Shown piece after piece: positions 1 through 64,000 of a DNA stretch of 64,000 nt. The DNA is taken from assembly GCA_965645245.1 (NCBI GenBank), contig OZ287082.1, forward strand, positions 1,054,001-1,118,000, given 5' to 3'. Source of the stretch: Massalongia carnosa. Its lineage: Eukaryota. The position numbers were made by a program, and so were the translations under genes. Position 1 is the stretch's first letter; every line of letters starts with the position of its first letter. The notes under the pieces are model-generated. The model was not told the origin of the DNA and searched no databases. It was given only the letters and a program-made list of their open reading frames with translations.

Positions 1-203
1 GATCGTCTGACTTGATTTTGAGATACAACATCATCTCACATTGCATTATCACAGATTTCAGCCTCTACTTATCCACATCATGGAAGAAAATGTATATTCC
101 TCATAATATCTTCATCTAAAGCTTTTAACTTACCTTTTTTTAGTCGATCCCGATCACGCCTAGAAAAACGAGGAGAGCGGTAAAGAAGGATATAGATAAA
201 AAG

Positions 204-3200
204 ATGACAAATGAGAACTTGGCCACTCATGCCAAGTTTTTCAAGAATGAACCAAAGACTTATTTAGGATACAGCGATGTCGCCGAATATAGGAAGTTTC
301 GGTTCAGTAGTGTTGTACTGGAATGGTATATTCCATATTATCAAAACTGCCAACAGAGAAGTGTCAAAACTCCTCTGGCGCTTCTTCGAGATCTTCCTGA
401 CCTGTCAGATGCTTTTCCAGCTGACTTAGGTCAGCTTCTTTCAAAATATCCTATTACAGATCAGGATGACAGGGCCAACAGGCGTCAAAACAATGATAGC
501 AGGGACTATCTATATGCCGCCATACTTTTTCGACTCGCAGAAGCCATTGATGAGGTTTCGTCTACTAGATTTTATGAAGTTGAAAGACACAGAGCGGCTT
601 CAAATCGATTTGAAAAAATTATAAGTTTGAACATACCAAATATCAAGATTCCCGCGTTCAACGACACTGTCATACAACTGGGTCCCTTGCAAAATTTCAA
701 AGAAGACGAGTTAGAAAGGTATAGCCGAACCAACTCAATTTTGAAGTCTCTGCAATGTGTCCTCGCGCCAACAAAGTGGAGGGAAACATTCGTCAATGCA
801 AAAAGTTCACCATACGCATCCACTTTGATCTCTGCTGACATGATACCCTCTTGGATGCGGCCTGAGGAGCCGCAAGATGATCTTTCTATTACTATTGCTT
901 CTGTCGAGCCAACCGAATTGATACGAAAATCCTTCATATTGTATCTGAATCGTCAGCAGAAGACCAAATTCAGTTCAAAGCTTGACAAGCATTTTCAAGA
1001 GTTTATCGTGTTCAATGGTTTACGCCTTCCCGAGAGCAATGTGCAAGTAGAGCGAGATCCACGTGCATATCCAACGGGTGAGATGTGGCGAGATACTCTG
1101 CGCCGACAGCTTCACTTTGAACAGCTTCGTGTAGACTTCTTGAAAATGAGTCTTACTGTAAGAAATACAGTCATACCGATACGAGAGTTGTTGATCTACG
1201 ACCTAAATCACCCCTCTACTGCAGCCTCCTGGTCGGAGGTCCAGGAATTTCTTGCCAAAAAGGATGTGGACGAGTTCATATTCTCTTATACTCTGCATGT
1301 CATTGAGGAACATGAAGACTTTGACTATGAGCATGACGGACCACTCTTGGCAATTCTGAAAGACATTCAGGTGACGGAAGACAACGATGTAGCTGTGAGA
1401 TCTGTGATCGATCCAGTGAGCACTCGATCTATTGATGAAGCTTTCGAGAAGATGTCACAAACTTCACAAGCGCTCGAGGACACTATGCCAATGCAAAATG
1501 ACACGGAAAACATGGACCCTAGCTTAATGGAAGGATCCTATTCGCCGTCTTTGCACAATAAACTGCGGCAATTTTTGTCTGATGGATCCACGATTACTCG
1601 AAAAAAATCCATTCCGCAGTCATATTTTGACTCAACGCAACGCTCGGAAATGCTTCTATATCATGAAAACTTTGATGTTTTTACCGAAGAAGGTCTGCTA
1701 CGCTGGCAACATCATGTACTGGACAAAGTCTGCGGTCAGATGCCGAAGGCTTTGAAGGAGAATAGTATCTTGAAGCTTAATAAAAAGGTGCGAGAAGAGC
1801 TACAACAAGCTCAAACTGATAGCGAGACTGCGCTTCTCTTAGCTGAGGTATTTATTCAATCTCATATCAGTTTGAAGTTGTCTCTAACATGTCTTGAAAA
1901 GCCCGATTCCGTTCATGATCTCAAACGATATTTCGACATTCAAAACGCCTTTACAGGCAGCGCATCACAGACCGGTCCACCTATTGCTATCTGCAAGATA
2001 ATACTCGGCATGAAGTTCATTTCGAAGCACGGTCAAGCACAGCTGCTTGACAGAAGTGTTTGTACCCTCATCGGAGACTGCAAAGTCTCCTTTCTTGACA
2101 GTCAGATAAATGGAGCAGTTTTCATGCTACAGCGATCATGTGGGAGAATACCTATCGACTCGGAACGCGTCAATGATCCCGAACTGGCCAAGGCAGCAAA
2201 AAAACTAGAGAGTATTCAAACATTTGGTGGAATAGTTGTTGACACAATGGGGTTTGGAAAAACCTATACAGCATTACTTTTTCTGGCGTATTACGCGCGA
2301 TGCATGACAGAGAGAGACGTGAACATCATAGCTGCGCATCGACCGGCACTCTGCATTGCTCCGAGTGGAATTGTCTTGCATCAATGGCAAGAAGAAATTA
2401 TACAGTTCCCAACCCTTACACTAATAATCGCACATGGAGACAGACCCATTAACGCTAAATTTGCTATCAATTGGGTTTCAGCAACAGCAATGCATGAAGC
2501 TCCCAGAAAGCTGACGAATTGGCCTCCTCATTTGCGGTACATTTTTTATCAAAGCAATCCAACCGCTTCACAGGTCGTAATACTTTCGTCTTACGATACT
2601 TTTGCGAGCCGAACTCTTTCTGTACATACGAAATTGAGCAAAAGTGGAAGAGAAAAGAAAACCTTTAATTCTAAATGGACAGGAGTATTTGGACCAGTTC
2701 TTTTAGACGAGGGCCACAAATTGCGACATCCTGGCACCAAGATCTTTGCCAGTATCAAGCAGCTCGAGGCTGAGGTACACTGGTTTTTGACCGCTACACC
2801 CGTCATCAACGATTCATTGGTAATGTTTTCATATTGATATGAAAAGGGCTGATGATCTCTAACGAGTCTGTTAGGACAAACTCGGACCTTTATTAATCTT
2901 ATGGCCACGGGTAAAACAAGACATATTGATGAATCCGACTTCGAGTGAATGGCTGATGCAGCACGCGGCGGAGTCCTATCATAGCTTTGAAGCGATTCAG
3001 TCGTTGTCCGAAACGGATTCTAAACGACGTATCGTCATGGATCCTAAGAGGCATGCACAATCGAATCTCAACCTCTTTTTCGTCAATTATTAACTGTCAT
3101 ACAGAATCGAAGCTTTGTTGCTCACTCAAGATGTGCAGCTTATTGCAAAACATTATCACTACATGGACGAGCTGATAATGATTCGCCGCTCCACTGCCTC

Positions 3201-5142
3201 CATCCTGAAGATCAATGATCATGAAACTGTTTCTATGCGCTCCATGATCCCAAGCCACGAAGTTAGAACCGTTGAGCTCACTTATCAAGAAGAAGAAGCA
3301 GCGGAGTCCCAATGGGTACATAGAGCTCACGCTCGGTTAGCTTATTCTTCATATCGATATGAATCTGAGAAGCAAATAAAAGCTAATGTATGGATGCAGG
3401 GAATTTGTTCAAGCCATAAAAGATTGGAAGGGCAAGAAGACGGAGAAGCCACAAATTACAGCTATCAAGAAAGCTGGAGCCGATAATTTTCCACACATCA
3501 TAGCACCATTACGACATTTAACTCTCGCCAGTGCCTCCCTTCTTCTCAGTAGACTCGACCGCATGCTCCGAAAAATAGGCCACAACACCTTGATCAACGA
3601 TATCAACCGATTTCGAGCAAAAGGCGTGACTGCTCATCATATCATTAATCTTGTGAAACGAGAAGGAGACTCTGATGTTACTACTGGTTCGGAAAAACTC
3701 AAATTTCTGACCTACGGTTCTCCCACCATGAAGTCCATACTATATCAAATTCATACTTATGTATTACCTCATATCGTTACGGACAAGCCACGGAAGCTAT
3801 TGATTACAGAAGATGTACCACTCAAGGCCTTTTTCTGGGATAGCGTGTATAATTTTACATACGTGGAGACCGAAGTGTTACACGCTGGATTGACGGATTT
3901 AGAGCGCGTGAATCTTGTTAAAAGATTCAGTGATCCTAAAGATTCCTTACTGATTTTGATAATAATGTATCAGGTGTCGGCACAAGGAGTAAATCTGGAT
4001 AGATGTTGTTGTCGGGTTTTAGTGGCAACGCCAGCAGTCAATGCACCGTCAGAAATTCAAGCTTGGTCTCGAGTAATCCGGGTATGTTATCTGAAAAGAG
4101 CGTGACCTTTCTTCGTACCGATACGAAAGTCTAATCGTTGCATTTTCATGCAGGTTTCTCAAACCGAACCCGTGTTGGTTGTTCGAGTTGTAACAAAGAA
4201 TTCTCATGATCAATATCGAGACTCCAAGCAAACAGACAAGGCCATGGTGGACTTAGCCACTCGATCCTTCTCGTCAGAGGTGCAGAACCTACTAGTTGAC
4301 TTGTTAAATGAGTCAAACAAATACGTAAAAGAGGCACACGAGAGTCAGAGAGGACACGAGATTCTGAAGGAAAAGAATTTTCTTCCCACAGAGGATTCAA
4401 ATAACTCGATGAATGTCGAGTTTGACGAGGAGACCGGCGGTAGATTAGCTATCACGGTGCAAGATCCATTGGATCTTGATCTCGATACAGTCACGAATCC
4501 TACACCCCGAAAAAGTCTGAGACCTGACAGATTCGCGGATACAATGCTGCAAGATGATGTTTATCAAGAGTATGGTCAAGGTAAGCGCCGTAAGTTGAAG
4601 GGCAAAGCATGCATGAATGAAGATGTGGACGAAGATTTTCAGCTCAGTTTGAGGAAGACTCGTCATTTAAGGATAGTGAGAACGAAGAGGAGAACGATGA
4701 CGAGGAATCCGAGGTGACATCGGATGATAGTGATGATGCTTTTCAAAGTGATGGAGACGGAGATGAGATAACTGCCTTGAAAGATACTGTTTTGGAGACG
4801 ACAACGACCAAGAAGTTGAGACAAAATTACAGCAAACTAACTTCCATCGAGCAGGAGCAATACAATCAAGATGAAATGAACCTACGATACTTGTTGAGCT
4901 TGTCACCGACAAGAATCTACACTGTCGAGGACTTGGACGACATCGAAGTACTTGATCGAGCGTTGAGGCTGCTCTTTCATGCTCGATTCGGTCAAGATCA
5001 GCAATATATGAGGATTAGTCCTCACGTCACTTACGATAAATTACCAAGCAAAGTGTCGAATGCCATCAAAGCTAAATTACGGGTGGAGGAACAAAATGTC
5101 AAGCAATGTTTGAGCATACTCAATGCTGCTGGAGTTTTGTAA
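204..5142 (+). CDS. Divergent SNF2-family helicase/ATPase-like protein, multi-exon, with an apparent frameshift near 4650
   Basis: Walker A DTMGFGKT, Walker B LLDEGH, motif III LTATP, and C-terminal QVSAQGVNL and QAWSRVIRV. Clear intron 2820-2874 (GTAATG...CTAAC...TTAG) and likely introns near 3050-3104, 3335-3399 and 4082-4153. The acidic tail changes frame near 4650. Confidence 0.7.
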
Positions 5143-6210
5143 GAGTTCTTCCCATTCTGCTGACGATGATGATGCAACTACAGCTAACAGACGATAGAGA
5201 ACCTAGAGTCATGCAAAGCAGGCTTTATTGGAGAAGGCCGTTTCCGAGAAGGACGCCTCCGAGAAGGACGCCCCCGAGAAGGCAGTCTTAGAAGTCTCCT
5301 CTGGAATCTCCTCAGGCGAGAAGGGTTTGTTAGGTCAGAACAGCTGAGTTTTGCTGACACTCTCCATCATAAATTTAGTGATTGATCTCTCGCATTCAAA
5401 CTTGTATGAAAGGACCGAGACTAATTTATTTGTTGCGTTAGGCTACCCTATCTTCTACATAGGCACTTGGTACGTTATGTTCTCTGTGCATATTGCAATT
5501 CAAGCTAACAGTCTTATTCTTCAGATCCTCAAGGCACGTCTCTTGTCTGCCTTGTTTCATCAGTTTCATACATGTTGTGAGAGGAGGTACGGGAAGGACT
5601 CGATGGAGTGATTCAAGACTAGATCGTGCGAGACAGCAACGAGAACGAGAAACATAGCATGAGGATGATAGCATTCATAGAGCTGTAGATTAGAAGCTGT
5701 CACTAAATCAATAACTTGTTTCTCTAACCATCAACTGGGCGAATACATCATGTGAACCCGAATACAACTCAGCTGTAACGAGGTTGCATGAACGTGATAT
5801 CTCTTTTATAAGATTGTTTTCTAATCGTTTTATCCGGAACACGATCTTGAAGGTCTTGAGATCTTGCCAAAACTGAGACAATCTCCAAATCATTGCCAGA
5901 TGCTTTTTTACTGCAAGTACTGTTCATACCAATATGAATGTTCACTAAGATATATCCTTTTCAAGACTATAATATTTTCAAAATGATTTCAGACTCTATA
6001 TTATCCGCAGATATTTCTCATCAGACACAAGCAGAATTTTAAGCTATCTTACACGTGCAGGACAATGTTGAGTCATCTCAATCAGGAAAGCGCTCAAAAA
6101 AACATTCAAACCGGGAACCTGCCGGTGTACCCATTTTAGCGAAGACATGTCCGGGATCTTGAGACCATTCCATGACCATGTCCGAAAACCCCCAACCGCC
6201 CTTAAGGTAG

Positions 6211-7537
6211 CACGCGGGTGACAAAATAAATTGCAACGTGTAAGCGAATTTACCCCCCCTTTTTATTCAAATTTTCATCTCATCATCAACCATCATCTGC
6301 ATAGCTGATAAAATTCATCCAAATTACATGAGATTAATAACCAGTCATCGCCCCCTTTGCATCTTTTACCTCTTTCAATCTTTTGGGCATGGATAACACC
6401 CTTTCATTGATAAATTCCTGACTGACTCGAGCCCATCCCTCCCTAATCAGCTGCTCCAAACTTGCATCGTCCCAATGAGGAAATTTACGAACATGCTGCT
6501 TTGCGGGCTGCCAGCAATTTTCAATGGAGGCTAGATCAGGAGATGAAGCACAATTGAAATAGTGCTCTAAATCGTGATCTAACTTCCACTTTTTGACCGC
6601 GTTTCGTGTCTTGCCCGTGCCATGACCAGAGTCTCCCATCTTCTTCAAGTACGAAGTCATCTCCACGCTCCAACCAGGGCTTGACAACGGGATCAAGAAT
6701 AGCGTCAATATACACCTGATGAGTCATTTTTCCATTGCTATTGCTGGGCACATCGTAGAAGTAGATATCCGACTTGAAATTGTAACCAACTGCTGCCCAG
6801 CAGTGCTTTCTTTTACGATCTTTCTCAGGTGGTGTATCACGATGCTGAATACAATCCCAACGATATCTTGTTCCGGGCTTACGAATGATTCGTAACTGTC
6901 CTTCAGGCCTGTAGCCAAAATGAATCTCATCGCTGAATCGTACGCGATGCCAGTCTTCGGACCGAGGATATTTATTTAACATAACTGTAGCAAATTCTTC
7001 TCTTCTTTCTTCTGATGCCATTGCCAGCCACCCTTTGACACAGGCTAGACATTTGTGATAATTCAAGGCAGCTGTAAGAGTTCTCTTCATTGTACGTCCC
7101 ATCACGTCGGCCCCAATCTCCTGTGCTAAAGCATCCCATGTGTAGCGTTTTCCTTCCAATTGTAGATCTTGATCCTGCAGAATGTGATCTGCCTCCTTCG
7201 GCTGATCATCACTAATCTTTCGCTTTCGACCCCGAGTCTCAACGAGAGAAGAATTGTGACGTGTGCGAGAAGAAGCTCCGCTTTTGATGATGTTATAGCC
7301 CGCGCGCTCGGCCACGCCAAATTCCTGAAAAATGGCCCGTGGATCGAATGGAATTGCATGTGAGATGAGAAATTGATAAGCTCCTTGAACTTTGGCCTTT
7401 GTGGGAGTATCATAATGAGGCTTTTTGGGTCGAGACATTGATGATGAGATAAAAAGTTGAAAAAAAGGAGTGTGTTTTGATGGGGCATTCAGGGGTAAAT
7501 TCGCTTACACGTTGCAATTTATTTTGTCACCCGCGTG
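6211..7537 (-). mobile_element. IS630/Tc1/mariner-type DNA transposon (DD37E-like) with 5-bp TSD
   Basis: TIRs of about 46 bp (CACGCGGGTGACAAAATAAATTGCAACGTGTAAGCGAATTTACCCC), flanked on both sides by GGTAG (6206-6210, 7538-7542). Confidence 0.92.
6334..7438 (-). pseudogene. Transposase with a 1-nt frameshift near 6640
   Basis: FSDEIHF, LEEDG/DSGHG and SPDLASIENCW motifs are split over ORFs 6536-7438 and 6334-6708. Homologous to the intact ORF at 42204-43289. Confidence 0.88.
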
Positions 7538-8502
7538 GGTAGTAAGATGAAAAAAGAAAGCTATGTACAGATCGCCGGTTAATAAACACTCATACCCGTG
7601 CTAAACCTAATGCAGGTTTTCATCACCGTCGTTGAACTGCTCATACCACGAGTGTTGATAATGTCATTAGTTACAGGCAGTGCTAGATCCGTTTTCGGTT
7701 AGATAAGGTGAATAGCACTATGGTCGAATCGTTCGAAATGCGAGTTTTTGTTTTACTTTGAAAAAGAACGAAGTCTTGTGTTTTATGTGTGAATGAAGAA
7801 CAATAAAGATTTCTACAATTCATAATGAAGCACATTATCACTTTATCATTTACTCCTGTCCCACAAACCAACTCCTCTTCACTCCCATTCTCTCCCTGCT
7901 TCTCCCCCGCTTCGACGTCGCCTGCCTCTCCCTCACAATCGCAACCCTCTTATTTCTCTCTACCGCTAGCACTTTATTTCTCTCTCGTTTTCGCCTCCCT
8001 CACCTTCTGCAAATACGCCGCGTAGATCACCGACGCCACAATCCCGAGTATGGTCCGTAAGAAGTGGGACAGCAGGATGCGTGGGCCGTCGTTGATGCGG
8101 ATGCGGATGCGGATGAGGAAGATAAGGCGCTCACTAACACAAAAGACGGCAAAAGACTGCAGAAAAGGATCGATAGAATGATGTTGAGAACGAGGAAGAA
8201 GTCGATGTCGTCGTCGTCGTCGTCTGAAGAGAAGCCTGAGGTTGGGACAAGATTCGAGTCATGCGATGAGATTTTGAATGCGCTGTTGTTGACAATGAGA
8301 AGAAGCGCGCAATATTCACCGTTTGACTTTCAGAGCTAGAGATAAAATTGGCTGACATCGGTCTCGTTTAATTTTTAAAGTTTTGATATATTTTCCAAAA
8401 AAATCTTCATTACAATAGGGGTTTTCACGGTTGATTTTCAAATTTCAGGTTTTCAGGGTTTTATTTTTCAGGTTATCAGGGTTTGGCGTTTAGGCATGAG
8501 TG

Positions 8503-8997
8503 TATAAGAGGGACAGTAGACTCTAGTCCTTATGGGTTATAATGCTCAGTGTGACTGCTAATAGATTGGTAGGTGCTAAAGCTAAAAGCTGATTCCCTGA
8601 AGATGGGAATCGAGCTTTCTATATACCCCTTGGGGTCCTATTTACTAACTACTTGTCTGGTTACCTGTCTGCCTTGTTGCCTTCAGCTGAGGCTAGTAGA
8701 TAGCCTTGCTGCCTTCAGCTGAGGTCTAGCAGATAACCTTGTTGCCTTCAGCTGAGGTCTAGCAGATAGCCTTGTTGCCTTCAGCTGAGGTCTCCTAGGC
8801 GTCCCAGGCCTCCCATGAGATCGAGGCTTATCTGAATAGCTTCAGTTGCTGCCTAACAAACTGGTAAGGCTGATTGCTGATGGCTTAGTATTGCTATCCG
8901 CCTTATCATGACTAAGCATCCGGATTATCAGTCACCCGGTCTTCTTGGGTGAGTCATCCCAGGAGCTAGCGCAGTCCTGTATTGCCGCGCTATTACA
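8503..8997. mobile_element. Solo LTR with an internal ~33-bp tandem repeat
   Basis: Flanked by GAGTG (8498-8502, 8998-9002); ends TATAAG...TTACA (TG probably mutated to TA); about 4 copies of GCCTTGTTGCCTTCAGCTGAGGTCTAGCAGATA. Confidence 0.75.
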
Positions 8998-10207
8998 GAG
9001 TGCCCCGAAATTATTAGAAAATTTTAATTCTAATGCTTAGTCATTCAATCAGATGTTACCAACCTATTTTCTAACTTCTCATCTTCGATCGAGGGGACAT
9101 TCTTGTCATTTTAAATAGTTATGCCTCGTGTCAGCTGCAAAGTGCAGTTGGAAAGAGATTTGCGTTGTCTTTACTTTCTACATGATGCTACTGCATCATC
9201 ATCGGATGAATCGGATGAAGCATTGAATTTCCTACTTCTAGCAGAAGGAATTCAAGAACAGCGTTATTTAACTCCCCGATTATTCGTTCCCAAATCCAAT
9301 TGGGCGTCAGCTGTCCTTCCCAACCTTTCGGATGATCGATTCCGAAGTCTGCTACGCATGAATCGCTTTTCCTTTGATCATGTTCTCGGCTTAATTCGAA
9401 ATGATCCCGTCTTTTTCAATAAATCTCGTGTCCCTCAAGCCTCCGTGGAACATCTGCTAAAATACGCTCTTTTTAGAATGGGACATGACGGTAGTGTGAT
9501 AGGGTGAATAGGGACAAGGGCAGGTGCTGAGGGGAAGGGGGGGGATTGGTGTGGACGGAGCGGAGGGGAGGTTTTTCCGGGGCTGAGGCGCCCATTTTTC
9601 TATAGATAGGGGAAGTTTCACCCTCTAGACAGACAGACAATCAACATTTTTCTTTCCTTCAGAGTCAGTATTCGTGTCCGAGTGAAAGTGTCAGAGTGGC
9701 CGAGTCGTCACCGCCAACGTTCTGTTTGTTGTTTTCACGTGTGTTCCTTGTTTGCTTTCTGCCGGTCTTCTCTCCTTGAGGTCATCACGTATGCACCACC
9801 CACGACTACCCCTCTTCAATGGCGACCACGGTGCGATGACCTTTTGAGGCTATTCGGTAGAAGCAAGAGTCCAGAGAGATCAACGAGTGCAGATTCGAAC
9901 GAAAAGAGAGTGGGAACGCGTTTGACCCTGAAAAAGCCAAGAGTTCAAAAGGGGCGGGGCACGGATCGTGAACTAACCTTTAGAGTGTTTCTTATTTCTT
10001 TGTTTGATAGTGGGATCGAGTTCGACCTTGATGTTCTAGACCGAAGGCGGTGACCAATTGGAAGTCTAAGAAGCAATCCGCGGGACGACGTAAGCCATAC
10101 TTTACCCTTTTTGGAAGCATCGTCGGGTTTTAGCGAGTGGCGAATCCCGAAAAACCTCAATACTGGTGGCAGCGGCCTGTGCGACGGCGCGTCTCGACTA
10201 ACGAAAA

Positions 10208-13084
10208 ATGGTTACTATTTCGCTACAAGTTCCCGATTCCATGCTGTTATGGCTCGGCAAAAAATATCTCCAAGAGGTCCGAGACATGGAGCCATTGTTC
10301 CGAGAGTACTATAAGACTGAGCCTTTCGGCCGCGTAAAGAAGGGAGGCGACAAAAAGACAGAGAAAAATCAGAGAGTGAGCAGAAAAGAAAATTCGAAAA
10401 AAGTTCATCGTTCTGTTATTAGAAAATCGAGATCCCGAAATTTTCCTTGTGTTTCTTACCCCCCCAGTTTAGTGCCTCATTCCTTGGAGCAATTTGGTAC
10501 AGTATACGACAAGTCTTACAGTGAGCTGATCATGTCCAATAGTGACCCTTTTAGCCTGCGACCGGAGACACTCGAACAAAAATCCGAAGACTCTACTCCT
10601 GACGCCTCCATACGTTCAGAAAAAGCTCCTGCCGGTGAGCCTGTGTACCAACCGACGGCGGAATTGCCACCACCTCCTGCTATAGGACCGTTCCCGATGG
10701 ACCCGCGTTTTTATATGGCCTTACCTCACCCTGGTTCCCCTGGAACGCCCTTTTTCACGGGAGGAAATGTCACCGATTTCCTGGATCGCTATCTACTTAT
10801 GTGTCGCGACTACCGACTCGCCGAAGATCAAATTATTCCACGTTTGCCCTGGTACTGTGAGAACCTGATAGGCCAGAACGTCAAGTCTATGATCGAGTTT
10901 ACCTCTGGTGATTGGGACAGCCTAGCCAAGGCAATGCGCAAGGAATACCGTCATAATGACACCTCGCAACAAGTCAACTCTCGAGCTTTTCTGGAAGCAC
11001 TAAAGAATAATCCTCGCATGGAGGAGGATGACATACCGCTATATTGTCGTCGTTTTGTGGCTATTTGCAGGCAGCTTCCTGGCGGCCAAAGGCTTGACAA
11101 TTTCACTCAATGTTCATGGTTTGTTCAAGGTTTACCGGAGAAATTATGTTCGGAGCTATTCATGCGATATGATATTGACCTAGAAGGCGACGAACCCCTG
11201 ATGCTCGATACTTTGGTCCAGTACACTATAACTCTGGCTACCTCAAGTCAGCGCCTGAGAGATCTAGTACGAGGAGATAAGGAACAAGATAAGATTAGTG
11301 CCTTGGTGGATGATTATGGACGGGCAGCGAGCAAGCAAAAAGCCTCTCCTCCTAGTTCTTCTCTTACACAAGCGCCTATAGCCCCTCCGGTGATAGATAC
11401 CAGGGCTATTATGAATAGCGCTATCGAGGAAATTACCCACGGTGTTAAAGATATGATGTTGTCCACTGTGACTGCGGTGACCTCTAACATACAGAGCAAT
11501 GTGATGCAAGCGCCCCTACCGGGCCCACGACCTTACCGACCGTATCAGCCTCCTCCACTTCAGCAAAATTTCCAATCTGCCCCTACTGTAGTGCCAGAAC
11601 AAACGACGTCGCAGCCTAGAAATGCACAGCCATCTTCTTCTCTGATCCCTCCCCAGGCACAAACGAACTCTGCTGGTGGCAATTACTCATCTTCGAACCC
11701 TCAACGTTGCAACTATTGTTGGTCTACTGATCATAGAGGCCGCTGGCAGTGCTCTGATTATAGGGCTGACCTCTCCAGCAATCGTATACATTTAAACTTC
11801 GAGAGTCGGATATGTGTAGGACCTCCGAACCCAAGCGCACGTCCCGTACAGATGAGGCTGGACCGTTCTCAAAGACAGTGTGTGGCAGAGTCCGAACGGC
11901 TTCGCTATTCTGCCCCTGCGGCCACGGTTGAAGCTAATACGGTGCGTGTTGGAGAGCTCGAACCTGATGAGTTGTCTAGTGAAGATGAGAGTTGGGACGA
12001 CAAAGATTTTGGCCTTTGCATTGTGGAACATCGCACGGATAGTACCAAGGAGGCAATAGTAAACGCCGCCCGAGTCAATGAGAAGCCGAAGAGTACCGCC
12101 AATTTTCATGAGCCAGTTCGCCGGATATTGAAACGAAAAGTTGAGAAAGAGGAAAAGCTTCCTACTCCAAAGAATACGAGATTTGGTAGTTGGCAGCAAG
12201 TGACTGTGGAAGATGCGACAGAAGATACTGACATGGAAGAAGTTGAGCAGTTTGTGACTTATCCAAATGGAACACCGGAGGTTTCTTCTACGAAGAAAAA
12301 CGTGACTTTTGCGGACAATAAGAAGAAAGCTATAGCCGATAAGAAGGAGACTTCGTCTGAGCCTAAAGTAGTGGAAATTGATGAGGCCAAGGAGAAGTCT
12401 CCTCGCGCTCTCCGTTTGCCAGAGCTGACAAAAATCGACATGGATGATGAAACACTCATGAAAAAGGTGAATCAAATACCGATAACCATGCCCTTGTCCG
12501 AGTTATGGTCCATATCCCCTCGGGTGCGAGAGCTCTTTTCCAAGCCTATAAAGCATCCTAAACCTCCGACCGCGCATGTTAGTTCACTGGGCGTTAGCGA
12601 TGAAGCGATGATGGGTAGCGGACAGATTCCGAAGCTTTTGTATTCCTTATCCACTCCTAAGGCTCCTGTTCGATTAGAAGGCTTTCTCAAAAGTGTAGCT
12701 CTTCTAGATTCTGGCGCGGAAGTCAATGTGATGACCTCTAAGCTTATGCATCAAGCTGGACTATCCTGGAGACCGGCTCCTCACTTGGGTTTGGTTTCTC
12801 ACACCGGGCACCGAAAACACTTCGATGGAGTATGCGAGAATGTTGAGATAAACATTGGGGGTCTAAAGAGTTTTCAACAGGTGTTTGTAGTGGACTCCGC
12901 GGATCATCAACTGGTCCTGGGTGCGCCTTTCTTGTTTATGGTGGAGCTGCAATATGAGTACCGTCCTCAGGGAGCTTTTGCGGTCATCAAGAACTGTACT
13001 GGTCATAAGTCCGTCGTGTTCCGAGCTATTGATTATCAAGACGAAGGCAACCGGCAGGAGGAGGACATTTTTCCTTTAAACTAG
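10208..13084 (+). CDS. Gag plus aspartic protease
   Basis: 958-aa ORF with a CNYCWSTDH...C knuckle and LLDSGAE protease motif; ends in a TTTAAAC slippery heptamer. Confidence 0.9.
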   Translation: MVTISLQVPDSMLLWLGKKYLQEVRDMEPLFREYYKTEPFGRVKKGGDKKTEKNQRVSRKENSKKVHRSVIRKSRSRNFPCVSYPPSLVPHSLEQFGTVYDKSYSELIMSNSDPFSLRPETLEQKSEDSTPDASIRSEKAPAGEPVYQPTAELPPPPAIGPFPMDPRFYMALPHPGSPGTPFFTGGNVTDFLDRYLLMCRDYRLAEDQIIPRLPWYCENLIGQNVKSMIEFTSGDWDSLAKAMRKEYRHNDTSQQVNSRAFLEALKNNPRMEEDDIPLYCRRFVAICRQLPGGQRLDNFTQCSWFVQGLPEKLCSELFMRYDIDLEGDEPLMLDTLVQYTITLATSSQRLRDLVRGDKEQDKISALVDDYGRAASKQKASPPSSSLTQAPIAPPVIDTRAIMNSAIEEITHGVKDMMLSTVTAVTSNIQSNVMQAPLPGPRPYRPYQPPPLQQNFQSAPTVVPEQTTSQPRNAQPSSSLIPPQAQTNSAGGNYSSSNPQRCNYCWSTDHRGRWQCSDYRADLSSNRIHLNFESRICVGPPNPSARPVQMRLDRSQRQCVAESERLRYSAPAATVEANTVRVGELEPDELSSEDESWDDKDFGLCIVEHRTDSTKEAIVNAARVNEKPKSTANFHEPVRRILKRKVEKEEKLPTPKNTRFGSWQQVTVEDATEDTDMEEVEQFVTYPNGTPEVSSTKKNVTFADNKKKAIADKKETSSEPKVVEIDEAKEKSPRALRLPELTKIDMDDETLMKKVNQIPITMPLSELWSISPRVRELFSKPIKHPKPPTAHVSSLGVSDEAMMGSGQIPKLLYSLSTPKAPVRLEGFLKSVALLDSGAEVNVMTSKLMHQAGLSWRPAPHLGLVSHTGHRKHFDGVCENVEINIGGLKSFQQVFVVDSADHQLVLGAPFLFMVELQYEYRPQGAFAVIKNCTGHKSVVFRAIDYQDEGNRQEEDIFPLN

Positions 13085-13304
13085 AATACAGGCGAGCTGT
13101 CGGGGGTTTGTCTGCGGCGTGGAGTTCGAATAGCCCGAGGAAGAAAGAAAAGCGCGCTAGTCCCATGCGTCACTTAATCTTGGATTAAATAACCGATTAG
13201 GCCTAGTGCACCGTTCTGACGCTAAATCCAAAGTAGCTGCAGCTTGCATACTTAGCGGCAGGCTTAGGGTTGGAACATCCACTAGTCCGCATTGGGAGTT
13301 TGTA

Positions 13305-14628
13305 CAGTCGGGTCTAGGAAGTGACCGAACAGCGCACGTTCCACCCCCATTTTACCCCTCACCCCTAATGATGAAAATCACCCCAATCAATCAATTTCCA
13401 ACTTGATGCTTTGAAACCTTCATATTTCGTCAAATACTGTATGCTGAAGAAGATTAAATCATCAGTATTTAATAGAACCCCCTTTAGCCTTAATAAGAAA
13501 GCGAATACGCTCAGGCATGCTCTCAATGCACCGTCTGAAGTCCTCCTCAGTCAACAGCTCCCATTCCTCCCGAATAGCCTGCTCCATGGCCTCAATTGTA
13601 TGGATTTGGTGACGACGGGCACTGACCCGTATTTTGATAATACGCCAGAGATTCTCAATGGGATTCAAATCGGGTGACTGAGGTGGCCAATCCATGCGTA
13701 AAAGCCCGTTTCGTCTCCCCCAATCAATCACCATTTTCGAAGTATGATAGCTGGCTCCGTCATCCATCCAGATCGTCAAACCTCGCCTAGTCAAGCATGC
13801 TTCATAAAACGAGAGCCCTAAAGGCCGTAGCACCTCGTCAATGTAGATATCTGAATTCATTCGTCTCCCCTTATTCAAAACGAGCATAGGGCCTTTTTCA
13901 CCCAATCGTATGCTAGCCCAGATGCCCACAGTGCTTCGTCCGCTTTTGAATGTAGGCTTCAGATATCTAGACTCCATGGCCGTGCCTTTTCGTCTCGTGA
14001 CGTAGCACGAGCGAGTGTCTAAACCAGTTTCAAACGTAGCTTCATCTGTCCATATAACTCGGCCCCAATCTCCTACCGTCCAATGCTTATGCTCCTTGCC
14101 CCATTTTAGCCTGATTGCTTTGTGACGTGCTGATAGAAACGGCTTTTTTCTAGCCCTGAAACGGAAATAGCCACCGAGCTTCAGATATTTCGTACGGTGA
14201 CGCGAGAGAGCTTTTGACCCGATTTGGAAGGGGTAGTCAGGGCCAGCAAATTATCGTGTGGATTTTTCTCAACATGGCGAATCAATGCCCGTCTGGCACG
14301 GACATTTAGCTTGGTTGGCCGGCCAGTACGTTTTTTGGGAACGGAAGAGGCGTCGGCTTGTCTCTTAGCTCTATGAACTATGGTGACCACGGTGGAACGG
14401 GCCAGCCGAACTTGACGGGCTATTTCAGCATAGGAATAGTGGACTTCATGAAGAGCTACAACGATAGCAATGGTTTCAGACGAATGTTCACGTCTGGCCG
14501 TCTTGGGTTTGGAAGGCATTTCGTTGATCAGATGAAAATTGATGGAGAAAGGGGACGGTGAAGTAAGGGGGGAATTTAGATGAGGGGAAATTAAGCGAAG
14601 TGTTTGCTGACTTCCTAGACCCGATTTG
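13305..14628 (-). mobile_element. Tc1-like (DD34E) transposon inserted between gag and pol; transposase frameshifted (14519-13462)
   Basis: Imperfect TIR CAGTCGGGTCTAGGAAGT, TA TSD, WTDE and MDDGASYH...SPDLNPIE motifs with 34-residue spacing. Confidence 0.9.
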
Positions 14629-14794
14629 TACCCAGTTTTGATATTGGGCAGGAGTTTCGGTTATCACGCAAGTTTGATTTATTTTCGGTTTCGCAAGCAA
14701 GAGCTAGATATAGGGAGTTTGTTCGGGTTGATGGAGCATACAAGAGAAAGGGTGATAAGGTGCGCCGGCGGAAAGATGGATTTCTGACGGTTCA

Positions 14795-17700
14795 ATGCCT
14801 GGGGGGATGCCTGATTGGAGAGAAAGAGCTTTGGAGAGGGAAAGAGCGATGCCTAGGTTGCCCAACGAAAAATATCCAGGGTGGTTGATACCGAAATTCT
14901 CACGTATGGCGCGAGGAGCACGATTGACTCCAGAAAGATTGCAAAAGATTCGAGTAGGGGATGGGTTGTCCATGGAAGAGAGAGACCTTTTGGCCGAAGT
15001 CCTACACGGTAGGGAAGCTGCACTCGCTTGGGACTTTTCAGAGATGGGACTGGTCCGACCAGAAGTGGCGCCTCCGCAGGAGATCCGTACGATCGAGCAT
15101 AAGCTTTGGCAGCATCCTGGTTTCGCTATTCCAAAATCACTACAGGAGAAGACCATCGAAATGGTAAAAGAGCGCCTTGCGATCGGAGCAATAGAACCTT
15201 GCCATGGTCATTATCGCAATCCTTGGTATGTCATAGGGAAAAAGGAGAAGGGAAAATATAGGCTCATCAATGCTTGCACGGAAATGAACAGAGTTACCTT
15301 GCGGGACGCCACTTTACCTCCTATGGCGGACGATTTTGCTGAGAACTTCGCGGGATGTTCGGTAGCGTCGTTGGTGGACTGGTTTTCCGGTTATGATCAA
15401 ATTTCGCTAGACCTCAAGAGCAGAGACTATACAGCTTTTCAGACGGCACTAGGACTCATGAGGATGACTCGACTTCCTCAAGGAGCCACCAATTCCGTGG
15501 GACAATTTGTTAGGATAAATAATCAAATCCTGCAGGCTCAGATACCTCATAATGCGGAACCTTTCGTGGATGATGTGGGAGTCAAAGGGCCCAAGATAAA
15601 GTATGACAATGAAATGGTCGCCCCTGGCATCCGCCGATTTATAAAGGAACATCTTCAGGCGCTGGACGAGGTTCTAGCCGATTATGAGAGAGCTGGTGTG
15701 ACTATCTCGGGGGCAAAATCACAATTTGCCATGCCTGGGATCCGTATTGTTGGTTATATTTGTGACTATGACGGTCGACATCCGGATACTGCCAAGGTCA
15801 TAAAAATTGTTGATTGGCCTCCTTGTCAGGATGTTACCGGTGCACGAGCTTTCATCGGTGTTTGCGTGTACTATCGTATATGGATCTTTGAGTTTGCCAT
15901 CGTCGCTGAGCCTATCTACCGTCTGTTCAAAAAGAAGATCCTTTTTGTTTGGGGAGTAGAGCAACAGGAAGCCATGGATAAGCTGAAACTTGCGTTGACT
16001 ACCTCTCCGGCACTGCGGTCGCTGGATTATTCGATAGGAGCTGGGCTCATCATTTTGGGAGTGGATTCGAGTGGTAAGGGATGGGGTGCCGTCTTGATGC
16101 AGGAGTGGGAGGGCAAGCGACACCCTTCGCGATATGAAAGTGCTATTTGGTCCGACACCGAAAAGTCCTATGATGCGACGAAGAGAGAGTGTAGAGGGGT
16201 CTTGAAGGCTCTCAAGAAGGTCCGCAACTATCTTTATGGAGTACATTTCTTGTTGGAGACAGATGCTTCGGTGCTTGTGGCTCAATTAAATCGTGGAGGG
16301 ACGGATTTGCCAGGTGCGCTTGTTACCAGATGGATAGCTTGGATTCAGCTCTTCGACTTTGACGTGAAGCACGTTGCGGGTAAAAAGCATACAGCAGCAG
16401 ATGGACTGTCTCGTAAACCCCCTACCGAAGACGATATACGGGAGAGAGAGATGGAAGAAGACATAGAAGATTTTATTGATGCAGAATTAGGCTCTCTAAG
16501 AGTTGCCTCTATTTCCGTTACAGACGAACTGCCCTTAGAGGAGAGTTATTCAGAAAAATCTCAACAAATCGCTGCCTATCTTACGAGTTTACAGAGACCG
16601 GCCGGCAGAAGGAAAGAGTTTTACAAGTTCAAGAAAGAAGCGATGAGATACTGTGTGCAGGGGAGAAAGCTGTTTCGACGAAACAACAAAAATGTCCCCA
16701 TACGAAGAGTTGTAGATGACGACAAGGAGAGACAGGAGATTATGGAGAAACTACATGATGAGAGTGGTCACAAAGGGAGAGAAGGGACCTACCGTAGGAT
16801 TGCTGACCGCTACTGGTGGGATGACCTTCATGCTCATGTCAAGGCCTACGTACGAAGTTGCGAGAGATGTCAAATGCGGGACCCTACACGGCAGGAAGAA
16901 GCTCTACATCCTACCTGGATAAGTCTTTGTTGGGCCAAAGTAGGTCTGGATGTTGTGTACATGCCTTCAAGGGAGGGCAAGAAGTTCCTGGTGGCTGCTA
17001 GAGATGATCTTTCAGGCTGGGTAGAAGCTCGGGCAATAGGAAATGCCAATTCGTTGTCGGTCGCTAGGTTCCTTTGGGAAGATGTCATCTGCCGTCATGG
17101 TTGTTTTGGCCGCTTGATTGTAGATGGAGGGCCGGAAAACAAGGATTTAGTTGAAGAACTCACAGCGCGATACGGAATTAAGAGGGTCCAGGTGTCTTCT
17201 TATCACCCACAGGCCAATGGTATGATCGAGAGGGGCCATAGACCCATTGTTGATGCACTGTCCAAGATGACCGATGGAGGGTTGGGAAATTGGGTCGAGA
17301 ACCTACCCGCTGTATTATGGGCTGACCGTTCCACTGTCAAGAGTACCACCGGCTTCTCCCCATATTATGTGACCTGTGGCAGTGAACCTGTTCTACCGAT
17401 TGAGTTGGAGGTACCTACCTGGCGTATTCTTCCTTGGAGTGAGGTTCATACAACTGCCGAGCTATTAGCTATGAGAGCTCGTCAGCTTCAGAGGCGGGAG
17501 GAGGATCTTGAGGAAGCTGTGCATCATTTACAGCGCATGAGGATGGAAGGAAAAGAGGAGTTTGATGATGCGCACCTAATTAGAGCCAAAGAGCTAAAGA
17601 AAGGAGACTTAGTACTGCTCCATGACACCAAGAGAGATGCGGTGATGTCTACCTCCGTCAAACTGGCCTATCGATGGCTGGGACCATACAGGATACATGA

Positions 17701-17929
17701 AGCTAAACCCGAGAAGGGGACATACCTTCTAGCAGAATTGGACGGGACGGTCTTGGCTAACACCTTTGCGGGCAATCGGTTGAAAGAATTCCACCCCAGA
17801 CAAGACCTTACTCATATTACGACTCCGGAGCATGACACAGAAGAAGTCAACATTGATCCCAGACAGCATGCAATTCCCGAAGGTTGGCCGTTAGCGGTAG
17901 TTGTTCCTCCGATCTCCGGCATAGCATAG
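14795..17929 (+). CDS. Pol: reverse transcriptase, RNase H and integrase
   Basis: RLPQG...FVDD (RT), DSS/TD (RNase H), H-x4-H...CERC zinc finger, D...DGG...E integrase core, GPY motif. Confidence 0.95.
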   Translation: MPGGMPDWRERALERERAMPRLPNEKYPGWLIPKFSRMARGARLTPERLQKIRVGDGLSMEERDLLAEVLHGREAALAWDFSEMGLVRPEVAPPQEIRTIEHKLWQHPGFAIPKSLQEKTIEMVKERLAIGAIEPCHGHYRNPWYVIGKKEKGKYRLINACTEMNRVTLRDATLPPMADDFAENFAGCSVASLVDWFSGYDQISLDLKSRDYTAFQTALGLMRMTRLPQGATNSVGQFVRINNQILQAQIPHNAEPFVDDVGVKGPKIKYDNEMVAPGIRRFIKEHLQALDEVLADYERAGVTISGAKSQFAMPGIRIVGYICDYDGRHPDTAKVIKIVDWPPCQDVTGARAFIGVCVYYRIWIFEFAIVAEPIYRLFKKKILFVWGVEQQEAMDKLKLALTTSPALRSLDYSIGAGLIILGVDSSGKGWGAVLMQEWEGKRHPSRYESAIWSDTEKSYDATKRECRGVLKALKKVRNYLYGVHFLLETDASVLVAQLNRGGTDLPGALVTRWIAWIQLFDFDVKHVAGKKHTAADGLSRKPPTEDDIREREMEEDIEDFIDAELGSLRVASISVTDELPLEESYSEKSQQIAAYLTSLQRPAGRRKEFYKFKKEAMRYCVQGRKLFRRNNKNVPIRRVVDDDKERQEIMEKLHDESGHKGREGTYRRIADRYWWDDLHAHVKAYVRSCERCQMRDPTRQEEALHPTWISLCWAKVGLDVVYMPSREGKKFLVAARDDLSGWVEARAIGNANSLSVARFLWEDVICRHGCFGRLIVDGGPENKDLVEELTARYGIKRVQVSSYHPQANGMIERGHRPIVDALSKMTDGGLGNWVENLPAVLWADRSTVKSTTGFSPYYVTCGSEPVLPIELEVPTWRILPWSEVHTTAELLAMRARQLQRREEDLEEAVHHLQRMRMEGKEEFDDAHLIRAKELKKGDLVLLHDTKRDAVMSTSVKLAYRWLGPYRIHEAKPEKGTYLLAELDGTVLANTFAGNRLKEFHPRQDLTHITTPEHDTEEVNIDPRQHAIPEGWPLAVVVPPISGIA

Positions 17930-18209
17930 ACCGAGTGTGTGTGTGTTTCTGACTGTAGTCGTTCTTTCATGATGATTTTCCTTTGTATAAGTGAAGAAGT
18001 GAGAGTTTCCTTGGATTTGAACTTCACGTATTGACCAATTTCCTCCCTCACCTAAAGACGTAGCCATAAGAACTCCTCACGTCTTGTGTTCTCTCCTTCC
18101 TCAGCTTTCATCTTTTCATCAATCATCAGCAAAACTTTTACACCTAGTACAACTCCTCTCTTCTCATATTTACATCTGCCTTTCCATAACCTGATTGTGT
18201 GTTCCCATC

Positions 18210-18737
18210 ATGACCTTCTCTGAGTTCCAGGTGGTCAAGATACGGGCCGGGGATAGAGAGTTCCCCACCCTAGATAGTGCGATTGCCTACATGGGCACAT
18301 TACCACCACCAGTACGCCTTCAGGCACAGGAGTTAGTGGCCGGGTCGCTAGAAGAAATGGGCGCACATTTTGAGGACACTGTAGCAAAATTCTGGGACTA
18401 CTTAGAGTCCGATGGAACCATGAATGAACTGGTTACGGGGCGGAGTGGCCCGAGGGAGAGATTCGGATATGTGAAGACGGAGGCCGGGGAGTTGTGCGCC
18501 GGACACGGGGGGAAAGATACTGGGGGAAGCGAAGAGACAAGAAGAGGACGAGAGATGCGCATGCACGGCACCAGAAGAGTGGGTAGCAGACCTGGAGGGG
18601 GAGGGGGAGGGGGAATCGAGCTCCACCCGGAGTATCGAGCTCCTCTCCTTCCATCAGTATGGATCCATAGGTTTGTGTGTTCGTCACGTGAATATGCTTG
18701 CTGCCCTATTCGGACTAAAAACTCCTATCGAACCTAA
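18210..18737 (+). CDS. Extra ORF of unknown function between pol and the 3' LTR, possibly degenerate
   Basis: Protein-like N-terminal ~90 aa (MTFSEFQVVKIRAGDREFPTLDSAIAYMG...), preceded by a CT-rich leader. Confidence 0.4.
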   Translation: MTFSEFQVVKIRAGDREFPTLDSAIAYMGTLPPPVRLQAQELVAGSLEEMGAHFEDTVAKFWDYLESDGTMNELVTGRSGPRERFGYVKTEAGELCAGHGGKDTGGSEETRRGREMRMHGTRRVGSRPGGGGGGGIELHPEYRAPLLPSVWIHRFVCSSREYACCPIRTKNSYRT

Positions 18738-19410
18738 GGAACAGGTGAGGCGGTTAACAAGGTTGTGGGCAGAAAGGAAGAGAGGGGTGGACCGCTTGCG
18801 GTCCATGCCCGAGACGGACACGTGGTGAGACTTGGGAGCGCCGCCGACTGGGTGGGCGGATAGTACAGGCAGACATTGATGCCAGGGGACGGCATCAATG
18901 GGGGTCTGTGGGTGTGTGATAGGGTGAATAGGGACAAGGGCAGGTGCTGAGGGGAGGGGGGGGGATTGGTGTGGACGGAGCGGAGGGGAGGTTTTCCGGG
19001 GCTGAGGCGCCCATTTTTCTATAGATAGGGGAAGTTTCACCCTCTAGACAGACAGGCAATCAACATTTTTCTTTCCTTCAGAGTCAGTATTCGTGTCCGA
19101 GTGACAGTGTCAGAGTGGCCGAGTCGTCACCGCCAACGTTCTGTTTGTTGTTTTCACGTGTGTTCCTTGTTTGCTTTCTGCCGGTCTTCTCTCCTTGAGG
19201 TCATCACGTATGCACCACCCACGACTACCCCTCTTCAGTAGTGCCAGTGGATTCCTTCCTACAGCTACCATGTGGGGGATATCAGAAGGGCATGTTTTTA
19301 ACTGCACCAAACGGGTGATAGAAGCACTGTGTCGGCTAAAGAATGACTTCGTTCAATGGCCCAGTGAAAGAGCTAGGATAAGAGAAAGTTTGACCAGAGA
19401 CAAGATGGAT

Positions 19411-19923
19411 TTATCGGGGTTGTTGGCAAGGTGGATGGTACCGACGTTGTTCTACATACAAAACCAGGTGAGGTCTTTCGGACTCCATTATGTAGGGTGG
19501 AGTGATAGTGGGAAGATCTCCCATAATCTCTTCCCACTCGTAGTAGAAAGGGCATTTCTTAATCGAGACCTCCTTGATGGTTATTCCCCGCGTGTTTTCC
19601 GCCACTACCTCATGTTTTGTTGGATCTTACCCCCATCCCGTCTGATCCGCGAGGGCCCTGGTTTCTTTGAAAGATTTAATCATTTGGGCGACTTTATCTC
19701 TGGCTTTTTCCTTGGATACATCGGGTCGTTGAGCACTCAGTCCAGACTCCAACAGCATTCTTCTACAAGCTTCTACCTTGTTTCCTTTTTGATAGAGATT
19801 GAGATTGACGGAAATACCCTGATCGTCTCTGATACAAAGCCATTGAATGACTAGTTGAGTGTCTTCATCTTTCCAACGGATATTGTGACCTCGAGATCGA
19901 GTTGGAAGAGTGATGAACGTCAT
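19411..19923 (-). pseudogene. Harbinger Myb/SANT-like DNA-binding protein, spliced and truncated
   Basis: RWKDEDTQLVIQWL...KARDKV...TGWG, then a GTAAG intron, then KKCPFYYEWEEIMG. Convergent with the transposase inside the same TIRs. Confidence 0.75.
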
Positions 19924-20434
19924 GTTTAATGATTAGGAATGATCAAGATGAGATGATAATAATTGAGTTAAAATAAACCAGCTAAGATAACCTAAATAAC
20001 GTGACTCAGCCCTACTTTTCGAAAATTAAAACCTGAAAACCTGAAATTCCGGACTCATGAGACCGGAATTTCAGGTTTTCAGGTTTTAATTTTCGAAAAG
20101 TAGGGCTGAGAATTTATACCTAAATAGGTTTAATGTGCTTACATAAAAAACCTGAAACCCTGAAAACCTGAAAACCTGGCCAAAAAAACTCAACCGTGAA
20201 AACCCCTAATGAATGACTGTTGCAATTTCAAATAATCATGTTTTATTGGTTGGACTTTTTTCGATCGAATGCCTCAAACCATAAACGGTTCAGTTATGTT
20301 GTTGTTGTGCTTCTTATCAATTCACGATTGGAGTGTGGGGGCAATGACCGATATCGGCCTACCTTGTACTAGGCGGGGTGATTGGGATTTGGCAAGCGGT
20401 GGGGTAATGCATGGGCAGGCATACACTATGGTAT

Positions 20435-20488
20435 GTACAGAGTACTGTACAGAGTACTGTACAGAGTACTGTACAGAGTACGGAGTAC
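20435..20488. repeat. 12-bp tandem repeat (GTACAGAGTACT)n, about 4 copies
   Basis: Read directly; related GTACGGAGTA motifs occur at about 23378-23415. Confidence 0.8.
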
Positions 20489-20994
20489 CCTGTAATTTGA
20501 AATCAAAAAGAACAAAATACTAGTAGTTAGCTTGTATGCAGTGCTAATAGAGCTTCCGCAAGACAGGTTGTATTTTTCCCGACCATCGCCCGTTAAAATT
20601 TATGTCATGCCTACACAGTTTATCTCGACGTAAATCTCCTTCTGTCCTCCCCCGTTCGACCGATTGAACTCGAAAAAAATTCTCACAACGCTCTCATTCT
20701 CCGGCTCTTAGCATACGAATTCCAGGCGCTACGTAGCTAGCTTATCACGTCGCTCAGAAGCCCTACTCTCTTTGGCAATCAGCCATCACTCAACTCGAGC
20801 AACACAGTCATCGCACGAGGTTCTCTACACCCAGGACCAGTCCTGAAGGCTTGCAATTGAAGAATTTGGATCAGAAAACTCGTTAGTTCTCAGAAGTGCA
20901 TCAATCTGAGAAGAATGGATCTCGTTAGACCTACAACTTCCTTTCCCCCTCGCACCAAATTATTTCTTCAGTCGTGAGCTCGAGGGTAACCCAG

Positions 20995-22623
20995 ATGGCT
21001 ACCCAGTGGCCTGAAAACCGACGAACTGTATATGCTTGCCTGGTTCTTAGGGCCGCGGATTCACTTGGTTACGCCTTGATGTCAACGCCTCTTTTACAAT
21101 TACTCGAATCAGACGTGTGTCGCAATTATTATCGAGAGCACAACGATAGCATTGTTCCCCGCGATGGCTATATCTCCGACCGGTTGTGTAAAGCGGCACC
21201 AGTTCAAAGTGATATCTCATATATCAATGGAACAAATAGCATTCTAACTCTCTTGCCCAGTACGTTGACCTATGTCCCATGTTGTGCAACGTCCATGCTG
21301 ACTTGAAGGCAACGTGGGCCTTGACGTCGTTAGCCCTGATTGCGGCATTGCTTTATTTTGTACTTTGTCAGTTCGTAAATAAGAAAACAATCCTACTCGC
21401 AAACGTCACGGGCAATCTAATGATGCAAATTTACCTCATGGCTGTTTGTTCGTTACCTTCCCATTCGGCTTTCGGGCAAAATTCTGATAGGTCGTGACCA
21501 AGTGTATTTCTATAATACGGTTGATCCCCGATGGATGTGGCTCGCTGGCCTGTTCAGTTTCATTGGAGGCGGAGACTTGATCCTCAATGCTCTTCTCCAG
21601 GCCTTGATTGCCGAGACGATTCCGAACAATTCACTGTGAGTCAGAAGAGTCTCTTTTCGTGCCATCTGTCAGCACTCAACTGATTGCCACCGCAGGAGTA
21701 GCTTTTATCTGTATTCTACTGCTTCGGCCTTGATAGCTATTGTCATTGGTTCTGCAAGCAGCCTCTCCATCATGAAAACCTCACTATGGCTTCCCGTAAT
21801 TATGGGAGTTGTCATAAAATCGTTCAACATCCCGATGATCCTGTTATTCGTTGACCGAGTTGAACCCGGACGTCAGCCTGAGACAGCTGAGGATTTCCAT
21901 CTACTCACAACCCAGGATTACGACACGCAAAGTGAAACAGAAGCAGATATGAACAGACCACGTTTTCTAGCAAACCTCATCTGGCGACAGTTAACCAACT
22001 TGCGGGGTACGCTTCGTTGTTGTCTCTTCCCCCTACTAGTATGTGTTTCGCAAGAAGCCGGAAACAGTTTTCGTGGCATCCTTCCATACTGGTTGAGCAG
22101 AGAATATCAATGGAGCTTGCGCGAAACGGGCTATATCTCGTTGGGAGAAAGGCTGCTGACCGCGCTCATTATTTCTCTTCTACCTCGTCTTCCCAAATGG
22201 ATATTGTCTGGCGGTGGCGGTGGCGGTGGCGGTGGTGACGGTAAAAAAATCAAGAATGGTAGCTCAGACCTAGGCCTCGCAAGATTGTGCTTGTGCTTAG
22301 CCTGCCTAGGGACTGCATTACTGGGCTTCAGGTGGACTCGAATGTCTGCCATTTTATCTTTGGCTGTGTTAGCCACTGGGACTGGGTTCCGGGATGCGTA
22401 TCTCAGTTATGTGACTTCAAAGCTACAGAAGCATGAAATGGTGAAGGTATGCATGGCCCTCTCAATGGCACAGTTCTCGTCTATCAATTTTGGCGTTTTT
22501 GTGGTTGGGGAATTGTACGCCTTTTGTTTAAAAGTGGACCAACCATGGATGAACAGCCTTCCGATCTGGCTGTGTTCTCTGGTCTTTGCTTTTACTGTGT
22601 TCCTTCTGTGCCGCTCCGGCTAA
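20995..22623 (+). CDS. MFS transporter, UstT-like efflux pump, about 4 exons
   Basis: Multiple hydrophobic TM segments; N-terminal LLESDVCRNYY...LCKAAPVQSDI and WMWLAGLFSFIGGG motifs like those of UstT-type MFS proteins; introns at about 21260-21333, 21448-21501 and 21637-21695. Confidence 0.8.
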
Positions 22624-24084
22624 TACTGCCAGTCGGCATTTGAAATACTGATATAGTGGATATCAGCCAATGGCGTATCTACCGCCATGGAACTCAGTGC
22701 CACACGTTTGTCTCACTGCAATTGATCAACCTGATCAACAATAAGTCTGGTAGACGTCTAGAATTAAAACCACCTCTTGCGTGCCGTAAAGGGTACTCGG
22801 TCTGAATATGAGTACACACTAGACTTCACGTTGCATGTGCTGCAAGTCTTGGCCCACAGCAACATTAAACCAAGAGGCGGGATTCTTCAAAGTCGGAATC
22901 TTCGCTCCAAGTAGTGGAGCTTCATCAAGTGTGAACAGCTCATCGAAGACGCTTCACTTCCTGCTTGAAAGCGTATTTCCGCTACATTTTTATCGCACCA
23001 ACCGACGCGCTTTATGACTGCCCCGTTCTTGCAGGGAAACCGGCTTTGTAGGTACGCCGATGCAAATCGCGATGTGATCATGAGGATATCAATTAGCGTT
23101 TGTCAAGATAGCACATGAGCCAAACAGAGTGACAGAGTAATCGTGCCAATACACTAAACCCCAACCGAGCCATAGACCCTGACTCGGTTAGGGTTTAGTG
23201 TTTTGGACAACAAAGCATCCGAGTTCGGAGCGATGCTGGACGGCGAGCTCATTCAATCATGAAACCACACTACTCTGTACTTGGAAGGTCACGACGACGG
23301 ATCGGAACGGATCGGAACGGAGTCACTTCGTAGTTATCTAGGCCAAGCAAGCTTAGAAGTGGTGGGTAGAGCCATAGGTACGGAGTGTTTGTACGGAGTA
23401 CGGAGTACTCCGTACTCGAAGTGAGTGTACATACTTGTACCCCGCCTTGAAACCAGATGTAACGTATGCAGAGTCTTCACGCAGGGCGGCACGCGGAGAA
23501 GGATTTCGAGGTGACGTGCGATTCGCAGTTCGATCCGTAACGTGGTATACTGAACAGACATTCCGAGGAACGGAAATGTGAATAGCTGTCAATTTTCCGT
23601 TAACTACGATTTGGAAATCACGTCGGGTTTTGAGGTGATGCAAACTTCAGATTGCATGGTGTAGGAACTAGAATCTCAGGAATCAGTGGTTACGACGTTA
23701 GGGCAAGGTATGTGACAATGATAGGCCAGCTGACAGCACGGGAGTAAGATTTACCGATGCGCCCAACGGCATCACAAGCTTGGTGTTGGATTCGTGGCCT
23801 CCATTGGACGGGGATCGTGTCATGTTGACAGAATGGTCAAGATACACAACGCCACTGATTCAACGCTGATAGGAATCAAATTTACTATGGGTATAGATCT
23901 GCAAACTACGATTGCCACGGTGATTCGCAATGCCAGCAGAGCATGACATGAAAATCCCAGGCAGTGCGGCCAGACACTGCCTCATGTAAAATACAGAACT
24001 GAAGCCTCACTAGGGTGGATACATCAAACACATGTCATTAGCGTGCAGATCAGGAGAATTGACGGTTAGGATGCAATGCAAAAA

Positions 24085-25172
24085 CTAGTCGATCTCTTGG
24101 CCGCCGTATTTATCATCATTGATTTGATGCGCCTTAGCCCAGGTGTGGATTGCATCCATGTCACGGCATTGGACTGGTGTATCCCACATGGCAAAAGTGC
24201 CCGTTGCTCGCTCTTCAGGGGATTTCCGCAGATACTCCTCGGTGTGATGTCGAACTCCAGCTTCGTCGACGTAGCTGTAGTTGCCATTCCACCAGTAGAG
24301 CAACGAAACGTCTCCATGACACAGTAGGGACTGACGGATCATATCAAAGCAATGATCTGCGTAAATGAAAAACAATATCAGCTCATCCGTCCATCATCGA
24401 CTCTATAAAGAATGGGGGTCATGCTTACCTCGGTGAAACTCGATCTTTGCTGCAGTGTCATTCGGAAACCATCGATCCGCATGAAAAGTCCTGCGAATTC
24501 GATTTAGACAATGCATCTGGTGATAGACTCCCAGTCCGTATGGGACGAAGCCTGGATCGAGATATGCGTCGGCTGACTCCGGAAGCCCTGAACTTATCGC
24601 TTTTTCTTTCGGAATAAGGACCAAATGGTCATGTTCTGTAGCGAGTCAGGAATCGTCATGCCATACATATCATATCATCCTGGCCGATTCACGATTTCTT
24701 CGATACTTACCTCGCAACCAGCTATCCCACGCCTCATCGACCTCGGGATTGGAGGATCGGAATTCCTTCATTGGCTTATATTGGGTGTTGACGTATCGAA
24801 CGACACCGTCCTCACGCAATGGGGCTTGAAGGTGAGGATGTTAGAACTGAGCCAACGGGAAACCGTCTGCGATGAAGTTCTCGGGTACTCACAGTAAGGA
24901 GGCACAGGACTGTCACTGGAGATGCTGTTGCTTTTCTGTCGAGCCAGCGAGACGAAACCCAGAACCAAGAGTAGGCTGAATCCAGCATTCAGGCTCACCA
25001 GAACATTGAACCAGGAATCTGGGATCCATCGTTTCGAGGGTATTGCTCGAGATGATCGTCGTTCCAGAAGACCGTCCTTCTCGTAGAGATCCTCCAAGTC
25101 TTCGTTTCGTTCGTCAATGGAAGATCGGTGGGAGTTGCTCTCGCCTGGACAACGAGGTACGGTGATATTCAT
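24085..25172 (-). CDS. DUF3328 / UstYa-like oxidase (about 290 aa, 4 exons)
   Basis: Exons 25172-24893, 24824-24711, 24635-24429 and 24356-24085 join in frame with GT-AG introns. N-terminal TM helix, VDEAW, two HxxHC motifs (HQMHC, HRDHC), IRQSLLCHGD and QCRDMDAIHTWA. Confidence 0.93.
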
Positions 25173-25856
25173 GGTTATGGATCAGCTGGTCTCCTGTCTC
25201 GGGGCAAGGAGTGTTTTTGGGTCGATTGTTTATTGATACTGAAGCCGTGACTTCGGAGATTAAAGAAGGGCGTGTTCGGCTGTATTATGATAACTTACAG
25301 GATCACGTCATATGACTCAAACCTACTGAAGCCTTGGGAACTAGCGTGACAGACTGATCTTTCTGAGATGTTGATGTTCGGAATAGTAACGATCCGTGAT
25401 CGGAATGAAATTTTCAGTACATGTTACACTAACGAATCGGACGTGCTTTTCACGATGATGCTGCGGCTAATAAACCCGGCTTTGATATCAGAGCTTCCAC
25501 TGAAATCATTCTCGGCACGGTATGGACGGTATGACCCTGGTTCGTTCATTTAGTGCATGCGGTAGATCGATGGCATCATCCAACGTCTCAGCCAGCCACA
25601 GTAAGGCCTCGCTTCCGCAACACCTGCCGCAGCAAAAACTTGAAGATTAATGTATCCACCCGCAATCGGCTGAGGGGTAATGGATGATCTGGCCCGGATT
25701 GATGATCTGCTGTGGACCCTCGCCGTTATAAAAACTCTCCTAAATCTTGTCCTGATCCACTGATTAACCCTAACATAGAACCGGACAGAGAGTGAGCCGT
25801 ATAATCTCAATAACTATTTCGCCTCCATCGATTTTCTGACAATCCTGCCACTCAAC
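25173..25856. promoter_or_regulatory. Putative bidirectional promoter between the oxidase and precursor genes
   Basis: 684-bp gap between divergent start codons; TATAAAA at about 25727. Confidence 0.5.
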
Positions 25857-26414
25857 ATGCATATTGCTTCGACCCTGCCCTTTGTGGCCCTTTCATTTGC
25901 CGTTCTTGCTGCTGGCGCACCTCCGTACATCGAACAGCGCAACGACCTTTCGAAGCGTGCGAACCCTAAGTTCGACTATCCCGGAAGCCCTGATGAGGTT
26001 GCGAAGCGCGCGAACCCTAAGTTCGATTATCCCGGGAGTCCTGATGAGGTCGCGAAGCGCGCGAATCCTAAGTTTGACTATCCCGGAAGCCCTGACGAGC
26101 TCGTGAAGCGTGCAAACCCTAAGTTCGACTATCCCGGAAGCCCTGACGAGCTCGTGAAGCGTGCAAACCCTAAGTTCGACTATCCCGGAAGCCCTGATGA
26201 GGTCGCGAAGCGTGCAAACCCTAAGTTTGACTATCCCGGAAGTCCTGATGAGGTCGCGAAGCGCGCGAATCCCAAGTTCGACTATCCCGGAAGTCCTGAC
26301 GAGCTCGTGGAGCGTGCAAACCCTAAGTTCGACTATCCCGGAAGTCCTGATGAGGTCGCGAAGCGCGCAAACCCTAAGTTCGATTATCCCGGAAGCCCAG
26401 ACGAAGTCGAGTAG
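25857..26414 (+). CDS. Kex2-processed repeat protein; dikaritin RiPP precursor (UstA/GigA-like architecture)
   Basis: Signal peptide, short pro-region, and nine 17-aa (51-bp) repeats KR-ANPKFDYPGSPDE-(VA/LV/VE); adjacent to the DUF3328 gene. Confidence 0.93.
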   Translation: MHIASTLPFVALSFAVLAAGAPPYIEQRNDLSKRANPKFDYPGSPDEVAKRANPKFDYPGSPDEVAKRANPKFDYPGSPDELVKRANPKFDYPGSPDELVKRANPKFDYPGSPDEVAKRANPKFDYPGSPDEVAKRANPKFDYPGSPDELVERANPKFDYPGSPDEVAKRANPKFDYPGSPDEVE

Positions 26415-27195
26415 CTCTTCAGGCGCTTCAACTTCCAGATGCGTGATGACAGCAGCCTTGGAGAGATGGAATAGGGCGGTTAATATCACGGATATTTATT
26501 TAGTTGGAGACATAGTGTCACGCTCAGACTGGGTGCAGATAAAAATACTGGCCATCGCTCTTTACTTTACTTTCTGTAACTATTGCTCTATGTAGCTCCT
26601 GAACTGAGTCACTCATTCATATTACTCCAAACAACATGGAAAGAGCGAAAGTTCCATTAAAAACTACTGTTCGTAGAAGTCCTTTGTAGGTAGATCAACT
26701 ATTACCGTTTGAAATATAACTACGTGTTTAAATCATTAAACATAACAGTTGAAAACAAACAAGCAGAATTCTTGAATCGGGTTCAAACGATGGATGACAC
26801 TGACAAAAGAACAATTTGTTTACTAACGATTTTTTTTTTTTGGGAAAATAATTGTTTCGTTAAATCAACATCTTTCTTCGAGCGCGTTTAATCGATAAAT
26901 TTAAGCGATAACAATTACATACTGATGATGTACGGTAGCAGAATTATTATGCCATGTCTAAGTCATCACCATGGCTTCCTTGAAAAAAAAAAGGGCTGCT
27001 ACCTGGCGGTATCCTCTCGTTCTGTCTCTAATCTGTCATCTTACCTGATTATTGTGTGCTACTTCTCACCTGGACATTAGTGGAATAAAATTGAAAATTT
27101 TCAGGCTTGTCAGCCATGTGACAACGTAATAGAGCTTACATCCTCCTGGGTTGAGCCAGAAGCAAATTATTGATAAAAATGTAACAGCGGATAAC

Positions 27196-29021
27196 TTATA
27201 CTCTACGACTGGGGGGTTTATAACACTTTAGCCACCGCTTCAACGCCTGTATGAAAACCGATCGTACCTGTCTCCCGGGCTCAAAACCAGCCGTAAAGTC
27301 AGAACAATGCTGGCTATTGGGAATCACATGTCCAAATATTTTCTCTTCGCTCATCTGCACGTTGCACTCAGGAATATCCGTAGACGCCATAGCGTGATCC
27401 GTGGCCAGATTGACCGTGGAAAGCGGCGTAAGACTACGCCATGGGTCGTATTCTCCGGCAGTCCAAAAAACGTTGGACGGACGCATCCACTGTCCACCCG
27501 TCTCGTGGACGAACTGCTCCGCCCGCGGTACTCGAGGCAAATCTCCTGTTGCATCGGCGCCAGGAAACTGTCCGTAGCACAAACTCTGGTGATACTCCGG
27601 CGACAAGTATTTGGACACAATAGAATGGGGTCCGACATTTTGAACAGAGAAGTAACCCCACTCTGAGCACAGCAACCAACTCCAAGCAATCATCATAGGG
27701 TCCGACTCACGTGTCTGAGAGAGGTCACAAGACGGTGGTAGGTTGCTATCTAGTAAGCGACAATTGGTTTTGAAGTCTCGATTGATGGATTCTAGCAAAG
27801 GAGGCCAAGAAGCAAGTCGCTCTGTCAAATATTTAGGACCCCTTGTAGGGGCAAGCCCTTCATCGGACGCAGGCGTCTGAGCCTGCAGGTCTGTTTCAAG
27901 ATAGTCGCATAAAGCTGCTAGAGAGATGGCGCCGGTGCCATTGCTTTCACGCTTGGTCATGCCTTGACTCTGAAAGGAGGCATAGATGAAAGCTAGCGCA
28001 AGTGCGAAATCTCCATTGTTGTTGTCCTGTGCTCCTAGACCAGGACCTAGAAATAGTTCCTTTATCGCGGTCGCGTTATCATTCCGACTGGAGAGCTGAA
28101 GATCGATGTAGTTCATGATCTTGTGCAGATCACGGCTACAATTCCCATACCCGTAGTTCACCATTCCACGATAGACCAGGTCGAAATAGGAACTGAAGTT
28201 AATGCGCGCTTCCACAGGTGCAGACGAGGCGTATGATGCATAGAAGGTTTCCGGATACATTTGACGTGACAGAGCTGCTCGTACGCCAGAATACGAGCAT
28301 CCAATCATCACCCATGGAGTCGACTCGGGAGTTAGGTCGTGGTCTGGGAGAGACCTCCGGTGAAAAGATCGCGCAAAGTAAGGTATATCTGCTAGCGCTT
28401 GCTTGTAAGTGAGGGGCTTTAGATGCTCCCAAGGGGTTGAGAGGTTGATAGGAAAAGGTAGGGATTCCCCGAAATAGCTAGAAAGTAAATCAAAGTAAGT
28501 AAGCGCATGATGTATCTCCATTTGCAAATTGCCTCCACATACCGGTGCTCCCAAACTATTCCAATTCCATGGAATTCCTGGAGAATCTCCAGAAGATACG
28601 ATGAAGAAGTATTTAAGAAACGATGAGCAGAGCGCTCTGCATTATTCTCCCCGACATCATGCACCAAAACTGGTCCACCTGGTTGATAAAACTGATCATT
28701 GACCCAATATCGATTTTGGTAGGTCCCCAGGGACGGTTCAGTATGGTCAATGGGGAGCTGCGATTTCGGGGCGGAGTCAATTTGTGATGTCTTCTATTTG
28801 TGTCAGAAGTAATGACTTACAATCACAAACTCAGCAGGTATGGCAATGTCTGAGAGATTCTCATGCGTTAGATAGATTTGTGTACTCTCTGGACCCCGTA
28901 ATCTATTTGACCAAGGGCCATGCTGACATGCGTTGGGATGATTCTCATCAATCCAAGCTCGTGCATGAAATGAAGAAGTACAGATAATCAGAGCAAGAAG
29001 TGATATGAGAGTTAATATCAT
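27196..29021 (-). CDS. Secreted serine peptidase, family S28 (about 565 aa, 3 exons)
   Basis: Exons 29021-28821, 28757-28543 and 28477-27196 join in frame. Signal peptide, LPIDH...YQNRYWVN, WEHRYFGES, QALAD, GCSYSG (Ser), YDPW (Asp) and HCSD (His). Confidence 0.9.
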
Positions 29022-29082
29022 AGTGAGGCATCATGAAGATGAGTAGCTATTGAGACCGAAATAGAAATTCGGCTGGCATTAT

Positions 29083-31390
29083 CCCTCTCGCTGGTGAATT
29101 GGCACCCTCCCGCACTAGCTGTTAGTCGCATAGTTAGTGTTAGTAAGCAAGAACATCAAAATCTGTTTACTTTCTACCTCAAAACAATCACCATTATTAT
29201 CATTAGAAAAATAAATCTCCTTACCATCAATTGCTTCAAACATCATATTATATTTTATTCAGCGTCATGGGACTAAATGAAGAAGAAATTCCGAGTGTTT
29301 CAGACAAATCCCCGTTTCAGCAAAGCAACATAGGATAAATAGCAAACGCACTGTTAAAAGCATCTTGGCTGACATTCCTCCTCCTCTTTCGAGTTACAAA
29401 CCCATTTCAATTGATGATAGACCTCCAAGATCGCTGGTGAATGGTCTTGTTGATACTTCTCTTAGATTTTTTCAGCTCTTTATTACGACTCAGCTCTGTC
29501 GGACCATCGCATATCACACGAACATCAAGGCTCACGATCATACAGAGAAAGAAAAGGAGAATAATCATCGATTGGACCAGAAATTGAGGTTTTTTTGGGC
29601 ATTCTTTTGTTTATGGGCATGGATCATGCGCCTGCCACGGAAGATTACTGGAATCAATGCCCCGACAAGCCCATTTTCCTATCTATTTCACAAGCCATGT
29701 CCCTCGTACGATTTCAACAAATCAAGAGATTCTTAAAGCTTAATAATGGACGTACAGAACCTCCGCGCATGGGCAAAGGAGTCGATTGGTGGAAGAAGTT
29801 GGAACCTCTTGCTACTGATTTTCGTCAGGCCTCGTTGAAGTACTATCAACCAGGAAGCATCATATCATTGATGAGCAGCTTATTAAGTTCGAAGGTCGAT
29901 CACGTCATACTCTACAAATAACCTCAAAGCAGGCTGGAAAGGGGTTTAATATATATAGTCTTTGTCAGAATAACTACTTGATATCTTTTTTGTTTGCCTC
30001 CAAAGTTAGTATCTTTCTAAAAAATTAAATCTCATTTTCCCTTTTTGATCTCTGAATCGTGATCTCTTTCGGACAAAATTCCATGAAACCTTGTGTTTTT
30101 GCTGTAAAAACCCTCTGTTTTCTGTCGCTTTTCCCAACATAAACTGCAATGATTAACACGTATCAGGTCACAAAAACCAGTCAGTTAAAAACCGCTAGAC
30201 AACTGGGCTTTAGCAAAGGATGGCCTTTCGGATAGTGCTTTGCTGGTAATTCAGCTTTGTAAAACACTTCCTGAACCACCCAATTACACTCTTTTCTGCA
30301 ACAACTTCTTTACCAGCACAAAGCTATTCAAAGCTCTTCGATCACTAGGAATTGCTGCATGTGGAACAGCTAAAAAAGGCTCTGGATTTCCCGCGAAGTT
30401 GTTGGCTCTGCGGGATGTGGCCAATAAATCCAAACATTGGGGACTTCGGGCCAGTACGACTGTGGATGAGGTGGTCTGTTTGGGATGGGTGGACAATAAC
30501 ACCGTTCAGTTGATGACTACTCGTCATCATCCTCGGGAGCTTGATGACTCGTACTATTTACATCCGCTTAAAAGGCATGGAATTCCAGAAGACTCCTTTC
30601 AGCCAATCATACCCATACTATACTATCCCTCAATGTACGCTCACATCATTTTGCTGCGTGATCAAACACCTTCATGGCCTTTAGGCCTACCGATTCCCGC
30701 ACCAGTCAGAGAATAAAATCTTCACATGGGTGGGCCAGATGGAAATGCTCAGCAGAGAGCAGTTTATTCTTATCAACGCCGAAGCGATCGATATTGGTGG
30801 CCAATGTTTATTTTTTTGTTAGATGCTGCTGCGCTCAATGCATACAAGCTTTATCTAATTGATGACTTCAGAACAGAAGGAAAAAAACTCACTCGTACGG
30901 ATTTTACTCATCATCTTGCCCTTAGTCTGATGAAGAATCCCGCTGGATAAACCCGACGACATGAGTCAAAGATAAGGATTCAGACCAACTCTGAGCCTTT
31001 AGTTTCTACCCCGAGCACCATTATATTCATCTGGAGAAGAAGCGGAAATGCGAGCCCTGCAATGTCAATTAAACAAGGCCCTCCAAAAGAAAAGGGGAGC
31101 CTTTGGCTGAAAGAGACGCTAATGGCAGGAAAAGAAAGCAGCGAGGTTCTCAAACAAGATGGGCGTGTGGAGGATGTCATCCAATCAGACCTTGTTGTAA
31201 AAATCAGGCCTGCTGGGCGGCAATACATTTGAACTGAAAGAAGTAGATGGAGTTCAGGTAGATAGTAATTGATTGGGCAATTCTTTAAAAGGGTCAGAAA
31301 GGGGTAGCAAGCCGCTTATTTGATTGGTAGATATTTAAGGTTTCGGGAGCTCTAAACCATCTATAGCTAGTGCGGGAGGGGGGTAATTCA
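29083..31390 (+). mobile_element. piggyBac-like transposon, degenerate, right end truncated
   Basis: TTAT|CCCTCTCG left end. Fragments with MSLVRFQQIKRF, SIDE, NFFTS, ACGT, WVDN and HMGGPD, plus a Cys-rich tail. The right inverted repeat AGCTAGTGCGGGAGGG...AATTCA lacks its last ~12 bp. Confidence 0.82.
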
Positions 31391-34300
31391 TTCAGTGCTA
31401 TAGCGCCTTCCCTTTCAAGTACATTCACTGTCGGAGAAGCATCATCCTGCATCAGGCCGAGCTCAGTCATCAATAAGCGTATCCATATGGTCTCCTTAGC
31501 AGGCAAGGTGAGTGCCATATATTCTGCTTCTGTGGATGATAGTATGACGGTTTGTTGTCTTCTGAAACACCAACTGATTGGTCCGTTGTTTAACATAAAA
31601 ACATATCCTGAGGTGGACTTGCGGTCTTCCCTGTCTCCGGCCCAGTCAGAGTCGGAATAGCCCTGTACAGACATATCTCCTCCACCAAAGGTGATACCTC
31701 TGTCTTTGGTGGCACTGAGGCACCGGAGTATGTGTTTGGCTGCTTCCATATGTGTTTTGCCTGGGTTTTTGGCATGTCGGCTAACCACTGAGGTTGCAAA
31801 GGCTATATCTGGCCGTGTCTCTATCATGGCAAACACGCTGGACCCTACTATGGCTTGATATTGCTTAATGTCTGATTCTGAGGCCTGAGATTCATTTCTG
31901 AATAGATTGCCTTCTTTCATAGGGGTGGTGGTGGATTTTGCGTTCTGCATGTGAAAATTCTCAAGGACCTTTGTAATGGATGTAGGCTGAGATAGTTTTA
32001 TTGTTTTGTTTACGCGATTCCGTTCCACTTTTAGACCCAAATAGTGACTGATTGGGCCCATGTCCACCATTTTGAAAGCGATATTAAGTTGTCTCTTGAC
32101 CTCAGAGATCATTGATGACCCCTTGGGTCCTATGATGTTCAGGTCATCCACGAAGGAGGTGACAATGGGACCTTCGATGCCTGCTGGAGAGGCAAAGATG
32201 CTATGATCTGCATGAAGTTTCGACAGACCCAGCTTGATGAGTAGAAAATTTGATGAACGTTCATACCACAGACGAGGAGATTGTTGTGTTCCTTGTCCAT
32301 GGAGTAACCCCAATTGTCTGAATGAGAACATTTCATGGCCTGATTGTATGTCTGTGGTTCAGCAACGTCGAGATGGGACAGTGCATCATAGTCCTGCAGT
32401 CCTGAAGATCCTTCTTTCTCTAGAGTTCTGGCTAAAAGTACAAGTGGGTCCTCTGCATGTCTGTCTTGAGATGTATGGACATGGTCTGGTTCAACTAAAG
32501 CTTTGTCGGAGAGCAGAGACAATATGTGCTTCACATGAATATGCTTTCTGGATCTACCTCGTCCACGTTTAGGGGTTGAAGTGGGAGGTGAAATGACAAC
32601 TGGTTCTGATAGGATGTTTGTATCGGGTGCCATGATGGCATCATACGTAGGAACGTTGGTCTGGTCTTTGGAGATGGCGATTTCATGAATGCGCAGATCT
32701 TTGACCCTGATGACCCTGCAGTCCTTTTCCGAGAAAACCCGATAAATGGTGCATCCGTCATATCCACATAGAATGCCACGCTGGGCCCGAGGTGAGAATT
32801 TGACCGATTTGCTATTTGCTCCTACTTGTTCTTCTCTATGAACGAGATCTCTATGAACGAGAACATATACAGTAGATCCCAAAACTCTCAGATGATCTAA
32901 AGAAGGTGGCTTTGAGTCATAAATTTCAAAGGGACTCTTTCCAGATAAAGCGTTTGTAGGTCTGACGTTCTTGGTATGAACCATAACTAGAACTACCTCT
33001 GTCCATAAATAGTCCGGAATGCCTCCTTCGATGATGGTACACCTGGTCATGTTCATGATGGTCCTGCCAGTTGTTTCGGACACTCCGTTCTGTTCCTGTG
33101 AATGTGGTGCGGAGGGTTCAAACGTTATCCCTTCCTTCAGAAACCAGTCGTCCGATTTCAGACTTCGGAGTTCGGTGCCATAGTCGGTGCGAAAGACGCT
33201 CATTGGTTTGCTCTTTCCTAGTTCACAGGATGGACAGTACCAATCCTTGCTGACATTGTCCGAGTAAGGTACATCGAGTCGCTTTAGATAAGTGCGACAA
33301 TCAGTTATATTCAGATGACCAAGACGTGCATGCCATGTTGTCAAGTCCGCTCTGTTAGATGTATGATAAACAGCGGTCTTGGGCCCTTGAAAAGTTTGAT
33401 TGTCTATCTGTGTGAGACGTACTAGTACAGCCACTTCTGGGGTATCCAAGATCTTCACTATGAAGTTGGTGTTGACTCTTGGGACATACCCTATGACCCT
33501 TCCACTGGATTGGAGGAATAGGGTCCAGTTCAGATTGTCATAGTAAATGTCATGACGATTGAGTAGTACCAGGCTGATAAGGTTCACTGGACACTGTGGA
33601 ATGAGCAGTACGTTGTGTAAGATTAACACTGACGAGGGTGAGTCGTCCTGTAGTGCCAACGTTCTCTCGATAACTCCCCTCCCTGGAGACATTCCTTCCG
33701 AAGTAGATCCCGCCAGACCTGTTGGACGTACTACATAATCAATAAAAGATGATCTGTGATTACATACGTGCATGTCTACGGCGCTATCAAGGAGCCAGGT
33801 GTCTCGGTCTAAGTTTGTCATGGCCATGACTTTCTGTAATACTGTGGTCATGACCAGTGTGAGACAACTGTTCAGTGTAGGGGGTTCTGTGGCCGAAGAG
33901 TTTGGAACAGCCGTTGTTTCTGGCTTGGAGGACTTGGCCCTTTTGGCCCTCCCTGAATCAGCTACGTCTCTCGCTCTCTTCAGATGAGGAAACTTCTGAA
34001 AGCACTCATTTGGCCAGTGGCGAGTTCTATTCCTTGCTACGCACTCTGGAACAGTACAACTTCCTATAGGTGCTCTGCCTCTGTTGGATGAAGTGCTAGT
34101 GTTAGTGTGAAGGGCCTTGACGTCTGTGTTGTTGGTCTTTGTGGTTTCTGAGAGACTTGTGGTGTCATGTGTCCAGTCCCTGCGGAGTTGTGCAATGAGT
34201 GGATCATACTTGTCTGTAGTGTTACCAAGTAGCATGCCCTGTAGCACAAACTCTATGGAGGTTATGTTCACCTTGGCTCCATCGACCAACATGCCCTTGA

Positions 34301-36069
34301 TCTGATTGAAAGCACCGTCATATTCTGCACAGTATTGACCTACGGTTTCAAAACCTCTCATCCTTTTTGCACTGACCCTCAAGATGACATCCGTGATGCT
34401 CATTGGTGCTATGTCCTGGAATCTAGTCTTCAGGGTTGCCCACATCTCGGCAGCAGTTTTATTGTTGATGAGGTTGAAATGGCATGGCGCAACCAGTCCG
34501 TGTATGATTCCAATAGCCTTGGTCATCGCAGTCTTCTGTCTGTTCATGTCATCCCGAAGTTCTTTGACAAGGATGCTGGTAGTAAGACTGGCTTGAGTGA
34601 AGCCTGAGTCGATGAGGCTCTGTCGGATGGAATCAAGTGTAATATCTGGTTGGGTCTCCGATGTGGCTGTATCGCAGTGGTTCTTCAGCAGAACTCCTCT
34701 GGTGTAGCTAGCCCATGCCGAATAGTGCTCTGCCTTCTCTAGAAGATAGGACTTTTCTGTGGAACTGATGGCATCTGGGAGAGACATGATGAAAAGAGGT
34801 GTCTAAGTAAACTTCTGTGATTTTTTGATAAATATCTAAGTTTCTGAGGTAAACACAGAAGTAGGATGTGCACTGGAACGAATGGAGAAGATGGGGATAC
34901 GTGGTCATTATATAGACAAACGATCCCTCTCTGCGACATCAAACTGTGATGTTCCTTATTTGCCACAACGCTTTTACCCTCATGAAAGACTTTCACTCAA
35001 TGGTAGAACTTTCACTTGGTGGTGTGAAGATAGGGGCGTTCTGAACCATGACTCTACCCATCTATTTAACAGGCCGGGCCTGTCAAATGGAATAAGGGTT
35101 TTCCGAGGTCTGTAACTACCAATACCGAGACTTTTGAGGCGTTCTGCTTATTGAAAGTCTGATTAAGATAGGTGATACAGCAGAAATCAGACCTTGAAAG
35201 ATAGTTCAGATGGTCTGCCTCTGGGTCAACGTCAGTCAAATGATGATGCAGCAAGAATCAGAGTTTTGAAGTGATCTGTTCTTGGGTCAAAGTAAGTTGA
35301 GTGGTGATGCAGCAAAAGTCAGACTGAGATCTGCCTCTGGGTCAACGTCAGTCAAATGATGATGCAGCAAGAATCAAAGTTTTTGAAGTGATCTGTTCTT
35401 GGGTCAAAGTAAGGTGAATGATGAAGCAGCAAAAGTTAGACTGAAATCTGCCTCTGGGTCAACGTCATCATCTGGATTGTCCTAGAACCTTCGGGCAAGA
35501 AGCCTGTCGAGTGTTCAAGGTCTTTGAAGAGTGCCTCTGATGCATGTAATCTGGCAAAAGGTCTTTTGAGTATTTTGCCTATGGGGCACGTAGGCCAGCA
35601 GGACTTTGTAGTTTGCCTATGGGGCACGTAGGCCAGCAGGACTTGTAGTTTGCCTATGGGCATTGTGGGCAATCGTCTCTGTCTCTCGTGCACATGAAGA
35701 TTTAGTATGTCTCGTTCATAGAACTTTTGACGAGAGAGATCGATGCTTAGCTGTTTTAGCATTGAATGCAGCGGATAGGTCTGCTTCGATTCCTGTGTAA
35801 TCGATAGCGCCCTGCCGGGCTCATAACCTGTTGAAATAGGTATATGATTTTGACTATATGGCTATGTAATAAATGACAATGTGTATGACCCTGATATATA
35901 AGATGAAGAGTTGCTATGAAGCAGTCACGCAGTCTTCCTCTACTAAGCGAAGTGATAATAGTTTATCCGAGCCTAGGTTGCTTAAGATGCCGCTAAAGCT
36001 CTTAAGTAACCGATACGGTTAGACTGAATCTGATCTCATCTAATCTGTTGTGCTGGTAGAAGTTGAACA
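31391..36069 (-). mobile_element. Ty1/Copia retrotransposon, 3'-truncated with internal deletions
   Basis: 5' LTR 35829-36069 (TG...CA) and PBS GGTTATGAGCCC. ORFs 34787-32139 (gag, WLLDSA protease, WHARLGH, integrase) and 32331-~31391 (FVDD RT, YSDSDWAG RNase H). No 3' LTR. Confidence 0.9.
35200..35660. repeat. Tandem duplications in the Copia 5' leader
   Basis: About 115-bp unit (TCTGCCTCTGGGTCAACGTCA...) roughly 2.3 times, and an about 38-bp unit (TTTGCCTATGGGGCACGTAGGCCAGCAGGACTT) roughly 2.4 times. Confidence 0.75.
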
Positions 36070-37599
36070 TTCAAACTAAATTAATTTAATATATTATCGC
36101 GAATATGATTATTTTAAGATCGACGTTTGCGAGCACAATACGAGACGAGAATACAGTCGAACCCCGCCATAACGATGGTGGCGTTTTACCAAAAGAATTT
36201 CGTTATAGCGGGTTTTTCGTTATATCGGGCGAGATGGGGAAAATCATGGTAAATTTACTACTTTGACCCCCTATAAACTCCCAATTCCCCCCCCTTGTCC
36301 CCCCAGCAACTACCCAACTGCTTAAAGTAGATTGTTTTTACTGTTTTGCCGTCTTTTAAACAGCCCCCGTTCATGCCTTCGTAATTGACGAAGCATGTCC
36401 ATATCGCCCTTCAACTGCTGTTCTTCATGCAGTCTCAGGATCCTACAAGCCTCCTGTGCTTGACAGACCGTTATAACAGGTGTAACTTCCGCCTCTTCAT
36501 CCGTCTCAGCGAGCCATTCCTGCTCCGCATATCGTGAAACGATATCATTCATAATATCTTCATTTGTGTCCCCTATGTTGTAATAGAAGCTCTGCTGGCA
36601 TAGTAAAAAGCTCACTTTTGAAACGATTGATATTTCTATCTACCTATCTAAGGACCGTGTTTATATAGATAGAAAAACATGCCGAAAACCGTTCTCCCTA
36701 TGACTCACCTTCCTGCTTCCTAGAAATCTAAGATTGGTGATTGACTCATATCCAATTTATGACTCGATGGGAATGTTCATAGAAGTTTTGCGGTGCTTCT
36801 CGAGGTCGTTATGTGTTGCCTAATGTTCTATGACCCTTATCGGTGCCGTTACCTTCGCTTGCGCTGGGGGGGCTTTTAATTGGATGAATTGATTTGAAGG
36901 CTTGAATTTGATTGGGCATGGGAACGACACAGGTCAGCCCGGGCAGGCCTAGGCACGTGACTCGGGGTCGGTGCTGAGGTGAGAACCTCATCTTCTAGGC
37001 CCGAGGCGTCTGCTGACGCTCAACGATCTGATAGATGATGCCCGACGGCAGTGCCCGACGGCGATGATCTAGATGGAGGTGCCCGGCGGCGCTCCGGATC
37101 GATGCCCTGGTTGACCTGTACGCCCATCGCTCACTTAAGGTGGCTTCTAACTAGCTATGAATCTCGGGTGGCCGAGGGTGGGGAAAAGCAGCAAGCACTG
37201 ACAGCGAGGTAGGGGCACCGAGACAACGTGGGGTCGACGACGAGTCAGTGAGATGGATGAGGCCGAGTGAGAAGAAGTGAATGAGGAAAGAATTTTCAGA
37301 GGGTGATTCTTAATTTACTTTGACTCAGGGGCCTCACGTGACATAGAACCATCTCATCTATGACCCTTATCGGTGCCGTTACCTTCGCTTGCGCTGGGGG
37401 GGGCTTTTAATTGGATGAATTGGTTTGAATGCTTGAATTTGATTGGGCATGGGAACGACACAGGTCAGCCCGGGCAGGCCTAGGCACGTGACTCGGGGTC
37501 GGTGCTGAGGTGAGAACCTCATCTTCTAGGCCCGAGGCGTCTGCTGACGCTCAACGATCCGATAGATGATGCCCGACGGCAGTGCCCGACGGCGATGAT

Positions 37600-38763
37600 C
37601 TAGATGGAGGTGCCCGGCGGCGCTCCGGATCGATGCCCTGGTTGACCTGTACGCCCAATGGAATGCCCAATTGAGTAGGGGTAGGAGTTTGTAGGATTCG
37701 TCTCGGCGACGACAGCACGTGGGACTGCCAGAGGGATGCCTTTTTGAAAACTGAGGTTCAAATTGAACAGTGAGGCCTGGGACGTCTGAAAGTATAGCTG
37801 AAACGCGTTTGATGACCATCTTCCGAGTCTCTGAATACTCTCATCCAGCATCCCGTGGTCGGCGGCGTGTTGTGCTGCTCCTTTTCTGAAGCTGTGTCCC
37901 GAGTATGCCGAGTCGTTGATGCCGGCGGCTATCAATCTCTTTTTCAGGGATGCTATGACGGAGGCTCTGGTGAATGCGGTGCCGAGACGAAAAAGCGGGG
38001 ATGTAGATGGCTGAGGATCATTTCTGAAAAGACGCCGTAGTGCTGTCACGGGGCAAATGCTCTTATTGGTCGCTGCCAGCACTATCTGAACTCCTGAGTG
38101 ATTTGTGTCTGTTTTGCTTCTTTTGAGACGTAATGTCGCGTATTGATCGTTCTCGGCGAATGAGATGTCACCTCGTGTAGGTTTCAATCTCTGAAAAGAT
38201 GTCTTCTTACGATCGGCGACAGTGTAGGTGATTTCCCCGAGTCTGAGGAACCCTGCCCATGCAACTTTGAATGTCGCGTCGATGTTGAGGTCTTCGGCCG
38301 AATGAGCGGGAATACTGGTGATTTTTGTCAGTAATTCTTTTGAAATGGGTAGGCGTCTTCTTTTTGTCTGAGAAAAGATCCTTTTTCCCCCTTTCAGCAT
38401 CAATTGAAGTCTCGGCCCCTCGAATGGGGTGAGGCCGTATCCTCGGTCTACATGGTATGATCTGAGGCCGGCGAGGTAGCTCGCTGCCGTCTCTGGTTTT
38501 ATCTTTCCCTGCTTGGGTGTGCCGCCCCCGTATAGTCGACCGGCTAGCCATTCCTCGAGGGACTCGGTTGTTGCAGGCCACGACGTGCGTCCCGTCGTCG
38601 CGCAGAATGCCTCGTATGAGTCGATCGCCGTCCCGTACCCTTTTCTCGTGTCCGCCGAGTGTCCGTGCCAGACGAGGCGTTTTACCAGGGCTGACCCTGG
38701 TGTGGAGGATAGGTAGGTGGAGGGAGGTTCATCGAATTGTATGGGTTCTGCCAATGAGGGCAA
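37600..38763 (-). CDS. Tyrosine recombinase of the Ngaro element
   Basis: FLRLGE, SKTD, HSFRKG and LGRWSSNAFQLY catalytic motifs; open 387-aa ORF. Confidence 0.92.
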   Translation of the reverse strand: MPSLAEPIQFDEPPSTYLSSTPGSALVKRLVWHGHSADTRKGYGTAIDSYEAFCATTGRTSWPATTESLEEWLAGRLYGGGTPKQGKIKPETAASYLAGLRSYHVDRGYGLTPFEGPRLQLMLKGGKRIFSQTKRRRLPISKELLTKITSIPAHSAEDLNIDATFKVAWAGFLRLGEITYTVADRKKTSFQRLKPTRGDISFAENDQYATLRLKRSKTDTNHSGVQIVLAATNKSICPVTALRRLFRNDPQPSTSPLFRLGTAFTRASVIASLKKRLIAAGINDSAYSGHSFRKGAAQHAADHGMLDESIQRLGRWSSNAFQLYFQTSQASLFNLNLSFQKGIPLAVPRAVVAETNPTNSYPYSIGHSIGRTGQPGHRSGAPPGTSI

Positions 38764-40385
38764 AAGTTAGCCAATCTTTCATCATCAAAACGTGACAGGG
38801 CATCTGCTAGTCCATTGGAAGTGCCACTGATCCATTGACAACGTAGTACGATGTCCCACTTTGCAGCTATGGACAGTATTTCTCGTAGAGGCGCGTTGGC
38901 CGGTCCCTTGAGAGTTAGATTCGTGAATCCTGTGTATGCTGTGTTGCTGTCGGTAAAGACAAGGATCTGTCGATGTCGCCATGTCGGCGCCCATTTCTGA
39001 AGGATTAGAAGGATAGCCTCGACTTCTCGGACGTTTATGCTCGGTGATTCTTCCTGATTGAGGACTAGGACTCGGGCCCTACATGCGTTTTTTTGATTCA
39101 CGAGCTCGTTGTCTTGTTGAAAATGGCCTTCGAGACCCGTGAGGCATGCATCCGTATGCACCTTGATCGTATCTCGTGTTGACGTCTCGAAGAAGACAAT
39201 ACCGTTGAAGTCCACTAAAGGTTTGTTCCACCAGATGAGATCCTGTCTGACCCATGTGGGAATTCTTCTTTTGACCCGACGATGACTGCCCGAGGGAAAT
39301 GAGGCTATAAAATTCCAGAATAATCGTAAGAAGACTCGGCCCAATTTGACTGCCTGTGCGCAGAAGCTTAGGAAGCCCGCTATTGACTGCATGTCGCCGA
39401 GGCTGATTGTCGTCTCGTTTAGTGCCTTTGTAGTGATGATTCTCGCTTTTTCCAGCTTGTCCGCTGGCAGACGAATAAGACTGTTGATGGTGTCGACCTC
39501 GAGTCCGAAGACTGTCGCTGTCGTTCCCTCGGCGTCTTTTGAGTCGTTTCTCGGGATGCCGAGAATGTCGGTGAGAATGTTGTAGGCTTTTGTTTCTTGG
39601 TGCAATCGTTCTGACGATGTCTCGGATGGGAAAATTGCAACGAAGTCGTCTAGATAGTGATGTAATCTCCATTGTAGAAAGGATTCCAAAATCCAATGAA
39701 AGCCTTCCGCAAAAAGATTGAAGATGAACGGGGCCGTCGACAGTCCGAACGAAAGGCATGTCTCGGTGTAGAATTCGTCATTCCATCCGAAACCCAGAAG
39801 CCATTGATGATGAGGTGCGACGGGAACGTTTCGAAAGGCGTCTTTGACGTCTCTTTTCACTATGACAGCACCTTTGCCCTCTGACAGAATCAATTGAATA
39901 ATGTCGTCGAGTCTGGCGTATTGTAATTTGGATGCCTCTTCTGGAATGTTGTCGTTGACTGATGTTTGATTGGGATGAGACAGATGATGAATGCGTCACC
40001 ATCCTCCGTCATGTTTCGGGACCATGCCGAGGGGGGAGGCCACAAATGGCTGACTCGGGGCGGCTATTCGTCTGACTCGGCCCTTCCTGAGGTCCTCTTG
40101 AAGCTTATTCTCGATCGTTTCCGGGTCCTCATTCGCTGATGTCAGATTTTTTTCGATCCGAAGGATGTCTGTGGGGCCTTCGTATCCGATTTGTACTCCG
40201 AAACGAAGGATCATGGGCAGATGGACTCGGAGGGGGCCCGGATACTCTTGAAGTAGGGTTGCCCATGCGGACGGTACGAGGGGAGATGGGCTGTCTTTCA
40301 AACGCTGACGAGATGCGTCTACGAGTTGAAACGAAGGGATTGTATTTGGTCTGATTGGTGCAGGTAAGCAGGGATGGGACGTCAT
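38682..40385 (-). pseudogene. RT/RNase H of the Ngaro element with one in-frame stop
   Basis: KHDGGW*RIHHLS, DVKDAF, LSFGLSTAP, YLDD, TDAC and ADALSR; both ORF halves are in the same frame. Confidence 0.88.
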
Positions 40386-40430
40386 GAATTCAGCTATTGA
40401 AGCTATTCTACTGCCTCCTGCACCAACCCC

Positions 40431-41413
40431 CTATTTCTTCGTTGGGCATGTCTTCTGGCCATGCCCAGCCGCGCCGCACGATTTGCATTTGTGCTGTCGG
40501 TAGCACGACGGCCAGGTGCAGGTGCCGCTGTTGTACTTGTCGCAGATTTCCCCCGCTGCCTTCTCGGCCCTCTCGGCCCTGTCTCCTCTCGGGGTCGGTC
40601 GTCGGGACGGCGGGGATCGTGAGCGGCGACGGCGTAGGACTGTGAGGGGGGTGCAGAATCGAGCTTGGAATTCGTCGGGCATTTTCCATTGGGATGCGTC
40701 GGATGGCTGAGACGCGATGATGTGGGTGTGGGTTTCGATGGCGAGGGGGAGGACTGCTTCCTGCCACTCGTACACCTTGGCCAGCGTGAGGATTTTTCCG
40801 TGGAATGCCGACATGGTGGCGTGAAGCTGTTGACTCGATTTCCCGAAAAGACTGACCATGATCGAGGTGTAGTTGATGAAGCTCTCGGTCCAGACGTCAT
40901 GAACTGTCTTTCCGAAATCTTTGTAGGTCCCGGATGCCTTTCTCAACCTCAAGGCGCCGTCTTAGATGCCGATGCGGTCTTGATCCTTGTATGACTCGTA
41001 TTGCATGCCGTGCATGTGTCGGAGGCGGGAGAGGTTGATGGCTTTGAATTTATTTGAAAAGATCTTGATGATCTCGTCCTGTGGTAGGCCCGCGAAACGG
41101 GGTGCTATGCTTCTTACTTCGAGAGGGATCTCACCTAGGTCCTCGTCGTCATCGCCGACGACACGACTCGGCTTGCCAGCAGGAATGACGGCCGCTATTC
41201 GGGCGTCAGATTCTCGGCGCATGCAGTCGATTTCTAGCTGCATTTTTTCCACCTCCTTCTCGGCGACCAATGCCTTGGACTCGGCAATTCTAGCCTCAGC
41301 CTCGGCCGCCTTCGCTTCCGCCTCGGCTTTCTTCTTTTGTAGGGCGAAGATTTGATTGGATTGGGCCTGCGTCAATCCGACAATCTCCTGGGGGTCGGGG
41401 ACTATGTCGTCCA
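40431..41413 (-). pseudogene. Gag-like ORF of the Ngaro element with one in-frame stop at 40962-40964
   Basis: C-terminal CDKYNSGTC...C...H and CKSCGAAGH...C zinc fingers; the two ORF pieces are in frame across a TAA. Confidence 0.8.
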
Positions 41414-42097
41414 TCAAGGTGCTTTGGGAGAAAAGCAGCAAGCACTGACAGCGAGGTAGGGGCACCGAGACAACGTGGGGTCGACGACGAGTCAGTGAGA
41501 TGGATGAGGCCGAGTGAGAAGAAGTGAATGAGGAAAGAATTTTCAGAGGGTGATTCTTAATTTACTTTGACTCAGGGGCCTCACGTGACATAGAACCATC
41601 TCATCTTACCAACGCACTAATCCCAATGCGGTACCATGTGACTCTGAACACTTTACTAGGCATCAGCCGGGTGACTTTGCACATTACAACACCCTATAGC
41701 CTCCTCGGGCGGGTATATAAATTGATGAATGTTCATCGCCTCTTTTATTCTACCCATGACCTGCATCTGACGTATGTCCTGTGTAATCTCTTGCAAAACA
41801 GTCTCGGACTCGACCCATCTCGAGGTTCTTGGTTGATTGAAGGGTGCTGAACCTAATCAATGACTCCCGATCGCCCCCAGCAGTTCTGTATGGTGGAAGG
41901 TTTGACGTCGTTTTCCCATGCTGAAATGCCCCATCGAATGACATGAAGAACATATATGGAGGTAGTCGGATCTTTTCCAGCATCGAAAGAACTTACCATA
42001 AACTTGACGACTTGTTTTCGTATATAGACCTTCCAGTTTTGTATGATGCCTTGATCCAAAGGTTGATGTAATGAGGTGGTATTAGCAGGTAGCCACG

Positions 42098-43425
42098 CAC
42101 GCGGGGGACAAAAAAAAAACTACACCAAAATTTAACCGGGCTCAACTCCCCACCAAAACACAAGCAATTTACATACGATTTTGATGGGATAATTATCATT
42201 ATTATGAATTCTAAACATATCGAGACTCCTACCAAAGCTAAAATTCAGGGAGCCGTTGAATTTTGCGAAAAGCAAGGCATTTCTTATCACAAAGAGGATG
42301 TTTTTCGCACATTTGATGTGGAACGTACGAGGGGCTATGCATACCTGCGTGAAGGAGCCTCATCACGCCGTCATCATAATAATTCCGATGTTTCTGAAGC
42401 TCGTGGGCGTCACAAAATTGTTACGCCTAAATTGATTAGAGAAATGGAACGGCTATTGGAAGAAGAAGGTATGGAGGCGCGCGCTCTTACATGGGAGCAA
42501 TTGGGCTTCGAAGTAGGCCTAGACTGCAGTGGCAAAACCATTCAACGAATCATGGGCACCATGGATTATCACAAATGCATTGCGTGCAGAAAGGGATGGG
42601 TGAACGAGAAGACAAGAAAGCTTCGTATGAAGTGGTCAGATGCTATGCTTTCTAGATATCCAAATGCAGAAGACTGGAAACAAGTTCGATTTAGTGACGA
42701 AGTGCACTTTGGATGGGGACCTCAGGGCAAATTACGCATCATACGAAGATTAGGTGAACGTTATTGTCATGATTGTATTCAAGAAGCAGATGAACCAGAC
42801 GAGGCCGCCAAGAAGAGACATCACTGTTGGGCTGCTGCAGGTCATGACTTCAAGTCAGATATCTACTTTTACAGAGTTCCTGGAAACTCCAATGGAAAGA
42901 TGAGTCAACGAGTCTATATCGACTCTATATTGGAGCCTATTGTGAAGCCCTGGATTGAAGCAAAACACGATTTCGTCTTAGAAGAAGACGGTGATTCTGG
43001 ACATGGACCAGGCAAATCAAACATTGTACGCACTTGGAAGCAGAACAACGATCTGAAGCACTATTTCAACTGTCCATGTTCACCTGATTTGGCCCCCATA
43101 GAAAATTGCTGGCAGGCCCCGAAGCAATATTTAAAAAAATATCCTCATTGGGATGATGATACGACCAAGGGGCTAATTTATGAGGGGTGGGCGAACGTTT
43201 CCCAGGCATTTATCAATGAACGGGTGTCTACTATGCCAGATAGATTGAGAGCTGTTTTGGATGGTGAGGGTAAAATGACTGGTTATTGAATAGATTGAAT
43301 GAATTGGATGACTGGTTGTTGAAATGGTGATTATCCCATCAAAATTGTATGGAAATTGCTTGTGTTTTGGTGGGGGGTTGAACCCGGTTAAATTTTGGTG
43401 TAGTTTTTTTTTTGTCCCCCGCGTG
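42098..43425 (+). mobile_element. IS630/Tc1/mariner-type DD37E transposon with 5-bp TSD
   Basis: Long imperfect TIRs beginning CACGCGGGGGACAAAA; CCACG duplicated at 42093-42097 and 43426-43430. Confidence 0.93.
42204..43289 (+). CDS. Intact DD37E transposase (361 aa)
   Basis: FSDEVHF and LEEDGDSGH...SPDLAPIE, with 37 residues between the second D and the E. Confidence 0.92.
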   Translation: MNSKHIETPTKAKIQGAVEFCEKQGISYHKEDVFRTFDVERTRGYAYLREGASSRRHHNNSDVSEARGRHKIVTPKLIREMERLLEEEGMEARALTWEQLGFEVGLDCSGKTIQRIMGTMDYHKCIACRKGWVNEKTRKLRMKWSDAMLSRYPNAEDWKQVRFSDEVHFGWGPQGKLRIIRRLGERYCHDCIQEADEPDEAAKKRHHCWAAAGHDFKSDIYFYRVPGNSNGKMSQRVYIDSILEPIVKPWIEAKHDFVLEEDGDSGHGPGKSNIVRTWKQNNDLKHYFNCPCSPDLAPIENCWQAPKQYLKKYPHWDDDTTKGLIYEGWANVSQAFINERVSTMPDRLRAVLDGEGKMTGY

Positions 43426-45736
43426 CCACGCAATGCGAATATTCTGCACAACACCTGGATAGACGAATTTTAGAAATGATGTCATCATTAATTATAACGT
43501 TAACACATTGATTTATTTACCTTCATCCATCAAAATTTTCACAGCCAATTCGTGACCACTACAATTATCCATCAACAACAAAAGCGATCGTCTATTTATA
43601 TGACCATTTAACCAATGCAAATATTCTCTCAGGATGATGTTGTTATTCCAGGCCTTGGGATTATACCTCCAAACAGCACCCACATTCTCCAGTCCATGAA
43701 TTTTGGCATCCCGAAAACAATTTGGCCTTTTGGCCTTACCAATAAACCAGATATCAGGTTTATCCGACCCATCAGCATTACATGTGAGACAGGCAGTGAT
43801 TCTAGCTTGTTATAATTAGAACTCTGCCAAATTGAAGCAGCTTACTGTGAAAAACACACCTTATCCTGCATCTGACCGGCGTGCATCTCAGTACCAAGAG
43901 ATCGATCGGGTGCCATTTTCCAAAAAAGCCCTATTTCATCCATGTTATAAACGTCTTTGGCAGCATATTCAGATACTAATTTAAGAAGATCAGTCATTAT
44001 CTGCTTGTACATTTTCGCTTTGACCAGCTGAACCAGCCTCGCCATGATGAATGCGTTGTTTGAGTCCTCGTCGTCTTTTAAACCGATCCAGCCAGCCATT
44101 GCTCCATTTCGGAGTGGGAATACCTTCATACTGAGGCAGTTTGTTCCACAACTCGGTGGCTTTGGTCCGTAGCACGTCAGCATTAACAGTGAGACTGGCC
44201 TGTTCATATCGCTGCTCCCACATCGGGAAATCGGGAGATGACTAATAGATCTTGATGATTAAATATTCGACTTTTTGGTTTCTTTAGTCTTTATTCGTCA
44301 ACCTTTAGTCAGTTGCCTTTATCTATTGTACGTCTTGTCGTCATATTAGTCAGTGCAACCTGCATCTCAACAAGTAATCGTCGCTCTGTCTTTACTTCTC
44401 GTCTCGATAAGCTTTATTATTCTCTGTACCTTGACCTTTTAACAATTCAGTCGTATATTATCCACTCTATCCTATCTTTACGTCCTCTTTATCCGTCACA
44501 GAGTAATTTTGGTTGTTCAGCTGCTCTCTTTACATGTCGCATCGTCATACATTGACTTCGTTGCAGCTTTTGTATATTGCGTATAACATATCTTTATAAT
44601 GCGCAACCCACCTTGCATGTCTCATCGAAGATAATGTTACGTACATTCAGTTCTCGAAGATCAACAGCATTCTACATCATTACGTGGTTATGATTCTCAT
44701 TGTTCTTTGAATTGATAATTATCTGTTACTTGATGACGAGAAAGCCTGCTTAATGCCTACAGAGCACAAATCTTAGGAGACCAACTACTACCGCGACGAC
44801 ATATTAAGCTCATCTGTTCTGGAACAACAGTCCCTCTTAGACGGAAGCCCTTCCTTATCCTATTAAAAAGCGCATGCGTTTAGGAAACCAATTCTCTTTA
44901 ATCCTAACATAACACAATAGGGTACATGTGACGAAGCGAGACAGTGAATAGATTTCTACCATGCGCCACCTGTCCTCCCGACCAAAAGACACAATACTTA
45001 GTCCGCAGACCAAGCTCTATTCTACTATAACTGGGACTCCTGCTATGTTCGCTGTAGGTCCTGCCGTCCAGACCACGCATGGTCGAACCGTTACATTACG
45101 TTATAATCCCAAACATAAACTAAACACCCAATCCATCGAGTCTAAAGGATTCAAGAGCACATGAAGGTCTAGATATATGGGACGTGCGATGAGGGGGCGC
45201 TCTCGGTCGCAATACAAATGGACTCGGTTGGTTATATTAACCTGACAAATAGAGTCCACTACTTGATTTGTTCATCGGGATATAGATTACACATGCCATA
45301 GCATCCTTCGTATGGACGGTGGTCAAAGATAATATGGATGATCGTATCGATAGTGGACAAGAGGTGGTTTGGATTATAGTCAAAAGGTTGTATGGACGGT
45401 GGTCTGGATGGTGGCCAAAAGGTAATCTGGGTGGTGATCTGGATGGTAGATAAATGGTTGACGAAAGATGGTCTAGATGATGTTCAAAAGGTGGCATAAG
45501 AGGTGAACATTCAGTTCACGAAGAATATGGCGAAGGGCCGTTGCGGAGCGTCGATGAGCAGGTCTGGGGCAGGAATTAGGCTTTTCGGGGGTGCTTACTA
45601 TATTCAGTACTATCATCTCCGCAAAGAACACTATTGTCCTCTGCCGTTTTCAACGCTTCAGGTCTGAAGTGCCACGGACTCGTTGCCGCTTCCATGATAC
45701 CTGGTTACTATTGTTACAGGTTAACGGATACTATTA

Positions 45737-46035
45737 TACTACCCCCTGAACAATCCTGAAAACATGGGATTTTGCAAGGGCGGTACGGGGGTATGTGCTA
45801 GGGTGAAAACGGGCGTGGATACAGGCTTGTCGCCAATCAGGACAGTCGAATCTTCTGGATATTTGGGGAAGGTAAAATCACTAAGGGATTCGCTGTAGGG
45901 CTGTACAGTAAAAAATATTTACATGTCCTGATTGGCTCAAAGCCCTGGTTTCCACCCATGTGCTGTCAAGTCATCACTCCCGTCCTCCCCTTGCAAAAAA
46001 CCCATGTTTTCAAGATTGTTCAGGGGGGGATAGTG
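45737..46035. mobile_element. MITE-like foldback element
   Basis: Imperfect inverted arms over 100 bp long (TACTACCCCCTGAACAATC... / ...GATTGTTCAGGGGGGGATAGTG). Confidence 0.65.
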
Positions 46036-46099
46036 TGTGAGGTTTGACATACTGAACCTTTTACAGAGATGATCTACGGTAAGCTAACATCAACTAACC

Positions 46100-46242
46100 C
46101 TAATCTAACAGCTAACAAGCTTTTCTTGATCTAACAGGGTTTTCTTGATCTAACAGGGGCTGTTTTAATCTAACAGCTAACAAGATTTTCTTGATCTAAC
46201 AGGGTTTTCTTGATCTAACAGGGGCTGTTTTAATCTAACAGG
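46100..46242. repeat. Tandem ATCTAACAG-containing repeats
   Basis: Repeated TTTTCTTGATCTAACAGGG and TTTTAATCTAACAG units. Confidence 0.75.
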
Positions 46243-46448
46243 AACCGTTAGCATATCATAACAAAGTCAACGATCCTAACACGCTAGCTTTGGTTGCAAT
46301 GGCAAACTTGGTCATTTTACTTTTCGCGTCGATCTCTTCTACTTTGCTCGTTTCCCAAATCCACAGGTATTGCATATTCCTTGTTGCTTCTTTTTTTCAC
46401 TATGTCAACATCAAGGCAACCACTATCAACAACCCACAAAGAATCACA

Positions 46449-48818
46449 ATGGTACGAACCTCCCCAGGATGTATAGAAACCAACGCGTATCGCTGACTTT
46501 GCTTTTCCTTCGAGAACTCTCAGGATTTTGATGATTCGCCTTCCGAGGAAGACTTGCCTACATTGGCACAACTAAAACGCTCTCGTGCACAATTTGATGG
46601 AAATAACACTTACGGAGACAACAAACGCTCACATCGCCTGTCTTGTGTGGACGAGTTGGCTGAATCTAGTACTGGCAACGACTCAAGCGATGTGAGTTTC
46701 CAGCCGAGTGTAAATAGTACAGTCATGAATGCATGTACCGGGTTCTGACTTAGAACAGAAAACGCCGATAACTAAGTATGTGGCGAGGACATTACGGGCC
46801 GGCGCAGGCCGCGGTATTCAATACAGCTCAAATTCTCCATCTCGAAGGAGCTCCTTACGAAGGGAAACATTACCCTCGTCTCCACCGAGAAACCCTTCCC
46901 GCGCGCTAGATAACATCTTGTCGCCTTCACAAATACGCACTCGTCGGGGTTTGCCTGCGACACTCTCCTCGCAAACTCTCGAGATCTCAAAGGTCCTCCC
47001 GATCAAGTCTACTTCCGGCACAAGGGCTGGCATAACGGAATACGAGACAGTCTCCGAAATCAAAATAAATAGATACTTATCGTTTACTCTGGGGTGACAT
47101 ATCAAGGCGAACCAAGTTCAACTCTAGCCCTGCTCATCAACTAATACTACGTGCCATGATTCCTTTTTTCAACGCTCTGATAACGTCCGGACACGCGGTT
47201 GAATTATGTTCGCCTTGGGCAAACACACAGAAGCCTCGATTGAGCAAAGTAATGAGTCGTACTTGGCAGGACCTTGCGAAGCGTCTCGGTGACCTTCCTG
47301 GCAACCGGAACGTCGACGTAGCAGAGCTTCCCACCGCCAAAGAGGCTCGCAGGGTAGGTGAGGTCTTGCTTACAACGGATTTGTACATATAAAAACTAAT
47401 CTAAGACTAGATTTAGGATTCGACAACAGATTTTCGCTCTCAAATGTTGAGCAAAGTGAGATTGCTTGTGGCTAACGAATACCCGTTCTCAGTTCAGAGC
47501 GACTGTCGAATATTCGTGTCCACTTTGCTAGACGATCTTCATTTTCTGTGCGAAGATTTATCAACGGTTAATATGTCCTAGTTATCTTGATACAAAGTTT
47601 AACTAACTCGCGAGTAGGCTCCGAAAAACCAGTTTCTCGCGCCTATCTTGATAAAGGCGGTTACTCTGATATTTTTCAATAACGACAATGACTGCAGTTA
47701 TGGACGCAATACCGATACTGCGCATTTGTTCAATCCACTTCGAGGAGAAGTGATCGTATTGATAGCAACTCTGATTCAACATGCTATTGGAGAGTACAAA
47801 TACGGGCAAAAAAAGGTACAGGCTTTTGATGGGTCACAGCGAGAGAGTAAGTTTGTATCAATATAATCTTTGCTGAGTTGAGGCATTAATACTGAAAAGC
47901 AATCCATACTCGAATGACGAACACCTGGAATCAACAGTCCTCGGAGAGAAAGATGTTGTTACAAAGAATCATTCATCGGCGGGTTATGCGTTAGACTGGA
48001 CAAAGAGATGTGGGCTTTTCGGCGGTCACAAAAGCTGTCCACAATCCATTTGCCACTTCTTGACGATCTTGTAGATCTCGATGCGGGAGATGAAAGGACA
48101 AAGTCGGTCAGGTCGACAGCGCGGCTTTCTTCCTTGACATCTTCGTGTAGAACTTCGATCGTTCGTTGCGAGGAGGTGGATTGGGTTTTTCGGTATGTCT
48201 TGATTGGTATTATGCTTTGGAATTATCAGTAACAACAATAGAAGGAAACCTCTTCACCTAGACCGCCGCAGTTGACGAGCCACGAGGTATGCAATCTTAT
48301 TAACCGCGTTCTAAAGTGGTATTAACATCTCTCCTAGAATTCTTCGCAACGTGGGCCCTCACAATTAAAGAACAGCGCATCAAGTTCATCCTTCGTAAGT
48401 ATTCGCTTTTGTTGTAGAATATCTGTTAGTCTAACAATTGCGTTGGAAACAGTTTAACGACAAGATATCGTCAACTCCAACTCCACTCGCGCAAGACGCA
48501 ATCGTGACGACAGATTCGGGTCAAGAAGTTGCGGTAGATTACGATTTACGCATGGGGAAAGACTGGCGGATTCGGATGAGGTATGATGCAACGTGGAAGG
48601 AGCGGCAGACTACTGTGGGAATGAAAGATGGAGAGTCGTTCTGGTATACTGTACCAACATTTCCCGAGGCCGTATTGAGCTTTGAGGAGGAATATAGTTC
48701 GTTTTTGGATCGGGTGGAACAGGTGCATAGAGTAATGATACGAAGAGGAAACTGGGCGCATTGTCAAGCAGATGAAAACTCTGTGAGGGAGGACGACAAT
48801 ATGGGAGAACTTACATAA
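46449..48818 (+). CDS. Intron-rich hypothetical gene(s) carried by the 5-kb TIR element; exact structure uncertain
   Basis: Coding-like segments (46772-47070, 47156-47355, 47620-47847, 47900-48010, 48453-48818) separated by GT...CTAAC...AG-like introns. Confidence 0.45.
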
Positions 48819-49964
48819 CATTATTTAACCCAAATCTTGATAATATACTTGACTGGTGTGTCTTTATTGTCGTATCATGCAGCATCAAGCGCTCGAAAAG
48901 GAAACAGAAGCAGTGTATTTTGAAGATTTGTTACAATCGTTACTAAAACAACAAGTTAATTAATGAAATTATTGGATTCAAATGCTTATAATGACACAAA
49001 ATAGACAATATAACAATTATCATCATTGGACAAAGAAAGGTAAAGGTAATCAATAGTCAAAGAGCAACTGTTTTACACGTCAAATGTTGGACTATTCGTC
49101 AAGCGCCCATATCAAACGTGGGCGCAATCGGCAGTACCTAGAACATTTCGGCTAATTGACTAATGTAGCCTATTAGTCGACCATTTGACCAATTCGCGGG
49201 TCCTCCCGATTTCCCGATGCATTCGAACAAAGCATCTTGTAACACAGGCCATTTGGGAATAACCTCCCGTTTGATTGAACTCGCCTCCTCTTTATCATCC
49301 AAGTAAGCATATTTGGAACTAAGAATCTCGCTGATAGATGTACTCCCAGGCATATAACTATACTCACTTTTCCACCACATGTGACAGTCGTTCTGAGTCA
49401 CTTTATCCTTTGAATCATCATTGTACCAGTCCCGAAGAGCTTTTCGCTGAATATTCGTGATTCCATGACGGGTTTTTTTTCGAGGGGGGGAAGTTGCCAA
49501 AGACATAGAGGCAGGCCATTCTCGAGACATATTTACAGCAGAATCGTAGCAAATATATGATAATTTTACCACCTCGCTATAACGAACGTCACCAAAAATA
49601 TGAAAATAAATTTCGTTATATCGTAATGGAGGGGTTTTTCGTTATAACGAGGTTTTTACCATATAACTACAAAAAATCCGAAAACTAATTTCGTTATGCC
49701 GAGGTTTTCGTTATACGGAACTTCCCTATAGCGGGGTTCGACTATATACGATTCGAAAAACAAGCAATAACAACACGAAAGACACGAGACGAAAAAATTT
49801 TATTGAATATTAAAATAAAATCAAAGTTGATTTAAAAAAATTATATTATATTTAAATATAATAAATTGAATTTAAGCTGTTTAAAAAAATGCAACCGTGT
49901 AAGAAAACTAGTTAAACAGCGTTACTACTATTGGCTTGTACGAGTAGGAACAAATATAGGAGGT

Positions 49965-50412
49965 TGTCAAGGACTGGGCAGGGGATTGAACTAATGATCC
50001 TAGGAATTGGATTGGGTGATCAAGATGTCTTTATTAATAAGGCTATAGCTAGGTGATGGATTGCTATACAAGACGTCGGACAAGGAGTCAACTATCTAAT
50101 TAACTTGTCCTTCCTTTTATATTTGTCTCGAACCCCTTTGCATGAAGATTCGATCAGTTTTCATCTCCCCCTATTAGGAGACGTACGGCACGAAGGTTTG
50201 ACGAGGTGTTTGACGATAAAAGGTGGAGATGAGGTTCTCATGTCGTTGGTACGCTTTGATGGTGATGGTACAGCTTTGACCTGAAGCCGTTGAGAGGGGT
50301 CTAAACTCGATTTAGTTAATGAGATTCTGACTAAGCTGAATAGAGGAACGGGAGCTTAGTCAGATTCATCTGCGGGATTGATTCTGGATCGGGTTGGTTC
50401 GATTTCATGACA
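49965..50412. mobile_element. Solo LTR
   Basis: TGTCA...TGACA ends with TSD GAGGT (49960-49964, 50413-50417). Confidence 0.85.
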
Positions 50413-50435
50413 GAGGTAGTTAATCAATAGATTGA

Positions 50436-50684
50436 TGTTGAAATAGGTATATGACTATTGCTTTATGGCCATTTAATAATAAAGGTATGTATGACTATGA
50501 TGTTAAGTGTAAAGGTAATCATCAGAATAAGGGTGTGTAAAAGGATATCTATTGAGATATGCGAAATCTATATGCCCCGTTTGCCCTTCGTCTCGAAGTT
50601 TCTATCCGGCTCTAGAAGCTTATCTCCGAAGCTTCGGTCGGAAAGAGCCGTTGGATTTAGCGCTCCTACACCCGAGTCCTGACA
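50436..50684. mobile_element. Probable Copia-related solo LTR
   Basis: Starts TGTTGAAATAGGTATATGA like the LTR at 35829 and ends TGACA; no clean TSD. Confidence 0.55.
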
Positions 50685-52401
50685 GATTCAGTTATTATAG
50701 CTTATTAATAATTGGAAAAGAATTTTAACAAAAATAATTGCTTGTCAGGTCACGTACGTCCTGACATAAGCGAATCGGTAGTTATAACCGATCTCCGATC
50801 TCTGACTAGGACACGGCTCGTGTTCGTAATCTTCTTTCATTGTACCAAGCATAATCACTATAACTAAATCAACGGACTGGTTGCCCTAAGAAGTAGGGCT
50901 ATAGGATAAAGACCTGATCGCCCACTTCTTTCGAGGGGTTACTGATCAATTTATTGATTTACCACTCTCTATTCGTACATTCATCACGAATCCATATAGT
51001 AGTCACGCTATTAGACTTGACCCCTTACATTGCTTTAAAGGCTGTTTTTTATCTTTGTCAAGTCTTTATTCTCTCATTCGACGGGAAGATAATGACTTGA
51101 AATTTTACAGAACTTAAGTAATCTATGCAATGAGACTAAAAATCGTCTAATCACTCTTGAATTATGAGGTTAATAGTCGAGCATGTAACAAGATAATTAA
51201 AGCGAGCTGAATCGACAAAAATTTTTCAATAAAATTGATCGAATTAAGCGAAAATTTAGTGCTCGAAAAGCAATCATGAAATGAAAGATAAGTATAATTT
51301 TCAGAATGATTCAAAAAATATGTTTCGATTACGAGCAATTCATGCAATCTTCTATGCAGATTACGCCGCGCAATGGGTTGGGTTTTTGTAAGAGTCAGAC
51401 CTGGCGATTATCAGACACCAGGCCTAGGGATATGTGACAATGTGAAGACACTAATGATTTGCTATACTAATATACTAAAAGAAGTATGTAGGTAAAGCGG
51501 AAGACTAATCGTTGAAGATTGCATCTCCCTCGAGCAGCCTCCTTATATACCCGGACCGAAGCCCTTGACCCTCTGGGCCCTTGATACTGTAACTATCTTG
51601 ACCGCCCATTACTCCTACCGGATAAGCCGGCTAAACACTCTGCTGACTGCATCGTGGACACTGTGCTGACTGTATCGTAGACACTGTGCTGACTGTATCG
51701 TAGACACTGTGCTGACTGTATCGTGGACACTGTGCTGACTGTATCGTACCATCCGCTCACTAATCGTACGAGCATCCTCGTATATCTCGATCGCTCGTAC
51801 TATACTCTCGGCAGTAGATACCAGCCGCGTAACGCAGACCAACTGCTTTCCATATGACTAAGCCTAGCCGTAGAACTAAGCCCCGCTTAGTTAGCTTAGC
51901 CCTTATTCCTTCTATGCCCTGACAATTGCCTCCTCTCCTATAGTGCTGGTCCTCCAGCACGTACAGTACTCGAACGCGGAAGGGAGTGTGTAGGGACGTG
52001 ATAGAAGATGTCGCGTAGATAGCAAGTTTGTTGTGTAGAAAGCGCGAATACCTGGCGCTTGACGTAGGTAGATGTAAATATCACTAGCTTCTCGGTAATG
52101 CTGGGTCGCCGATGCCGCTCCGAGCGCTAGAAGTAGCGGAGAAGGGGACGATGGCGATTATCAGCAGAGATCCGAGCTCGGTAACGCTAGCGTTGGTGGT
52201 TTGTTGATTTAGGTGAAGACGGTGAGGAGTACGAGATTGTTGTCTCCGAAAGCTCCTCCAGCGAGAGTCTCAAGGATAAAAAGGGTGATGAGGAGTCGGA
52301 CGAGGAAGTAGAAGATACTGATGGTGATGATGAGGTGCCGGACGAGAAAGCAGAAGGTTCCGATGGTGATGAGATGGCGAATAAGAAGGGTTTCGCTGGA
52401 T

Positions 52402-55400
52402 TCAGCGAGTAACCTGTAGTTTCTTGATTCGCCTGCGCTTTGCTTTCGGCTTTGCATCGAAATCCTGCTTTAGTTCTAAGGCTCCATCCAGATCTTTCTC
52501 TGGTACCCACTCATCATATTCTTCAGGGTATCCTACCCATTTTACCTTATAGAATATTTCCCCTTTCTCAGACCTTCTACCTATAATTTCTTCCACTTCC
52601 CATTCCTGTTCATCGTTAATAATTTCAGGTGGGGGTAGAAACGGTATATGCTCTTGACCATCTCTTCGCTTGTAAGGTTCTAGGTAAGAGACATGAAAGA
52701 CCGGGTGAATTCTATAAGTCGTAGGAAGAGCAAGACGATACGCCTGCTTGCCGACTGCTTCTAGAATGCGAAAAGGACCTAAAAACTTATGTGAAAGTTT
52801 CTTACTAGGCCTTTTTTGTTTTAGATTCTTGGCAGATAACATTACCAAGTCCCCTTCATTGAAATCTTTCTCAAGATGTTTCCTGTTGTAGTACTTGGCC
52901 TGCGCTTCGGATACGCTTTTCCAGCGTGCCTCTAAAGAATATCTGAACTCGTGTAATTGCTTTACTCGTTCTTTCGCAGCGGGCACCCTCTCCACAGCGA
53001 TGTCGTCCCCGACTTCGTAGCGAATCTCCGGGTTATAGCCGTACATACAATAAAAGGGGCTGCACCCAAGCGTACTTTGATAACTGACTTGGTAGACAAA
53101 TTGTGCTAGGGGCAATAGTGCCACCCAGTTGGATTGATTGTCAGTGCAGTAAACTCTCAAATAGTGTTCAAGGGTCTGGTTTTGTCGTTCGGTTTGGCCA
53201 TCAGTTTGAGGGTGAAAGGCCGTGCTAAGCCGGCGTTTCGTCTTTAAATGAAAACAAATTTCTGACCAGTACTCACTGGTAAAGACCGACCCTCTATCCG
53301 ATACTATGCCCTCAGGAGTGCCGAACTGTAATACTACCGATTCAAACAGAATTTCTGCAAGGTCCACTGCATTGATTTTTTTCGTAACCGGGATGTATAG
53401 CGCCATTTTGGTATATCTATCCACAATTACTAGGCACGAGTCATAAACCCGGCCGAAACGCTTGCTAGGTGGAAACCCAGTTATGAAATCCATAGTGATT
53501 TCTTTCCAAGGACCGGAAGGACGTGGAAGCGATTGCATAACCCCGTAAGGTCGGTGCCTAGGCGCCTTCGTCCTTTGACAAATGTCGCAGGATTCCGTGT
53601 ACTTCTTCACAGTCTTGTTAAGTCCTTTCCAATAGTATTTGCGGGTAAGCAACTCAGCTGTTTTCTCCGCACCAAAATGACCCGCGAGCTCGTCGTCATG
53701 ATGACGCCGCAACAGCTCCGCACGAATAGATTCTTCATCGGGCACGTAAATTCTGCCACGATGATTGAGAAGATCATTGCTATCTATAGTCCAAATTGCT
53801 TCGGGGGAGCGACCACCCTTGCGCTTCAAAGACTTAGCAACGGTCTCTCGCCTGCTAGACACGAATGCGTCTTTCCCCTGTAGCGCCTTGATGAGTTCAA
53901 GCACTGACTTGGAAGCACTTTCCAAAGGCTTTTCTTCATCTGATAAGGCAACAGCTACAGCCCGGGGAATACATTGCGTCAAGCCGACTTCAAAAGTATC
54001 ACTCTCTTCGTCAAGAGAAGTAATTGATTTAGAGGTTTCACCCTCTAAATTCTCCAGGGGTTCAATCCCGGACGAAGCTATCTTTGAGCGAAGATCATAC
54101 CTAAGTGCGGCAAGCACCGTACGAATTCCCGGCGTATAACCTACGCATAAGGAATCTATTTTGCTCAGCTTCCTTTGAAGAGTAGGCAACAATCTCGTCA
54201 CCTCGGTGTTGATGCTCTGATAATCAGGGCGCCTAGACGGTGCATCGGCAGGATTGGTCTTTCCCGAGCGATGCATGATTACGAAATCATAAGCGGCTAA
54301 CTTCATAGCCCATCGCGCTTGCCGACCACTCAACACCTTAATATTCATAAAACCCCTCAAATTGTTATGGTCTGTCAGGACCTCAACGGGGTGCAGGCTA
54401 CCCTCCAGGTAATGCCTCCAGTGTTTAAAACACATCACAATGGCCAGCAACTCTTGATCATGGGTTTCATAGTTGCGCTCGGCCGGTATCATCTTCCGCG
54501 AGTAGAAAGCGACGGGATGCCATTGCCCATCCTTCTGCAACTGGGAGATAATGCCAGAGATTCCGAAATCCGATGCATCGGTCTCTAGGCGAATGAGCAG
54601 TTCTGGATCGAAGTGAACCAAGATGGGCGCGCCCTGAAAGGCTTCTTTCAGCTTGCTAAACGCTTCCGCTCCTTCGGCCGTAAGATAAAAAGTACCCCTT
54701 TTTATCCCAGCCTGCATGCCTTTCAGCATGTCAGTCAATGGCCTAGTGATTTGAGAATAATGACGTATGAAACGTCGATAGAAATTGGCGAATCCTAGAA
54801 AGACCTGAATGTCTCGAAAGGACTGAAGTGCAGGCCAATCCCGCACGGTTTCAACCCGGCGTGGATCCATGGAGATACCATCGCTGCTAATGATAAACCC
54901 TAGATATTCCACGGCCGTAGCAAAGAACTCGCACTTTTTAAGATTTGCATAGAGATCGTGTTTCCTTAGACGACGTAACACCTCTTTAACATGCTCCACA
55001 TGGCTGGTTCTATCTTTGGAAAATACCAATATATCGTCCAGATAGACTACGCAGAAAACATCCACGATCCCAGATAAAGCTTTATTGATGTAAGCTTGAA
55101 AAGTTGCAGGGGCGTTGGCTAATCCAAAAGGCATAACCATATACTCGTAGTGTCCGTAACGGGATCGAAATGCCGTCTTCCACTCGTCGCCCTTGCGGAT
55201 TCGGAGACGATGATAAGCATCTCGCAAATCCATTTTGGTTAAATAGGAACACCCGTTTAACTGATCCAGTATCTGCGTGATAAGAGGGAGCGGATGACGA
55301 TTCTTTTTGGTCACCTTATTCAATCCTCGATAGTCAACGCAGAGGCGCAGAGTACCGTCCTTCTTAGGCACAAATAGTATTGGTGCACCTGCAGAACTGG

Positions 55401-56208
55401 TGGAGTGCCGGATCCAACCCTTCGCCAGGGCGTCGTCAAGATATTCCCGAAGAGTCTTAAGCTCCGTATTCGATAAGTTGTATAAAGGACCATAAGGTGG
55501 ATCACCGCCTTCTAAATCGATAGCGTGGTCACAGTCCTTGTGCGTAGCTAATTGATTGGCTCTGTCCTTAGAAAAAACATCCTGGAATTCAGCAAATTCC
55601 ACAGGTATCCCCTGCGTTTCGTTGGTGTTCCGGCTGTTGTTCTCATCAACAGCGCCAACATTAACAGGTTGTCTTTCGGAAGAAGGTGCAATGGGTTGAG
55701 CCACTATAGCATAGAGTGGTGCCCCGGAATCCAGGGTCTTCGCAAACTGTTTAGGCTTGCACAACTCGAACATATCAGACTGAAAGCCATAACGCCAGCG
55801 CTTCGCTCCATAATCGATTACGATACCCAGCTGTTTGAGACCAGGGAGACCCAACACCAAGTCAGGGCCCTGTTTGTCAATTGCGTAAAACACGCTGGTA
55901 AAGGTGCGCTGTCGTTCCCAAGTATCCTCGAGAGCCATTACTACCTCATAAGCTCCATAGCAGTAAACCTCTTTACCATCCATGAATTGAGGAGCAGGTA
56001 GTTCGCTTTCAATAGGTCTAAGATCTGAAGCGACGGCGAATCCCTGATTAATCACATTAATCTCGGCTGCTCCATCAAGCAACACTGTCGCCGGGTATTT
56101 TTGGCCTCCGCTCGTTATAATCCCCTTAGGAATTAGGCTTGGCTCGCTTTCTACTGATCTTTTCCCTCCATCGGCTGGCGAGCTTTTCGTGGAGGTTTGG
56201 CTTTTCCC
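52402..56208 (-). CDS. Pol (protease, RT, RNase H, integrase, chromodomain), probably made by -1 frameshift
   Basis: LLDGA, MPFGL...YLDD, TDAS, HHCC, GPF, and chromodomain EWEVEEI...YKVKWVGY. The frame is open from the slippery site G GGA AAA (56208-56202). Confidence 0.93.
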   Translation of the reverse strand, partial: GKSQTSTKSSPADGGKRSVESEPSLIPKGIITSGGQKYPATVLLDGAAEINVINQGFAVASDLRPIESELPAPQFMDGKEVYCYGAYEVVMALEDTWERQRTFTSVFYAIDKQGPDLVLGLPGLKQLGIVIDYGAKRWRYGFQSDMFELCKPKQFAKTLDSGAPLYAIVAQPIAPSSERQPVNVGAVDENNSRNTNETQGIPVEFAEFQDVFSKDRANQLATHKDCDHAIDLEGGDPPYGPLYNLSNTELKTLREYLDDALAKGWIRHSTSSAGAPILFVPKKDGTLRLCVDYRGLNKVTKKNRHPLPLITQILDQLNGCSYLTKMDLRDAYHRLRIRKGDEWKTAFRSRYGHYEYMVMPFGLANAPATFQAYINKALSGIVDVFCVVYLDDILVFSKDRTSHVEHVKEVLRRLRKHDLYANLKKCEFFATAVEYLGFIISSDGISMDPRRVETVRDWPALQSFRDIQVFLGFANFYRRFIRHYSQITRPLTDMLKGMQAGIKRGTFYLTAEGAEAFSKLKEAFQGAPILVHFDPELLIRLETDASDFGISGIISQLQKDGQWHPVAFYSRKMIPAERNYETHDQELLAIVMCFKHWRHYLEGSLHPVEVLTDHNNLRGFMNIKVLSGRQARWAMKLAAYDFVIMHRSGKTNPADAPSRRPDYQSINTEVTRLLPTLQRKLSKIDSLCVGYTPGIRTVLAALRYDLRSKIASSGIEPLENLEGETSKSITSLDEESDTFEVGLTQCIPRAVAVALSDEEKPLESASKSVLELIKALQGKDAFVSSRRETVAKSLKRKGGRSPEAIWTIDSNDLLNHRGRIYVPDEESIRAELLRRHHDDELAGHFGAEKTAELLTRKYYWKGLNKTVKKYTESCDICQRTKAPRHRPYGVMQSLPRPSGPWKEITMDFITGFPPSKRFGRVYDSCLVIVDRYTKMALYIPVTKKINAVDLAEILFESVVLQFGTPEGIVSDRGSVFTSEYWSEICFHLKTKRRLSTAFHPQTDGQTERQNQTLEHYLRVYCTDNQSNWVALLPLAQFVYQVSYQSTLGCSPFYCMYGYNPEIRYEVGDDIAVERVPAAKERVKQLHEFRYSLEARWKSVSEAQAKYYNRKHLEKDFNEGDLVMLSAKNLKQKRPSKKLSHKFLGPFRILEAVGKQAYRLALPTTYRIHPVFHVSYLEPYKRRDGQEHIPFLPPPEIINDEQEWEVEEIIGRRSEKGEIFYKVKWVGYPEEYDEWVPEKDLDGALELKQDFDAKPKAKRRRIKKLQVTR

Positions 56209-57392
56209 GACTTTGCGACGGCGTTCACACCGTGCTTCGGCTCCTTGTCGTCTTTAGGAGGGTTGGGACACTTGTTGGCGTAGTGACCCTGTTCTCCGCA
56301 GCGATAACATGTCACCTCGTCGGTACTTTCCTTTGTCTCAGCATGCTTTCTTTTCTGACCCGTTTTACCGTCTTTCGTAGGTTTTGGTTTGTCAGTGTCC
56401 TTTATCTCCTCGTTCCTCTTATCTCTATGTGATTTAGTGCGAGGGGGGTGAGAACCATTTGGACGCTCATGCTTCGACGTCGTTAAGACATCGTTTTCTC
56501 TTTTCTGATTGTTTTCCAGCCTACTGGCCAGAGTCACCAGAGCTTCTCTAGTCCTTGGAATATTCTGATAGTTGCCTATAGCTGCTCTAATAGACGGCCG
56601 CAACTTAGTAAACAGATGAGTCGCTCTTTGTTCTTCGGTATAGGAGGGCAACTGGTCCTCGAGGCTACTCAAGTGCGCCTCGAAAGCTCTTACCGTTTGC
56701 TTCTCTCCTTGCTTGGCTTCGGCAAATAATTGGGCCATATGCAGACCTCGATTAACTGGGTCCTCGACAATATTTAACAAGAATTTCAAGTACTCTTCGA
56801 AGGTATAATTGTGCATTTCACCGTCTGCCTCATATCGATGCCAAGCTTCCTTAGGCTCCCCTTCCAGCGATTGCATTGCGAAAGCGATCTTGGATTCATC
56901 ATCTGGGAAGTCCTCTTTTGCCACGCGAAACGCCACTCTACAGTTCCGCTCATAATCCAGATGTTCCTTGACCGTTTTTCCATGATAGGGACTGACTTTC
57001 TCGGGTCTAGCAGCGCGTCTCCTGTAAACAACAACAGGTACTGACTGGCTACTCGTCATCTCTACATCGTCGTCAGAACGAGGGTTAATGGCTCCTCTCA
57101 TTACCGGTTCCTTGGATGATCCGGTAGGGTTTGGAGGTTTCGAAGGCTTTTGAGTTTGTTCTTGCAGTTGCTCAATACTGGCTTTCAAATTCCTCAGACG
57201 TACTTCCTTCTTAAGTTCGCTACGCCTGCGCTCAGCTTGCGCTATCTGTTCGTCCAACGTCAGGGGTTGAATGGGTTCGACTACTTTTTCCATTGGGGTC
57301 AGGGCTCCTCTTCCAGGGCCCTCAGAATCCGAAAGTTCTTCGATCCGCTCCTCCGGCATCATGGTATCAGAGGCAACTTCTTGCGCGGACAT
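56151..57392 (-). CDS. Gag with CCHC zinc knuckle
   Basis: 413-aa ORF with CYRCGEQGHYANKC. Confidence 0.93.
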   Translation of the reverse strand: MSAQEVASDTMMPEERIEELSDSEGPGRGALTPMEKVVEPIQPLTLDEQIAQAERRRSELKKEVRLRNLKASIEQLQEQTQKPSKPPNPTGSSKEPVMRGAINPRSDDDVEMTSSQSVPVVVYRRRAARPEKVSPYHGKTVKEHLDYERNCRVAFRVAKEDFPDDESKIAFAMQSLEGEPKEAWHRYEADGEMHNYTFEEYLKFLLNIVEDPVNRGLHMAQLFAEAKQGEKQTVRAFEAHLSSLEDQLPSYTEEQRATHLFTKLRPSIRAAIGNYQNIPRTREALVTLASRLENNQKRENDVLTTSKHERPNGSHPPRTKSHRDKRNEEIKDTDKPKPTKDGKTGQKRKHAETKESTDEVTCYRCGEQGHYANKCPNPPKDDKEPKHGVNAVAKSGKAKPPRKARQPMEGKDQ

Positions 57393-58680
57393 GGCGGGAC
57401 GATAGTGTATAGAAGGTGTATAAATGTGTCAACGGATCGTCACTCCTTGAAGGATAGAACGATTAGAATTGTAAGAGTCAGACCTGGCGATTATCAGACA
57501 CCAGGCCTAGGGATATGTGACAATGTGAAGACACTAATGATTTGCTATACTAATATACTAAAAGAAGTATGTAGGTAAAGCGGAAGACTAATCGTTGAAG
57601 ATTGCATCTCCCTCGAGCAGCCTCCTTATATACCCGGACCGAAGCCCTTGACCCTCTGGGCCCTTGATACTGTAACTATCTTGACCGCCCATTACTCCTA
57701 CCGGATAAGCCGGCTAAACACTCTGCTGACTGCATCGTGGACACTGTGCTGACTGTATCGTAGACACTGTGCTGACTGTATCGTAGACACTGTGCTGACT
57801 GTATCGTGGACACTGTGCTGACTGTATCGTACCATCCGCTCACTAATCGTACGAGCATCCTCGTATATCTCGATCGCTCGTACTATACTCTCGGCAGTAG
57901 ATACCAGCCGCGTAACGCAGACCAACTGCTTTCCATATGACTAAGCCTAGCCGTAGAACTAAGCCCCGCTTAGTTAGCTTAGCCCTTATTCCTTCTATGC
58001 CCTGACAGTTTTCGCCACAAAATTGCTTTTTCGCCACCGGGTTTTTCTTTCAAAACTCAACCCGGACACTAAAAATCATAGGGTTCGCCACAAACGGGTT
58101 TGGTTTTCAGTAGAGAAAGCCGACACGTTGCGCGGCGTAATGCAGATGATCTATTGATTAGTTTTTGTGGAATCTCTATATTCAATATCAAAGACGTCGT
58201 TCTCAAGGCCTTTTCTGAGCTTCTTTTCAAGCATTTCAATATTCAAGACCTTCAACAACCCGCGACTAATTTTTCAATTTCGCTTCTGATGAGACATAAT
58301 AGGCAAAGACTGACTTGCTTGACATTGAGAAAGCAAAAACCAATGACCTGCTCGAATCTGTATTAACTCATCTCTTTCCGCGATTTCTCGTGGGCTCAAT
58401 CATAGAATAATCCAAGCCGGGAGGAGTCCTTTGAGAGTTCCTCTTTTAGCGATACAGAACGCGAATGCGGCTTAGCGCCCGTGTTGAGAATATCGCCTCG
58501 GCCCGCTGAAGGTGTTTTTCGAGTCATGTAGATAAATATTAGCGCTAATTTGGGCGTCAAAAGAGTTTGGGTAGGTATTAAAACCCGTCAAGTATAGGTA
58601 TTTGAGGGCAGCGGCGAACTTCATCCAATTTAATATCTGGGCAGATAATTATCACGTGTAAATTGAGCACATCCTAGGAG

Positions 58681-60147
58681 CTACTCTATTGCACCAAGCC
58701 AGGGATGTCGTAGAAGGTCTTCCGTGGAAAGGCGATCCGCTGGGTCAATCTTCATCATCGTCTGTAAAAAGGAAACAAACTCATTCCTGACGTTCTGTTC
58801 AAGGCCTGGCAGGAACACTTCCGATGATAAGCCGGGTCGATTCATCGGCGGCGAGTCTTTAATATTGTCATCGTCATCGAAAAGGTCCTGAACAATATTG
58901 GGATTTCCTTTCTCTAAAAGCCCTCGCGGAAACGGTTCAAAGAGGTTTACAATCTCGGCTAGGTGTTGCTTGAGCTCGTAACGGCCGTCTGGCGGGACTT
59001 CACTGCTGAACATGCGAACGGCCCGAAAGACTTCGAGGATCACGCATCCAAGGTTCCACCAGTCGGTATTCGCGTCCCACGGTGCCTCAATCAGGACCTC
59101 GGGAGATCGGAGGGCGATGGGCTGGATCTTTTTGCAAAGATGCTGGGTGGCCCAGCTGGAGACGCCCCAGTCTCCTAGGGTAATGTCAAACTCGGCAGCC
59201 TGCGTGCTGTCTGCATCGTTGAAGTAATAACGACGTAAGGGACTGGAAATAATCACGGCGTACAGTTCCTCGGACCTATTCTGCTGGGGAATAGGAACGT
59301 TGACCAAGTACCCGGATTCTATCAGGGAAGAGTCCTTGAACTTGAGGAAAATGTTGTCCGGTTTGATGTCTGAGAAAAGATATTTAGTAAAGAAACGACT
59401 TAATTATCATGAAGACGAATATCATACCCGTATGGATGACATTATGTTCATGAGCGAAATCAAGCGCTAATAAGAGTTGAATGGTGAATCTGCGCATCAC
59501 CGAGTTGGGAAGCCTGCTTTCATCGAACCAGGCCCCAAAGCTCCTCAGCGTCTCCCCCATAAGCGGAAAAACAAGGCATATGTGGGTTCCGTTGGGACCG
59601 CGATGCTCAAAGTCATCCAGGAGATGACAGACATAGGTGTAACCAAGCTGTTCGCGGTCTCCATCCCGGAGATGGGCCAGGATCCCTCTCTCAAATGTGC
59701 GGGTTTTTTCGCAGTAGCTCTTAGCACTGAGTACCTTTAGAGCCAGGAACTCATTCTCGCTGCCTTTTCTGCTTCCCAACTGTTGATTAGGTCAAGTAAT
59801 TACTGATTTGAACTTGACCGCCGAACTTACCGCGTCAGTAAGTCTCGGACGAGCCAAACTGTCGAATAGACACCGTATCCAATCTTGTTTAGGGTTTTAT
59901 ATCTCTCTTTGAACACATCGCCGATATAGATAGGATGAAAACCACCTGGCCGGTATACATGTGTTCCTTCTTCAATATTACCAGGTTCTTTAGATGGCGT
60001 AGAACCAGGCATGTGATTGTTTTCGGATCCTGCCATTTCGCGAGTTCGCGGAGAGGAAGAGTCCGAGCTTTTGATATGGACGGCCATCTTGCTGGACGAC
60101 CACAGGTCTGCGTTAGATTCACCGTGTTTAGAGATGATCACAGTCAA
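58681..60147 (-). CDS. SRPK/Sky1-like Ser/Thr protein kinase (3 exons; start may be 60087)
   Basis: YRPGGFHP, KIGYGVYSTVWL, LALKVL, IHT/DIKPDN across an intron, LGDWG and LRSPEV. Confidence 0.88.
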
Positions 60148-62178
60148 CGGAAAAAGAGATTAAGCACTTGAGACATATTGTCCGATCGTTAATCAGTTAT
60201 AATGGAATCGAAGAGCCGGAAATTGCATTGCTACCGGTATCTAATTAACGGCAACGGCAAATTACAGAGATGACTCCCAAATAACCCCCCCCATCTTGCC
60301 TGGGGGTTATTTGAGGGTCAATTACCGTAATATACAATTTTGCTTCTGGCGCTGTCACGATGACCCCCAAGAACTGTAATTAATTGACTTTGGATTGACA
60401 ATAGCGACGGTCCACCTAGCCTTATCGGAGGCCGGCCTTACAATAGGCCGGCCCCCTGAATCCTAATGCGGTAAGGTGGTTAAGGAGGTGTTTGCTATAG
60501 CAAACAATCTGGTCAATAAGGTCCTCGGGAGGACCCCCTCGAACTTCCTTCCTTCTAGATAGCATTAATATAATCACCTTTCAAAGCCTTCAGTCTACCA
60601 CTAAGCCTCCTGTAATCAAAGATTGAAAGAGATCATTTGAGATCATTTGAAATATTGCGACCGCACGATTAAATGACAAGCACGAGGAAAAGCGACTAGA
60701 TACCTATAGAAAATAATACGGAAAACATCACAATACAATATCATGATCTAATTTTTCATCCCCAGACTGTCATGTTTCGATATGTCATTCCTTCACCAAA
60801 AAAATCGCCTCCGAAGAAGTGGCACATGAAACATAACTAAGATGCTCTGTCACTTCATGACAGAAAACACGATTGCTTATCCTTTCTCTCTGTAAGAATA
60901 ATCTCTAGACTCATCTATTGACTTGACTTTGTCCCTCGCCTTTGTCATTTTCGAGAAGATGACTTGTTTATTAATTCGATCAATGACACTTCTCTAGAGC
61001 TTTCTAAAGCTGCCTTCGCTAAGTTGACATGCTTTGTGTGTAAAGCTTCTTGCGCTCTCACAGCAGGTTTCAATATTCGTTCAGATCTAGATTTACGAGG
61101 TGAGATCAGTGCCCGATCACGTTCTTTATCTTTCTCTAGCATGCTTCAAATTTGCTCCTCCGCTAATATATTATCAGCTTCCTGTCGCTCATTCGCTAAT
61201 GTATTTCGACTTCTTGTCGCTCTTCCGCTAATGTATTCTCGACTTCCTCTCTCTCTTCCGATAATGCATCGTCTTTTTCGTACGAAAAATCATCAGAATC
61301 ATAACTCACTGAAGTTCTCTCTCCTTTCGAAAGTGATGTTAACTCTTCTAATGAAATGCGTAGAGAAAGAGGATATCGTCTTTAAGGATACGTTTATAAT
61401 GAGCGAATGAACAACTTTCTAAGAACTGAAGTATGCGACCATAAAGCTGAAGCAATATGCTCGAAATGAGGAACGATAATTGGATACTGTCGCTCTGTCA
61501 GATATCTTCGATCCTGTTTTCAATGATTAATCATGAATTAATCTTAAGGTGAATACGTATCTGTTTAGCATAAAGTATTCGTTTTTTGCGAGCATTTTCT
61601 TCGATCGTTTCTAAAAAGCGACGTTTATAATTTCTATGTTCTTGTAATATTTCAGCAAACGTTTACTTCATATTATGTCTTTGAAATTGTTGTAACTGTG
61701 CCTCGTTCATGTTTAAATCATTCAATAGCTCAGTGTAATACGGATGGCGCTAGAGGGATACGTGATCGCCTACGGCGGTTGCGGGATTAACTAGCATGAG
61801 CCAAGCCGTAGTACGAAGTCGCATAGCCGTCGAGGTTGACACAACGCCACCTTGCCACACAACTTCGGATTAGTCGTTATCATGTTCTAGACTGCTTACA
61901 GATCAAACACCTGTCGAGGCCGCGGTGGTAGATTGCCATGGAGTGTAGGGCGATCTCCTGTGTGGACACTAGCCGGGAACTCTATATGGAATCTACTGGC
62001 CTACTCGGAGCTACTCGATGTCTTGATAGATCAAGATTTGTAGCAGGAGGAACGGCTAGCTGGACGCAGCTTGAGCTCGGCCTCCCCGGTGTAAACTTCA
62101 GCTTCCACCTTTATTACTACGCTAGTAATGATGTCGGCTGAATGAACCTACATGACCTCGTTGTCTAGACCTTGTGTC

Positions 62179-64000
62179 TGTTAAATGGTGAGGCTACCAT
62201 CGGTTAGATGGTTAGGCTACCATCAATAACTATAGGCATCCATCGTGAGTCCCACGGGTGCCTGCCAGGCATCTATAAGAGGTGCCTAACAGGCAGCTAT
62301 GGAAGTGCCTAACAGGCAGCTATGGGAGGCCTACAGCATTACTGTTATGTGACTGCTATAAAAGCAGGTAGATAGCCCACATAGATAATTACCTTCAATG
62401 ACAATCATGCTACTATACCTACACGTGATTTTACTATTCATTAGGTTATGAGCCCGGCTTACTTCTGCTACGTCTGAAAAGCCTCCACATTGATTGCCAA
62501 CCAACTTACCTCCATCCCTCCATCTACTCCATTCTATACTATATATATTCCCTACCTCTGTCCGCGCCAAAGTCAAAGCATCAGTCCATTCCACAGGGTC
62601 ACTGCCCTATTCCTCATTTCGTCTTCCTTGTAGCATCATGGCTAAAGGGGAGAGCCTATACACGTTCCCCAAACTGATGGGGAGCGGGACTATAAGAAAT
62701 GGTCCAGAAACATGGCCTTCGCCCTGCAGGAAACGGAACTTTGGAGTTATGTTACTGGGGCCCGGAAAATACCTCAAACACCGGATTAGCTCGATAAGCG
62801 GGATCAACGGGACCTTGGAACGACTGGAGTTCGAGGAAAAGCAAAGAAGAGTAGTAGGAAAGATAGGCAAGATGTGCACGGACGACGTGCAGCAAGAATT
62901 CTTGTCGATGAGGGACCTAGCCAACGGTGAGATCTGGAATCCCAAGGACCTCTGGGAGCATTTGAAGACCCGTTATACATTGAAGAACTGGAGTGCTAAG
63001 TGGAGCACCTTCAACCGGCTAGAGGAGATCAATTATGAAAAGTGCAAGACCATTGAGGAGTACGGTAGCCTGGTCAGAGATATCAAGGCTGAGATCAACG
63101 ACATTTCCCTCTCTGTCGAGCAAATAGTGGTGCTCAAGCTTCTCAATGGACTCGGTAGTTCATTCAGCACCTACCTGACCATCCTGAACGAACAGGCCCG
63201 GCGGGAGGATAAATTCCCTGCGCTGGATGGACTACTGAAGAACCTGGAGGACGAAGAAGCTCGAATGCGCCAGGACCCTATTGCCATAGCTAACATGCTG
63301 AAGGCAAAGAAGAATAAGAACCCCACTGAAGAGGGTAAGAGCAAATGTAAATATTGTGGTTATAACCACTCCGGGAAATGCAGGCATAGCAACGCCACAT
63401 GTAGGAAATGTGGTAAGACCGGCCACCTGGAACGCGTTTGCGAAGACAAAGGAGGTAATGAAACCTCGAAACCCCATATAGTTTGTACAGTAAGGGAATG
63501 TTCTGGGAAAAGAACCCAGGAAACACCGCTTATTTGTATGGCAAATCTGTACCGAGGCCCCAAGAATGCCCACGATCTATTGATCGACTCTGGTGCCACT
63601 GCGCACATTATATGCAATAAAGATCTCTTTCAAGAAGGGACCTTTCGGAGCGAAAATAGCTGTTTAGAAACAGGTTCCGGAGAGGTGTTATCGACAGAGG
63701 GGAAAGGCTCTCTACTCGTATCACTGGACAATGGAAATGGAGGTGTAACGGACCTCATTTTGACCAACGTCCTTTTCGCCCCCGACCTAAAATTCAACCT
63801 CATCAGTACAATACAACTTGGCAAAAAGGGCATATCAACGTACCTAATGGCGGACGACGAGCCCGCTCAACTGGTGCATAAAGGAAAGTTGGTTGGACTG
63901 GCCAAAACAATAAATAATCAGTATGTTTTGCAGACAACCACTATTAGCCCTACCGAAGCACGGGCCCTCACCACCACGAACGGTACAAAGGCCCCTATCC
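62179..64000 (+). mobile_element. Ty1/Copia retrotransposon, 5' part running off the window
   Basis: Putative LTR about 62179-62440, PBS GGTTATGAGCCC at 62444, gag from ATG 62638 (frame slip near 62687), CRKCGKTGHLERVC knuckle and LLIDSGATAH protease. Confidence 0.88.

What the first reader, a model, noticed from the sequence alone, without database searches (positions are those of the whole stretch)
20995..29021. Compact, apparently intact dikaritin-type RiPP cluster with an unfamiliar core peptide
Seen in sequence: four adjacent genes with plausible splice models, namely an MFS transporter, a DUF3328 oxidase with both HxxHC motifs, a signal-peptide precursor with nine repeats of ANPKFDYPGSPDE, and an S28 peptidase. 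Established: a Kex2-processed repeat precursor plus a DUF3328/UstYa oxidase is the dikaritin architecture (ustiloxin, phomopsin, asperipin-2a, victorin, epichloecyclin), often with a UstT-like transporter. Inference: the locus makes a Tyr-crosslinked cyclic peptide. The core matches none of the characterised cores I recall (YAIG/YVIG, YVIPID, FYYTGY, GLKLAF).
Basis: partly seen in the sequence, partly recalled or inferred. Interest (0 to 1): 0.92.

Follow-up and report, generated by a model that had tools for sequence, protein, structure and literature searches.

The report
Small fungal ribosomal-peptide gene cluster
A fungal gene for a secreted protein carrying nine identical copies of a 13-residue peptide sits head-to-head with a copper oxidase of the type that cyclises fungal peptide toxins, so it is a credible but so far ordinary candidate for an undescribed modified peptide.

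Summary
The described sequence features are real. The intronless precursor (25857-26414) has a hydrophobic N-terminus and nine copies of ANPKFDYPGSPDE separated by KR spacers. All 10 variable sites in the core codons are synonymous, which indicates selection on the peptide. It is transcribed divergently, across 684 bp, from a 290-aa UstYa/DUF3328 gene with one membrane helix and both HxxHC motifs; that splice model matches annotated homologues.

The S28 peptidase model (565 aa) is also sound, and its nearest solved structure is the Aspergillus niger prolyl endoprotease. However, it looks like a widely conserved resident gene, so its role in the pathway is unproven. The transporter call is weak: no Pfam hit, one awkward 43-nt intron, support only from 12 hydrophobic segments and a language-model look-alike search.

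Transposons bound the four genes on both sides. Only four close precursor relatives were found, all unnamed, and the core string appears in no paper searched.

The best reading is a minimal dikaritin-class (asperipin-like) RiPP locus with an uncharacterised core. Surveys already list about 1,750 such precursor/DUF3328 pairs, so this is a new member of a known kind. No expression or product data exist. Interest is about 0.4, not 0.92.

The parts
20995..22623 (+). Putative 12-helix transporter (MFS-like). Best open model is 483 aa, with exons 20995-21259, 21334-21447, 21491-21635 and 21696-22623.
   Evidence: The ESM Atlas nearest clusters are fungal MFS, score 0.98. The model has 12 hydrophobic segments arranged 6+6. 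Pfam gave 0 families at E up to 10. Intron 2 would be only 43 nt with a weak GTTCGT donor, and intron 1 needs the second AG. The model is not verified by homologues or RNA.
22203..22246 (+). GGT/GGC microsatellite encoding a Gly9 run in the central loop of the transporter.
   Evidence: Read directly from the sequence. Contigs of the DNA runs break here.
24085..25172 (-). UstYa/DUF3328 oxidase gene, 290 aa. Exons are 25172-24893, 24824-24711, 24635-24429 and 24356-24085 (stop included).
   Evidence: Pfam PF11807 on two exon pieces. Splice model. One hydrophobic helix at residues 57-75, HQMHC at 170 and HRDHC at 199; 62% identity over 236 aa to the Xylogone sp. protein P0003. The exon junctions read as in P0003.
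25173..25856 (.). 684-bp divergent promoter region shared by the oxidase and the precursor. TATAAAA lies at 25727, 130 nt upstream of the precursor ATG.
   Evidence: Coordinates of the two start codons; TATA match.
25857..26414 (+). Intronless precursor gene, 185 aa: hydrophobic N-terminus, a pro-region ending in KR, and nine core units.
   Evidence: Hydrophobic segment at residues 7-21.
25959..26411 (+). Nine 51-nt units, each ANPKFDYPGSPDE plus a spacer: VAKR x5, LVKR x2, LVER x1, and a terminal VE.
27196..29021 (-). S28 serine peptidase gene, 565 aa. Exons are 29021-28821, 28757-28543 and 28477-27196 (stop included). It has an N-terminal hydrophobic signal-like segment.
   Evidence: Pfam PF05577. 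Best solved structure is the A. niger prolyl endoprotease 8b57, E 2.7e-26, with GCSYSG, YDPWR and HCSD aligned to its GGSYSG, YDPWR and HCSD. Splice model. The exon 1/2 junction reads like the Endocarpon pusillum protein P0050.

Best explanation
The precursor and the UstYa oxidase form a two-gene core of a dikaritin-class fungal RiPP pathway, most like the minimal asperipin-2a type.

Proposed pathway (inferred except where noted):
1. The precursor enters the secretory pathway through its N-terminal signal sequence.
2. A Golgi Kex2-type protease cuts after the KR pairs and releases up to nine copies of ANPKFDYPGSPDE with short tails.
3. The membrane-anchored, lumen-facing UstYa protein oxidises the peptide. 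By analogy with CctR and AprY it would be a binuclear copper, O2-dependent enzyme whose two HxxHC motifs bind the metal.
4. The most likely reaction is an ether cross-link from the single Tyr to a beta-carbon of a neighbouring residue. Phe two residues upstream is the best-placed partner, because Gly two residues downstream has no beta-carbon.
5. Flanking residues are then trimmed and the product is exported.

Shown here: the sequence features, selection on the peptide, and the domain identities. The neighbouring S28 peptidase (possibly cutting after the three invariant prolines) and the transporter may take part, but this is not shown.
For: Precursor features: nine identical cores with KR spacers.

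Selection on the peptide: 10 of 10 variable core sites are synonymous, and 134 of 134 differing core codon pairs are synonymous, against 64 of 85 non-synonymous in the spacer.

Conservation across relatives: the core NP[KR]FDYPGSPDE is kept in three other unnamed precursors, P0001, P0015 and P0018.

Oxidase identity: UstYa Pfam hits above cut-off. The architecture of one membrane helix plus HxxHC(x)nHxxHC is the one shown for the copper enzyme CctR and reported for AprY (PMC12435403, abstract and passages).

Linkage of the two genes: they are head-to-head across 684 bp. In Umemura's survey, DUF3328 genes peak at the position next to Kex2-repeat genes, and Tyr is enriched in such repeats (65.6% against 38.2%) (PMC7329392, section 7).

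Precedent and a distant relative: asperipin-2a needs only a precursor, one UstYa homologue, a transporter and a reductase, and has ether links between Tyr side chains and beta-carbons (PMC6514808, passages). The distant precursor relative P0024 (Periconia macrospinosa PVI04002.1) is listed as a Kex2-repeat protein with DUF3328 nearby.

No rival substrate source: none of 23 ORFs of 130 aa or more elsewhere in the window has an NRPS or other biosynthetic domain, and most are transposon genes. The 16 further ORFs scanned between and beside the cluster genes had 0 Pfam families.
Against: - There is no product, expression or co-expression evidence of any kind.
- DUF3328 enzymes also hydroxylate, halogenate, isomerise and desaturate (PMC12435403), so a cross-link is only one option. 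The oxidase could not be placed on a tree with characterised members.
- No tyrosinase or methyltransferase is present, so the original five-gene definition of Ding et al. is not met.
- The S28 gene has an 81% match in Endocarpon pusillum and about 50% matches across many Eurotiomycetes that are not known to carry this precursor. The oxidase's nearest named relatives lie elsewhere (Xylogone, Aspergillus). This fits a resident neighbour better than a pathway gene.
- The transporter has no Pfam support and an awkward splice model.
- No k-mer of 8 or more bases is shared by all three promoter regions, and the four shared 7-mers match the shuffle mean of 3.8.
- One of the nine junctions is ER, not KR.
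Confidence: 0.62

Rival explanations
1. The precursor is an ordinary Kex2-processed repeat protein that yields linear, unmodified secreted peptides (signal, hormone-like or defence peptides). The neighbouring oxidase has another substrate or none.
For: 78% of the 7,878 surveyed Kex2-repeat proteins have no DUF3328 gene nearby, and many give linear peptides (PMC7329392, abstract and section 7). The ESM Atlas places yeast alpha-factor precursors among the nearer clusters, but only at 0.82, which is a lead at best. Selection on the peptide fits a linear bioactive peptide equally well.
Against: The oxidase is the immediate, divergently transcribed neighbour. No other candidate substrate gene lies in the 64-kb window. 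Mating-factor genes are almost never accompanied by DUF3328 genes (PMC7329392, abstract), and the core does not resemble them.
Confidence: 0.15
2. The oxidase does modify the peptide, but by a reaction other than a Tyr ether macrocycle, for example hydroxylation, desaturation or halogenation of an unactivated C-H.
For: DUF3328 members catalyse hydroxylation (CctR), halogenation (ApnU) and other reactions besides cyclisation (PMC12435403, passages).
Against: All characterised DUF3328 enzymes that sit next to a Kex2-repeat precursor and are cited in the papers read form Tyr or aryl ether rings (PMC6514808; PMC9233826). The core has a single invariant Tyr with Phe two residues away.
Confidence: 0.15
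3. The locus is a silent or decaying remnant stranded in a transposon-rich region, and no product is made.
For: Transposons flank the locus on both sides: Ty3/gypsy, Tc1/mariner, piggyBac and copia. A high-copy short repeat lies between the transporter and the oxidase. The transporter model is doubtful. No cluster-specific regulator is present. A relative's precursor, P0002, has decayed cores.
Against: The precursor, oxidase and peptidase reading frames are all open with canonical splice sites. The core codons show purifying selection. RIP-type composition indices are unremarkable across the locus.
Confidence: 0.08

Closest known systems
Asperipin-2a cluster of Aspergillus flavus (aprA, aprY, aprT, aprR)
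   Same: It is a four-gene minimal locus with a Kex2-repeat precursor, a single UstYa/DUF3328 enzyme and a transporter, and no tyrosinase or methyltransferase. Its product has ether links between Tyr side chains and beta-carbons (PMC6514808, passages). The Phe-x-Tyr spacing in this core would allow a similar ring; this is inference.
   Different: The cores differ: FYYTGY there, against a 13-residue, acidic, Pro-rich unit with one Tyr here. No AprR-type reductase is present; an S28 peptidase is the fourth gene instead. Direct sequence comparison with AprY was not possible with the tools.
Ustiloxin and phomopsin clusters (UstA/UstYa/UstYb/UstQ; PhomA/PhomQ/PhomM/PhomYa-e)
   Same: They have a signal peptide, KR-separated repeats, DUF3328 enzymes with HxxHC motifs, and a Tyr as the cross-linking residue (PMC6514808; PMC9233826).
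   Different: Those clusters carry a tyrosinase, a methyltransferase, several DUF3328 copies and S41 peptidases, and their Tyr is linked to Ile at i+2. Here there is one DUF3328 gene, none of those accessory genes, and Gly at i+2.
Amatoxin and borosin processing by prolyl oligopeptidases (POPB, OphP; family S9)
   Same: This resembles only the speculative part of the reading, in which a Pro-specific serine peptidase encoded beside the precursor cuts after conserved prolines flanking the core (PMC9233826, passages).
   Different: The peptidase family differs (S28, not S9), and no macrolactam logic is implied. Cluster membership of the S28 gene is unproven.
Aspergillus niger prolyl endoprotease (S28; PDB 8b57, 7wab)
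   Same: It is the best solved-structure match of the peptidase here, E 2.7e-26 over residues 54-471 of the query. The motifs around the putative Ser, Asp and His are aligned.
   Different: Similarity is only moderate. The closest homologues are generic 'serine peptidase, family S28' proteins of Eurotiomycetes. Endo- versus exo-peptidase activity cannot be read from the sequence.

Membership tests
Dikaritin-class RiPP cluster (current definition: Kex2-repeat precursor plus a DUF3328 enzyme with two HxxHC motifs) | Precursor with an N-terminal secretion signal | tested here: met
   A hydrophobic segment at residues 7-21 follows Met-His. No dedicated signal-peptide predictor was available, so this rests on hydropathy and on the conserved N-termini of the relatives.
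Dikaritin-class RiPP cluster (current definition: Kex2-repeat precursor plus a DUF3328 enzyme with two HxxHC motifs) | Tandemly repeated core separated by dibasic Kex2 sites | tested here: met
   Nine units; 8 of 9 are preceded by KR and one junction is ER.
Dikaritin-class RiPP cluster (current definition: Kex2-repeat precursor plus a DUF3328 enzyme with two HxxHC motifs) | Adjacent UstYa/DUF3328 protein with both HxxHC motifs | tested here: met
   PF11807 at 46 and 38 bits. HQMHC at 170 and HRDHC at 199. The gene starts 684 bp from the precursor start.
Dikaritin-class RiPP cluster (current definition: Kex2-repeat precursor plus a DUF3328 enzyme with two HxxHC motifs) | Oxidatively cross-linked peptide product | not testable with these tools
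   This needs expression and mass spectrometry.
Dikaritin cluster in the original five-gene sense (Ding et al., as quoted in PMC12048977) | Tyrosinase, methyltransferase and multiple DUF3328 genes | tested here: not met
   None of the 23 ORFs of 130 aa or more elsewhere in the window, nor the 16 further ORFs scanned between and beside the cluster genes, hits such a domain. Only one DUF3328 gene was found.
Asperipin-2a-type minimal cluster | Precursor, one UstYa homologue, a transporter and an AprR-type reductase | tested here: not met
   The first two are present and the transporter is probable, but no reductase domain lies in the window.
Peptidase family S28 | Pfam PF05577 above cut-off, and conserved motifs around the Ser, Asp and His | tested here: met
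   116.8 bits against a cut-off of 25. GCSYSG, YDPWR and HCSD align with the A. niger enzyme. That these motifs hold the catalytic triad is recalled, not tested.
Major facilitator superfamily | Match to the MFS_1 profile | tested here: not met
   0 Pfam families for any exon piece at E up to 10. No PDB sequence match below E 0.5.
Major facilitator superfamily | Twelve membrane helices in a 6+6 arrangement with a central loop | tested here: inconclusive
   The 483-aa model has 12 hydropathy peaks arranged 6+6, and the Atlas points to MFS at 0.98. The splice model is unverified, and the single-sequence fold was unusable at pLDDT 40.

The most novel reading that the evidence does not exclude
The S28 peptidase is a dedicated post-proline trimming enzyme of this pathway. 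The three invariant prolines in NP|KFDYP|GSP|DE mark its cut sites, so the mature product would be a cross-linked KFDYP-type pentapeptide. That would be the first S28 protease assigned to fungal RiPP maturation. It would also answer, for one pathway, the open question of which proteases remove the residues flanking dikaritin cores.
Probability: 0.2. Interest if true: 0.6.

Novelty: new member of a known kind. Interest (0 to 1): 0.4.

Why it matters
If expressed, the locus would give a new dikaritin-type peptide from an unusually clean two-to-four-gene unit, which is easy to move into a host such as Aspergillus oryzae. The peptidase's nearest named relative comes from the lichen fungus Endocarpon pusillum. 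If the organism is lichen-forming, the locus would also show a clear multi-core precursor in that group, where a recent survey of two UstY-containing cluster families found no repeated precursor (PMC12048977). The proteases that trim the flanks of dikaritin cores were still unknown as of the 2019 review PMC6514808. A Pro-specific peptidase next to a core with three invariant prolines is therefore a testable lead. Many similar uncharacterised loci are already catalogued, so the finding is a candidate rather than a surprise.

Tried and rejected
RNA evidence: no RNA holder was listed among the 6 runs returned, of which 4 hold the DNA. Laying 4 runs gave only DNA contigs and no information on splicing or expression. 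The second organism's contigs were identical pieces at low depth, not a diverged relative.

Comparative loci: the scan of JGI metagenome contigs with the precursor alignment gave 1 confirmed locus out of 68 pattern matches. That locus, L001, is a bacterial contig with a chance NPRFDYP string. No whole genome is held for the window, and the tool that fetches contigs for proteins is closed. I therefore could not test whether relatives keep the same four genes together.

Oxidase relatives: I searched only proteins of 157 aa or longer with the last exon. Exon-sized gene calls from close relatives would have been missed. The apparent lack of a close oxidase homologue in Endocarpon-like fungi rests on annotated full-length proteins only.

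Transporter: Pfam at E 10 gave nothing and PDB phmmer gave nothing below E 0.5. The single-sequence AlphaFold2 model had pLDDT 40.3 and I did not search with it.

Spurious hit: the Pfam DUF2795 hit on the precursor (E 4.3e-07, with 0 stretches passing on their own) comes from repeats of a 15-residue match. I discarded it.

Promoters: no k-mer of 8 or more bases is shared by all three promoter regions, and the four shared 7-mers match the shuffle mean of 3.8.

RIP indices: unremarkable across the locus.

Literature:
- The core string and four sub-strings were found in 0 papers.
- 'DUF3328' + 'S28' + 'RiPP' gave 1 paper, on bacterial biarylitides. I saw only its listing, and it appears unrelated.
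- A search on 'UstYa' alone mostly returned author-name matches.
- Ding et al. 2016 is not held. Nagano et al. 2016 and Ye et al. 2019 are known to me only through reviews.
- Supplements of Umemura 2020 (3 files held) and Le Marquer 2019 (4 files held) lack the motif. Umemura's Table S2 holds accessions, not sequences, so this is weak evidence.

Earlier notes of this scan: nothing found by place, sequence or words.

Other: the ESM Atlas search on the precursor had low recognition (1402) and gave only leads. I could not place the oxidase on a tree with AprY, UstYa/b, PhomYa-e, VicYb or CctR, because no tool supplied those sequences.


Full report
**What is in the sequence**

The window is fungal DNA rich in transposons. 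Outside the locus, 14 of 23 ORFs of 130 aa or more carry retrotransposon or DNA-transposon domains.
- A Ty3/gypsy element with 253-bp terminal repeats at 98% identity spans about 9566-19237. A Tc1/mariner transposase lies within it.
- piggyBac-like and copia-like genes begin at 29281.
- The four genes at 20995-29021 are therefore an 8-kb island bounded by mobile elements.
- The 16 further ORFs scanned between and just upstream of the cluster genes have no Pfam family.

**The precursor**

The ORF at 25857-26414 (+) has no intron. It encodes 185 aa: a hydrophobic N-terminus (residues 7-21), a short pro-region ending in KR, and nine units of ANPKFDYPGSPDE.
- Tandem Repeats Finder reports period 51, 9.0 copies, 88% matches and score 680.
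- The spacers are VAKR (5), LVKR (2) and LVER (1), and the last unit ends VE-stop. Eight cores follow a KR pair and one follows ER.
- The nine DNA copies are not identical. Ten of the 39 core positions vary, all at third codon positions and all synonymous. All 134 differing core codon pairs are synonymous, while 64 of 85 differing spacer codon pairs change the amino acid.
- Only 23 of 117 possible single changes in the core are synonymous. The naive probability of ten synonymous out of ten is about 9e-8.
- The peptide sequence, and not just the DNA repeat, is therefore under selection.

**The oxidase**

On the minus strand, starting 684 bp from the precursor ATG, a four-exon model gives a 290-aa protein (exons 25172-24893, 24824-24711, 24635-24429, 24356-24085; introns of 68, 75 and 72 nt).
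- Two exon pieces hit Pfam UstYa (PF11807) at 46 and 38 bits against a cut-off of 25.
- The model has one hydrophobic helix (57-75), HQMHC at 170 and HRDHC at 199.
- It is 62% identical over 236 aa to an annotated 289-aa protein of Xylogone sp. PMI_703, and 56% and 53% identical to proteins of Aspergillus versicolor and A. spinulosporus.
- The three exon junctions read the same way as in those proteins, so the model is sound.
- The layout is a disordered N-terminus, one membrane helix and a C-terminal domain with HxxHC(x)nHxxHC. This is the layout shown for CctR, a dimeric binuclear-copper, O2-dependent enzyme. That paper also reports that the cyclase AprY behaves likewise (PMC12435403, abstract and passages).

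**The peptidase**

A three-exon model (29021-28821, 28757-28543, 28477-27196) gives 565 aa with a hydrophobic N-terminus.
- Pfam Peptidase_S28 scores 116.8 bits.
- The best solved structure is the Aspergillus niger prolyl endoprotease (8b57, E 2.7e-26; 7wab, E 6.5e-26). GCSYSG, YDPWR and HCSD align with the corresponding motifs. That these hold the catalytic triad is my recollection.
- The first junction is confirmed by the Endocarpon pusillum protein P0050, which reads ...AIPAEL-AN-LPIDH... where this model reads ...AIPAEF-VI-LPIDH....
- Of 160 homologues at E 1e-10 or better, 120 were listed. After the window's own protein, the closest are unnamed at 92-83% identity. E. pusillum follows at 81% and one further protein at 73%. 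There is then a step down to about 50% for 'serine peptidase, family S28' proteins of many Penicillium, Aspergillus, Coccidioides, Trichophyton and other Eurotiomycetes.
- This profile looks like a conserved resident gene. It also suggests, without proving, that the source is a Verrucariales or allied fungus.

**The transporter**

This is the weakest part of the observation.
- No exon piece hits any Pfam family, even at E 10.
- PDB sequences give nothing below E 0.5, and a single-sequence fold was unusable (pLDDT 40.3).
- The ESM Atlas places the 308-aa last exon next to fungal MFS clusters at 0.98.
- The best fully open model has exons 20995-21259, 21334-21447, 21491-21635 and 21696-22623. 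It gives 483 aa with 12 hydropathy peaks in a 6+6 pattern.
- That model needs the second AG after the branch site for intron 1. It also needs a 43-nt intron 2 with a GTTCGT donor.
- A transporter is probable. Its intactness, and any likeness to UstT, remain untested.

**Relatives of the precursor**

A word-indexed search of 5.8 billion proteins, limited to 101-324 residues, found two relatives. A full HMMER pass over 1.84 billion representatives found 34 hits at E 0.001 or better, most of them unrelated repeat proteins.

Four are true relatives, all unnamed ENA or Logan records:
- P0015 has three cores, TNP[KR]FDYPGSPDE.
- P0018 has two good cores and one decayed core.
- P0001 has two cores identical to those here.
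- P0002 has decayed cores.

NP[KR]FDYPGSPDE is invariant in the good copies. The window's own precursor is not in the 15-billion-protein collection.

A more distant hit, P0024 (E 2.3e-07), is Periconia macrospinosa PVI04002.1. It has units such as TNIYPGVKYPGDADDIAKR. Umemura's Table S2 lists it as a stand-alone Kex2-repeat protein with a DUF3328 gene nearby. The shared YPG...D[DE][IV]AKR tail hints that the C-terminal half of the unit is a recognition element. This is only a lead.

**How it most likely works**

The pairing of a Kex2-repeat precursor with an adjacent UstYa enzyme is the defining signature of dikaritin-class RiPPs (PMC12048977, passages; PMC9233826, passages).
- In Umemura's survey, DUF3328 genes peak at the position next to the precursor gene, and Tyr is enriched in such repeats (PMC7329392, section 7).
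- The nearest architecture is the asperipin-2a cluster: precursor, one UstYa homologue, transporter and reductase. There the single enzyme makes ether links between Tyr side chains and beta-carbons (PMC6514808, passages).
- Here the single Tyr has Phe at i-2 and Gly at i+2, so a Phe-Asp-Tyr ring is the most natural guess.

The steps are all inferred: secretion, Kex2 cleavage, copper-dependent oxidation in the Golgi or vacuolar lumen, then trimming and export.

The three invariant prolines and the neighbouring S28 peptidase suggest trimming after Pro. The proteases that trim dikaritin cores were unknown as of the 2019 review (PMC6514808). The peptidase's broad phylogenetic distribution argues that it may simply be a neighbour. 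I put this at about 0.2.

**What argues against, and what is missing**

- There are no RNA data and no comparative loci.
- No shared promoter motif was found.
- No phylogeny with characterised DUF3328 enzymes could be made.
- DUF3328 enzymes also catalyse other reactions.
- No tyrosinase, methyltransferase or regulator is present.
- One junction is ER rather than KR.
- A relative's precursor has decayed (P0002), which shows that the family can be lost.

**Novelty and verdict**

The core string is absent from the full text of the library (0 papers). It is also absent from the held supplements of two surveys, though those tables mostly hold no sequences. Several key papers were not held.

The core therefore appears undescribed and the family is rare. 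The kind of system is well known, however, and about 1,750 similar precursor/DUF3328 pairs are already catalogued.

My verdict is a new member of a known kind:
- Interest is about 0.4.

Noticed in passing
window 9566-19237: A Ty3/gypsy-type LTR retrotransposon with 253-bp terminal direct repeats at 98% identity. It has a 960-aa gag/protease ORF and a 1056-aa pol ORF, and a Tc1/mariner transposase ORF lies on the opposite strand at 13462-14250.
   Followed up: partly
window 23092-23365: A short high-copy repeat between the transporter and the oxidase. Summed contig depth is about 42,600 against about 800 for the flanks in run X1, and many contigs end or diverge at 23135-23206. Nearby are TACGGAGTACTCCGTA-type palindromes. 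It may be a MITE.
   Followed up: no
window 52402-57428: A second Ty3/gypsy element that looks intact, with a 1283-aa pol ORF (RT, RNase H, integrase and chromodomain) and a 425-aa gag ORF with a zinc knuckle.
   Followed up: no
window 29281-34802: piggyBac-like transposase fragments (29281-30716), followed by a copia-type element on the minus strand (31294-34802). These form the right-hand boundary of the gene island.
   Followed up: no
window 19105-19854: A 249-aa ORF without a Pfam hit, just left of the island. By eye it resembles the N-terminal part of a PIF/Harbinger transposase. This is recalled, not tested.
   Followed up: partly
protein P0024 (Periconia macrospinosa PVI04002.1): A distant relative of the precursor with units TNIYPGVKYPGDADDIAKR. 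Umemura 2020 lists it as a Kex2-repeat protein with DUF3328 nearby. It shares the YPG...D[DE][IV]AKR tail with the window's units.
   Followed up: partly
window 144-2837 and 58681-59403: The only non-transposon host-like ORFs outside the island: an SNF2-family helicase piece and a protein-kinase piece.
   Followed up: no
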